Assembly: GCA_016748015.1 (NCBI GenBank)
Contig: JAAOMT010000468.1
Coordinates: 434,001 to 498,000 of the forward strand
Direction: 5' to 3'
DNA from: Geosiphon pyriformis uo1
Taxonomy: Eukaryota > Fungi > Glomeromycota
Length of the DNA stretch: 64,000 nucleotides
The notes beneath the pieces were generated by a model, which searched no databases, was not told the DNA's origin, and worked only from the letters and a program-made list of their open reading frames with translations. The translations under genes and the position numbers were made by a program. Shown in pieces: positions 1 to 64,000 of this stretch. How positions within the stretch are numbered: position 1 is the first letter of the stretch; each line of letters begins with the position of its first letter.

Positions 1-2100
1 TGGTCACTGAAGTATCTTTCTCATCTTTAACTGGTTTTATACCAATCAAAGTTTTCTCAAAGAGATACATTTAGGTTAGTTTTAATGTTGTCTCTATTTT
101 TTTCAAGAGCCCAAAAGTTTTTAATAACAGACCAGTTAACAAATTGGTTTTCTCTATCATAGCTTTTATATCTGGTGCTACTAGTACTACTTCTTTAAAC
201 AAAATAGTCAAAAAAATCAAAGTTTCAAAAAAATAAGAACAGTTGTTTGTCTCTGCTATTGTTACACTAAACCTATTTGTGGTTTCAATTGGAATCTTAA
301 ATAAAATTTCTATTGTTTCATTTGACATGTTATTTAAAATAGGTCAAGATTAACTACTGACTGTATTGCCAAATGTGGTGCTTTCCAGTAGATTTTTATT
401 AGTTTTAGAAATAAAACAACTATCTTCTATTAAGTCATTTGTTCTTAGAAACTGGATTGATCAAATGGTAACTAAATCATTTTTTCTGGTTTTTGGTATT
501 GTTGCTAATGGTACTTGGAAAACTATTACTAGTTGTTAAAAATTTACTGGATAAGTGACATCTACTTTAGTATCTAATGATACTTTCAAGATCAAATTGG
601 TTTATGTTAAAGCTGTTTTTTAGTTTGTACATGGTTTTTTGGGTGCAAAGTCAATGTTAAAAGACAATATAAAGCTTTTTTGTATAGAATTTGCCTTTTA
701 AAGTTCTTTGAATACAGTATTTTTAGTTAAATTTACAAGTTTTGTTTGCTTTGTTTCTCTTAAAATTGCCAAGTCTTTGGTGGTTTCTGAGTTTGGCTCT
801 TTTTTTGCTACTGTTGTGCTGTATAATGTATTTTTAGATGTGTTGCTATTAATATTAAGACAGCTCTTAATGTTTTTGGTATAATTACTTATGTTGTGCT
901 AAAGTTTATTAGTATTTGGCAATATATGGTAGTTTATTTTAAGAAGCTAGACTCTGTTGTATTTGTTTTAACTTATTGGTCAGTTTTGGTGGACAGAGAT
1001 AACATTAGAATTCTCTTTTTGATAAATCAAAATAAGACTATTTTGTCTTATAATAAGTTTAAGACCAAGTTGATTAATCTTTTTTTTGGATGTATAGCTT
1101 TTGAAATTAGTGATATGATTTTTTAGGTTGGTAGTTAAACATGTTTATTTTTTATTTTTCTGAATCTGGTTATCGTTTCCAATTTGTTTTGGTTATATTT
1201 GGTTTTCAGATTGACTTGGATGCTATAGTACTCAAGATTAGTATACTGAAAATATGTTGTATCTAATGAAAAACTCCTAAAAATTGGTGCTGTTTTCAGT
1301 GTTAAGATTTAGATTATCTGGCTTTGGATTATAAGATGTTTTTATCTCTCCTTCTTAAAACTTCCAAGGTGTTTACTTCTCATGTTATTAATAACAGGTT
1401 TTATGTTAAAGCTGCTGCTTCTGTGTTTTTATTGATTTCTAGTACTTTAGTTAATTCAGCTTTTTCTGCTAATATAATATCTGATAATTTTATGGTCTCT
1501 TTTTGGTTGATTTTTTTAGAATTAAAATTGGCCAAACTTTTTGTTTTAGTCAATTCTATTGTTAAGTCTGTTGGTTTTATGGTAAAAGTATTTAAACATT
1601 TATTAATGAAGACTTGGTTTTAAGTAGTGCTCTTGGTCTTAGGATTAATGAAGTTTTGATACATATAAGTTTCTTCAGCAAAGCTGTTGGTAAGCTAGAA
1701 CATAAAGTGATTGCTTTAAAAACTGAGTGTAACTATAAAGACATTGATATGTTTGGTTCTTATGTAAATTTGTTTTTTATTAATAATGATATATTTTCTA
1801 ATTTGATGTTATTTTGGAAACATAAATCTGTTGTTGTTAAGACTAATGCTTTTAAAATGACAGAGTAGTTGGTTGGTTTAGTTAATAATAGTGCTACATT
1901 GTTTAAAATTGTTCAAAAAATGTTTTTTTTGAGTAAGTTTTCTTCTGGAATATCAATATAATATAGCCTGAACTGGCTTAAGTAGCTAATTACATGTAGA
2001 AAATGTGTAAACTATATTTAGCACTGGAATACTTAGTTTGTTCTTAATTTCTAAATAATAATTGGGCTTTGTTTATTAAATTTAATAATAATAATAAAAA
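1..2100 (+). mobile_element. Half-LINE (ORF1-only non-autonomous retroelement) copy 1, decayed, 5' end outside window
   Basis: Fragmented ORF1-like frame (IWQYMVVYFKKLDS..WSVLVDRDNIRI; decayed C-x2-C knuckle near 1290) colinear with 9648-11737. The frame stops near 1960 and is followed directly by the LINE 3' tail motif and an A-rich end. No APE or RT sequence. Confidence 0.8.
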
Positions 2101-2575
2101 CTTTAAAAATATATAAAAAACTATTAGATTTTAAAGTTAATTTAATTTAAAAACCAAAAAATAAAATAAATAAAAATTTAAAATTATCAATATTAAAATT
2201 AAAAAATAAAGTTGTTTTGGTTTATTTTTGTTATTTAAAATACTAAATTGTTTAAATATATTTTATTTGGTTAAAAACTTAGATATTATATAAAATATTT
2301 TAAATAAAATTGTTTTAAAATTATATAATTAGGATTTATAAAAAATTTTAAATTAAACCAATTGGTATTTAAGATTTTAAAAGCTTTTAAATCAAATAAT
2401 TTTAATAGTTTAATTATATTATTATATATTTAATAATAATTATATAAAATACTAATTAAAACATATTTTTCTCTTACCTCCACAAATCCCCAAAAAGTGT
2501 ATTTTCTGAAAAAAAAAGTTTTTTGTTTTTTTAGTCTATATCAATATTTCTTTACCTAATAGTAACTCATTTTTC

Positions 2576-4441
2576 ATGGATATGAAAGCTACTGCTAATA
2601 GCACTACACCTAAGAAGAGGACTCCTAAGAGTGCTTTTTAAGGTCCTGCTGATGGCTTCTTTTCTCAGAAGAAAAAGGTTGTTTTTGGTAATGTAAAACA
2701 TTTTGGTGATGAAAAGAATATATCCTTGAGCAAATCTGGATCTAGTGGCAGTGTGTATTCTGATGTGGAGAGTCTTTCTAGTGAGGATGAGAATGTTAGC
2801 ATGTCTGAAACAAATGGTGAGTTTCTTTTGGGTTCAGTGGCTACTATGCCCAAGACAAAGCAAGTCAACACTGGTGCTGGTTTTGGTTTTCCACTTGGCT
2901 CTCCTAATTTTCATATGGATGATGATGAAGTTGTGCTCCCTTCTCACTTGTCTATCTCTTTGAAAAAGAAATGAATTGACCCTAAAATTATCAAGACTCC
3001 TGTGAAAGTGTCAATTAAAAAGTCATTTGCTTTGGATATTAATCTCTTAGCTGTGGAGGGTAAATCGGCAATGGCAAAGACTCAGTTAATTAGAAAAATT
3101 TTCTCAACAATCAATGGTTTTGGAGGGACCACTACCCTTTCAAAATTTGAGGAGATCATCAGATCAACGTTTACATTAGAAAAAAGCATGGAAATGACTG
3201 TGTTATTGGCCAGAGAAAATAAGATTGTTATAAACACCAATCTCAAAAAACAAGAAGTGTGTTTAGATTGGGCTGTGGTGATCAAAGAAATTTTCATGAA
3301 TATACCAAAGAAAATAATTGTCACTGCAGCTGCCAAGTTTGAAGAGATTAGGTCAATCAAAATTCAGTTAATTGGCATGTGGCAAAAGGCTGTGGTAGAG
3401 TTTGCCAAATTATGTTAAGCTGATCTACTGGCATCGAAATGGTCATTCCTAATTGGGAAAAATTCAATATATGTTGCCAAAGCTGTGAAAGATTGCAATG
3501 TTTAGACATCAAGAGATTGGTTTAGGGTGCTGTTGTTTACTTTGCCGGTGGAAACAACTGCACATAATCTTGGTACCCTTTTGGAAAAGACTGGAGAAAA
3601 AACTTGCATCATTAATCGTTCATTAGAAACTGGCAATAGGTTTCATTGTGCTGTAGTTGGTTTTGAGTTTAATAAGGAGTTGGAATCTGCTTTTTTCACT
3701 GAGCCTATTTTCAGTGGCATTCATCTTTTTTGGACTAGATTAGATTTGGTTCAGTATGGGAAGTGTAGGTGTTTTGGTCATTCAGTCCTGAAGTGTGATG
3801 TCCATGATGTTCTATCTTTTATATCTTCTGAGTTGTTGAAAAAACTCTCTCTTGGTGCGAATCATCTTTAGCTGACAAAATTGTATGCCAAAAAAAATGT
3901 TCCCATCTCTCGTCTTGCTGCCTTTGGTGGCAAATTATGGGTTTAAGTGGTGTCTAGTGCCTCCTCTTCTGGTGGCTCTTCTTTCAGTTCTGGTTTGTTT
4001 TCTGGTGGCATGCCTCCCATTGTGGGCCTCTCTAGTCATCAGATTGTTGGTTTAAATGATTGTTTGGCAGTATTAGAGTGCTTTTTGGAGATTTTTTCAG
4101 ATCAAGTTTCTGTTATTCTTAAAAAATTGAGTTTCGTTGAACTGGTGCCATTGGCAGCTTCTTCTTGTGTTCCTTCTTTGGCTGTTTTTGTGCCTTCAGC
4201 TTCAGTTGTGGATTCGGATATGATTCTGGATGATGTGTTGGCTTTGGTTGATCCTCCTTTTTCTGGTAGTAGTGAGTCTGCTACTATTCTCAGTTCAAGT
4301 GGTTCAAAAGTCTATACCTCCAAGATAGGTGGTTTGGAATCTAAGATGTCTGTTCTAAAGACTTCATTCGGTTCAATTCTGGTAAGGTTAAATCTTTTGT
4401 GTTCTGGTTTGGATTCGTTTTTGGCCTCTTTGTTCCAATGA
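2576..4441 (+). pseudogene. LINE ORF1 (RRM-like domains, decayed CCHC knuckle, coiled coil), with premature stops
   Basis: In-frame pieces 2726-2974, 3002-3418, 3527-3871, 3947-4441; homologous to 30565-32504 and 57435-58939. Confidence 0.85.
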
Positions 4442-7400
4442 GTGACTTGGTTTAGAAGGTGGCTATGTATAACATTCATGGCATCAACATTCCTACTAAA
4501 CAAAAGGATGTTGTGCACTGGCATTTTGATTCTGGAAATTTGATTTCGATCATCACAGAGACAAAGTTAAGGTCTTCAACTAGGCTGTGGATTGTGAATA
4601 AATTTGACAATGTGCGAATTTTTTCTTCAGGTTTGGATAAAAGATTTCATGATGCTGGAGTGGCTATTATTATGGCTGACTCCTTGGCCTGTCATGTCGC
4701 TAAGATTAAAAAGGTTCCTGGTCATGTCATGATGATACATCTTTTATTCAAGGATAAGCTTTCAGTGTCTGTTGTTGGTTTGTATGCAGGTGCATCTTCT
4801 GGAACTTGTTTTGGTCAGGCTTCTGAAGTAAACTCTGTCATTACTAAGGCTGTTAACTCCAGCTGTTTTGTTATTTTGGGTGAGGATTTCAATGAAAATA
4901 GATCTGGAAGAAATGCAAGTTTCAAGTTCTGTTTGGGATTGGGTTTGGTCAATATGTTTGCTGGCCACTTTTTGGTCAGTAATTCTACATGGAGCAACTT
5001 TAAGGGGGTCAAAAAAACTATTGATTTCATTTTTGTTAATAAGAGTTTGGCTTCTGCCATCACTGGTCATGATATCGGCTTTGTTTCTGACTTTTTTAAC
5101 ACTGATTATTGTGTGGTTTCTGTCTTTGTTGGTTTGGGCAGCCTCTTGGATGGCCATTTGAATAGCTTGTGCAAGCAGACTAACAGGGATCACTGGAAGT
5201 TTCTCATTAAGGCTGCTAATAGGACCAAATGGTCTTGGTTTAGGGACTGCACTTTTGCCAAGCTTTTGGCTGTGTTTGGTAAGTTTTCGGACACTCTGGC
5301 TTGTGCTGATGTGGATGACATGTGGGTACTTTTGGAAAAGGTGTTGGTGGATTCAGCAGATGAGATATTGTCAAAGCATTGGTTCAGTGAGTTTTAGTGT
5401 TTCAGAAACAAATTCTTTTCTAAGTTTTTCAGGTTAGAACTGTTAGTTGTTAAAGTTGTTAAAAGGCTGGGATTGGGCGATTTGCGAAGAGTCAATTAGT
5501 TTATTAATGTCTGGGCCAAACTGGATGGTAGTAAGGCTGCCGTGATTGCTAATATGATCCAGGTTGGTGACAAGTCTTCAGATGTCTTAAAGCAATTGTC
5601 ATTATTTTGGAAGGAATACAGGAAATCCAAGATGTACGAGTCAAAGTTGGTTGAGAAAGCTTCTGTTCAGAAGGCCATTAAATACTGCATGGAAAAATTT
5701 TGTTCTAATAAGGGTGTGATGATTAGAAGTGTGATGGATCAGCCTTTTTGCAAGGTAGTTCTCAATCATTTGGTTGTTAATAATAAATTGGTGTTGAAGC
5801 TGGATATGGTGAAACTTGGTGTTAATAAGATCATGGAAGGCTGGATTAGGAAGAGAATGGTGCTTTCAGTTGTGCCTGACATCTGGGCTTGTCAGTATGC
5901 TCCATTAGATTATGTAAGGGATAATGCTTTTTTGGATGTGATGTGCTTGATCAATATGAATGAGTTGCTTTTGGTGGTTAACAATTTACCTGATGGCAAG
6001 GCTGCTGGTCTGTCTGGTATTCTTAATGAGTTGTGGAAGCACTGTAGTGACATGGTGTTGAAGTGTCTTTTGGGTTTGCTGAATTCATGTTTGACCATGA
6101 AGGATATGCCTGTTTTGTGGAAAAAGGCTTGGGTTTCCATGATCCCTAAACCTTATAACTGGGATGGGATTCTCACAAAAACTTGACTCATTGCTCTTAT
6201 CAAGATGGCTAGGAAGATTCTCTCCAAAATTTTGTCAGATCGTATTTTTGTGGCATGCAGCAAGTTTGGTGTTCTTCAAGATGATAATTTCTTGGTGCTT
6301 AAGGGTACTTCTATGCAATCTCTGGTGTTTGCAATTGGGTCTGTGATCAAAGATGCCCTTGAAAAGAATAGGGAAATTTGGTTGGTTTTGCAAAATATGT
6401 GCAAAGCATATGACTCGGTTGAATGGCACCACTTGAGAACAAGCTTGCGGCATATTAAAATGTGTGAGAGATTTGTGTCATTTTTTGGTAACATCCATGA
6501 AAATAGAATTAACAGGATAATGATGGACTTTGGGCTTTCAAATAGTTATATGGTATGTGATGAGTTGGATCAAAGTGAAGTCTTCTCACCCTTCTTGTGA
6601 AGAATTTTTTATGACCCACTTCTGTGTGAGGTTAAAAGACATGAACAGTTTTTTGGATACTGAATAGATTCCAGGTTTGTTTCGAAATTAGGCTGTATTG
6701 AGAGTGGCAGTGAGTTCTTTTCTTATTTTGCAGCTGGTGCTTTTGTTAATGATACAATATGAATTGGAAACTGTCAAACTGCTACTCAGAATATTTTGGA
6801 CATTGCAAGTGGGTTTTTTGCTCTTAATGATATTTCTATCAACAATGAAAAAACTGTGGCCATTCCAATCAATCAGGGTGTTAGGGTTGCTTCTTTGCAT
6901 ATTAATGGTCTTCCTATCTCAATTGCTAAAAAGGATGAGGCTCATCATTATTTGGGGATCTTTCTATCTATTAACAGACTTTTAAAGCCAAGTCTGGCCA
7001 AGACACATTCTGATGTTTATTTTTTTACTAATATGGTTCTTAAGTCCAAAGCTGGTTTGTCTCGTGATTTCTCCACTAAGGCTTTGTGTCATTTCTTTTT
7101 GTACAGCCTTAAATCTTTTGAGCAGGTGCAGTCCAAAGGAAAGTTGGCTGTCTTGATCTCATTTTCCAATTCTTTTGGTGTTCTTAAATGTTTGTTTAAG
7201 CATAGGTTTCTTAATTTACAGGTTCTGGGGTGGTTTTCTTTGAACTCTTTACAGTTTCCTGTTAAATTGTGTGTTAGTTCTGTAAATAATTTTCTGGCTG
7301 GTGTGGTTAGGATTTTTCTGTGTAATAAGCTGTCTCTGGCCAATAATTTGCCCAATGTGTTCCATAGTCCTGGTCGCTTTCCTGTGTCTTCCATTCTGAA

Positions 7401-8991
7401 AGGTTCTCTATTCTTCGATTCTGTTTGTTCATTGAAGTGGTTTGGTGTAGCTTTTAGTGATAGACTGTTTGACAAAAAAGGGCGTGTTATGAGTTGGGAG
7501 ACTTTTTGGCACTGAAAAAGGCTGGATCTAAGGAGTCCTGCTCCTCACTGGTTTAAGGTGGTGTCTGAGTTTCTTTGTGGTAAGGGCGCTTCTTTGGCCA
7601 TCTCTGTGGAGTCTACTTATCCTTCTAGTTTGAGCATTTTGAATACCAAGGAGTTTTCTGTTGTTCAAAATGGGTTGCATGAGATTTGGTCTGGTTCTTT
7701 TGAGGTTTTCATGGATGGTTCAGTTAGGAATTATGGTTGTGCTGATGTAGCCAGTAGGGCAGCTGCTTATTTTTCTGCTATTGATTTGAGTGTTGGCATT
7801 AGGATTCTTGGGCTGTTGTCTTTTACTATGGCTGAACTGCAAGTCATTGCTTTGGCTTTGGAGTGCATTCTTTCTTCTTGTTCTGTTGTATTGTATTTTG
7901 ATAGTCAAATGGCCATTAATGCATGTGTTTCTGAAATGTCATTATCTGTGCCTGATTTCCACTTCTTGTGTTAGTTGGAGAGGTGCCGGATTTTTAATTT
8001 AGTTCATGACAAGAATTTTTCTGTTCATTGGGTCAAGATTAAGGGACATTTTGGGGTTCATGGCAATGTTAGGGTGGATGCTGCTGCTGGGGATGCTGCT
8101 TTCTCTTGATTTTCTTTGTCTGTTGATATCAGTGAGCATTTTTTGGTTGCTGAGAACACACCTGTGTCTGGCAACACTTATTATTTTGTTTGGGATTTGT
8201 TTAGATTCATTTGTTGTGCTCGGTGGGAAACAGGCTCTAGTTGAGACATGATTCCTATTATGTTGACTGAAACTGTTGATTGGGAAGCTACCATTAGGGT
8301 GTGGCATCCTAATTCGCATATGCTTGCTGGTTTTACTAGTCGGAAGTCTTCCTGTCTTTGCACCTATTTAATAAAGGCTGTGCACCATTGGATGCCTGTG
8401 GTGGTGAGAAAATGGCTGTATGATAAATATTACCCTGGTGTGCTGTGTTTGCTGTGTCGTGAGGTGGAGTTGTCAGATCATGTTTTCACATGCTCCCATA
8501 ATGCGGAGATTCGAAGGGAGATTTTGGCTGCTGCTTCTACTGACTGGGTGTCTTTTGCTGGATCTTGTAGCTTGTTGTCTTCTGCTGTTTTGCAATCTCT
8601 TGATCAGTATTTTTTGGATGTTGGCTTGTATTCTGCCTTATGTAAGAGATTTGTACTAAGGAATTGGTGTGTGGAGGCCATAGAAGTTCTCAAAAGTAAA
8701 AAGGAGGCTGTTAGTATTGTAGTTGGTTTTGTTGGGCATTTTGTTGAATTGCATTGCTCAAAAACCTGATTGGTAAGGTCTGTGTACAGGGTGAAAATGG
8801 AGGTGGTGGGTTTGGTTGGTGATGACACATTGATTTTTGGTTTGTCTCGTTGCATGAACTCTTTGTTGTCTGGCAAGGTGGTAAGGATGCTTGGTATTAT
8901 TAGCTCTTTTGCTGTTAGTTTTGGCTGTCATAGGTCTTGTCTCCTTTTCTCTAGTTTAAATGGTAGTCTGTGTGTTCTTTTAGGTATGTAA
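4438..8991 (+). pseudogene. LINE ORF2: AP endonuclease, reverse transcriptase, RNase H, C-terminal Zn finger
   Basis: APE motifs TETK, GEDFN, IDFIF; RT motifs GKAAG, IPK, KAYDSV, AFVND; RNase H motifs MDGS, AELQ, DSQ; CLLCREVELSDHVFTC. Many stops, and a short internal deletion near 7040 relative to the other copies. Confidence 0.92.
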
Positions 8992-9115
8992 TGTTGCCTT
9001 GTCTGGCCTGAGTGACTAGCCACATGTAGAAAGTGTGTGAACTGTATTTAGTTTAAGCCTCTTAGTTTGGCTTTATGTACTAGATAGCAGTTGGACTTTA
9101 TTTGTTAATTGCAAT
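8992..9115 (+). ncRNA. Conserved structured 3' UTR element of LINE
   Basis: Homologous to seven other tails in the window; stems AACTGT-ATTTAG/CTAGAT-A-GCAGTT and AAGCC/GGCTT. Confidence 0.7.
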
Positions 9116-9627
9116 AAAAAAAAAATTATATAAAACACAATATTAAAAAATTTAAATTTAAATTTGGTTTTACAAAAATTAATTATTATTAAAAAACAAT
9201 ATAATCTGTTTAAAATACAAAAAATTAAAGTTATTAAATATTAATAAGCATATAAACAATTTTTTAATTAATAAAAATTACATAATCTAAAATAATTTAA
9301 AATAATTGTTTAAGAAAATTGTTTTAAATTATTTAATTTCTAATAAAAAATTAATATTAAAACTTAATTTAATCAAATTTAAATAAGTATTATTATAAAA
9401 ACTTATAAATATTTACAAATTTATAAATATTTACAAACTTAAAAAAAAATAAAAACATAATTTATAATTAAGTAATTAAAATTTTAATACTTAAAACAAT
9501 ATTAATAATTAGAATTTTTTTATTAAATATAATATTTTTTAAAAAAATTAAGTTTAATAATAATAATATTTAAGTTTTTTTAAAATCAAAAATAATAATA
9601 TTATATTATAATTACATAATATAATAA

Positions 9628-11869
9628 CTTTTTGTCTCCTTAATTTTATGACTATGACCAGAACAAAGAGTAAAAAAGCTGCACCTGATATTTTTCCTAA
9701 GATATCTAATAAAATTTCAATTAGAGAAGCTTTTTCTGTTGTAGAAACAGAATGTTTTAGAAATATTTTTTTTATTTAGTAATCATAAAAAGCTGCCTTT
9801 GATAGCTACTAAAGCAACTTCTTCATCTTTGGCTGGTTTTTCATCAGTCAAAGTTCCTTCAAAGAGACACACTTGGGTTAGTTCTAGTGTTGTCTCTATT
9901 CTTATTAAGAGCCCAAAAGTGTTTAATAATAAACCAGTTAACAAGCTAGTATTTCCCTCTATAGCTTTAACATCTGGTGCTTTTAGCACTTCTTCTTCAA
10001 AGAAAATAGTCAAAAAGACCAAAAGTTCAGAAAAGTGGGAGCAGTTACTTGCCTTTGCTATTGTTACACTGAACTTCTTTATGGTTTCAAATAAAATCTC
10101 AAATAAGATCTCTGTTATATTATCTGGCATATCATTTAAGATGGACCAAAATTAACCATTGACTGTATTGTCAAATGTGGTGTTTTCTGGCAGATTATTA
10201 CTGGTTTTAAAAACAAAACAATCATTTTCTATAGTGTTATCTGTTTTTGAGAACTGGACTAACCAAATAGAATCTAAAGCATTTTTTTCCCTGATTTTTG
10301 GTACTGTTGTTGGTCGTGCTTGGGAAACTATTTCTAATCATCAAAAGTTTGCTGGGTGGGTGGCCTCTACTTTGGTGTCTAGTGCTACTTTTAAAATCAA
10401 ATTGGCTCATGTTAAGACTGTTTTTCAGTCTGTGCATGGTTTTGGGTGTGAAGTCAGTTGCAAAAGACAGTGTGAAGCTCTTTTACATGGAGTTTGTTTC
10501 TCAAAGTTCTCTGAATACTGTATTTTTGATTGAGTTCACAAGCTTTGTTTATCTTGCCACTCTCAAAATTGTCAAGTCTCTGGTGGTTTCTAAGTCTGGT
10601 TTCTCTTCTGCTGCTGTTGTACTGTGTGATGTGCCTTTGGATGTGTTTGCTACTAACATTAAAACAGCTCTCAATGTGTTTGGCAATATTATTTGTGTTG
10701 TGTTAAAGCCTGTTGGCATTTGGCAATATGTGGTTATTCATTTTGAGAAATTGGACTCTGCTGTGTCTGCTTTAAGTTATTGGTCAGTTTTGGTGAACAA
10801 AAATAGTGTTAGAATCTTCTCCTTGGTGAATCAGAATGAGATTATTCTGTTTCATGATAGGTTTAAGGCCAAGTTGGTCAATCTTCCCTCTGGCTGCACA
10901 GCTTTTAAAATTAGTGATATGTTTCATTTTTTATTTTTCTAAATTTGGTCATCATTTTTGGTTTGCTTTGGTTATATTTGGTTCTCAGGTTGATTTGAAT
11001 TCTACAGTTGTCAAGACTGATACCCTAAAAAAATGCTGTATTTGGTGGGAAATTTCTAGTTGTCAGCATTGCTTTAGGTGTTAAAAAGTAAGCCATTTGG
11101 CTGTGGACTGTAAAGTATCTCCACTTCTCTCTTTTAAGACTCTCAAGATATTTAAATCTCATTTTGTGAGTGGTGTTTCTTATGCAAAGACTTCTACTTC
11201 CCTAAATTCTTCTGAGTTTTTTTCCTTGGTAATTCTTATTTCTTCTTCCATAGTTGTTGGTAATCTTTTGGTATTCTCTTGGTTAACTTCTTTAGAGTTT
11301 AATTTGGTCAAGCTTTCTGTTTTGGTTGAGTTTATTGTCAAACCAATTGGCTTTTTGGTCAAATTATTTGAACAATTTATTAATGAGGATTTGGTTTCAA
11401 GCAGTAAACTTGGTCTTAAAGTCAATAAAATTTTGGTGCATATGGATTTCTTTAGTAAAATTGTTGGTAAGTTAGGGAAAGAGGTGGTTTTTTTAAAGAA
11501 AAGTGCTATATGGGGGATGTTAATATGCCTGGTGATTTAAAATACCCAGTTGGTCTGAATGATAAGGTGTTTTCTAACTTGATGTCTCTTTGGAAACATA
11601 AATTTGCTGTTGTAAAGACTAATGTCTTTAAAACAGCTGAGTAGCTAGTTAGATTAGTTAGTAATAGTGCTATATTGTTTGAAATTGTTCAAAGGATGTC
11701 TTCTTTGAGTAAGTTTTCTTTAAAGATTTCAGCATAGCATGTTTTTGATAAGTCTAAGTGACTAGTTATATGTAGAAAGTACATAATTAGCACCTAGTTT
11801 AGATCACTTAGTTTGATGTATTGTACTAGATGGCTTTTGGACTGTACTTGTTAAGCAAAAAAAAAAAAA
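9628..11869 (+). mobile_element. Half-LINE (ORF1-only) copy 2, near full length
   Basis: Single decayed ORF from ATG 9648 (MTMTRTKSKKAAPD) to TAG 11737 with RRM-like segments and CQHCFRC*KVSHLAVDC knuckle. The LINE 3' tail and poly(A) follow immediately. Confidence 0.85.
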
Positions 11870-12292
11870 TTTATTAGATAAAATTAGTAAAACAAAAAAT
11901 AAAACAAATATAATTATTATTTTAAAAACCAAATTGTTAATTTTAAAGATTATATAACCAAAAAAATCAATTAACTTAATTTTAATATATATTGCAAAAA
12001 ATAATAATCTTTTGATCAAAATTTAAATTTTGTTTTTATTTATTAAAATTAATTAACAAGTTAAAGTAATTATAATAGTATTAAAAATCTTAAAATAAAC
12101 AATAATATATTGTTAAATATTAACAAACTTTAATATAATTTAAAAGCCATGTTAATATTAACAGCAAATATATTTTAAGTATTTTATATAAAACAATAAC
12201 AATAAAAAAACTCAAAAATTACTATAAATTTAACAATTTTTTTTTATTAAAGTTTAATAAGTGAAGCCCAAAAACTATCTAGAACAATACAT

Positions 12293-13117
12293 TGTTACTC
12301 ATGGAAATATAGAAAATATATTAGCATGATTAGTAGCCAATTAGAAGTAGGCATAATAAATGTGGAATTCCAGGATTCTTCTCAGGAATTGCAGGAATTT
12401 CAGAATTCCTCAATAAGAAATCGCAGGGTTCCAGAATTCTAGGATTCCTCTCAAAGGAATCGCAGAATTCCAGAAATTCCAGAATTCTTGTCATAAAGAA
12501 TCAAGGAATTGAAGAATCTCAATTATGTATATATAACAGCAGGATTAGAAGCTGAAAAGACAGACCTCTCAGTTTAGATTTAATTTAAGCAATTTTCCAG
12601 TTCCCAATTATCAAATAAATAATTGTTCTATATCTCAATCCACTCTCCACTATCAACACTTCATGTTGATAGTAATTGATACTTAACCACACTGGAACAA
12701 TAGCTCTTAATTATGGCTATTGACAGGATACTAACTTGCAATTGCTTTTATTTATTTCTTTATCTTTTTTGATTTTTCTTTTATTTTTTTTGTTATTTCT
12801 TTGGTTTTACTAAATTGATTAAGGATTAAATGCTGAGATACAGACATTATAGGAACTGGTAAAAGACTTGTAAAACAAGGGTAGAACACTTATAGACTTG
12901 AGAATAGCTTACCAGGAAGATTACCAGCCACTGTGCTGAAAAAAAAATTTGACAGAATTGCGATTCCGGAAGGCTACTGAAAACAACTATCAAATCTCTG
13001 TCCATTATACAAAAAACTCCACAATAAAACCTTCAGATATCAACTCCAGAATACCAACCAAGCACCAAGTTACAAATTTGTTATTTGACTTGAAATCCCA
13101 AATAATTATCTGTAACA
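12293..13117 (+). mobile_element. Solo LTR (LTR-A), mosaic of C-type 5' part and B-type 3' part
   Basis: TGTTAC...GTAACA termini; GAATTCCAG repeats as in LTR-C; 3' half matches LTR-B; no internal region follows. Confidence 0.9.
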
Positions 13118-14440
13118 ATGTCATTATGACATTGCTTTTGTGGATCAGCTCCATGATTGTCATAGTGCTATTTTTGATTGGAAAACTTTTAAATGCTGGA
13201 AGAGATTGGATCCTTGTGGTCCAGTTCTTGATTGGTTCAGTCTTTCTGTCCTCTTCATCAATAATGTAACTTCTTCTCCTGTTTGTCCTTCTAGTCTTGG
13301 AGATGCTGATGGCTTTTTGAGTATTCTTGAGCCATAAGAGTTTAAGTCAGTATGTAATCAGTTGTCTTATGTTAAGACTTGTTGTCTGTTTGTCTACACA
13401 GATAGTTCTCTGAAAGATTTAGGCATCTTACAAAGGAAAGCTGGTGCTGCTGTCTTTTTTGAGGACATTGGTCTGGATTTGGGTGTAGAGATTTCTGGTT
13501 TGTTGTTTTTTACTTTAATGAAGCTACAGGCCATAGCTTTAGCATTAGAATATGCTTCTCCTTTTAGCTTGATATGCTTATATTTTGATAATCAGGCTGC
13601 TTTGAATGCATACAAATTGGAACTGTGTCTAGTTTGCCCAGATTTTTGCAATTGATATTGGGTGGAGCATTAGCATATTGTGGACATTATCCATTACAAA
13701 AACTTGAGAGTAGAGTGGCTTAAAGTAAAAGATCACTCAGATGTTGTGAGGAATAAGTGTGTAGATGTTTTTGTTGCTGTTGCTTTCCTTTTTGATTGGT
13801 TTTTTCCCTTCCAATTGAAAAGACACTGCCTTTTGGCTGGTGGTAATCTCATTTCTGGTAATTCTAGTAAATCTGTTCATTGGGTGCATTGGGAAGTTGG
13901 TTCCAGTTCCAAAATTTTAGTGAGTGATTTAATATTAGACATTGATTGGTTGAGTTTTTTTCAGTATGGCATCCTGATTTGCATATGGCTGTGGGTTTCA
14001 TAAGCAAACTCTCTGCTGGCTTGTATATGTATTTTATGAAGGCCTTATATTATCAGCTGCCTGTTGCTGTTCGGAAGTGACTCTACTCCAGGCACTACTC
14101 TAGTGTTTTGTGTTTGTTTTGTAGTGATGTGGAGGTTTTTGATCATGTTTTCTCTTGCAAAATTGATTTCCCTTCCCATTGTCAGTTGTTAAATACTTAT
14201 GCAGCTTTCTGGGAACTGATTTCTAGTCTCTTGTATTCCTCTTTCTGTGTGTTTCAGCTTTTGTTGTCATGTACTTCCAATGTTTTTGTGTTTACAGTCT
14301 TCTGCAAAGGCTTTGTTTTTAATGATTGGTTTCAAGAAATGGTGTTTGTCTTTTATGATCCTAAACTTACAAGTTGAAGAATTGTGGATTTTGTGCATGC
14401 TCTTGGCCTCAGCTTCAAGAATTGTGTCTGGTTGGTTCAT
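13118..14440 (+). mobile_element. LINE ORF2 3' fragment (RNase H, Zn finger), interrupted by Gypsy B
   Basis: YTDSS, KLQAIALALE, WLKVKDHS, CLFCSDVEVFDHVFSC; the reading frame resumes at 29928. Confidence 0.9.
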
Positions 14441-15331
14441 TGTTATTCATAAAAAAAAACAAATATAGAAAAAATAGTAGACCAATAAGAAAATAATAGT
14501 AACACATAAGCATATTGCTCAGCAATGTAGAGCAATATCAGAAATTATAGCACATTGCTTAGCAATATAGAGCAATGTCAGAAATTATGGCATATTGCTT
14601 AGCAATATGAAGCAATATCAGAAATCATGGCATATTGCTCAGCAATGTGAGCATTGCTTAAGAAATTATGGAACATTGCTCAAGAATGTGAGTGATCTCA
14701 TAAAACCCAAATTATGTATATATAGTGGTAACATTAGAAGTAGTAAAAAACAAACCTTCCAACTTAGATTTCATCTCAGCAACCTTCCAGTCACAAATAT
14801 TGATAAATAAATATTCACTATCTCAATCTACTCTCCACTATTAATCTTTTATATTGATAGTAATTAATACTTAACCATACTGGAACAATAGCTCTTGATC
14901 ATGGCTATTGACAGGATACTAACTTGCAATTGCTTTTACTTGTTTCTTTATTCTCTTTTATTTTTTATTTTTTATTTTTTTTGTTATTTCTTTGGTTTTT
15001 TTACTAAATTGATTAAAAATTATGCACTGAGATATAGACGTCATAGGAACTGGTAAAAGACCTGTGAAACAAGGGTAAAACACTCATAGATTTGAGGACA
15101 GCTTACCAGGAAGATTACCAGCCACCACACTAAGAAAGAAATTTGACAAAACTGTGGTTTTGGAAAGCTACAGATAAAACCAACACTTAAATCTCTGTTT
15201 ATTATACAAAGAACTCTACACTAAAACCTTCAAATTCATCAAACCTTTGGATATTAGCACTAGAAAACCAATTGAGCACCAAGTTATAGATTTGTTATTT
15301 GCCTTGAGACTCCAAATAATCATCTGTAACA
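14441..15331 (+). repeat. 5' LTR of Gypsy B
   Basis: TGTTAT...GTAACA termini; direct repeat of 29115-29927; ~40-bp tandem units in U3. Confidence 0.92.
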
Positions 15332-15359
15332 TTTGATGCTCTTTGTAAGGTATAATCTT

Positions 15360-17726
15360 ACAGAAAACAGCACCAACAACAATCATCCAAAGGTGGCAGA
15401 ATCAGAGATCATAGAAGCAAACCACTTAGAATTTGCCAAATTCTTATTCCAATAGTACAGCCAACAATTAGGACTAAACAATAACTACTTCCTAGCAGAA
15501 TTTGTCTTCAACTTCTACATCAACAATAAAATTACAGACTGCTTAGAAGGAACAGTTAACATTGAATCTGCAAGAGAAAATTTCTATACAGAATTATTTC
15601 AACATACCAGCTTACCAAGAAACTACAGTTTTGCACCAATCATCAAAGAAATCAATCAAATTATTGAAAGGTACACACAACAACAATTCCCTATCACTTA
15701 TGTAGACAAAGGCAAAAGAAGATTGCAAACACCAGCAGTAACCCCAAAACAAATACAACCATCTACTTGGAAGAAAACCAGAGTTGAATTACCAACAAAC
15801 CCATCATATTACTATACACCTGAAAGCGCTATTAACATCTCATTAACAGGTGTGTTCATATTACACATAACATTAACATTTGGACAACTCCCATTTTAGA
15901 GTAAATAAAAGAAAACAGAGTTACTAGGAACTTACAACAACTACTTTGAAGGATTTAAATCACAATTCCAACACTATTAGGATTCTGATCACCACCATCT
16001 CAACCAGATTTTGGAAATGTGAGTCCCTGGAAGATAACAGAATCAGAAGGAGAACAGAAAAAAGAAGCCAAAGACCAAGAATTTACTTACCAGAACTCAA
16101 TCTTAGAGAATCCAGAAGTTGAAACTCCGAACAGTAAAACCCAGCAAACTCAAAACAATCCAAACACCAAAGCAATTAATCAGCAAAACTTATCTTCAGT
16201 AATTGTTATAGATCAACCACCAATTAAACCGATTATTGAACCAATTCAACAGTAGCCACTTCAACTATCTTAACAACTACAGCAGCCGCTTTAACAGTTA
16301 CAACAACAACTTCAACAACTGAACTTAGATCCAATGGCCTATGCTCCAATAGCAAAACTCGAGAAATTCACTGATAAAGAAGATGACATCCAAATATGGC
16401 TTAACAATATTGAAAAAGCCATTATGACCAATGGATAGAATGATGTGAGAGCACTCCAAGCCATTCCTTATTTCTTATAGAATACTATCAACTCGTGATA
16501 TCAAAGTTTAGTTGCCAAATCTCAAACATTCTAGAAATTCAAAGTTGCATTTCTGGAATATTTCAGTAATAATAACAGTATTAATTGCCTAGCCAACACC
16601 TTCATCACAATCAAACAAGAAAAAACTAAAGCAGTTACTACTTACTTGAGACATTTCCACAGAAATTTGCACCAAATCCAAGCAATCTAAGCTGACTATT
16701 TTACAGCACCTCAGATTCTAAACCAGTTCATTTGTGGACTGTGCAGTAACATCCTTCAATGTGTACACCCAATACATTCAGCAGACCTTCAAGCTACAGT
16801 TACAAATGCCAGAGATTTTAAAACAGCTGAACTCAAAGCTAACCATGTTTAAGCCATCAATTTAGTAATGAACAAATTATCTGAATTGGATTTTAAGTTG
16901 AAACAATTCAGTAATTTCATCAACCAAAAATTAGAAGAATACTTAGCTAACAATCAGGCAATCTATCAACCTTTACAACAATACAATAATCAAAGAAACA
17001 TGAATCATTTTCAGAATCAGTTGTATCTATCATCCTCAACCAATCAACAGTGACAACAGAAGATGCGTGTTTGCCACTACTGTGATAAACAAGGACATTT
17101 AAAGATTGACTGTAGGTTAAGAATAGATAACCAATGATCAAGAAATCAATATCAAAATCCTGATTACTGGTTTCCAACTCTGAATTACCAATCCAATCCA
17201 ACACCATATCAACTGACTTACTTGCCAATGATGCAACAGCCAATATATCAACCACTTATATATCAATCTCCAGTTTATTAACCACAGCCACTAGTAATAT
17301 ATCAACCACTGCAGTCACAAATAATTTATCAGACACCCGCAGTTCAAACACTGCCATTAAACCTAGCTCAAATAACATCAGGAAACCCTAGATTAAGAGT
17401 TACCCAAAACTGGAGATTGGCAATGGTTGTTTACCAACTGATTCCCAGTTCATTCAACCAACCATCAAGATTACAACAGTGGAGTTCAAGAACCAGATAC
17501 ACTCAAAATCTGAGTTCCCAAAACTATTTAAGTCTTCTGGTTATTCCAGAAAATGCCTCACCCAACAACCAGAAACCCAAACAGAAACAACTACTTACCA
17601 ACAATATTCTGCCAGCCACCATCACAGAAGACAAGTCCCTAGCAGCTATATTTCCTTTTGAAATCGAGAAACTGACAGAAATCTTGTTGTTTAATAAAGT
17701 TGCACTTGAGGAAAAACATATCATGA
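15360..17726 (+). pseudogene. Gypsy B gag and pre-protease region, decayed
   Basis: MAYAPIAKLEKF capsid start near 16333; CHYC-KQGHLKIDC knuckle near 17072; colinear with 18630-20990. Confidence 0.85.
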
Positions 17727-18606
17727 TGTTATTCATAAAAATAGAGGAATTATATTAGTATATAAATTAGCCAATCAGAAATAGACGCAGTAAAAATGTG
17801 GAATTCTAGGATTTCTTTCAGGAATTGCAGGATTCCAGGAATTTCAGGATTCTTCAAGAAAAATTGCAGAATTCCAGAATTCCAGAATTCCTCTCATCAG
17901 AAATTGCAGGATTCCAGAAATTTCAGAATTTCTGTCATGAAGAATTGAGAAATTGAGGAATCTCAATTATGTATATATAAGAATAGTGTTAGAAGCAGAA
18001 AAAAAGACATCTGAGTTTAGATTTAATGCAAGCACTCTTCCACATCACAAATATCAATAAATAACTATTTCCATATCTCAATTTATCTCCCACTATCAAC
18101 TTCATGTTGATAGTAACAAATACTTAACCACGCTGGAACAATAGCTCTTGATTACGGCTATTAACAAGATACTAATCAAAATTGCCTTGGCTCATCTCCT
18201 TATTTTATTTCTGTTTTTTTTTATTTCTTTTCTTTATTTTATTTTCTTTGTTGTTGTATACTAATTAATTAAAAGATTGAGCACTGAGTTATTGATGTTA
18301 AGGATAGCCTGGTAAAAGACCCAGAAATAAGAGTAGAATTTTATATATTATTAGATAGCTTACTAGAAGGGCACAACTATCAGACTAAATATGGTTACCA
18401 TGCTGAGAGAGAAATTGGGAAAACTCTTGGAAGCATACATCTACTATTAATGCTATTGAATCTTTGTCTATTATACAAAAGACTCGCACTAAAACCTTCA
18501 GATACAAAAACCTTTAGATTACCCACATCCACATTCATAATAGCTTTTGAGCACCAGGTTACAGATTTGTTATTGAATTTAACAGCAGAAATAATCATCT
18601 GTAACA
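17727..18606 (+). repeat. 5' LTR of Gypsy C
   Basis: TGTTAT...GTAACA termini; same length as 26959-27838. Confidence 0.95.
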
Positions 18607-18625
18607 TTTGGTGTTCTCTGTAAGG
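18607..18625 (+). promoter_or_regulatory. Primer binding site (TTTGGTGTTCTCTGTAAGG)
   Basis: TGG-containing motif right after the LTR; equivalent TTTGATGCTCTTTGTAAGG at 15332. Resembles the complement of an elongator Met or Ile(UAU) tRNA 3' end; the tRNA is not identified. Confidence 0.7.
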
Positions 18626-18629
18626 TATA

Positions 18630-21430
18630 ATCCTACAGAAAACCAGCACCAACAACACCAAACCAAAAAGTGGCAGAATCAGAAAGAATAGGAGCCAACC
18701 ATTTAGGATTCACAAAATCCCTATTCCAACACTATTGTTAACACTTGGGATTGACCAACAATCATCTATTAGCAGAATCAGCTTTCAATTTCTACGTCAA
18801 CAAAAGAATTTCCTATTATCTGGGAACCCCAGTAGATACAGAGTCAGCAAGAGAAAACTTTTACAATGAATTAATTCAACAGACTAGCCTACCAATAAAC
18901 CACAATTTTGCATCAATCATCACTGAAATTAACAGAGAAATTGAAAATTACACTCAACAAAGATATCTGATTACCTACGCAAAAGGCAAAGAAAAGCTAC
19001 AAACACCAGCAGTAACACTCAAGGAAATACAAGTACCTAATTAGAAGAAACAAAGGATTGAATCCCCAATATATCCATCATATCACCACACACCTGGAAG
19101 TACCATCAACATCACATCAACAAGCGCATCCACCAGCACAAAAACACCAATAGCTAGAATTTTCTTCCAAAGTAAACAAGCAAAAGTCGACCTATTAGGA
19201 ACATATGGTGATTATTTCGAAGGATTTAAATCATGATCACCAACACCATCAAGATTTTGATCACTGCCACATCAGCCAGATTTCGGAACTACTAGTCCCT
19301 GGGAAGTAACTGAATCAGAAGAAAAAGGAAACAAAGATTAGGAATTTAATTACCAAAACCCGATCCTAGAAAACCTGAACATTCAAACTCAGCAACATTT
19401 AGAAAATCCAGAAATCAAAACTCCGAATATTTAAAACCCGCCAAATCAAAAAAATCAAAACCCCAATTTAATTCATCAGCAAAACCTACCTCCAGTTATT
19501 GTCATCAATCAAACACAAATTGAGCCAATCAGTGAGCCAATTTAACCACCTCAAGTACCATTTCAGCAACTGATTCAACCAGTTTAACAAATGGCCTACA
19601 CACCCATCGCCAAAATTAAGAAGTTCACTGGCGAGAAAAATGATGCCCAAGTATGGCTTAATGATGTCGAGAAAGCCATCGTAGCCAATAGATGGAATGA
19701 TGCATATGCTCTACAGGCCATTCCATATTTTTTTCAGGATACTGCTAACTCATAGTACCAAAGCTTGATTAACAAGCCCCAGGATTTTGCCACATTCAAA
19801 CAGGAATTTCTCCAGTACTTTAATAATAATAACAGTATTAATTGCCTAGCCAACACTTTCACCAGCATTAGACAAAGAGAAACAGAATCAGTTACCACTT
19901 ATTTGGGATGCTTCCATTGCAATCTACACCAAATCCAAGCCATAGAGTTAACTACTTCACAGTGCCACAAATTCTGAACCAGTTTATTTGCTGCTTACGC
20001 AGCAACATCTTGCAACATGTACGTCTATTACATCCAGCCAACCTTCAAGCAGCAGTTACACATGCCTGAGATTTCAAATCAGCTGAACTTGAAGCCAACC
20101 ATGCTTAAGCCATAAACCTAGCAATGAACAAATCATCTGAATTGGATTTTAAATTGAAACAATTTAGTGATTCCATCAATCAAAAATTAGAAAGATACTT
20201 AGCTAACAATTGAACAATCTATCAACTACTACAATGACACAACAATCAGAGAAACTCCAATTGTGTCCAAAATCAGTCACATCTATCATCTTCAGCCAAT
20301 TGACAGTGGCAACAAAAAATGCATATTTGCCACTATTGTAGTAAACAAGAACACATACAAGTCAATTGCTGTCAGTGTTTAAATAACCAATGGTCAGGAA
20401 ATCAATATCGAAACCCCGATTGCTGGTTCCAAACTCCGAGTTCCCAGCAAAATTAAGAACAATACCAATACTTATCTCATTATGCACCAATGATGCAACA
20501 ACCAATTTATCAACCACCAATATATCAAGCCCCAATTTATCATCTACTGCCACAAGTAATGTATCAACCACAACCACTAACAATTTATCAACCCCAAATG
20601 GTTCAGATACTGCCACAAAACTTCCTTGCCAGCAAAGTCCAAAGGCCAAAAATCACCCAACAAAACTGGCAATCATTGATAATAGTCCATCAATTGGTCC
20701 CCAGCTCATCAACCCAACAATCAGGATCTTAACAGTGGAATTCAGGCACTGGTTATTCTCAAAACCTGAATTCCCAGCACTATTTAAGTCTTCTGGTTAC
20801 CCCAGAAAACACTTCATCCGACAAACCGGAACTCAACCAACAATCATCACTCACCAGCAATATCTTACCAGCAACCATTACTGAAGACCAGTCCCTAGCT
20901 GCAATTTTTCCATTTGAATTTGAAGAACTGTCCAACACCCCATTATTTAGTAGAGTCACTCTCAACAAAAAGCCCATCATAGCAATGTACACTAATGCTA
21001 AAGTTGATGGTCAATCCATCAAATTGATCCTTAACAGTGGGTCAGCAGACAGCATCATTACATGACAACTTATGGACCAATTAGGTTGCCAAGTTGATTG
21101 CGCTGCCAGCACCAGAATTATTACAGCCAATGGAGCAACCAAAATGCCTATTGGCAAGATAGATGACTTTCCATTTGACGTCAATGACATTGTCACTCTC
21201 ATTAAAATCTTGGTGATGGAAGCCACCCAATACCAAGCTCTTGTTGGTAATGACTGGCTGTCCAAAGCCAATGCAACACTAGACTGGAATATCCAAGAAC
21301 TCCAGCTAGCATTCAATGGTCAACATACATGGGTGCCAGTCACATGTGGCCACTTCAAAGCCTCCTCAAGTGAACGGCTATTGATTAAGCTAGAAGAAGA
21401 AGAAGCAAAACCTATCTGGGAAGCTTACCA
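18630..21430 (+). pseudogene. Gypsy C gag and aspartic protease
   Basis: Capsid-like region (KFTGEKNDAQVWLNDVEKAI), CHYCSKQEHIQVNC knuckle, LILNSGSA (decayed DSG), ALVGNDWL. Confidence 0.88.
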
Positions 21431-22569
21431 AGTCTTGTGGACCAATAATGACCACAACAAGTTGCCACCTATTTTACCTTGGAACGACAAAGGAAAAAAG
21501 AAAAAAAAAGAACTTGCCTGGAAATCAAACTTAGGAGCATGGAGTGATAACAGCCAGAGTGAAACAACCACTAAATGGAGTTGAGAAGAAAAAAGAAAAG
21601 GAAAGAAATAAGAAGAAAAGCCAACACTAGCCAATAAATCAACTTATGTCCCATACACCTACCAACCACCAGCTCAATACCATCAACCCAAGCTAGTGTG
21701 TGTTAATTACAGTAAGAAATTGTCATCAATGGGCGCATGTTGCAACAAAAATGAGGAATGGTCTACTGTAACCAAATACTACTGTCATCCATGTGTTCTT
21801 GAACATGATGGATGGCCACCAAAAATAGGAAAATAGGACAGTACCTTGTGTTTAGCTTGTGGAGATATTCTCTTAGATGAAGGGATGTGGAAAGACATTC
21901 TTGGAAGAAGAGGAGCATGCAACGAGACATGCCAATACACAATCCTGATCAACAACTGAGTATGAAAGAGAATCTCAATCGATAACATCTGGAAAAGAGT
22001 GTTATGACAATTGGAAGGATATCCACACGACGAAAATGAGATTTGGAAGATGGTCTACACAATGACGGAAAGAGCTACAGTTGAGGAACTAAGAGAAATC
22101 AAGAACAATCTACTATTACTTCCTGAGCCAGAATATGACCTAACAGGTAACATATTAGACAAAGTCATGAATGATCCAGAAGAATTCCAGGAGTGTTATC
22201 AAAATCTAGCATCCATAAGAGAAGAACAAAAAGAGTGTTTAGCACAGTTAAATACTTGACTATGTGACTACTGTTTGATCTTATGTGATTTTTAATATTG
22301 TAATGAGTGTGATCTCATTTACAATCCACCACTACACATGATCTACATGATCCCAGAAGAAGAAGAGCCAATCAGCAGCTGCTTATCGGAATCAGAATCA
22401 CCAATCAATTGTGATTTAAACTCTAACGACAATGACGACAACAAAAACACCAGTTCAAACTTCATTCACAAAAGCAACAATTGGAACTCAAATTCAAATT
22501 CCAATTCAAAATACGAACAATATATCGCACTCCCTGACCTCTCTAAAGAACAAGAGCTTAAATGGTTTA

Positions 22570-22985
22570 GTGATAATGATGAAGGTATTATGCCAGAATG
22601 CGTGCATAATACTGATGCAGGGTTTGATCTGAGGTATCCAGGGAAAAATGCCATCAAATTGGAACCACACTTGCACACCAGCATTGATTTGAAAGTAGCA
22701 ATGGAGATCCCAGCTACCACTATGGTTCTACTAGCATCTAAGAGTAGTTTAGCAAAGAAGGAAGTCAACATCAGAAGAGGAATAATTGATGCAGAATATG
22801 TAGGAAATATCATTGCTATGCTACAAAATGACTCAGAAAAGGCTTATACCATTGAGCCAAATGAAAAGATAGTACAGGCCATATTCTTGCCATTAGTTAA
22901 AATAGCTAGCTTAGTGTCAGTGGAAACAAGGGAGGAATTAGGGATAACTACAAGAGAGACACAGAGATTCAGATCCATGGGTAGA
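22570..22985 (+). pseudogene. dUTPase domain in Gypsy C pol
   Basis: All five trimeric dUTPase motifs recognisable: DAGFDL, SKSSLA, GIIDAEYVG, IVQAI, RETQRFRSMG (decayed RGxxGFGSTG). Confidence 0.92.
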
Positions 22986-23439
22986 ATAAATGTGCCAGTC
23001 AATATGATAGAAGAAGAGATCATTGACAAGAGAGAAATTATCTCCACCAGTCAAACAATCTCCATTCCACCATATGGCCAGCACATGGTAATCATAAAGC
23101 GAAAAGTAAAGGATCAGTTGCAGATTTTCAAAGCCAAACCAGCTTTTTGTGAATCAGGAGAGATTGGACTTGTCAATCTTTATATACTCGTCAAGAACCA
23201 CAACCACATTAAAATTTCCATTTACAACAACACTGGAAATATCATCGAGATTCCAGCCGAAACAATAATTGGATACTTAAGCACAGAAATAGAGAATTAG
23301 CCACAATACTATGTTCCAGACTTTCCACAACTTTGTGGATATGTAGATATTACATCACAAACAATATATGGACAAAATGAATGTTATTTGTTCCAACCAG
23401 AACAATTGAACCAAATGAACATGAGCAACTTAGACCCAC

Positions 23440-26196
23440 TTCAAAGAATGCAGCTCAAGATGTTGCTCAACAACTTTAATGACATCTTTGCCAGTAAAAA
23501 TAAATTCAGCAGAACTGACATTATCCAGCATCAGATTAAGACTGGAAATGCAATGTCAATTAAACAGAGGACATACAGAGCGCCACCTGCCAGCCATGAG
23601 ATCATTTGTCAAGAAATCAACTAGATGCTTGACAATAGGCTAATTCAGCCATCAATGAGCCCATGGTCATTACCAGTGGTACTTGTCCATAAGAAAAATG
23701 GAAAAATTCACTTTTGTGTAGATTATAGGAAACTCAATGATATAACTCGTGGGGACAGTTATCCAACTTCTCAGATCCAGGAACTATTCGATGCTTTTGG
23801 TAGGAAGAAATGGTTCTCAACATTAGACTTGGACAGTGGTTATTGGCAAGTAGCCATGAACCTAGATGACAAAGAAAAGACTGCTTTTACCATCAGAGAA
23901 GGGAATTTCGAGTTTGAAGTCATGCCATTTGGCTTAATGAATACACCAGCCATATTTCAATGGCTAATGGAAATCATATATTGAGGCTTGCTATGGAAGT
24001 CAGTTGTAGTATACTTGGATAACACCAATGTGTTCTCAGAAATGTTCAATGATCATCTCCATCATTTACAACAGGTGTTTAAGAAACTAAAAAGAGCTGG
24101 ATTGAAGTTAAATGCTAACAAATGTTTCTTTAAAAAAACGGAACTTCAGTTTTTGGGACATGTGGTAAGCAAAAACGGCATCAAAACAGATCCAAGAAAA
24201 ATTGAAACAGTCAGAAACTTTTTGGAACCAAAGAATCTTACAGAATTAAGAGCATTTTTGGGGTTTGCTGGATATTACCAATGCTTTATCTAAAACTTTT
24301 TCAAAATAGCCCAGCCATTAAATCAGCTTTTAACAAAGAACACTAAGTATGAGTGGACCAAATCTCAACAAAAAACATTTGATATACTAAGGAAAAAACT
24401 AATCCAAGCTCCAGTACTGATATACCCCAACCACAACAAGCCATTTATGATCACCACGAATGCATCAGGTCAGGCATTAAAAGCAGTATTATCACAAAAA
24501 AGTCTGGATGAAAGAGAACATCCAGTAGCATATGCAAGCAGAGATTTGACTCCAGCAGAAAAAAACTATGGAACACCAGCACTGGAACATTTGGCTATAT
24601 ATTGGGCAGTAATCAAATGGAAAGAATACTTGAGCCAAAAATTTGATGTCTATACTGATCACAAAGGATTGACATCAATCCAGAAACAAGAATTTGGGGA
24701 TGAACACCATGCAAAATGGAAAATTGAATTATCACCATTTAATTATACAGTACATTACAAAAAAGGAAAAAACAATGGAAATACAGATGGACTGTCACAA
24801 ATGAGGCAGATCTAAGAACATTTCGACCCAAAAATATAACAAAACCAGAACAATCAACTGAAAAATAAAACAAAAAATGAACATGCAAAAATATAAACAA
24901 CTCCAACACTATATTAATACCCAATTGTTCAAGAAGAAATTATCTCAAAAGGAACAAAACCAGATAAAACAACAATCAAAATATTTTATCACTTACCAAA
25001 ATGTACTTTATCGAAAAAACAGAAAAGAGCCCAATCAACCACTCAGAGTTATCACCAAGCCAGAAAAAAAGCCAATATTATACAACATACACTCAGATCC
25101 CACAGCAAAACATTTTTATAAAGAAGCCACAATGGAAAGAGCCAGGAAAAGATACTATTGGCCATCAATGTATCCAGATATCATTCAATATGTTCAAAAT
25201 TGTGATGCTTGTCAAAGAAGAGGAGGAATAAGGCCCAGTGAACCATTAAGACCAATCAAAGTGAGACAACCATTTGATCAGATTGGAATTGACTTAATCA
25301 GACCATTGACAATCACCAGCAAAAGAAACAGATACATAGCAGTAGCCATAAACTATCTTATCAAATGGCCAGAAGCAAAAGCAATTCAAAGAGCGGATGT
25401 AGAATCCGTTGCCAAATTCGTTTATCAAAATTTGATCTGTCGACACGAATGTTCAAAAAAATTACTTTCAGACCAAGGAACTCATTTTGTGAACAGAACA
25501 TTAGCAGAATTAAGCCAAAGATTCGGAATTAAGAGACCACTATTATCACTATACCATCCACAAACCAACAGATTAGTTGAAAAATTTAACAGAACATTGT
25601 GTGAAGCGATAGCCAAACTGAGCCAAAAAAATCAGGATAATTGAGATTTATTAATACCATCAGTATTATTTGCTTACCAAACAATGAAGCAAGATACTAT
25701 ACAAGCAACACTATTTGAATTGGTATATGGTAGAACAACAACATTACTAGTTGAGATGAAAGTCAACACATATCCAACAGAATCAATAACAAAAGAAAAT
25801 TTCCAAGAAACATTGCTGAGAAGAACATATGACTTAATGGAAACTCTGGAAAACAAAAGAAGAAAAGCAGCTAACAACATACAAAAAGCACAAGAGAAAC
25901 AAAAAAAATGACATGATAATCAACTACCAGATAAACCAGTAGAATTCAAGATTGGAAACAAAGTACTTTTACATCGTACCAAAGTGGAAAAACAATGGAG
26001 TAGAAAATTTGACCCCAAATGGAATGGACCATTTCACATAGAAGAAATTCTAGAAAATAGAGCTTATAAATTAAGATTGAACAACAAAATCTTGAACAAA
26101 GCAGCACATGGAGATCGACTGAAACCATATTACAATAGAGTATTATTATCTACCAGTAATATTACACAATTAAAGGTACAGAGAATACTAGTCTGA
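23440..26196 (+). pseudogene. Gypsy C reverse transcriptase, RNase H and integrase
   Basis: SPWSLPVVLVHKK, CVDYRKLN, LDLDSGYWQ, MPFGL, YLDN; TNASG, YTDH; H..H..CDAC, GIDL, SDQG, VEKFN, WNGPF. Confidence 0.95.
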
Positions 26197-26282
26197 TCAA
26201 ATGAAATTCCATGAAATCTAGAACCAATCATTATTATTAACACCAACATGTCAAACTGATTGACAAAAGACTATATAAAAAC

Positions 26283-26945
26283 ATGGTTGATGTGACAAAA
26301 GAAATCAGAAAAATGGAAATTACAGACAACATCCACTTTCTAGCACAACAGCTCTTTCAATTGATTCAACACCAAGAAATAAAAATCATAATCAATCAAC
26401 AAACTATCCAGTACAGAAACACAACAAAGATGCCACAGAACAAAATACAGAAAAAGTCTGAAAACGTGATAGAAAAAATAATTGCCAAAGTAAAACTGGC
26501 AATAAAAGAGCAACAAATAATTAGACAATACCAAGAACTGACTAAAAAAACTTGAAATTGGTGGACTCAACAATTTTCGAAAAACTACTGTTATTTCTAC
26601 TTGGGACAACATGTGGATATCCAAAACTTGTATATGGACAAAACAAAACGACTGTTTAATAACACAATACTGCAACAACTAGAATATTTTGTGGGAAAAA
26701 ACAACTTATTCACACAAGTCCGAGCCATTTACAGAATATATACAGTATTTCAAGACTGGCTGAAAATACTACTCAACAAAGCAATAGATACTGTTACTGT
26801 CAACCAATTGGGAAAAATCACCAATGTTCAATTCGAAGAATTACAAACCCAAATAACACAGATAATTTTAGAAAAAGAAATTCAAGAAATAATACAAACA
26901 GAGGAATTTGAAAAATTAGGAGGTTTCAATGGAGCTCAATATTAA
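26283..26945 (+). pseudogene. Extra sense ORF3 (~220 aa, unknown function) between integrase and 3' LTR
   Basis: ORFs 26283-26555 and 26601-26945 are one frame split by a single TGA; homologue in element B. Confidence 0.75.
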
Positions 26946-26958
26946 AAGGAGAGAATAA
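26944..26958 (+). promoter_or_regulatory. Polypurine tract of Gypsy C
   Basis: AAAAGGAGAGAATAA abutting the 3' LTR. Confidence 0.8.
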
Positions 26959-27838
26959 TGTTACTCATAAAAATATAGAAATTATATTAGTATATAAATT
27001 AGCCAATTAGAAGTAGACGCAGTAAAAATGTGGAATTCTAAGATTCTTCTTAAGAATTGCAGGATTCCAGAAATTTCAGAATTCTTCAAGAGGAATTGCA
27101 GAATTCCAGAATTCCAGAATTCCCTTCATCAGGAATTGTAGAATTCCAGAAATTCCAGGATTTCTGTCATAAAGAATTGAGGAATTGAGGAATCTCAATT
27201 ATGTATATATAGGAATAGCATTAAAAGCAGAAAAAAAGACATCTGAGTTTAGATTTAATGTAAGCACCCCTCCACATCACAAATATCAATAAATAACTAT
27301 TTCCATACCTCAATTTATCTCCCATTATCAACTTCATGTTGATAGCAACAAATACTTAACCACGCTAGAACAATAGCTCTTGATCACAGCTATTGACAGG
27401 ATACTAATCAAAATCACCTTGGTTCATCTCCTTATTTTATTTCTGTTTTTTTTTATTTCTTTTCTTTATTTTATTTTCTTTGTTGTTGTATACTAATTAA
27501 TTAAAAGATTGAGTGCTGAGTTATTGATGTCAAGGATAGTCTGGTAAAAGACCCAGAAATAAGAGTAAGATTTTATATATTATTAGATAGCTTACCAGAA
27601 AGGCATAACTGCCAGACTAAATCTGGTCACCACACTGAGACAGAAATTGGGAAAACTCTTGGAAGCATATATCTACTATTGACACTATTGAATTTCTGTA
27701 CATTATACAAAAGATTTGCACCAAAATCTTCAGATACAAAAATTTTTAGATTACCCACATTCACATTCATAATAGCTTTTGAGCATCAGATTACAGATTT
27801 GTTATTGAATTTAACAGCAGAAATAATCACCTGTAACA
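26959..27838 (+). repeat. 3' LTR of Gypsy C
   Basis: TGTTAC...GTAACA termini; direct repeat of 17727-18606. Confidence 0.95.
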
Positions 27839-28619
27839 ATGGCAATGTAAACTGATGTCAAAATTGATGGTCAGTTCATCAAACTAATTCTAGATAGTGG
27901 ATCAGCTGGCAGCATCATTACAAAACAGCTCATGAACCAATTAGGTTACCAAGTTAATTGATTGCTAATGAAGCCACCAAGACTCCAATTGGTGAAATAA
28001 ATGCTCTATTCATTGAAGTCAATGGCATTATTATATCGATCAAGGTATTAGTTATGGAAGCCACTCAATACTAAGCACTCGTTAATAATGACTGGCTGTC
28101 CAAAGCTCATGTGATACTTGATTGGGACACCCAAGAGCTTCAGCTTAGTCAAAACGGTCAACACACATAAGTATCAGCCATGTGTAGCCACTTCAAGTCA
28201 ATTATCACGCCAACAGCACCATTCATTGAGTTCAAAGAAGAAAAAGAGAAACCCACCTAGAAAGCCTACCAAGTGTCTTGGGTCAACGAAGACCACAACA
28301 AGCTACCACCAATACTTTCTTGGAACAACAAAAGAAAAAGAAAACAAAAGGGAAAACCTACCTGGAATACTGACCAAGCCTGGATAACCAATGATGATCA
28401 AGATAAAACAACCTGGAAATAGAAGAAAGATAACAATAAGGGAAAAGGAAAAGAGGAAGAAGAGAGTCCAACCACCACTTATAGCCCATATGCTTACACT
28501 GCACCAACATCATCTAACTATTACTGACCAAAATTAGTATATGTAGATTGCAGCAAAAAATTGTTGTCAATGAGTGCATGCTGTGGCGATGACAAAGAAT
28601 ACATTATATCAGCAGCCAC

Positions 28620-29101
28620 CAAAAAATAATAAAAACTGAACAAATAACTTAATAGAAAAAGTAAAAAACACTTTTGGGAAAATACTTATTATGGCACCAA
28701 CAGAAGAGCTTACAAAAAAAAATTGGAAGCAATGAACAGAACAACTTTCAATATCATATTGCTACTATCAGTTAGGTCAAAAGTTGAATATTCAGGAGTT
28801 GTATATTGACAAATCCAAGAGAGTATTCAACCAAGACATAATACAACAAATTGAAGAATTTATTGGAAAGAAACCAAATTCAACATTACATGTTAAAACA
28901 ATGTATTAACTACACAACATATTTCGGAACTATCCAAAAATACTGTTACACTCTGACATAAAAACCATAACCATTAACCAATAGAGAAGAATGAACAATA
29001 CACAAGTAGAAGATATGAGAAACAGAATTGAACAAACAATACTTGAAAAAAAAGTATTAGAATTAATTCAAAACAAAGATTTTAATAGAGTTCAATATTA
29101 A
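28620..29101 (+). pseudogene. ORF3 homologue of Gypsy B (5' part deleted)
   Basis: ELTKKNWKQ*TEQLSISYCYYQLGQKLNIQELYIDKSKRVFNQDIIQQIEEFIGK aligns to element C ORF3. Confidence 0.75.
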
Positions 29102-29114
29102 AAGGAAAAGATAA

Positions 29115-29927
29115 TGTTACTTATAAAAAAAAAACAGATATAGAAAAAATAGTAGACCAATAAGAGAGTAGTAGTAACACATGAGCATATTGCTCAGCAA
29201 TATGGAGCAATGTCAGAAATCATGGCACATTACTCAGTAATATGAGCATTGCTTAAGAAATTATGGAACATTGTTTGAGAATGTGAGTGATTTTGTAGAA
29301 CCCAAATTATGTATATATAGTGGTAGCATTAAAAGTAGTAAAAGACAGACCTCCCAACTTAGATTTTATCTCAGCAATCTTCTAGTCACAAATATTGATA
29401 AATAAATATTCATTATCTCAATCCATTTTCCACTATCAATTTTTCATGTTGATAGTAATTGATACTTAATCATACTGGAACAATAGCTCTTAATTATGGC
29501 TATTGACAGGATACTAACTTGCAATTGCTTTCATTTATTTCTTTATCTTTTTTAATTTTTTTTTAATTTTTTTTCTTTGTTATTTCTTTGGTTTTTTTAC
29601 TAAATTGATTAAGGATTATGCATTAAGATACAGACATCATAGGGACTGATAAAAGACCCATGAAACAAGGGTAAAACACTCATAGATTTGAGGACAGCTT
29701 ATCAGAAGGATTACTGGCCATTACGCTGAGAAAAAAATTTGATGAAACTGCGGTTTCAGGAAGCTATAAATAAAACCAATACTTAAATCTCTGTTCATTA
29801 TATAAAAGTCTCTACACCAAAACCTTCAGATCCATCAAACTTTCAGATATCAGCACCAAAAGACCAATTGAGCACCAAGTTACAGATTTGTTATTTGCTT
29901 TGAGAACCCAAATAATCATTTGTAATA
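29115..29927 (+). repeat. 3' LTR of Gypsy B
   Basis: TGTTAC...GTAATA termini; direct repeat of 14441-15331. Confidence 0.92.
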
Positions 29928-30280
29928 CTGTGTTAAATATTGAGCATTCATGAAGAAAAACAGGTTAATTTCACTTAATGGTTCAATCTTTGTTTTGGTT
30001 TCTGGAGTGTCATCAAAGTTGTCTGCTGGTGTTGTCAGGTTGCTTGGCATTGCTAATGCTTTTGGTGTTCATTTTAGTTTTTGTAAATCATGTTTATTTT
30101 TTTCTGGTACTGGTAATAATGTTTTAATTCACATAGTTGCTTAATGTTGTCCTGATCAATCTGAATGACAGGTCACATATAAAAAGAGCATAATTTGCAC
30201 CTAGTTTAGATTACTTAATTGATGTATTGTATTAGGTAGCATTTGAATCTTACTCATAAAGCATTAATAAAAAAAAAAAA
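29928..30280 (+). mobile_element. 3' end of the LINE interrupted at 14440 (ORF2 C-terminus, 3' tail, poly(A))
   Basis: MKKNRLISLNGS...LIHIVA* followed by the conserved tail. Confidence 0.9.
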
Positions 30281-30430
30281 CATTAGAATAAACAAATTAT
30301 TATATTAAAAAAATTAAATACCAAATATTATTTATTATTATTAGTAAATTTTTGTTTATTATACAAAAAATTTAACCAATTTAAAATTTTTAAATATTAA
30401 AACTTTTAAATTTACATTATTAATTATAAG

Positions 30431-33400
30431 AAAAAAAGTTTTTTCTCTTATTGATCCTCTGACCACTATGAAAGTAAAAGATTTTTGGAGGAAATTACTT
30501 TGTTTTATTCCTTTTTCCTTTGTTTATTCAAGTCATTTTTTCTAATATATCCCCTTTCATTGTAATGGAACTAGTAAGCTCTTCTGCTGATGTTTCTGGC
30601 TTAGTTTTAGCTAATTTGGGGACCCACCCAAATGCTAAGAAAAATTGTTTGAATACTATCTACTCCTGTGGTGTGTCCTATAAGAAAATGAAGAAGCATG
30701 TGGCTGACATCATGGTTGATTTGTCTGCAGACCCTCTGAGCTTGGAAGAAGTTGGTAATGTTGGAGTCAAACCTGTGGTGTCCTGGGGCAGTGAAGTTAG
30801 CAGTGTGGCTGGCAGCATGAGCAATTTATTAGATGCTGAGAACATGGTGAACATGGTGGCTAAAAAGACCAGCTATACAGAATTAGGTAAGGATGATGGT
30901 ATGGATGAAACTACATCAAGAAAAACACATACTCAGACATATGTGCTAGGAAACTCACCAAAGCAACCTTCTTTCAATTGTATGAGTGATGATAATAGTG
31001 AGCTAGTACTTTTTCCTCAGATGGTTTTGGGATCTAATGGGCTGCTGCCAAATGAATCATGTGCTACGGAAATGCAGAGCTTCAATTTGTTAAAGTTTTT
31101 TACACTTGATATTGAACTTTCAGCTGTATCTGATAAGAGTGTTGGTGATAAATTAATCTGTGTGAAAAAAATTTTCTATTAAGTAGATGGTTTTGGGGAA
31201 GCTTCTACTCCCTCAAAATTCTCAAAGATCATCAAATTTTTATTTACTTCTGAATCTAGCATGAATAGGGCAAGAAAATTGGCAATCCATGAGAAATTGT
31301 GATAAATAATAATTTTAAAAAGATTAATAACCATTCAGATAAGAAAATTATTGTTAAGAAGATTCCAGTCAATCTTCCCAAATCAGCTGTGAAATCTGTT
31401 TTTTCTAAGTTTGGAAAGATTATTTCAATCAAAATGCAACTGATTGGTCTGTGACAAAAAGCATTGGTGAAGTTTGAGTCATCTGAAATAGCTGATTTGG
31501 TCATAGCTAAATGGTCTGTTTTTATGGAAAAAGATTCTGTTCATGTAGCAAAAGCTATTAATAATAAACAATTGTGGGTTTCCAGAGATCTATATTAGGC
31601 ATTGCTTTATACTCTTCCAGTTGACACGACAGCTCATGATCTTTCTGATTTGTTGGATTCATATGGTGAAAGGACTTGTTTTATTGGCCATAATCCCAGT
31701 TCATATGTGTATAATAGATGTGTGATTGTGTGTTTCATGGATGAGGCATCTAAGTTGACTGCTATTGGTTTTACTTCAGTGTTTAAGAGTGTGAATTTGC
31801 ACTGGGCTGGTCTTTTTCTGGTTTGCTGTGCTCAATGTAAACAATTTGGTCATACTTTTACAGGATATTCATTGGGTGGAAATTCTGGTGTTTGCGGTAA
31901 GCAGGTAGTCACTCCTCAAGATTGGGTTCATTTGGCAAACATTTATAAGAAGCAAGTGCTGATAGCTCACCCAGTTTTTTTTGGTGGGAAAACTTGGGCC
32001 CAGATGGCTGGTGGTTCTTCTGCTCATGTAGTCTCATCAAATTTTTCTAGTGTTGGCTCATTTTCAGGCACAAAACCTGTTCTTTTGGTTATTAACTCTC
32101 TTGGTAATGTGTGTTTGGTTGATCAATTGGCTTCTCTGGAACGCTTTTTGGAGTTTTTAGTAGACCAGATTTCGGATATTTTGAAAAAATCGAGTTTTGT
32201 GGAATTGGTGCCTCTGGCATCCAGTTCCCATGTATCTCCTTTGGTTGTTGCTGCATCTGTTACAGCTAATGTGGATTTGGATATGGTTTTTGATGATACA
32301 ATAGTGTCTTCTCCTCTTTTTCTTTTAGTTGTTGCTAATTTGGTTGTTAACCTAAGTTCAAGTAGTTCAAAGATCTTGACCACCAAAATGGGTGGATTAG
32401 AGTTCAAGATGGTGGCTTTGGAGGTGTTGGTTGAATCTGTTTTGAAAAAATTGGATTATTTGTGCTTGGGCTTGGGTTTGTCAATTTCTCTTGCTCCCCA
32501 ATGAGTGACTTTGTGTGGAAATTTGTAACATGTAATGTTTATAATATCAATGTCCCTGCCAAGTAAAAAGACATTTTCTGTTGGCATAGAGATTCTGAGA
32601 ATTTGATTTCAATAATTATGGAGACTAAGCTGAGGTCTAGCAACAGGCCTTGGATTAAGGATAAGTTCGATGGTGTCAAGATTTTTTCATCTGGGTTGGA
32701 CAAGGGTTTTCTTGGTGTTGGAGTTGCAATCATCATGAACACTTCTCTGGTCCACCATGTTAGTAAGATTTCTGAGGTGCCTGGTTGGCTCCTTATGGTC
32801 AAGTTGTTGTTTAAAAATAAACTTTCTGTGTCAATTTTAAGGCTTTATGCCAGGACATCCCTAGCTGTTTGTTTCTCTCAATTTAATAATATTAATTCTA
32901 TGATAGCAAAAGCGGTTAATAAGTTTTCTTTTGTGGTTTTAGGTGATGACTTCAATAAAAATGGCTCCTGAAGGTACACAAGTTTCAAAAAATGTCTAGA
33001 TCTTGGTTTGGTCAATTCTTTGGATGGAAGTTTTTATGTTAAAAAGCCCACATGAGTTAACTCTTAGGACATGGCTAAGACTATTGATTTCTTGTTCATT
33101 TTTTCAAATTTGGTTAATGCTGTAATAAATCGCAATATGTTTGATGTTGGTGAATTTTTTGATACTGACCATTAAGCTGTGTCTATGTCTGTGAGTTTGG
33201 GTGGATTTTTGAATACGTGGCTAAATTTTCTTTGCAAGCAAGCAAATAGAGATCATTGGAAGTTTAATTTCAAGGGTGCTGATGAAGCTAAGTTGAAAGA
33301 TTTTGGTAATGCTACATTGGCCAACGCATTGATGTTCTCAGATGAGTTTGCCACAGCTGTGAGGTTTTCAAATCTGGATACAATGTGGAATGTAGTTCAC

Positions 33401-36400
33401 AAGATAGTAGTTTTTTTGGCTAATGAAATGTTCAAGAAGAGGTGATTTAAGGGCTTCAATAATGTCTTTACCAAAGAATCTTCAAGGTTTCACAAATTAA
33501 AATTTTTGGTTTCTAAAATTGTTAAGGCTTTGCATGAGGAAAATATTGCGAATTTTGATTCTTTTATAAAATACTGAGTTTTTTTGAACAATATTAAGGC
33601 TTCAGTCATTCAAGATGTTGTGAATTCTGGTGCAAGCTCTGGTCAAGTTTGTTCTGCTCTTTGTGGCACTAGAAAGGCTTATCACACATCCAAATTTGCC
33701 GAATTTTTGAGAGCTAAGGAGGTGTCCATCAGAGCTGCTATAGATAAGAGAATAAAAAACTTTGAGGTAAACAAGGGTCATACAATCAGAAGTGTACTAG
33801 AGTGCCTATTTCACAAAGTGGTTCTCAATTATCTGGTTGTTGATGATGAACTTATTCTGGAACCCAATTTGGTTAAATCTAAGATGGATGTTATCATGGA
33901 GGGTTGGACTAGAAAGTGTCATGTGGTGGATGATGTTTCTGGTAATTGGTGTCATCAATATCAACCTTTGGAGTATGTTTTTGATGAAGTTTTTTCTGAT
34001 GTTATGTGTTCAATTGAGTTTGATGAATTGTTTAGAATTATTTTTTTTTTGCCTGATGGCAAAGCTGCTGGTCTTTCAGGAATATTGAATAAGCTTTGAA
34101 AACATTGTAATAGAGCAGTTTTGAATATGCTTTTGGTGTTTCTGAACTCTTGTCTGTCTAGTAAATTTGTGTCTGGTTCTTGAAAGGAAGCTTGGGTCTC
34201 AATAATTCCCAAACCATATGAATGGGAGAATCTTTTTATGAATACTCAACCTATTGCTTTAATCAAGATGGCTCATAAAATTCTCTCCAAGATTCTCTTC
34301 GATAGAATCTCTTTGGCATACAGCACTTTTGACGTTCTTCATGAGAACAATTTTTTGGTTCTAAAAAGTACAACAATTCAGTCTCCTATTTTTGCTATTG
34401 GCTTGGTTATTAAGGATGCTTTGGAAAAAAATCAGGAACTCTGGATGGTTTTATAGAATATGAGGAAAGCATATGATTTGGTTGGCTAAAAGCATCTCAA
34501 GAAGAGTTTAGTTAAGATTAAAATGTGCAGCAAGTTCATTCATTTTTTCAGTGGTATTCACAAAGATTGTACCAATTGCATTATGACAGATTTTGGTTTG
34601 ATAAATGATTATTGGGTACATAATAGTTTGGACCAGTGTGAGGTTTTTTTTCCTCTTCTGTGGCACATATTTTATGATTCACTGTTATGTGAAATTAAGT
34701 GTCAAGAGAGTGTGTATAGGTATAGATTGAATTCTTATTTTGTTTCCAAAAATGGGTGCACCAAATCTTGAACTGAACTTTCTTCTTTCTTTGCTGCTGG
34801 TGCTTTTGTTGATGATACCATTTGGGTTGGTAGCAATCAGAGTGCTACTCAACACATTTTTGATGTTGCTAGTGAATTTTTTCGGATAAATAACATTTCT
34901 ATTAATAATAACAAGACAGTGGTCATTCCCATTAATAGCAGAGTTAGCAATTCTTCTCTGTCCATCAATGGCTTGCCAATCTCTATTGCCAAAAAGGGTG
35001 AACCTCATTAGTATTTGGGTATTTTTTTTTCAACTGAGGGTCTCTCAAAGCCTAGTTTGGCCAAGACAAATTCAGACATTTAGTTTTTCACTAATCTGGT
35101 TCTGCGGAAGGCTATCTCTGATAAACAGCTCTTGTATATGGTGTTGGCAGTTTTCTATCTTATAATTAGCTATAGAACACAGTTTAGCTTTGTTTCTGTT
35201 AAAGTGTGCAACAGGTGGGATGCTCTTGTTTGCAGGTGCTTAAAGCTTAAATCTGGTCTACCACTTGATTTTCCCAGTGATATGATTCACCATCCTTTCT
35301 TTTATGGTTTGAAATCCTTCTTTCAGGTCCAGTCTAAAAGCAAGATTGCCTTCCTTATTAGTTTTGTGAACTCCAGTAGTATAGTGGGATGTTTGTTTTC
35401 TCACAGATCTCATGACTTGCAAGTTTTGTGTTGGTGCCCTGTTCATTCATTAAGTTCTCCTGTTCATATTTATGTCAGTGCTTTTAATAATTTTCTGGCA
35501 GACATAGTCCGTGTTTTTCTTGACTGCAATCTGTTTCTGGGTGGATTCTTAGCCACTCTTTTTTGATTCTGCGATGAGGTTCCAATGTCTACTGTTCTAG
35601 ATGAGTCAAAGTTTCTCAGATTTCTCCTTTCTCTTAAGTGACATGATATTGCCTTTGTTGACCAACTTTGTGATCATCATGGTGCTGTATTTAATTGGTA
35701 TACATTAAATGTTGGAAAAGATTGGACTTTCGTGGTCCTGTTCCTAAGTGGTTTAAGCTTTTTGTTGCATTTCTTGATGGTGTGGGTCTTTCTTCTATTA
35801 TCTCTTCAGTTTTGTATGGTGTTGGTCCTTTGAACATTCTTGAATCTAGCAATTTTGTGTTTGTTTGTGATCATCTCTCGCAGGCTGGTGCTGGCAGCTT
35901 GTCAGTATACATGGATGGGTCCCTTAATAATTTGGACACAGTCAACTATAGAGCTGGTGCTACCACATATTTTGAGAACATTGGTTTGGGTCTGAGTGTT
36001 AGTGTGTCAGGTTTGATGTTGTCCACTTTGGCAGAGTTGCAGACTATTGTACTGGCTCTTGAGTGTGTTCCCTTATCAAGCTCTGTTCAATTGTTTTCAG
36101 ATAGTCAATTTGCTTTAGATGCTTGTAAGTCAGAGTTGGATCTGATGAGTCCTGACTTTTATAATCAGTGTTGGGTCAAGCATTATTATATAGTTAATGT
36201 TGTTTGCAGTAAGAATTTGAAGATTAGCTGGCACAAAGTAAAGGGTCATTCTGGCATTTTGGGAAATAAATATACTAACAAAATCACCAGTATAGCTTCT
36301 TTCTCTGATTGGTGTCTTCCTCCTTGCCTAGATGAACACTTCTTGACTGCTAATAGTAATATTGTTTCTGGCAATTCCAGATATTTTGTTCGTGATGTTT

Positions 36401-37320
36401 TTCATTCAGTTTGCCATGCATGCTGGGAGGTTGGTTCTGGTTCTAAATTTTTGGCTGACAGTTTACTATCAGAGGTTGATTGGTTTCACTTGTCATTAGT
36501 GTGGCATCCTGACTTGAACATGGCTACCAGCTTTACCAGCAGACCCTCAACTGATGCATGCACATATTTCATGAAAGCTTTGCATTACTGGCTGTCAGTT
36601 GCTGTTTAGAAGCATTTTTATAATAGACTGTACTCTAGTGTATTGTGCTTATATTGTGGTAAAGTGGAGATATTGGATCATGTGTTCTCTTGTAAAATTG
36701 ATGAATCTGCTCAGCATCATTTGTTGAAATCTCATGTGAATTCCTAGAAGGCAGTCTTTGGTCTCTCTTACTCCACTTCGGGCATATTGCAGCTGTTGTC
36801 ATCCTGTGTCTCTGATTTTTTTGTGTTTATGACTCTTTATAAAGGTTTTGTTTTTGATGGTTGGTTTCATAAGGCTGTTTTTGTCTTCCACAATCCCAAG
36901 GTTGCCAGTTCAAAGATTGTCAAATTTGTGCATTCTCTTGGTCTTGCTTTTAGAACTGGTATCTGGTTGGTTCATGCTAAGCATCATGCTTATATGGAAA
37001 AAAACGGGTTGATTCCACTTGATGGGTCAGCTGTCATCTCAGTTCTTGGTTCAGCTTTGAGACTTTCTGCTAGTGTGGTCAAATTACTTGGTATAACTGA
37101 TACTATTGGTGTTTGTTTTGGCTCTTGCAGTTCTTATTTGTTTTTTTCGAATATAGGTAACCCAGTTTCTGTTCATATAACTGCATAGTATTGTTCTAAT
37201 TGGTCCAAATAGCTGGTCACATATGGAAAATGCATGATTCATGCTTAGTTTAGATCATTTCTTTGATGTATAACTACTAAGTAGTATTTGAATCTCATTC
37301 GTTAAGCAACAAAAAAAAAA
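30431..37320 (+). mobile_element. Full-length LINE, inactivated
   Basis: ORF1 30565-32504; ORF2 32501-37188 (APE, RT AFVDDTIW, RNase H YMDGS/WHKVKGHSG); tail and poly(A); candidate TSD AATTATAAG at 30422-30430 and 37319-37327. Confidence 0.93.
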
Positions 37321-39305
37321 TTATAAGTATTAATTTACAGATTAATATATTATCTAATTATTTATAATACTATATATAAACTAAAATACAGTTTTAATAA
37401 AAGCCAATTTAATTTAAAAAAAATACCAAGTATTAAAATAAAAATTATTTATTCAATAAATTTTTAATAACTAATTAAAGACAATATTAATAAAAAACAA
37501 AAAAATATAACTTTAATTTCTATTTAATTAAATTAATTCTTAAGATTAAATAATTTAATAAGTTAATAAATTAAAAACATATGTAAAAAAATGTTTTATT
37601 TTGTTTTTAAAATCACTAAAAATTGGTTAAAAATTAATATATTAAGAAATATAATCAAAAATTAATCCAAATTTAAATTAGTTAATATATTTTTATTATT
37701 ATTATTTAAAACAAAAAAATTATTTATTTATAATTATAATGTAATTAAATATTATATTTAATACAAATAATACAAAATTAATAAGAAAGACAAAAAAAAT
37801 TAACTTTAAAATTAAAAATTTATTATTAAAAATACCAAAAAAAAATTTTAAATTTTAAAAGAGTTGTTATTAAACATAATAAAATTTGAAAATTTGTTTT
37901 TTAATTGTTTTGGTTTTTTTGGTTATTTAAACAATAGTAAATAAACAAAAAAAACTTAATTACTAATTTTTTATTAAATATTTTAAGACTTTTAAAAGAA
38001 ACAAAAATTACATTAAAATTATTTAAATGGGATTTTTTTAATAAAAAAACTTTTAATTAAAAGTAAAAAAATGGGTTTAAATTAACAAAAAACCAAATTA
38101 ATTTATTTAAAAAAAAATATTTTTATAAAATACTATTAAATAGTTTTTATAATTATAAAAAATATTATTATTTACTTTAAGTAATAAAAAAATTATAATT
38201 TTTTTATTTTTTGTCTTAGTTGTAATTATAAAAATATAAAAAAAAAGTTAAATTTATAATAAGTTTTTATAATTTAAAGTATTTAAATATTAAATATATT
38301 AAATAAAAAATAAAAATATCCAATTATGTTTTTTTATGTGTTTTAAATACAGCTAAAAAATAGGTTATTATTAATAAATATATATATAAATAGATTTTTA
38401 TGTTAAAAATATTATTATTATTGTAATTTTTGTATTTTATTAAAAATATTATTATTATTTACATAATAATAATTAAGAAATTTAAAAACTAATATAATAA
38501 ATTTTAAAAGTTTTTATTTTTCAAATTGGTTTTTATTAATATTATAAAGTTTGTTTATAAGTTAATAATTTGTTATTAAAATTATATTTGAATTTTTAAT
38601 GTTAAATTAAGATTTAAATACAAAAAATTAGATTTAATTAATAATAATAATTTTATAATTGTTAATATTATTAAGTATTTATGTATTTATAATAAAAGTA
38701 ATATACATAAAATTGGGTTTTTTAAAAGATTATTATTTTATTTTGGTCTTAAAAATAATGTTTATATAGTTTTTAAAACTTTTTTTAATAATATAATAAT
38801 AAAAACATAGTATAATTTTAATTAATTAAAGTAGTTAGTTATATATAACAAGAACGTAAATTATACTTAATTTAAATTTATTTGTTAATTATTATTAAAT
38901 AAAAATTAGACCATATTTGTTATTGTAAATAAAAAATAAAAAAAAAGTTTAATTTTTTTTAATTATTATATTATAAAATGGTTTATTTTATATTTATAAT
39001 TATTCTAAATTGTTATAATTGTTTAATAACTTAATTTTAATGTTTACAATTATTATTAACTTGAAAAATTTTTGGGTTGAACATTTTTTATTATCAAAAC
39101 AAAAACAATAATATAATAAATATTTGTTTTTAAATACCAATTTGCAAAATTTTGTAATTATCTGTTCAACACAATTTTTAACATAATTTTATTAATAAAT
39201 ATTTTTAACAAATATAATGCTAATTTAAACAAAAATTTTGTTTAATAAATTAAATATAAATTATTAATTTGTATACTTTTTTCAGAATTGGTATTTTTAA
39301 GACGA

Positions 39306-39445
39306 TTTTGTTTACTTCATCAATTTCGTTCATTTTGTTTACTTCATTTCATCCAATTTTGTTCATTTTGTTTACTTCATTTCATCCAATTTTGTTCATT
39401 TTGTTTACTTCATTTCATCCAATTTTGTTTACTTCATTTCATCTA
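39306..39445. repeat. Minisatellite, ~33-bp unit (TTTTGTTTACTTCATTTCATCCAATTTTGTTCA), ~4 imperfect copies
   Basis: Direct inspection. Confidence 0.85.
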
Positions 39446-39669
39446 TTTGCTAAACCCAAACAATAAATTTAAAATTCAAAGATTAGAAGTCGGTTCTGGA
39501 ACTGGTTTGTCAAAATGAACCAATTCTCTGAAAGTTCCAAAATCGGGGCCGAAGAAACTGAGTTTCTGAACCGGTTAATTAAGGAACCGCCCCCATCCCT
39601 ATATATAACAGACCTGTTGTATGAGGTTTTTATCAGTTTTGGAAGGGTAATAAAGGTTTAAAAAATAAG

Positions 39670-40536
39670 ATGCTTTTTAAATTATTTAAAAACTTCATAC
39701 TACTCACCAGTTTTGCTTATGTTACATCGGCTATGTATTCTGATATATTTTATCTTGACTCTGCTCGCGACCCCCAACATACGCTCGACCTTTATATACC
39801 ACCCATAAACAATAATAACAACTCAGTCAGTCGTCCACCTATTTTGGTTTTCGTTCACGGAGGTGCTTGGTACAGTGGAGATAAAAAAGATAACAGCGAT
39901 TTATTGGAAAAACTTTCAACCATCGGGAATATAGCAGTTGCTTCTGTCAATTATCGTTTAACCAGTAAAGAAAATGGTATAAAGAACCCTGCACATGTAC
40001 AAGATGCAGCAGCAGCAGTGAAATGGGTCTCTCAAAATGGGGATAAATATGGGTACCAGGAAGATAAAATTTATCTTTCTGGTCATAGTGCCGGTGGATT
40101 TATAACAGCACAACTAATCTTTTTGCCAGAATATCTTGGAAATTTAGATCCAGATATTTCAAACCGGCTTCGTGGAGTAATTGGCATTCAAGGGGTTTAT
40201 GACATCCCGAACTTTCTACGAAGTGACGAGAGATATGAGCAAATTGTAATACCGGCCTTTGGAGAAGATGAATCATTACAAAGAGCAGCTTCTCCTCAAT
40301 ATCAACCTGATTCCACGAAACCTAAAATTATTTCTCCTCCCTATTTGATCATTCACTCTCTTGACGATACGCTTGTCAGATTGGATCAAGCAGAAAATTT
40401 TTATCAACATATTCTTGATCAAGGAGCTGCAACATCAAATGTACAGCTTGAAACCTCTTTAAAAGGAGATCATTATGAGATTCTAAAAACCGATGCATTA
40501 ATTCATAGAATGGTCCAATTTATTTCAAACAGTTGA
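39670..40536 (+). CDS. Alpha/beta hydrolase (HSL-like esterase / kynurenine formamidase-like) with probable signal peptide, intronless
   Basis: Intact 288-aa ORF; HGGAW oxyanion loop, GHSAG nucleophile elbow, HSLDD and GDH for the catalytic Asp/His; hydrophobic N-terminus. Confidence 0.9.
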   Translation: MLFKLFKNFILLTSFAYVTSAMYSDIFYLDSARDPQHTLDLYIPPINNNNNSVSRPPILVFVHGGAWYSGDKKDNSDLLEKLSTIGNIAVASVNYRLTSKENGIKNPAHVQDAAAAVKWVSQNGDKYGYQEDKIYLSGHSAGGFITAQLIFLPEYLGNLDPDISNRLRGVIGIQGVYDIPNFLRSDERYEQIVIPAFGEDESLQRAASPQYQPDSTKPKIISPPYLIIHSLDDTLVRLDQAENFYQHILDQGAATSNVQLETSLKGDHYEILKTDALIHRMVQFISNS

Positions 40537-40827
40537 AATTTTTGATATGAAATTTTTTTTAGATTAACTTCTGTATGAAGCTTTAATACCAAGAATTGGT
40601 TATTTGATAGTGTGTTGCAGTAAGAATATTAAATCTCGATGTTATCGGCCATTTATCATGGTAACTTGGAAAACATGCTTATTTTTATCACTGGGTGACG
40701 ATGAAATTCCAAAGGGGGTAATCAGTTATAGGGAACTTTGTTGATTATTTCTTATTGTAGTGAATGCGTTAACATCCTTTACCACAGAAAGAACCCGTAA
40801 ATCTTTGAATTCACAGTGTAATCAACA

Positions 40828-43800
40828 ATGACTCAACCTTTTAAAGTAACACCGGCTTCGCAAATGGTGGTAGAGGATACTGGTATTTCCTCGAAATTTG
40901 AAGTTTAACTTCTCAAGTTTGAAAGGAATTTTGTTGAAAAGGTTAAATTTGATTTTTTTTAATAGCCAAAGTAATGGACCGAACTTGGGAAACCATTCAA
41001 GAGAAAACCTTTACAAAATGGTGCGAAAGCTCTGATATTATATAGAAATTGGATTTATGTATTTATACGGAAATTTTTCTCAGAGGCGCAACCTTTTAGT
41101 AGATGATAGTTTGGTTCCAAATTATCAAATCACTTTGTAAAAGAATATCGGGCCTTTTTTCGTGCTTCTTCTTTTCAATGGAAACAATCTTTATGATGGT
41201 CATCTCCGCATTTGAAAATTTCACAATACATGATCCAATATATGCTTTTAAAAAAATTAGAAATCTCACAAACCTTCATTCAGACTTCTAATTAATGATT
41301 CCCTTTTAATAATCAATAAATTTTTTTAATTTCATATTTTAAAATCTCAATTCCTCTAGGGTGAACAGCAAGCTTGCTCTCAAGACGATACCCCCAATCG
41401 GTGATCTAAATTCAGAGATGTCAGATGGCGTGCGTCTGATTCAACTTTTGGTGAGCTATCTTTGTCTCGCCCGATCACCTAAAAAGCCAATCTTCGTGCC
41501 ATGAAGTGTGAAGACGGTTTGATGTCTTTTTACGTTATGCTAGGTGGTTTTGGGATGTGGCATTATTAGTATAGATATTTTGAAAAAGAATAACAATAGA
41601 CGATATTGGTGCGATGAAAGAGAAGCTATTTGTCGACTTTCTTTTTTATTCCGAGATTCCCATAATGAATATCTTTATAGAATTCATCGATCCTGAAATA
41701 TTTCTTTAATCAATAATCAAATATTTCGATATTTTTCAATAGGAAATTATCGGAGACATATCTTTTGGCAAATATAACAAAAATCCAAGAATGCGTATTC
41801 AAAAGGTGGAAAATGTAAATAAGGCTTTAGAATTTATAAAGCATCGTAATGTTTCTCTGACTAATATTGGTGCTGAAGGTAAACTACACTATCATCAAAT
41901 TCAAAGGGACGAAACTAATCAATCTCTTTAATATTATCGGGATGATACAACATAAGTTTAATGAATTTCATATTTTTTCTAATATTAATTCTTGAAATTT
42001 CTAGATATCGTTGATACCAATTTAAAACTTATACTCGGAATGATTTGGACCATTATCTTAAGATTTACAATTGCCGATATAAGGTGTCTTATAAGTGACC
42101 TTCAATTTATTGTACCAATTTCGATTTTAAATCCTTGTCGATGGTTTTTTGTTTTATTACAGTGAAGCCGGTCTCACGGCTAAGGAGGGTCTCTTGCTAT
42201 GGTGTCAACGCAAGACTGCCCCGTATTCTGATGTTAATGTACGCGACTTCACCTATAGGTATTCCGAATTGCGTATCACCTAGAAAAAATATAAAATTTC
42301 AATTTACATTGATAAACTTTTTCCTTTTCATCAATACTAAGTTGGTCGGATGGCTTGGCTTTGTAAGTGAGGTTGTTTGATTTATTTTTAAGATTTCCAT
42401 CGAATTATTTTTCAATATGAATTCATTATATGTTTTATTGAACAGTTGTGCTTTAATTCATCGACATCGTCCCGATTTACTTGATTACCACGCGTTAGAC
42501 AAGGTGAATACACTTAATGAGTTAACAGCCTTGAAGTAATTTCAAGAAAATTTTTTCATTCATCAAAAATTTCTCAATCTATCCAGGGTGATCGTCATAG
42601 GAATACCGCCCTGGCATTTGATGTTGCTCAAAAACATCTTGAAATCCCTGTAAATCAAATAATTTGATCATGATCCATTTTCTTTTAATTTGAATTCCAC
42701 TTGAGATGCTGAAATGTTTTTGACATCCATAATTAGAAACTTTTGGATGTTGAGGATGTTTGCGATATTTCAAAGCCTGATGAACGTTCAATAATGACAT
42801 ATGTAGCTCAATACTTTCATGCTTTTTCAGCATTAGGTAAGACTAATCATTTATCTTGGTTAGATGGTAAATAGTAGATGATATTTACATCCAATTTTGT
42901 CTCTTATAGACAAAGTTGAAATTGCCGGCCGAAGAGTAGCCAAATTTGCTGAAGTGATGCAGTCAGTTTGGGATATGGAACATGATTATGAACGACGTGT
43001 GAAAAAGGTTTGAACATATTCCAATATCCCCTCATATATCTTTCAATTTTTTATTTTCTTTGATAATCAGCTTTTTTTCTTTCACTCCCCCTCCCCACTC
43101 CAAAAAAAAACATTCATCAGTTAATGCAAGATGTAGCCGACCGGAAATCTATTTGGGGGAATGCAAGGTTTGATAGTACCTATGCTGATGCTAAACGTCA
43201 ATCGGCGGAATTTATTCAGTACAAAAGTAGCGAGAAAAGAGCTTGGGTAGCTGCTAAACGTGATCTCGATACTTTGCTCGGAAATGTTCAAACAAAGCTC
43301 AAGACTTATGGTTTGCATCCATACAATCCTCCTCCTGGACTTACATTAGCAGATTTGGATAAAGTATGGCAGGGATTATTGGCTGCTGAAGTGCAACGTT
43401 ATAAATCGATCAATGATAAAATTCGAGAGCAAGTACTTCTTTAACAAATCTCTCCATGTTTAATCATTTCATACTCACAGTCCTTAAATTTAAAAACTTT
43501 ATTTAAAAAGTATCAAGGAAAACCTACGAAAATCCTTTGCAGAGTCGGCGAACAGTTTTGTCAAAAGTTTAGACTCGATTTCCAATTCCCTGGCAAACTT
43601 GGACGGAGAATTAGATGTGGGTTTTGGATATAAATAAAATGATTTAAGCTAGGAAAGAATTCATGTTCCTTTTTTCTTTAATTAAAAATATATAGGCACA
43701 ATTACACACTGTCAAGGGTCTTTCTGCCAAACTGGGCCCACTTGAGCAATCATTAATTCGGATTCAAGCAATAGATACGCAGTGTCGAGAAGCTAACATC

Positions 43801-44593
43801 GAAGAAAATGATTATACGGTCTTCTCTGTAGATGACCTGCAGTTTGAATTGGGTCTGGTACAACAAGCCGTCACTAAGAAATCTTCGTTCATCGAGAATC
43901 AAGTATGTAATCTTCCTTAGGGTCTGGTAGCATGATCTTTCAAAGATCGCATCATCTCTAATCCCTTTTCCTTTGCAGATTGTTTCCAGAAATATGACTA
44001 ATCTGACGCCTGGCCAGCTCGAAGAATTCGAAAGTACTTTCCGGCACTTTGACAAAGATTCATCAAACACTTTAAATCTTTTCGAATTTAGCGCGGCATT
44101 GGCCAGTTTGGGATTTTTCTATCCGGTAATTTTTTTAAATAGATTTGATAATATTCTTTTTTATTTTACTCATCTGAGCTCCTCGGTATCCTTCCCTCTA
44201 ATCAATAATAAAGGAAGATGAATTGGGTAGTGTTTTCAATCAGCTTTCAGAGGGAACCGAAGAGGCTTCATTCGAACAGGTCAGGAGGAACCTTTGTAGG
44301 ATATGAAATTTTCAAATCATGCAAACACATATATTGATTTTTGTTCCGATATCTAGTTTATTCTTTACATGGTCAATGTAACTGAAGATAAGACTTCTCC
44401 TGATCAACTTCGGCAATCATTCAAAGTTGTGGCCGGTGATAAACCCTATGTAACTGAGCTCGATTTAAAGAGGTCTTTATTGCCGGGTAATGTAGTTTCA
44501 TATCTGAAGGAGACTATGCCGCAGAAAGAGGGTTTAGCGGAAGGTTATGATTATTCAAAATATTTAGATCAAGTTTTCCGAACTAGAAAGTAA
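40828..44593 (+). CDS. ain1: Alpha-actinin (2 CH domains, 2 spectrin repeats, EF-hands), multi-exon
   Basis: [91 protein letters not shown]. Exons join in frame. First exon 40828-40882 is inferred; alternative ATG at 40974. Confidence 0.93.
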
Positions 44594-45190
44594 AATATAC
44601 TACCATTCTGTTTGGGCAATGGGGAAATGATAAAAATCAAGGGTGTACGTGATATTATGTATGTAAAACTAACGCTTATGGGGGATGTGCAGTTTCTTTA
44701 TGTATAATACATCAGATCAAAAATCAAAAAAACGCATCAATGAATTTAGAAAAATAAATGTATATCTCGGAATCCCTCGTTCCAGATGAACATAAAAGCA
44801 GCAGTGACAAAGAAATTTGATACTAAATTTCAAAAACAAGAATTTGAATTGGGCCTCAAGTTCTTTTTCAGTAAAGAAATGAAGCATAATTATAGATATC
44901 AATAAAATGCTTATGAACCATAGAAGGCCAATATTATGAAAATACGTTACAGTTAAATGTCATTTGTTTTTGAAAAGGCGGTAGCAATGCAGCAACCACA
45001 TTTTGTATGTATTAGATAGCCTCATAAGTTTCCTTTATAAAAAAAGAAAATGAAATATTATATAACAACATAGTAATAATCCAAAATTGTTAACCAAAAT
45101 TTCCTAAAGTATAAAATAAAGGTAAGAATATGAAAATAAATTTATACAAGATTGGGAGCGTTGCTGACATATTGGATTGTTCTAGGCTCC

Positions 45191-46775
45191 TCAAACAAAA
45201 ATAGGCTCATGATGAATTGGTTGCACATTCTCGGACACGAAAATTTTGACGCCTTCCCGTTTGAGTTTTTCAGCGCGAACTTGGGATAAAAACTCCTCAA
45301 ATAAATACTCGGTATCTTGGGGTCCTCCTTTGGCCTCAGGATGGAATTGAACAGACCGTACAGGTCTGCTAATATGTCTGATACCTTCATTTGATCCATC
45401 ATTTGCGTTAACAAAGAATTTCTCCCAACCGTTAGGCATAATGTCATCTTTGAGAGCATAACCTAGAATATTCAAATGGAATTATTTCAATCAATGAAAA
45501 CAAATTTATTCAAAGGATGAAAAAACAATAAGGCATAAATTACCATGATTCTGAGAAGTGATAGAACAGTTCCCATTAGTCATATCAATGGCGGGTACAT
45601 TGTGACCGCGATTACCGAATCGTAATTTGTAAACGTCAAGCCCGGCAGCCATTCCAAGTAAAAGGTTACCCATACAAATACCGAAAATTGGTTTATGATA
45701 CGATTCCAAGGTCTTTCGAAGGATCCTTACAGTTTCAGCTGCCTTATTTGGATTTCCTGGTCCATTTGAAATGAAAAGCCCGTCAAATTGGTCAGAAATC
45801 TTGGTAAAATCGAAATCCCATGGAAGTACCGTAACACTTGCACCACGGTTGACAAGGGAACGCAGAATATTTTGCTTAACACCACAGTCTAAAAGGTATA
45901 GAAAGGAAAACATCAGTATTAGTTTGGGATTGAAATATATAATAAAAACACCTTTAGAAATACAAACCAATTATTGCAATTTTAATATCACCGAAAGGAT
46001 TGAAGGAATATGGGACCCGAGTTGAAACCTCGGCAACAAGATTTCTCAAGTTAGGGTCAAGGAAATTTACATGCGAAATATCATCATTGAGCGCCTCCTC
46101 GCCAACATCAAGTTTCGCAAGGGTTGAGCCTTGTTCTCTTAAGATATGAACAATAGCTCTGGTGTCAACCCCAGAGATAGCAGGGACGCCATGCCTTGCG
46201 CACCAGTCCCCCAACGATTCAACGGCGGTCCAGTGAGAGTATTTTGTGGCATAGTCGTTTACGACAATGGCCTCCACTTGAATACGATCCGATTCAAAAT
46301 ATCGGATGAGACCATATTCATCCTTAAAGAGACCTGGTACACCATAATTACCTATTCAAAAAGTGTGCAATGATAACAATAAATAAAAGTATCTACAAAT
46401 TGCCGGGTGAGAGCCATTGTCAAAATTCGAAATAAACAACCCACCAACGAGAGGCTGAGTGAAGGTTAGAATTTGTCCACGATAGGATGGATCAGTCATG
46501 GACTCGGGGTAACCCACCAAAGAAGTAGTAAATACAGCTTCACCAGCAATTGAGCTGTGCGCACCAAAAGATGTTCCTTGAAAGATCTGACCAGTCTTTA
46601 GTTTCAAAGCAGCTGGAACTGATCGAGGAGAGCCCTGGGCATATGGCACGGCTGGAGGAGCGTGCTGAACAACACTATGATCAGTAACAGTGGCCAGACC
46701 ACGATTAAAGATCAGAGGTTTGGAGTACACTTTAGAGGAGGCCAAGAGTCGAGAAAAGGGGATTGATCGGAGCAT
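45191..46775 (-). CDS. CPA1: Arginine-specific carbamoyl-phosphate synthase small subunit, mitochondrial precursor, 4 exons
   Basis: [59 protein letters not shown]; basic N-terminal presequence. Confidence 0.96.
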
Positions 46776-46966
46776 TTTTTAGAGTTGGGTTAAAAAAGAG
46801 TAACTAGGTAATAATTGGTTATCTTTAGATATTACTATGAGGATGGTTTCGTATTTTTTCTGTTTTCTTGAGGAAATTATACAAGCTAAGTAGATTTGAT
46901 TAATTAAGTCCTATAAAAAATATTATTCCAGTATGATAGATTTGTGATGAAAAGAAAACTCGTGCT

Positions 46967-47177
46967 TTAAAATCCGACTGTTGAAGTTTTCCAAACTGTG
47001 GCAGTGAAAGGAAAAATAAAAAATGCATGTTAATTTTCAAAATCATTTCAAATAAGAAAAGGTGAGGTTAATGTAAAGACAATAATGGGACTAGAAGGAC
47101 TTTGGAGATTGGGTCTTCGTAGACGTACCTTGGTGAGCAATATAATCAGCGGCAGTAGTGTCACTATAGGGTTGCAT
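46967..47177 (-). CDS. Arginine attenuator peptide uORF (25 aa, one intron): MQPYSDTTAADYIAHQVWKTSTVGF
   Basis: Exon 1 47177-47129, GTACGT...CAG intron 47128-46996, exon 2 46995-46967. DYI...WKTS matches yeast CPA1 AAP DYISDHIWKTS. Confidence 0.9.
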
Positions 47178-47895
47178 GTGGTGTTAATGAAAACTGAACT
47201 ATAGAAGGGTATGAAAGGTAGTTCCCTTATAATAAGAAACTACAAAAGGACCACGACTAGTTGTTTTAATTAGAAAAAGCGGATGGATAAATTGATGGAT
47301 GGGATGGAATAACGCTACTAGATATTTCTTTTATTAGTGTCGCCCCAAGGATGTGTGAGAAAAAGAGATGAAAGATGTGATATTCTTGGTGAATAAGATA
47401 ATAAAAATTTTTGTGTTCGTAAAAACCAACAAAAATCTGATTACATTAACATTGGGTAACCAATCAGACTGTAGAATGATAATCCATCATTAAATTATTT
47501 TATATGATGTCATATTGATGGTTTTGATCAACTTAAAAAAAGCATACAATGCAAAGATTTGTAATATTGGCGTCAAAAAGGATCTTGAATGAATCTATTG
47601 GCGGATCACATGGAAAGCATTTCGATTAAAAAGATAGGAAGCATCATTTATCTATTATCTTTTGATGATCTAGGAAACGTGGGAAATGATAATTATTCAG
47701 GGTGAAGTAACAATAACCTATATAATTTTTACAGTTCGCCATAATTGGTAAGGTTAAAAATTCCAATGGTGAATAATATCCTCGATTCACTTTGAAAAAT
47801 GATCAAGTTAATTTATGAGACCATCTGTTTGTATTTCTCCCTTGCCAAAGAATTTCTGTAATTTGGTTATGGTTTATCTCAATTGATCAAAGAAA

Positions 47896-47934
<39 letters not shown>
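47896..47934. repeat. (ATT)n microsatellite
   Basis: Direct inspection. Confidence 0.9.
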
Positions 47935-48506
47935 GATCAAGAAGATTATTATTATATGATCAAAAAATTTATCAGTATTATTGATCAAGTATGTTATCGA
48001 TGACATAAATTGATAAAAATGAAATCAGGGAAAATTTTGGTTGAACAAAATTAATCAATTATATGTGGTAATTTTAATTCAATAAAATAATAATAATATG
48101 TTTTATGAGTTCTTTACTTTATTTGAACTTTTTTTAACTAATTTTTGCTTGGTACAAAATTAGTTAAGTTATTCGCAAACAAAAAATCAACCCAATATCG
48201 AAGAAAAGATTAATAAAAGCAAAGTTAATATATTGTTTAGCTGAAATAATATTTTTTAATCTTCTTAATTAATTTTTAAAGTTTCTATTTATTTATTTTT
48301 AAAAGCTAAAAAATATTGATAAAATTTATTATGTTTTTTTAGTTTTTTTTTTCATTCAGTATAATAATGATAATTAATTAACCAAATCAGTTTTGATATA
48401 AAATTTTAAATTAGATATTTTTTTAATTTAAAATAAATATAACATTATAATATTTTCAATAAAAATTTTTAATACTGAAAATAAATTTTTATTATTTTAA
48501 ATATTA

Positions 48507-48705
48507 CCCGTAGTCGGCGTATGTTTTTTTCTGGTTTGGATGGTCATGTCAGTGTTATGATAGGTGTGTAGTGTAGCCTTGGCCGGCTTGAGTGGCTGGT
48601 CACGTGTAGCAAGAGCATGAGTCGCACTTAGTTGTAAATCCTTTGTTGTTTATGTATGCTAGGTAGCGATTGGGCCGCACTCGTAAAACGTGTAATAATA
48701 AAAAA
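48507..48705 (+). mobile_element. Extremely 5'-truncated LINE insertion (~200 bp), CpG-rich
   Basis: Last codons of ORF2 (RSRRMFFSGLDGHVSVMIGV*) plus the complete 3' tail; flanks AAATATTA/AAATATCA. Confidence 0.85.
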
Positions 48706-50545
48706 TATCAAGTTAGAAATTAATTAATCAAATTTTAAATTAATTAATTAATTATTACAAGTTAATAAAATAAAAATCTATTTTAAAAACTTAATTTTTT
48801 TTATAATTAATATTACTTTAAAATTTATAATTTTAACTAATATTTTGAAATTAATTAATTACTAATTTTAGTTATTCTAAATTTAAACAGGAAATTTTTT
48901 TTTTGTTAAAATATATTTTTTATTTTCTTATATTATTAAAAAATTTACAGTCAAAATTTTTCATAGAAAAATTGACATTTATAATAAAATAATTACATAT
49001 TGTTGAAGAGCTTATAATTAAAAATTCTGCAAAAAAATTGATTTTTATTACAAAATAACTACACAAAATAATTAACATAAAATTAATTATTCTATTATAA
49101 GTTTAATAGCATAAATAATTCAAAATATAAAAAAATACTTTGAAAATAAAATAGCTTATTAAAGAGTTAATAACTTTTATTAACAATAAAATTAATATTA
49201 ACAATATTAAAAAAATAAGTAAAATTTTTGGTAATTTTGGTGTTTCTTGTTAAAAATTTAACATAGCAAAAATAAATTTAAATAATAATAATTACTTTTA
49301 ATACAACAATTCTAAAGTATTACTAATTAATTTATATTTATTATAAACAAAAATTTGATATTTTAAATAAAATTGTGATTTTAAAGAAAATATTTTATCA
49401 ATATTTTGAAAATTAAATTAATAATTATTTATTTAAAAACTATAATATTTTTAAAAATTAAACATAATTTTTATAAAAATTTTACATATTATTTACATAA
49501 AAAACCAAAAAATTGCAATTATAAAATACTTTATATTTATTTTTAAAAACTATTATGTTAATTATTATTATAAATAATTATTTAAATAAAATATTATAAT
49601 ATTAATCTTTAAAAATTTTGTTAATTTTAAAGATTTTTTAATCTATTTAAAAGTTTTAATGATTTTTTTTAAACATTTTACTTATAAAAAATTCTTTTTA
49701 TAAAAAACAAAAATAATAACAATAACAATAACAATAATAATAATAATAATAATATTTGTTAATAATTAATATTTAAATAAGTTATTTAACTGTTTTTAAC
49801 TATATTTAGTCTAATTTGAATTATTTAATTATAATTAATAAAATTTAGTATTGTTTTTTTATTTTTTTAATAATTTAACAATTTTTAATAAAATTAATTT
49901 TAAAATACACTTTTTTTTTATTAAGCTATTATAATATTAAATTATTTTATTATAATAGTCAAATTATTAAATTATTTTTGTATTTTTTTTAATTGTTTCT
50001 AAAATAATTACAAATTTTTTTAAAAAATAAAATAAAAAAATTAATATTTTGTTAATTGTTATAATTAAAAGCAATTAGTTCAAGTTATTAAAATTTTAAA
50101 AATATTATGGAAATTGTATTTAGTCTTAAACAGAAAAAAAAACAAGTAAATTTTAATAAAAAAAAACTAAAATTCAACTTTGGTTTTAATATTAATAAAT
50201 ATAAATATTTTGATTAAAAAATTGATTTTAAAGACTTTAAAATATTTTTTTTTACTTAAATTAAATTTACTTATATATATATATATATATATTGTTTTAT
50301 AAAATTATTTTTAAAAACTTATTATTTTATATTTTTTATTATTATTAATTATAAATATTATTTAATATTATAATTAGCTATTTGGTATTATTATATATTA
50401 TTTTATGTTATTATATATTATTACATATTAATTAATTATTTTTTTGTAATTAATTATTTTTTTTATTTAAATAATACTAATAAAATCTTTTTACTTTAAA
50501 CAAAACCAATTTTATATTAATAAAATTAGAATTTATATTTATTAT

Positions 50546-51931
50546 TTTTTTTTTATTCCATTTTATAAGTGAGGTCCAAACACTACCTAGAGCTATATAT
50601 CAAAGAAATAACATAAACTAAGCATAAATCATGCACTTTCTACATGTGACCAGCCACTCAGACCGATCAGGACAATACTACACAGCTATATGTATCAAAA
50701 CAGAATCACTAATACCAGAAAAGAAAAAACATTGTTTGTGAAAATCAAAATAAACACCAAGAGCTTCAGCCACACCAAGTAGTCTAACGATGCCAGCCGA
50801 GAATCTAGAAGCCGAGCCAGAGACCGAGATAGAAACTGAACCGTCAAGTGGGATGAGATTATTTTTTTCCATAAATGCATGATGCTTAACCTGAACCAAC
50901 CAAATATCATTCCTAAAAGCAAAACTAAGAGAATGTGCAAACTCAACAATATTTGAACTAGCAACCTTGTGAGATTTGAAAACAGAGACAGCTTCACGAA
51001 GCCACTCACTAAAAACAAAACCCTTTAAAGAGAGCCGTAAATACAGAGACATTAGAGGCACAAGAAAACAGCAATTGCAGCACACAGGAAGAAGAGAGAG
51101 ACAGGCCAGAAAGCACCATCCAAGACTTTGAACATGAATCCAGTATCTGAAGATGTGTAAAGCCATCAACCTTGCAGAAAAAAACATGATCTGACATCTC
51201 TACCTTACCACAATATAAGCACAACACGCTGGGGTATCTTCTGTTATACAAGCATTTACGAACAGCAACAGGTAGCCGGTAGTGCAATGTCTTTATGAAA
51301 AAACTGCACACATCCGCTGTGGGCTTGTTAGTGTGGCCAGCAGCCATATGTGAATCAGGATGTCATACCAGTGAGGAGCAAGACCAATCAACGTCCATGA
51401 ACAAACTGGCAGGCAGAAATTTAGAACCAGAACCGATCTCCCAGTGCGCACGACTAATGGAACAAAAAATATCACAAACAAAATGTTTAGAATTGCCAGA
51501 AACAGCCCCACCGTCTGCCAACAAAAAGCGCGCATACAATTGAGAAGGAAGAAACCAGCCCAAATGAAAGGAAGCCCCAGCTATAGTATCAGCATGTTCA
51601 TTTCCAATCACACCAGAGTGACCTTTCACTTTGTGCCATTCAACCATCAAATTTTTGCCACAAATAATGTTTACAATATGCTGGTGTTTGACTCAACAAC
51701 AGTTGCAAAAATCCAGACACACCAGACCCAATTCTGACTTGCAGACATCCAGAGCAGCTTGACTATCAGAAAACAGACAAACAAAACTAGAACGGAGAAC
51801 ACACTCCAGTGCTAGTGCAATAGCTTGCATTTCTGCCAAAGTAAAAAACAGCAGACCCGAAACTTCAACACCCAAACCCAGATCAATGTCACTAAAAAAA
51901 ACACCAGCCCCAGCCATGCAATTCTCGGTAC
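50546..51931 (-). mobile_element. 5'-truncated LINE (RNase H to poly(A))
   Basis: AEMQAIALALE, SDSQ, WHKVKGHSGVIGNE, CLYCGKVEMSDHVFFC; candidate TSD TATTTATTAT at 50536-50545 and 51932-51941. Confidence 0.92.
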
Positions 51932-52618
51932 TATTTATTATATTCTAAATATTTAAAGTTTTTAACTTTTTTAAAAAAAATTATAAATATAATAGTTTTA
52001 AAAACTTATTATTAAATTTTAATCTTAATTTTTTAATAATTTTTAACACTAAAAATTTTAACTTATTAAAATTATAAAACCAAGTTTTAACAAATATTTT
52101 ATTAACCAAAAAACACATAATCTTTTAAATAAAAGCTTATATTATATTTAAATTTAAATTTTTTTAAGTTTACTAAATTTTTTTGCCAAATTAACAATTT
52201 TAAATAATAAAATATTTTTAAACCAGACTTATTTAAAATTAATTCAAATATTTTTTTAAAATTAATATATTTTTTGGTGTTATTTTTATTAAAATTATTA
52301 TACAAAATTATTTATTTATATTATATTATATACAAATTAAATTAATTATTAAAAAAAATACATAAAATTTATTTTTGGCAAATATTATATTTAACTTTAA
52401 AAAAACCATATTAAAAAAACTTAAAAACTTAATTAATTTAGTTTTTAAAAAAATTGTATTTTAATTTTTATAATAAGTCAAATTTAATTTAGTTTATAAT
52501 AAATTAATATTTTTAAACACAAAAATAATATAATAAGTTTTTTTAATTTTTTTTTGGTTTTAAAATAAATAATAATATTTATTATTTTATTATTAATTAT
52601 AAATATATAATTAATAAT

Positions 52619-55600
52619 TTTTTATTTTTTTTTTATTTATTTATTTAACGAGTGAAATCCAAACACAACCTAGTGCTATACATCATACAAATGATCTAAA
52701 CTAGATATAAATCATGTGCTTTCTACATATGACCAGCCACTCGGGCCAGTCAGGACTACACTATACATCTATATGCACAAAAACCAAATTTCCAATACCT
52801 GAAAAAAATAGACAAAACCTACGAAACCCGAAACCAACTCCAAAAGCCTTAGCTACTCCCAGCAATCTAACCACACCAGCCAAAAACACCTTAGACAAAC
52901 CAGAAACTGAAACAGGAGTGAAGCTGTCATGCGGAATCAGACTGTGCTTTTCCATAAACACTCGGTGTCTGGTGCAAACCAATTAAATGTCATCCTAAAA
53001 TGCAAGACAGAATGCATACACAAAGCCCACAATCCTTTTAGTACCTTCATTAGAATCATTAAAAACCAAGACAGACTCATAAAACCACTTATCAAAAACA
53101 AAGCCTTTACACAGAGCAACACCAATTTCAACTTCAGAAACACAAGAAGCCAAAGCCTGTAAGACACAAGAAAAAGAACAAGACAGGCCAGAAAAAGCCT
53201 CCCAAGCTGAAGCATGAGTGCCTGACAAATGAGCACGGCCAACGGCATCCTGGGGACATGAAAAGACGTGATCCGAGATCTCAACATCACCACAGAACAG
53301 ACAGACCACACTGGGGTATCTCCTATCATACAAATGCTTGCGTATAGCAACAGGAAGCCGATGATAGAGAGCCTTCATAAAGTAAGTACAACAGCTAGCT
53401 GTATGCATGCTGGTAAAACCGGATGCCAAGTGAGAATCGGGGTGCTACACCATAAAAGACTTAGACCAATTAATATCAGCGCGCAACCTATCATCTACAA
53501 TATGAGAACCCACTCCAACCTCCCAACGAGCTCGATGAACTGACTGGAAAACATCACGAACAAAGTGTCTAGAATTACCAGAAACTGCCATACCACCAGC
53601 ACATAGAAAATGTTCATTGACTAAATGAGATAGGTGCCAAGCAGAAAGAGCAGCATCTTTAGCAAGTGCATCAACACGATCATTGCCTGAGACACCTAAA
53701 TGACCCTTCACCTTGACCCAATTCACATCCAAATTTTTCTGACAAATGACAGTAGTAATGTGACGACGCTCAATCCAACAGCGGTTCCTGAAATCTGGAC
53801 AAACCAGCGACAATTCCGACCTACACGTATCTAAAACAGCTTGGCTATCCAAGAACAAGTCAACCGAACGAGAAAAAGGAACACACTCAAGGACCAAAGC
53901 TATGGCTTGCAGCTCAGTCAGAGTAGAAGAAACCAAACCAGACACCCCAACACCCAAACCCAAGTTAATGTCCTTAAAAAAAACAGCAACACCCGCCCTC
54001 ACGTCAACAGATCCCAGACCAGAAAGAGATCCATCCATATACACAGAAAGGCGGGCAGCTTCAATGGTCAGCAAAGTGTCACGAACCACACCAAAATCAT
54101 GAGAAAAATGAATGTCAGACACAGCATGACCATCTGCCAAAGAAGAACTTGAGGAGAGAGGTACAACACCACCAAGAAAGCGAATGGAGAGATCAAACCA
54201 GAAAGGGACTGGGCCACGAGGGTCCAGCCTCTTCTAATGCTTGAAGGTTCTCCAACTGAAAACATCACCATTACAGTCACGAAGCTGTTCCATGAAAGCA
54301 ATCTCATAACACCTGAGCGAAAAAAAAACAGGAATCATCTAGAACCAAAGACATAGGAGTATCACACCGACAATGAAAAGCACAAGCCAGAGGGCCCCCC
54401 AAAGACAAATCACACCCGGAAAAAATACGGACCACACCAGCCAAAAAATTATTTGAGGGACTAACACCAACACAAGCCAGAAACAGTAAGGGATGACGAG
54501 GATGCCAGCTGAGAATCTGGAGGTTATGAGACCTATGTGAAAACAAGCAACCCAAGACACTAGTGGAATTTGCAAAAGCAATAATAGAGGCCGATTTACT
54601 CTCAGCCTGGATTTGTTCGAAAGTCTTTAGATTGTACAGAAAGGGATGATGAAGTGTATCACTGGAGAAATCACATGGCAACCCAGACTTGGACTTAAAG
54701 ATCTTGCATACCAAAGTGTCCTATTTACTACAAACACCCAAAGAAATGAAATTGAACTGAGTCCTGTAGCTGATGATAGGGAAAAGAACCACAGACACCA
54801 AATATGCATACTGTTTGTCCGAAATTGCCTTTCTCAAAACAAGATTCACAAAAAACTGTACATCAGCCTAAGCTTTAGCCAAACTAGACCTCAAAAGACC
54901 CCCAGAAGACAAAAAAATACCCAAATAGCGATGAGATTCCTCTTTCTTGGCAATAAAAATAGGCACGCCACTGATAGTTAAACGAAAGTCCAATACCTGA
55001 CAGTTGATAGAAATGGCTACTGTCTTGTCGTTATTCACAGAAATGTCATTGAACCTGAAAAACTCACTAGCAATATCAAGAATGTGTTGTATAACAGCCT
55101 GGCTACTACCAACCAAAATAGTATCATTGACGAAAGCACCAGCAGTAAGAAACAAAGTTAGTCTAGCACGAGAATCTACTCGGCCTGTTTTAGAAACAAA
55201 ATAAGAATTCAACTTGTAGTCCCATACACTCTCCTGCCTCTTGACCTCGCACAAAAGTAAATCATAAAAAATACGCCAGAGAAGAGGCGAGAAAACTTCT
55301 CCCTGATCCAGCCCATTGTGGACACAATACCCATCAGTTAAACCAAAGTCAGTCATTACTCTGTTGACGTGACCATTGTGAATACTGCCAAAAAATCTAA
55401 TAAACCTGTCACACATTTTGATCCTGACCAAACTCCTTCTAAGATGTTTCCAACCAACTGAGTCATAAGCCTTGCACATGTTCTGTAAAACCAGCCAAAG
55501 TTTACGGTTCTTCTTCAAGGCATCCTCAACCACAGAACCGACAGCAAAAATGAGAGACTGCATCATCGTACCTTTCAAAACTGAAAAATTGTCTCCACGA

Positions 55601-58600
55601 AGAACATCAAAAGTGCTGCAAGCCAAAGAGATCCTATCTAAAAGGATTTTGAAGAGAATCTTGTGGGCCGTTTCAATTAAAGCTATAGGACAGGTGTTTG
55701 TAAGAACTCCCTCCCAATCATATGGTTTAGGAATCATCGAGACCCAAGCTTCCCTCCAAGGCCCAGGAACCAATTTGCCAACCAGACAGAAATTTAAGAG
55801 CACCAAAAGCATATCCAAAACAGATTTGTCACAATGTTTTCACAATTCGTTGGAGATACCAAAAAAACCAGCCGCTTTTCCATTAGGAAGATTTTTAACA
55901 ACAGCTGACAACTCATCAAAACTAATCGAGCACATGACATCAGAGAAAGCACCATCAAACATGTAATTCAGAGGCTGAAATTGATGAACCCAATCCTTAG
56001 AGAAGTCAGACACCACCTCATGTTTTCTGGTCCATCTCTCCATAATTTTGTCCATCTTGGACTTAACCAAATCAGGCTCCAAAATCAACTCTTCTTTTAC
56101 AACCAGATGATTTAAGACCACCTTGCAAAAAAGATGCTTCAAAACATTTCTAATGGTGTGACCCTTGTTCAGCTCAAAACTCTCCATTCTTTTACCAATA
56201 GCCTGCTTGATTGAGGATTCTTCAGCACACTTGGATTCCAAAAATTTCAAAGAGCGGTATGATTTCCTTGCTTTGGCTAGCACAGAATGAATAATATCAA
56301 AATTAAAACCTGAAAAAAACAGAGACTTAATCTTTGATGCACCAGGAGAGTCAAGTCTGTGCCATACCTCCAACAAAGAAGCAAAACCATTACTTGAAGC
56401 CAAACACGAAGCCTTAACCAACTTAAAAACCAGCAGCTCCAGTTTGTGAAACCTAGAAGAAGTCCTAGTAAACACGCCGTCAAAACCTTTGAACCATTTT
56501 TTCTTGAATGTACTATCCGCTGAAAGAACCATGATTTTGCGAACAATATCCCACATAGTGTCCACATCTGAAAATCTCACTGCCACATCAAAAGCATCTG
56601 AGAACATAGAGACATTAGCAGCTGAAGCATCCTTGAACTCCAACCACCTAGCATCATCGGCACCTTTGACGTCAAACTTCTAACAATCTCTATTCGCCTG
56701 CTTGCGAAGAGAATTCAAGCGCATATCCAAGAGCCCGCCCAAACCCAAATTCACTGAAACAGCTTGATGGTCTGTGTCAAAATGCTCACTGACATTCAAA
56801 ACCTTATGATGCACTATTGCATTGACAAGACATGAGGAGACAAACACATAATCAATTACTTTCGTAACACCCTTAAAATTTTCCCAAGTGGACATTTTCG
56901 CAGCCGGGCTACCAACTAAAGAATTGACCAGACCCAAATCAAAATATCTTTTGAAACTTGCACTTTTATGAGAACTGTCTTCATTAAAATCACCTCTGAG
57001 AATGACGAAAGAAGATTCATTAACAGCCTTTGCAATAAGAGAATTAATCTCATCAGCCTGAGAAAACTGTACCACCGAAGAAGTACCAGTGTAGAGCCCC
57101 AGAATTGACACTGAGAGCTTATTCTTAAAAAGCAATCTAACAGACAAGAGCCGACCAGGCACTTCAGAAACTCTACACACATGCCTTGCCAAAGAAAAGT
57201 CCATAACAACTGCCACATCAGCACCCAGATAACCAGAATCCAAACCAGAGGAAAACACCCAAACACCATCAAACTTGTTGGCGATCCAGAGACGAATCTT
57301 ATCTCTCAACTTTGTCTCAGTAAAAATAGAAACCAAATTTCCCATGTTCTTGTGCCAACGAACTATATCTTCTTGTTTCGCAGGAATGTTCATGCCTCGA
57401 ACATTACACATAGCAACCTTCCAAATCAAACCAGTCATTGAGAAGATGAGAAAACCGAAGAACCCAAATCAGAATACAACATATCCAGCCTTGCCAAAAC
57501 TGAGCCGATTGATGCATCTAAAGCCATCAACTTTGACTCTAAACCACCAACCTTGGCAGTTAGAACCTTCAAACTACTGGAACCAAAATCAAGATTAATA
57601 TCATCAACAATAGGGCAAAGAGAAGGAGAGGTCACCAACGGAACATCCAGTGCCATATCCAAATCCACGCATGAGGCCAGAGAAGCAGACACAACGGAAT
57701 GAGAGGTGAGAAAAAAAGACTCCGAAGATACCACCTCAACACAACTCAGCTTCTTTGCAATGACAGAAACTCGGTCTGTCAAAAACTCCAAAGAGCATTC
57801 CAAAAATGCCAGCCGACTGTATAAACTAGAGATATTAAAAGGGGAGGATTCTACTGAGGCAGATTCTGCACCGAAACTTGCACCAACAAAAAAAGAACCC
57901 AAAGAAACCACACGAGAGGAAGTGCTACTAGCAACTTGGGCCCATGTCTTGCCACCAAAGGAAACTGGGTAAGTGATAGGAGCCTGCTTTCTCCTATATA
58001 CATTAGCCAGACAAACCCGATCCTGAGAAGTTACCACCTGTCTACTGCAAGCACCAGAATTCTTACTCATAGAACAAATATCAGAAACATGACTGAATTG
58101 TTTGTACACTGTACAACAAGCTAAAGATAGACCAGCCCAATGCAAACTTACACCCTTGAAAACCAGAACCGAACCAATAGCAGCCAACTTGGATGCCTCA
58201 CTCTCAAAACAGACCACAGCACACTGATCATGAACATATGAAGATGGATTACAGCCAATAAAACAAGTTTTCCCATCATAAGCCCCCACCAATTCAGACA
58301 AATCATGGGCAGTGGTGCCAACTGAAAGAGTGTAAAGCAATGCCCAATGCTGATCCCTAAATATCCACGTTTGTTTATCATCAATAGCCTTTGTCACACG
58401 AACAGAATCTTTTCCCACCAAAACAGACCATCTAGCTGCGACCAAATCGGCCATCTCCAATAACTCAAATTCTACTAGGGCCTTTTGCCAAAGACCAATA
58501 AGCTGCATCTTGATTGATACAATTTTTCCAAATTTAGAAAACACTGTCTCAACTGCAGATTTGGGAAGATCAACAGGGATCTCCTTGATTATCACCTTCT

Positions 58601-58939
58601 GATCTGAATGACTGTTTACCTTTCTGAGATCATTATTTACCATGATTTTTTCACAGATCACCAACTCTCTGACCTTAACCAAACTAGACTCATTCGTGAA
58701 AGTTGATCTAATGACTCCAGGAAATTTTGAGGGAGTTGAAGCACCCCCAAAACCGTCAATTTTATAAAAAATCTTTTTGATCTTAAATAGCTTATCACTA
58801 TTTAACTTTTCAGGCACAGCTGACAACTCCACATCCAAAGCAAAAGATTTTACTGGCTCGAAACGATGACACTCTAAACCACGTGACTTGGGCGGCGGCA
58901 ACTGATTGGACTCAACAAACGTGTAAGGAGGAAGCTTCA
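52619..58939 (-). mobile_element. Long 5'-truncated LINE (partial ORF1 57435-58939, ORF2 57438-52761); least decayed long copy
   Basis: CNVRG, TETK, GDFN, IDY, TDH (APE); RT; RNase H; candidate TSD ATAATTAATAAT at 52607-52618 and 58940-58951. Confidence 0.94.
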
Positions 58940-60349
58940 ATAATTAATAATACAAATTTTTTTACTTAATTTATTAAAAAAATTATTAAAATTATAAACA
59001 AAATTTTTTTTTTGATAAATTAAATATACAAAGTTTAAAACTTATTTTTTGTTTTACATATTTTAATTTTTAATAATTTTAATTGTATAAACAGAATTCT
59101 TATTAATTAATATTAATTATTTGAAAATTAATTTATTAATTTAATCCAATTTGGTAAATTTTATTATAGTTTTTTACTATAATTTAATTAATTAATTATA
59201 ATTAAATTAACATAATTTTATTAAACTTAAACAAAACTAAAAATTTTTTTTAATAATTATTATTTAATCTAAATATATATTCAGTTTTTTGAAATTATTA
59301 TTTACCGAAATATTTTTATTAATAGTTAATAATATAATTTTAATCAAACCAAATTTAATAATAAATATAAATTTAATAATTTTCTTAAAATTTTAAAAAA
59401 ATGAAAACTTTTTTAAAATTATTTATAAATAAAAATAATTAAAAAATTATTTACACTTTTTTCATAAAATTTTTTTTTTAAAAACCAAATAATTAATATA
59501 ATAACTTTTGACTTTTTTTAATTATTATAAGAATAGATTAATTAAATTTTAATACAATAAAAAAAGCAAAAAAAAAAAAAATCTTTTTATTCTTAATATT
59601 ATAACTAATTATATTCAATCAATTTGTTAATATTTATTTATTTTGTTTTAAAAGTATTAATTTAAGAATTTAAGAAAGTTTTGTTTTTATTGTCAATTTT
59701 AAATTTATTATTTGTCATCATAGATTTTTTAAACTCAAACTTTGTATTGGTTTTTATATTCAAAGATAATAATCTGCTTAGAAAAAGATTTGTTTTATTA
59801 TTAGAATTTTTTTTATCTTTTTTGTATATTATAGCATATGATTATAAATTATATACAGCCAACGTCTAATGGACGGAAATTAGTTGGGCTACACCGCAAA
59901 AAATATATATACAGCTTTTAATAAATTGTTTAATAAAAAATTTGAACATTGAATGATTATATTGTATTTCATTATTCACCGATTTATGTTGTGATTTTAA
60001 TTTTTGGAAAAATATTTTTATTGTAATAAATATTCTTGAAATTAACAATACGCATTGAAAAATATTATTATGTTCAAGGTAATAAAGTCTCATTTCACAA
60101 TAATAATAATAATAATAATCAAAGGTAGAATTCAAAATGTATATATATTCTAAAAAAAAAAACATTAAATCAAAAATAACAAAAATGGTTTTGTATAATT
60201 ATAACGGTCTTTGCATATAAATAAACTATCTTTATAGAGCAAAATTTTTGAGGCTTTCCCCCACCACCCTCACGTACTACAAAAGTATCTAAAGCTCTTT
60301 AGTTAAATTTGGTCACTTGCCTGGAGACCTTTTTGTTTCGCTAAATCAT

Positions 60350-61987
60350 TCAGTTTAGGTGTTTTTGCATCCATCCAGTGACCTGATCGAAAACCACCAA
60401 CAGAATTCCTCCACCAGGGCCAAGACGAAGAACTTTTGGAACAAATCCTTTATAAAGAGCTCGAAACCTGTGAGAAGTGTAAACTTATTATATATTCTTT
60501 AAAGAATACTTTAGTAACTTGATTTAAAAAATAAACATTGAATTTACCCTTCTTCTTGAGCAACAGTTTTAATCGCTGGTAAAGCCCAATTGTATTTTCG
60601 AACAAGTCCGGAATCATTTTGAACTCGTGTTTTTACGACATCAAAAGGAGTGTTTATGATCGTCCCAACGGTTCCTCCGAGTCCACCAGCAATAAAATTA
60701 TTTTTCAATTCATCTTTTTTGGTCTAATGTTAAAATAATTTCATTAAAATATGTTTGTTTTTGATAGATTGTCAATTTATATTTACCTCAGCCTTAGGAA
60801 GGCTTTTTCTAACACTATGAATGACCCCAAAATAACCACCATTCCATGTTGCATGACGCCATATAGTCGCTTCTAGGCCATTGAATAGGGCAAATGGGCC
60901 TATAAAAAGTCATCAAGAATCGAAGGAGAGATTAATATATATATTTTGAAGTTCTCAGATGATTCTATAATTCACCTTCTTGTCGGATAATTTTGGCTAA
61001 CGCATCCCAGGTACCACTATATTTTCCCGCCTATTTAGGAGTGGTGAACGATAAACTAGATGTTTTTTTTTTTTAATAAACAAACAAAATCTGATCGGAA
61101 TTTATACATTGTTCTTATCCTGAAGACGAATTTTAACAAGTTCAAACGGTACGATTACTATTGCCTCCGTACACCCTGAACTAATGCCTGATGCAATTGA
61201 CATCCCTTGGGACATTTTCGAGGTTCCATAAAACTGCTTCAAGATATTCGAATATTGTTCATTGGCTGAAAATTTTATGGCACGTTTTGGTGCCTCTACT
61301 AGAATTGGGGGGAGTATACCTCGGTAAAGTCGGCCAAATCTACAATAAAATCATTGAATGATAAAGAATCAGCATAATGAAAAGAAATTCTGGGTTTGAG
61401 GGACTCACCCTTCATTTTTGATGATCTTCTTAAAGCAATCCAAGATCGAAGTATAAGATTCACCAACACCGGTGACCTGTAATTGAAAACGTGTCTTCAC
61501 GACTAAAATTCCGGAATGTTAGCGTATAGTATTAATTGAAGGAAAAGTTTATCGACAGAAATGAAAAAAAAAATTATATATAAAGTTACCATCAAGCGGA
61601 TACCTGAGAATGAGAAGGAGGATTAAAAAAGAGAGATAAATGGTGAATGATCAGGAATTCAAGAGAATTAAAAAATAGTTAAAAAATTATTCATAATGGC
61701 CTTATTGTTAAAAACTCACATGATAAGAATTTCGCTTACACCCGCTATTCCACCCGCGGTAAATTGGTACAAGAAAGGAAGCGCTAATAATAATAGTAAT
61801 AGTAATAATCAAAAGTAGGGAAATTCTGATGGTAAGTAAAAGGAATATTTTACAAAAGCGAGGTGATACATAATTTATTTTAAAGAAAGTTTATAAACGC
61901 AAAGATAAACTTGAAGAGCAAGAGGATAATTTGTAAAGTCAATAAAAATAGGGTTAACAAACGTTTGTTTGAAGCGTTGGAAGACAT
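60350..61987 (-). CDS. ODC1: Mitochondrial 2-oxodicarboxylate carrier (SLC25A21/ODC family), multi-exon
   Basis: AGGIAGVSEILIMYPLDVVKTRFQLQ, PPILVEAPKRAIKF, VPFELVKIRLQD, WRHATWNGGYFG, NTPFDVVKTRVQ, KVLRLGPGGGILL. Exons join in frame, including a 14-nt exon. Confidence 0.92.
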
Positions 61988-62214
61988 TCCGGTTTTTGCA
62001 TATAAAGTTAGAAACCAAGAAAAAATTTTTCACTGATCAGTGATCATCAAAAAGTGGCGTGATTAGTGATATAGTAAAAGGAGATGATTATCCTTTTTAT
62101 CAAAGACGCGACGCTTATTTTGAATGTTATTCGTACAAATCTCTTATCATAAATAGGTTTTACTTTGATTTTGTTACCTTGAAATTTATTTTTCGTAATT
62201 CCAGTCACTTTAAA

Positions 62215-62566
62215 ATGGCACAACAAGAAGGATCGAAAAACCCTTTTTATGAAACTTCCATTTTTACCACTCAGACAGAACAGTTAACACAGAAAGTATC
62301 TAAAGGGAATGTGAGTTCTGAAATAAGGACTCCAATTATTAGTTTATACCCACCACCAGTACGTGTGGGGTAAGTAGATAAAAAAAATATTTGATTATTT
62401 TATAATAACATATAATCTATTAAAAATTATTCGGGTTATAAAACTGAATTTCATATATTGATATTATTTTTGCTTGATCAAATAGAATCCAATCTCCAAC
62501 TGACAACATCTTATCTCCTTGTTCGGCAAAATTACAAGCAAAGAAAACCAAAACTTTTAATAAAGC
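62215..62566 (+). CDS. Spo12-family protein, first two exons (3' end in or after the gap)
   Basis: Exon 2 (62486-62566) encodes SPTDNILSPCSAKL, the Spo12 motif; a phase-compatible GT-AG intron links it to exon 1. Confidence 0.75.
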
Positions 62567-62633
62567 GTGAGTAAAATTCATATTTGATCGAAAGTTCAAG
62601 ATCGAAATATAATATAATTTATTAAGGGATAAT

Positions 62634-62675
<42 letters not shown>

Positions 62676-63286
62676 NNNNNNNNNNNNNNNNNNNNNNNNN
62701 NNNNNNNNNNNNNNNNNNNNNNNNNNNNNNNNNNNNNNNNNNNNNNNNNNNNNNNNNNNNNNNNNNNNNNNNNNNNNNNNNNNNNNNNNNNNNNNNNNNN
62801 NNNNNNNNNNNNNNNNNNNNNNNNNNNNNNNNNNNNNNNNNNNNNNNNNNNNNNNNNNNNNNNNNNNNNNNNNNNNNNNNNNNNNNNNNNNNNNNNNNNN
62901 NNNNNNNNNNNNNNNNNNNNNNNNNNNNNNNNNNNNNNNNNNNNNNNNNNNNNNNNNNNNNNNNNNNNNNNNNNNNNNNNNNNNNNNNNNNNNNNNNNNN
63001 NNNNNNNNNNNNNNNNNNNNNNNNNNNNNNNNNNNNNNNNNNNNNNNNNNNNNNNNNNNNNNNNNNNNNNNNNNNNNNNNNNNNNNNNNNNNNNNNNNNN
63101 NNNNNNNNNNNNNNNNNNNNNNNNNNNNNNNNNNNNNNNNNNNNNNNNNNNNNNNNNNNNNNNNNNNNNNNNNNNNNNNNNNNNNNNNNNNNNNNNNNNN
63201 NNNNNNNNNNNNNNNNNNNNNNNNNNNNNNNNNNNNNNNNNNNNNNNNNNNNNNNNNNNNNNNNNNNNNNNNNNNNNNNNNNNNNN
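62676..63286. other. Assembly gap flanked by poly(T) and poly(A)
   Basis: Run of N. Confidence 0.99.
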
Positions 63287-63299
63287 AGAAACAATAAAG

Positions 63300-63352
<53 letters not shown>

Positions 63353-63855
63353 ATTCGGAATCAGGGTTCAACAATGTGACTATGACGAATTTTTCTATAT
63401 CCTCAAATTGATCTTAATTGTGTGTATGTGTGTGTGTGTGCATACTTCCTTTTTTAAAAGTTTAAACTATCAGAGCTCGAAACTTTCAAAACAAATAATA
63501 AATTGAATATCATTCCAACTATTTTAAGAGAGATTTGCAAATGAAAAATTTCAAGGCAATTTACTGGAATAGTCTCAGGAAACGAAAATTTGGTTCAAAT
63601 TTTTGTTATCACCTTACAAAGTAAATAAAATAAATGATCGATAGAGCTATCGTTAAATTTCTGAACTAATGTACACGTCCAATCAAAATTCTCCAGCAAT
63701 TTTTTTAATTACAATAGGTGACACATACACACATATTAACGTGATTATTATTATTATTATCTACTATTTTTTTCCCTTCTCGTTTCTTACAACAACAACA
63801 AAAAAATAGGAAGCTCAAATTCACAACTTTTTCTTTTTGAAGGATTTTTAGGATA

Positions 63856-64000
63856 ATGTTTTCCCTTAAAAAAATTTATCTTTTTTGGGTTAGTTTCATT
63901 ATTTGGACTTTATTTCATGTCGCTTTTGAATGTGAAGGAGCTGTGATGGCCATAGACTATGGGACAGAATGGTTCAAAGTGGCCCTGGTAAAATCTGGTG
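63856..64000 (+). CDS. LHS1: ER Hsp70-family nucleotide exchange factor (Lhs1/Grp170), N-terminus only
   Basis: Signal peptide followed by AVMAIDYGTEWFKVALVKSG. Confidence 0.8.
   Translation, partial: MFSLKKIYLFWVSFIIWTLFHVAFECEGAVMAIDYGTEWFKVALVKSG

Follow-up and report, generated by a model that had tools for sequence, protein, structure and literature searches.

A conserved four-way-junction RNA spans the 3' UTR of LINEs and ORF1-only half-LINEs in Geosiphon pyriformis

The window (the whole stretch of 64,000 nt analysed here) contains LINE and half-LINE copies of Geosiphon pyriformis, whose features are collected in Table 1. The host LINE comprises an ORF1 with a weak RRM match, followed by APE endonuclease, RT and RNase H domains, as identified with Pfam and Atlas. 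For the full ORF2 these two sources yielded only the APE, RT and RNase H architecture and a search of PDB sequences gave no match; a 501-aa piece of it is 100% identical to NCBI protein G9A89_005138 of the same organism. Three full-length LINEs are present, with only ~66% DNA identity. The LINE bodies have a GC content of 35-44% and the intergenic DNA is extremely AT-rich. An element of ~120 nt at the 3' ends of eight LINE and half-LINE copies had been reported in the initial annotation, and all eight (8/8) were found with a covariance model, R1, at scores of 97-130 bits; the model was built from these same eight copies and comprises 125 positions and 34 base pairs. Two further features lie among the repeats. 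The first is an LTR-type retroelement between LINE copies (21000-26000, + strand), with a dUTPase domain at 22338-23300 and an integrase at 24877-25644. The second is an ORF with a strong alpha/beta-hydrolase match (BD-FAE / Abhydrolase_3) at 39670-40536 (+), which is probably a host gene.

Table 1. Positions of the element, its helices and neighbouring features in the window. Bit scores are those of model R1; the focal copy is the one at 48566..48690.
Feature	Position	Strand	Remarks
Element, least decayed copy of the window (focal copy)	48566..48690	+	GC 0.50; 119 bits; LINE insertion 5'-truncated to ~180 nt
ORF2 stop TAG, focal copy	48569..48571	+	Frame end; its A and G lie within candidate helix P0
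P1, 5' strand GCCU	48576..48579	+	Pairs with 48672-48675 (GGGC); columns 12-15/111-114, 93.6% paired
P2 hairpin	48580..48602	+	9-bp stem 48580-48588/48594-48602; 5-nt loop YGAGU 48589-48593; 94.1% of cells paired
P3 hairpin	48603..48619	+	5-bp stem 48603-48607/48615-48619; 7-nt A-rich loop; 96.7% of cells paired
P4 long arm	48623..48668	+	Base helix 48623-48632/48658-48668; distal helix 48634-48640/48647-48653
P1, 3' strand GGGC	48672..48675	+	Pairs with 48576..48579
Tail segment CACUCG	48678..48683	+	Complementary to P2 loop (48679-48683) and to stop-codon segment AGUG (P0, 48678-48681)
A-rich tail, focal copy	48691..48707	+	Read from the sequence
Element, 3' end of full-length LINE	52642..52766	-	130.5 bits
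Full-length LINE body	about 52626-59300	-	Pfam: ORF1 with weak RRM match, then APE, RT, RNase H
Element, 3' end of internally deleted LINE (~2.1 kb)	50559..50683	-	130.5 bits
Element, 3' end of second full-length LINE	37183..37308	+	R1 match; DNA ~66% identical to the first
Element of LINE 5'-truncated to ~310 nt	30139..30263	+	R1 match
Element, 3' end of third full-length LINE	8986..9111	+	R1 match; divergent subfamily
Element, 3' end of ORF1-only half-LINE (about 9150-11869)	11732..11857	+	120 bits
Element of decayed half-LINE-type copy	1956..2082	+	GC 0.25; 97.5 bits; upstream flank like that of the 11732 copy
Ninth copy, eroded nearly wholly to A/T	38805..38926	+	GC 0.13; 32.6 bits, E 6e-6
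Partial match, extreme 5' truncation	12251..12361	-	15.9 bits; LINE tail consists of the last ~55 nt only

The position of the element is constant. The ORF2 stop TAG occupies element positions 4-6 in 30/30 young copies, after a conserved C-terminal peptide, and an A-rich tail follows directly after position 125. The element, first described as lying between stop codon and poly(A), is therefore the entire 3' UTR. A coding extension through it was considered and rejected, as stops occur in all three frames. When ORF2 was searched by tblastn in 264 kb of unselected DNA (the window and 200 kb upstream), 15 matches were obtained, two of them ending before the C-terminus; the remaining 13 (13/13) have the element directly after, with C-terminal peptides only 35-59% identical to the query. 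The 5'-truncated copies, from ~55 to 310 nt, all retain its 3' part. Two young copies in the fetched loci, L019:1623-3125 (-) and L023:1-1503 (+), present at least 501 open codons reaching the edge of the fetched DNA, so there are probably LINEs that were active recently and whose ORF2 is intact in its C-terminal half. The tails of copies in L002, L028, L046, L004 and other loci are not pure poly(A), many being (ATA)n, (AAAT)n or (AAAAT)n, which suggests that the RT slips on the UUAAAUA end or that the tail repeats are templated, rather than plain polyadenylation.

The same 3' tail is carried by a non-autonomous partner, the half-LINE, and the copies at 11732 and 1956 are both of this ORF1-only type. 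Its ORF (10298-10942) is 31% identical to the ORF1 of the LINE (E 1e-17) whereas the two UTRs share 77% DNA identity, the UTR being the only 3' part in common. HAL1 or half-L1 elements are ORF1-only derivatives riding on the machinery of the resident LINE, and the Geosiphon half-LINE is likewise an ORF1-only retroposon. Partners of the L1 type are thought to need only poly(A), whereas here a folded and specific UTR has been kept far better than the protein. The partial match at 12251-12361 (-) was considered as a SINE-like partner and rejected: its LINE-derived ~55 nt correspond to the P4 3' strand, the P1 3' strand and the tail, and form a truncated LINE tail inside a separate repeat whose matches end before the tail. 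This separate multi-copy repeat lies upstream of the ~55 nt (12255-12420, -) and contains tandem GGAATTCCTG-like units; it had 2167 first-look candidates, of which 40 were scored and showed 84-94% identity.

The element is very abundant in the Geosiphon pyriformis genome. A first look at the whole genome gave ~47,700 candidates, all of the scored ones (150/150) exceeding 120 bits, and the unselected 264 kb contain 17 copies above 80 bits. Copies outside this genome were not found in the word-index, exhaustive and metagenome searches: the best 120 matches of the word-index search were all Geosiphon paralogues, and the exhaustive search gave the same result for all ten matches checked out of its best 150. 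When metagenomes were scanned for a conserved pattern of 21 nt, two contigs were returned, and these were rejected as chance because neither matches the covariance model.

The element was also compared with described RNA families. A search of the window against all Rfam families at their gathering thresholds gave 0 matches, so the models for hammerhead, HDV-like, twister, twister-sister, pistol, hatchet, hairpin and R2 RNAs are unmatched. This agrees with the initial annotation, which had seen no hammerhead, HDV, twister or pistol consensus and had left a match to an already described Rfam family to be sought. With the young copy L001:1440-1680 and E values up to 10, the sole Rfam match was folP RNA, a chance one (20.8 bits against a threshold of 99). 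ARAGORN identified no tRNA or tmRNA in the window, and a tRNA-like or tRNA-derived tail was not encountered. An ENE clamps the A tail through a U-rich internal loop (about U5 on each side) that divides its stem. An ENE-type poly(A) clamp was rejected for the element, as the internal loop of P4, read from the alignment, is UUU against AUAGCA or AUUGUA and lacks a paired U-tract. The literature searched on Geosiphon and on transposons of AMF contains no description of this RNA. The fold, a four-helix junction spanning a LINE 3' UTR, is not known to have been described before; its most likely role, selection of the element's own RNA by the reverse transcriptase, follows a known principle.

The core of the fold is formed by four helices, P1 to P4, as the initial annotation had drawn by hand. 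RNAalifold recovered the four of them unprompted from the eight copies, together with an outer helix, P0. The minimum free energy (MFE) structure of single young copies is the same four-way junction, with z-scores of -2.8 to -4.0, and so is that of the focal copy (48566..48690); the MFE fold of decayed copies is not the four-way junction. P2 has a 5' strand that varies between C and U and between A and G, the opposite G/U-rich 3' strand being almost fixed. The P3 stem has 5-6 bp across copies. In P4, 96.2% of cells are paired in the base helix and 94.8% in the distal one, and the strongest covarying pairs were identified in this arm: 60/106 (A:U in 33 copies, G:C in 15), 59/107 (C:G, U:A and A:U), 63/102 and 75/87.

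Sequence variation keeps the pairing, which had also been claimed from the window copies, and the switches that separate subfamilies were found in P1, in the P4 base and in the P4 distal helix. P1 is GUCC/GGAC or GCCU/GGGC, and columns 13/113 change from U:A to C:G in 6 copies. The P4 base is CAC/GUG, CGC/GCG or UGC/GCA, and AGC/GCU or AAC/GUU in half-LINE copies, the latter two being a transversion-type change from C:G to A:U. The distal helix of P4 alternates between AUCA/UGAU and GCCA/UGGC.

Pairing was measured on an alignment of 55 copies (A5) made with MAFFT, blind to structure. This sample comprises 25 copies from unselected DNA or present as bystanders in fetched loci, and 30 that are the best matches of the model, so that 30/55 were chosen by a structure-aware score. 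In A5, standard pairs make up 95.0% of cells, and sliding the partners by 1-3 columns lowers this to 27-38.5%; pairs changed on both sides number 25, against 6-12 in the slid controls. Among 669 inferred substitutions, 196 are G>A and 158 are C>T. Because the spectrum is dominated by these two, the decay null was made to keep the substitution types: a FastTree tree and Fitch ancestral states were used, and substitutions were re-placed by branch and type on random sites of the same base. Under this null, pairing is 80.7 ± 2.1% (maximum 85.8) and the observed 95.2% was reached in 0/500 runs. Double-change pairs are less separated in the tree analysis, with 23 observed against 17.5 under the null (4/500 runs); most compensatory changes are transition pairs, a product of decay too.

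The initial annotation had proposed covariation as a check on the fold beyond C>T/G>A decay, and this was found in aggregate and not at single pairs. In an R-scape-like analysis (APC-corrected G-test against the tree null, all 8256 column pairs) no single pair is significant: the lowest E overall is ~ 5.6, and among structural pairs 60/106 and 75/87 come first, at ranks 7 and 8 with E ~ 11-12. Taken together, 4 nested pairs are found in the top 45 of the 8256 column pairs and 8 of the 34 in the top 200, where ~0.2 and ~1 are expected. This was matched by 0/100 null alignments, and slid structures give 0-2.

The most direct test with decay in mind contrasts one mutation type across partner bases. 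In stems, G>A occurs at 0.034 per branch opposite C and at 0.102 opposite U (OR 0.31, p 4e-9), and U>C at 0.009 opposite A and at 0.045 opposite G (OR 0.20, p 9e-7). Transitions that break pairs are thus 3-5 times rarer than the same transitions keeping them. Pairing-neutral changes (C>U and A>G) proceed in stems at the same rate as at unpaired sites, and transversions in stems are 3 times rarer. The 25 copies that were not chosen by score show the same direction, with OR 0.16 (p 1e-7) for U>C and a weaker effect for G>A (OR 0.61, p 0.04), and the contrast is absent with slid partners. Across stems G:U pairs number 339 and A:C 57, although G>A is the commoner mutation. Because G:U far exceeds A:C, the fold belongs to the sense RNA and not to the DNA or the antisense strand, and a DNA-level palindrome was rejected on the same count. 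The nested four-way junction P1-P4 is well supported and under selection beyond transition-biased decay, and selection keeps the fold in subfamilies that share only ~66% identity in coding DNA.

The junction is probably extended at its base. P1 would continue into a nested 4-bp helix, P0, which includes the stop codon: an AG-UG segment starting inside it pairs with CACU of the tail in 95% of cells. P0 is present in the MFE fold of 29/30 young copies, to which it adds -4.7 kcal/mol on average. The initial annotation had called the element pseudoknotted, through pairing of the P2 loop YGAGU with ACUCR just before the tail. The complementarity is indeed present, in 93.5% of cells; the pseudoknot beyond it is unsupported, since the loop Gs mutate like unpaired Gs and the nested P0 explains the complementarity. 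Both pairings use the same tail bases and are mutually exclusive, and the 55 copies do not tell them apart. A loop-to-tail pseudoknot is accordingly graded as possible.

That the form locked by the P2 loop and the tail would be the active structure is rather unlikely, although R2Tg has a pseudoknotted 3' element (PMC12222951) and the combination C25:A122, in addition to the complementarity itself, was found 3 times where ~6 are expected. Loop positions G26 and G28 have 10 and 9 parsimony steps, similar to an unpaired G (~8 per column) and above G:C-paired stem Gs (~5); the P0 positions G6 and G9 have 5 and 9. G>A per branch is 0.064 in the pseudoknot G:C pairs, near the unpaired value (0.069) and not that of stems (0.034), with P0 at 0.048. 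The bare loop:tail duplex is worth -3.65 kcal/mol, topological cost not yet counted, against the about -4.7 of P0, and pairing all 5 nt of a 5-nt loop would be sterically unlikely.

The most likely function of the UTR domain, and the one that we favour with some confidence, is that of an ORF2p recognition element for TPRT, as in stringent-type LINEs. In this proposal the ~120 nt from the ORF2 stop to the A-rich tail would act as one folded domain on the sense transcript, P1 closing a junction with three arms: P2 (9 bp, YGAGU loop), P3 (5-6 bp, A-rich loop) and the long bipartite P4. The domain would be a cis-acting signal through which the ORF2 protein recognises its own RNA, and it would bring the single-stranded A-rich tail beside it to the nicked target for TPRT, a placement equal to that of stringent-type LINEs and R2 elements. 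Half-LINEs would borrow ORF2p via the same signal. The domain possibly also contains polyadenylation cues: the internal loop of P4 has a UGUAUA-like motif, and the tail bases resemble AAUAAA. The recognition reading is drawn from the following: the domain is the whole UTR, is next to the tail, is kept in truncated copies, outconserves the adjoining protein and was captured by the half-LINE. ORF1-only half-LINEs and all 5'-truncated copies have this fold without change. Features of stringent-type LINEs found here are the extreme 3' position beside the tail, a structure conserved across diverged subfamilies (single pairs being non-significant) and a tail shared with the half-LINE. Counting against this reading, LINEs with a poly(A) tail, L1 for example, can function in the absence of a specific 3' signal.

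Three known systems resemble the element in part. The first comprises the 3' hairpins of UnaL2 and ZfL2, for which binding by ORF2p at the start of TPRT is assumed or has been shown (PMC4176376, PMC1636434). As in UnaL2 and ZfL2-1/ZfL2-2, a conserved structure lies at the extreme 3' end, just before the tail, and is common to non-autonomous partners. Those structures, in animal LINEs of the L2 clade, consist of one hairpin of a few tens of nt with short tandem repeats after it, whereas in the Geosiphon element a four-way junction of ~115 nt would provide the signal; it occupies the whole UTR, precedes an A-rich tail and belongs to an RNase H-bearing fungal LINE.

The second is the C-module of TRE5-A from Dictyostelium discoideum, which has a predicted structure and is essential for retrotransposition (PMC3159450). 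When it was replaced by a heterologous terminator, RNA levels and 3' ends were normal and retrotransposition was abolished; TRE5-A.2, an ORF2-deleted and non-autonomous element, keeps the C-module and is mobilised in trans (PMC3159450). The likeness consists in a ~130-nt module at the 3' end of a poly(A)-type LINE, with TRE5-A.2 as a parallel to the Geosiphon half-LINEs. The C-module model is a ~54-nt three-stem hairpin obtained with mfold from two elements and has no sequence relation to the Geosiphon element, whose four helices are backed by many divergent copies and which does not target tRNA genes, the window being free of them.

The third is the R2 3' UTR RNA (R2Bm and R2Tg; PMC12222951, PMC11601368), which was adopted as a working model. 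In R2Tg a pseudoknotted element is followed by an A-rich tract feeding the RT active site (PMC12222951). R2 elements are site-specific and single-ORF, carry a restriction-like endonuclease and do not require a poly(A) tail, and their pseudoknot and base triples were resolved by cryo-EM; the Geosiphon LINE, in contrast, has an APE-type endonuclease, an unsupported pseudoknot and no match to the Rfam R2 model. A bolder form of the recognition proposal takes the four-way-junction RNA of this APE-type, A-tailed LINE from an early-diverging fungus, possibly switching between P0 and the loop-tail pseudoknot, as a specific RT docking platform convergent with the R2 3' pseudoknot element. We regard this as tentative and on the whole doubtful. 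If true, the element would be a compact (~120 nt) portable retrotransposition tag, already captured by ORF1-only parasites.

The first alternative to recognition by ORF2p is that the fold serves mainly 3'-end formation or RNA stability, through poly(A) cues or as a shield against exonucleases, and not recognition by the RT. A LINE needs its own terminator, the element adjoins the tail, a UGUAUA-like motif lies on the unpaired side of P4, and UUAAAUA or AAUAAA-like bases are found beside the tail in nearly all copies. However, A and T columns hardly mutate, so that their constancy carries little information, and poly(A) cues are short linear motifs that leave the selection on ~34 pairs in four helices unexplained. 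Any terminator would serve the half-LINEs, yet they have kept the exact UTR despite an ORF1 identity of 31%. We consider this alternative unlikely.

Somewhat less likely again is a domain bound by the RRM-type ORF1p, for packaging or cis-preference, or one acting on translation at the ORF2 stop within P0. The weak RRM match in ORF1, the half-LINEs that encode ORF1 alone and keep the UTR, and the stop codon within the candidate closing helix are all in its favour. Identities of 31% for ORF1 and 77% for the UTR agree better with ORF2p as a common partner than with co-evolution with ORF1p.

A lack of function, the pairing being left by common descent and C>T/G>A decay, is very improbable. It would agree with the absence of significant single pairs in the R-scape-like test and with transition double changes being common under the null. 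Against it, the observed pairing lies ~7 sd above the decay null, structural pairs are ~8-fold enriched among the top covarying pairs, and both the rarity of pair-breaking mutations, without effect in slid controls, and the excess of G:U over A:C run contrary to decay. A self-cleaving ribozyme or other processing RNA can practically be dismissed: multi-helix junctions underlie several natural ribozymes, and other retroelements do contain ribozymes (PMC8501958, PMC3185411), but the window contains no Rfam family at gathering score, the young copy gave only the chance folP match, and genomic copies extend uninterrupted across the element into the tail and thus do not reflect any internal cleavage.

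Template choice by LINE RTs has been structurally solved only for R2, with biochemistry for a few animal L2-type hairpins and for TRE5-A of Dictyostelium. The Geosiphon element adds a fungal LINE of APE, RT and RNase H architecture with a well-defined RNA of ~120 nt, thousands of natural variants and a natural parasite sharing the UTR, on which RT-RNA recognition is directly testable. Should the RNA suffice for mobilisation, it would provide a template tag of small size.

Model R1 is also useful for annotation, as it marks LINE 3' ends in Geosiphon pyriformis even when heavily eroded. Ghost copies with a GC of 0.09-0.13 were still found by it, at 38805-38926 (+) in the window and at L046:3641-3763, L027:885-1010 and L007:1047-1153 in the fetched loci. 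These are LINE tails eroded almost entirely to A/T, consistent with the strong G>A and C>T spectrum (354/669 substitutions). Finally, the copy at L048:2130-2300 (-) contains ~45 nt inserted after the P2 5' strand, which brings it to 171 nt instead of 125, and is overlapped by a weaker match on the opposite strand.
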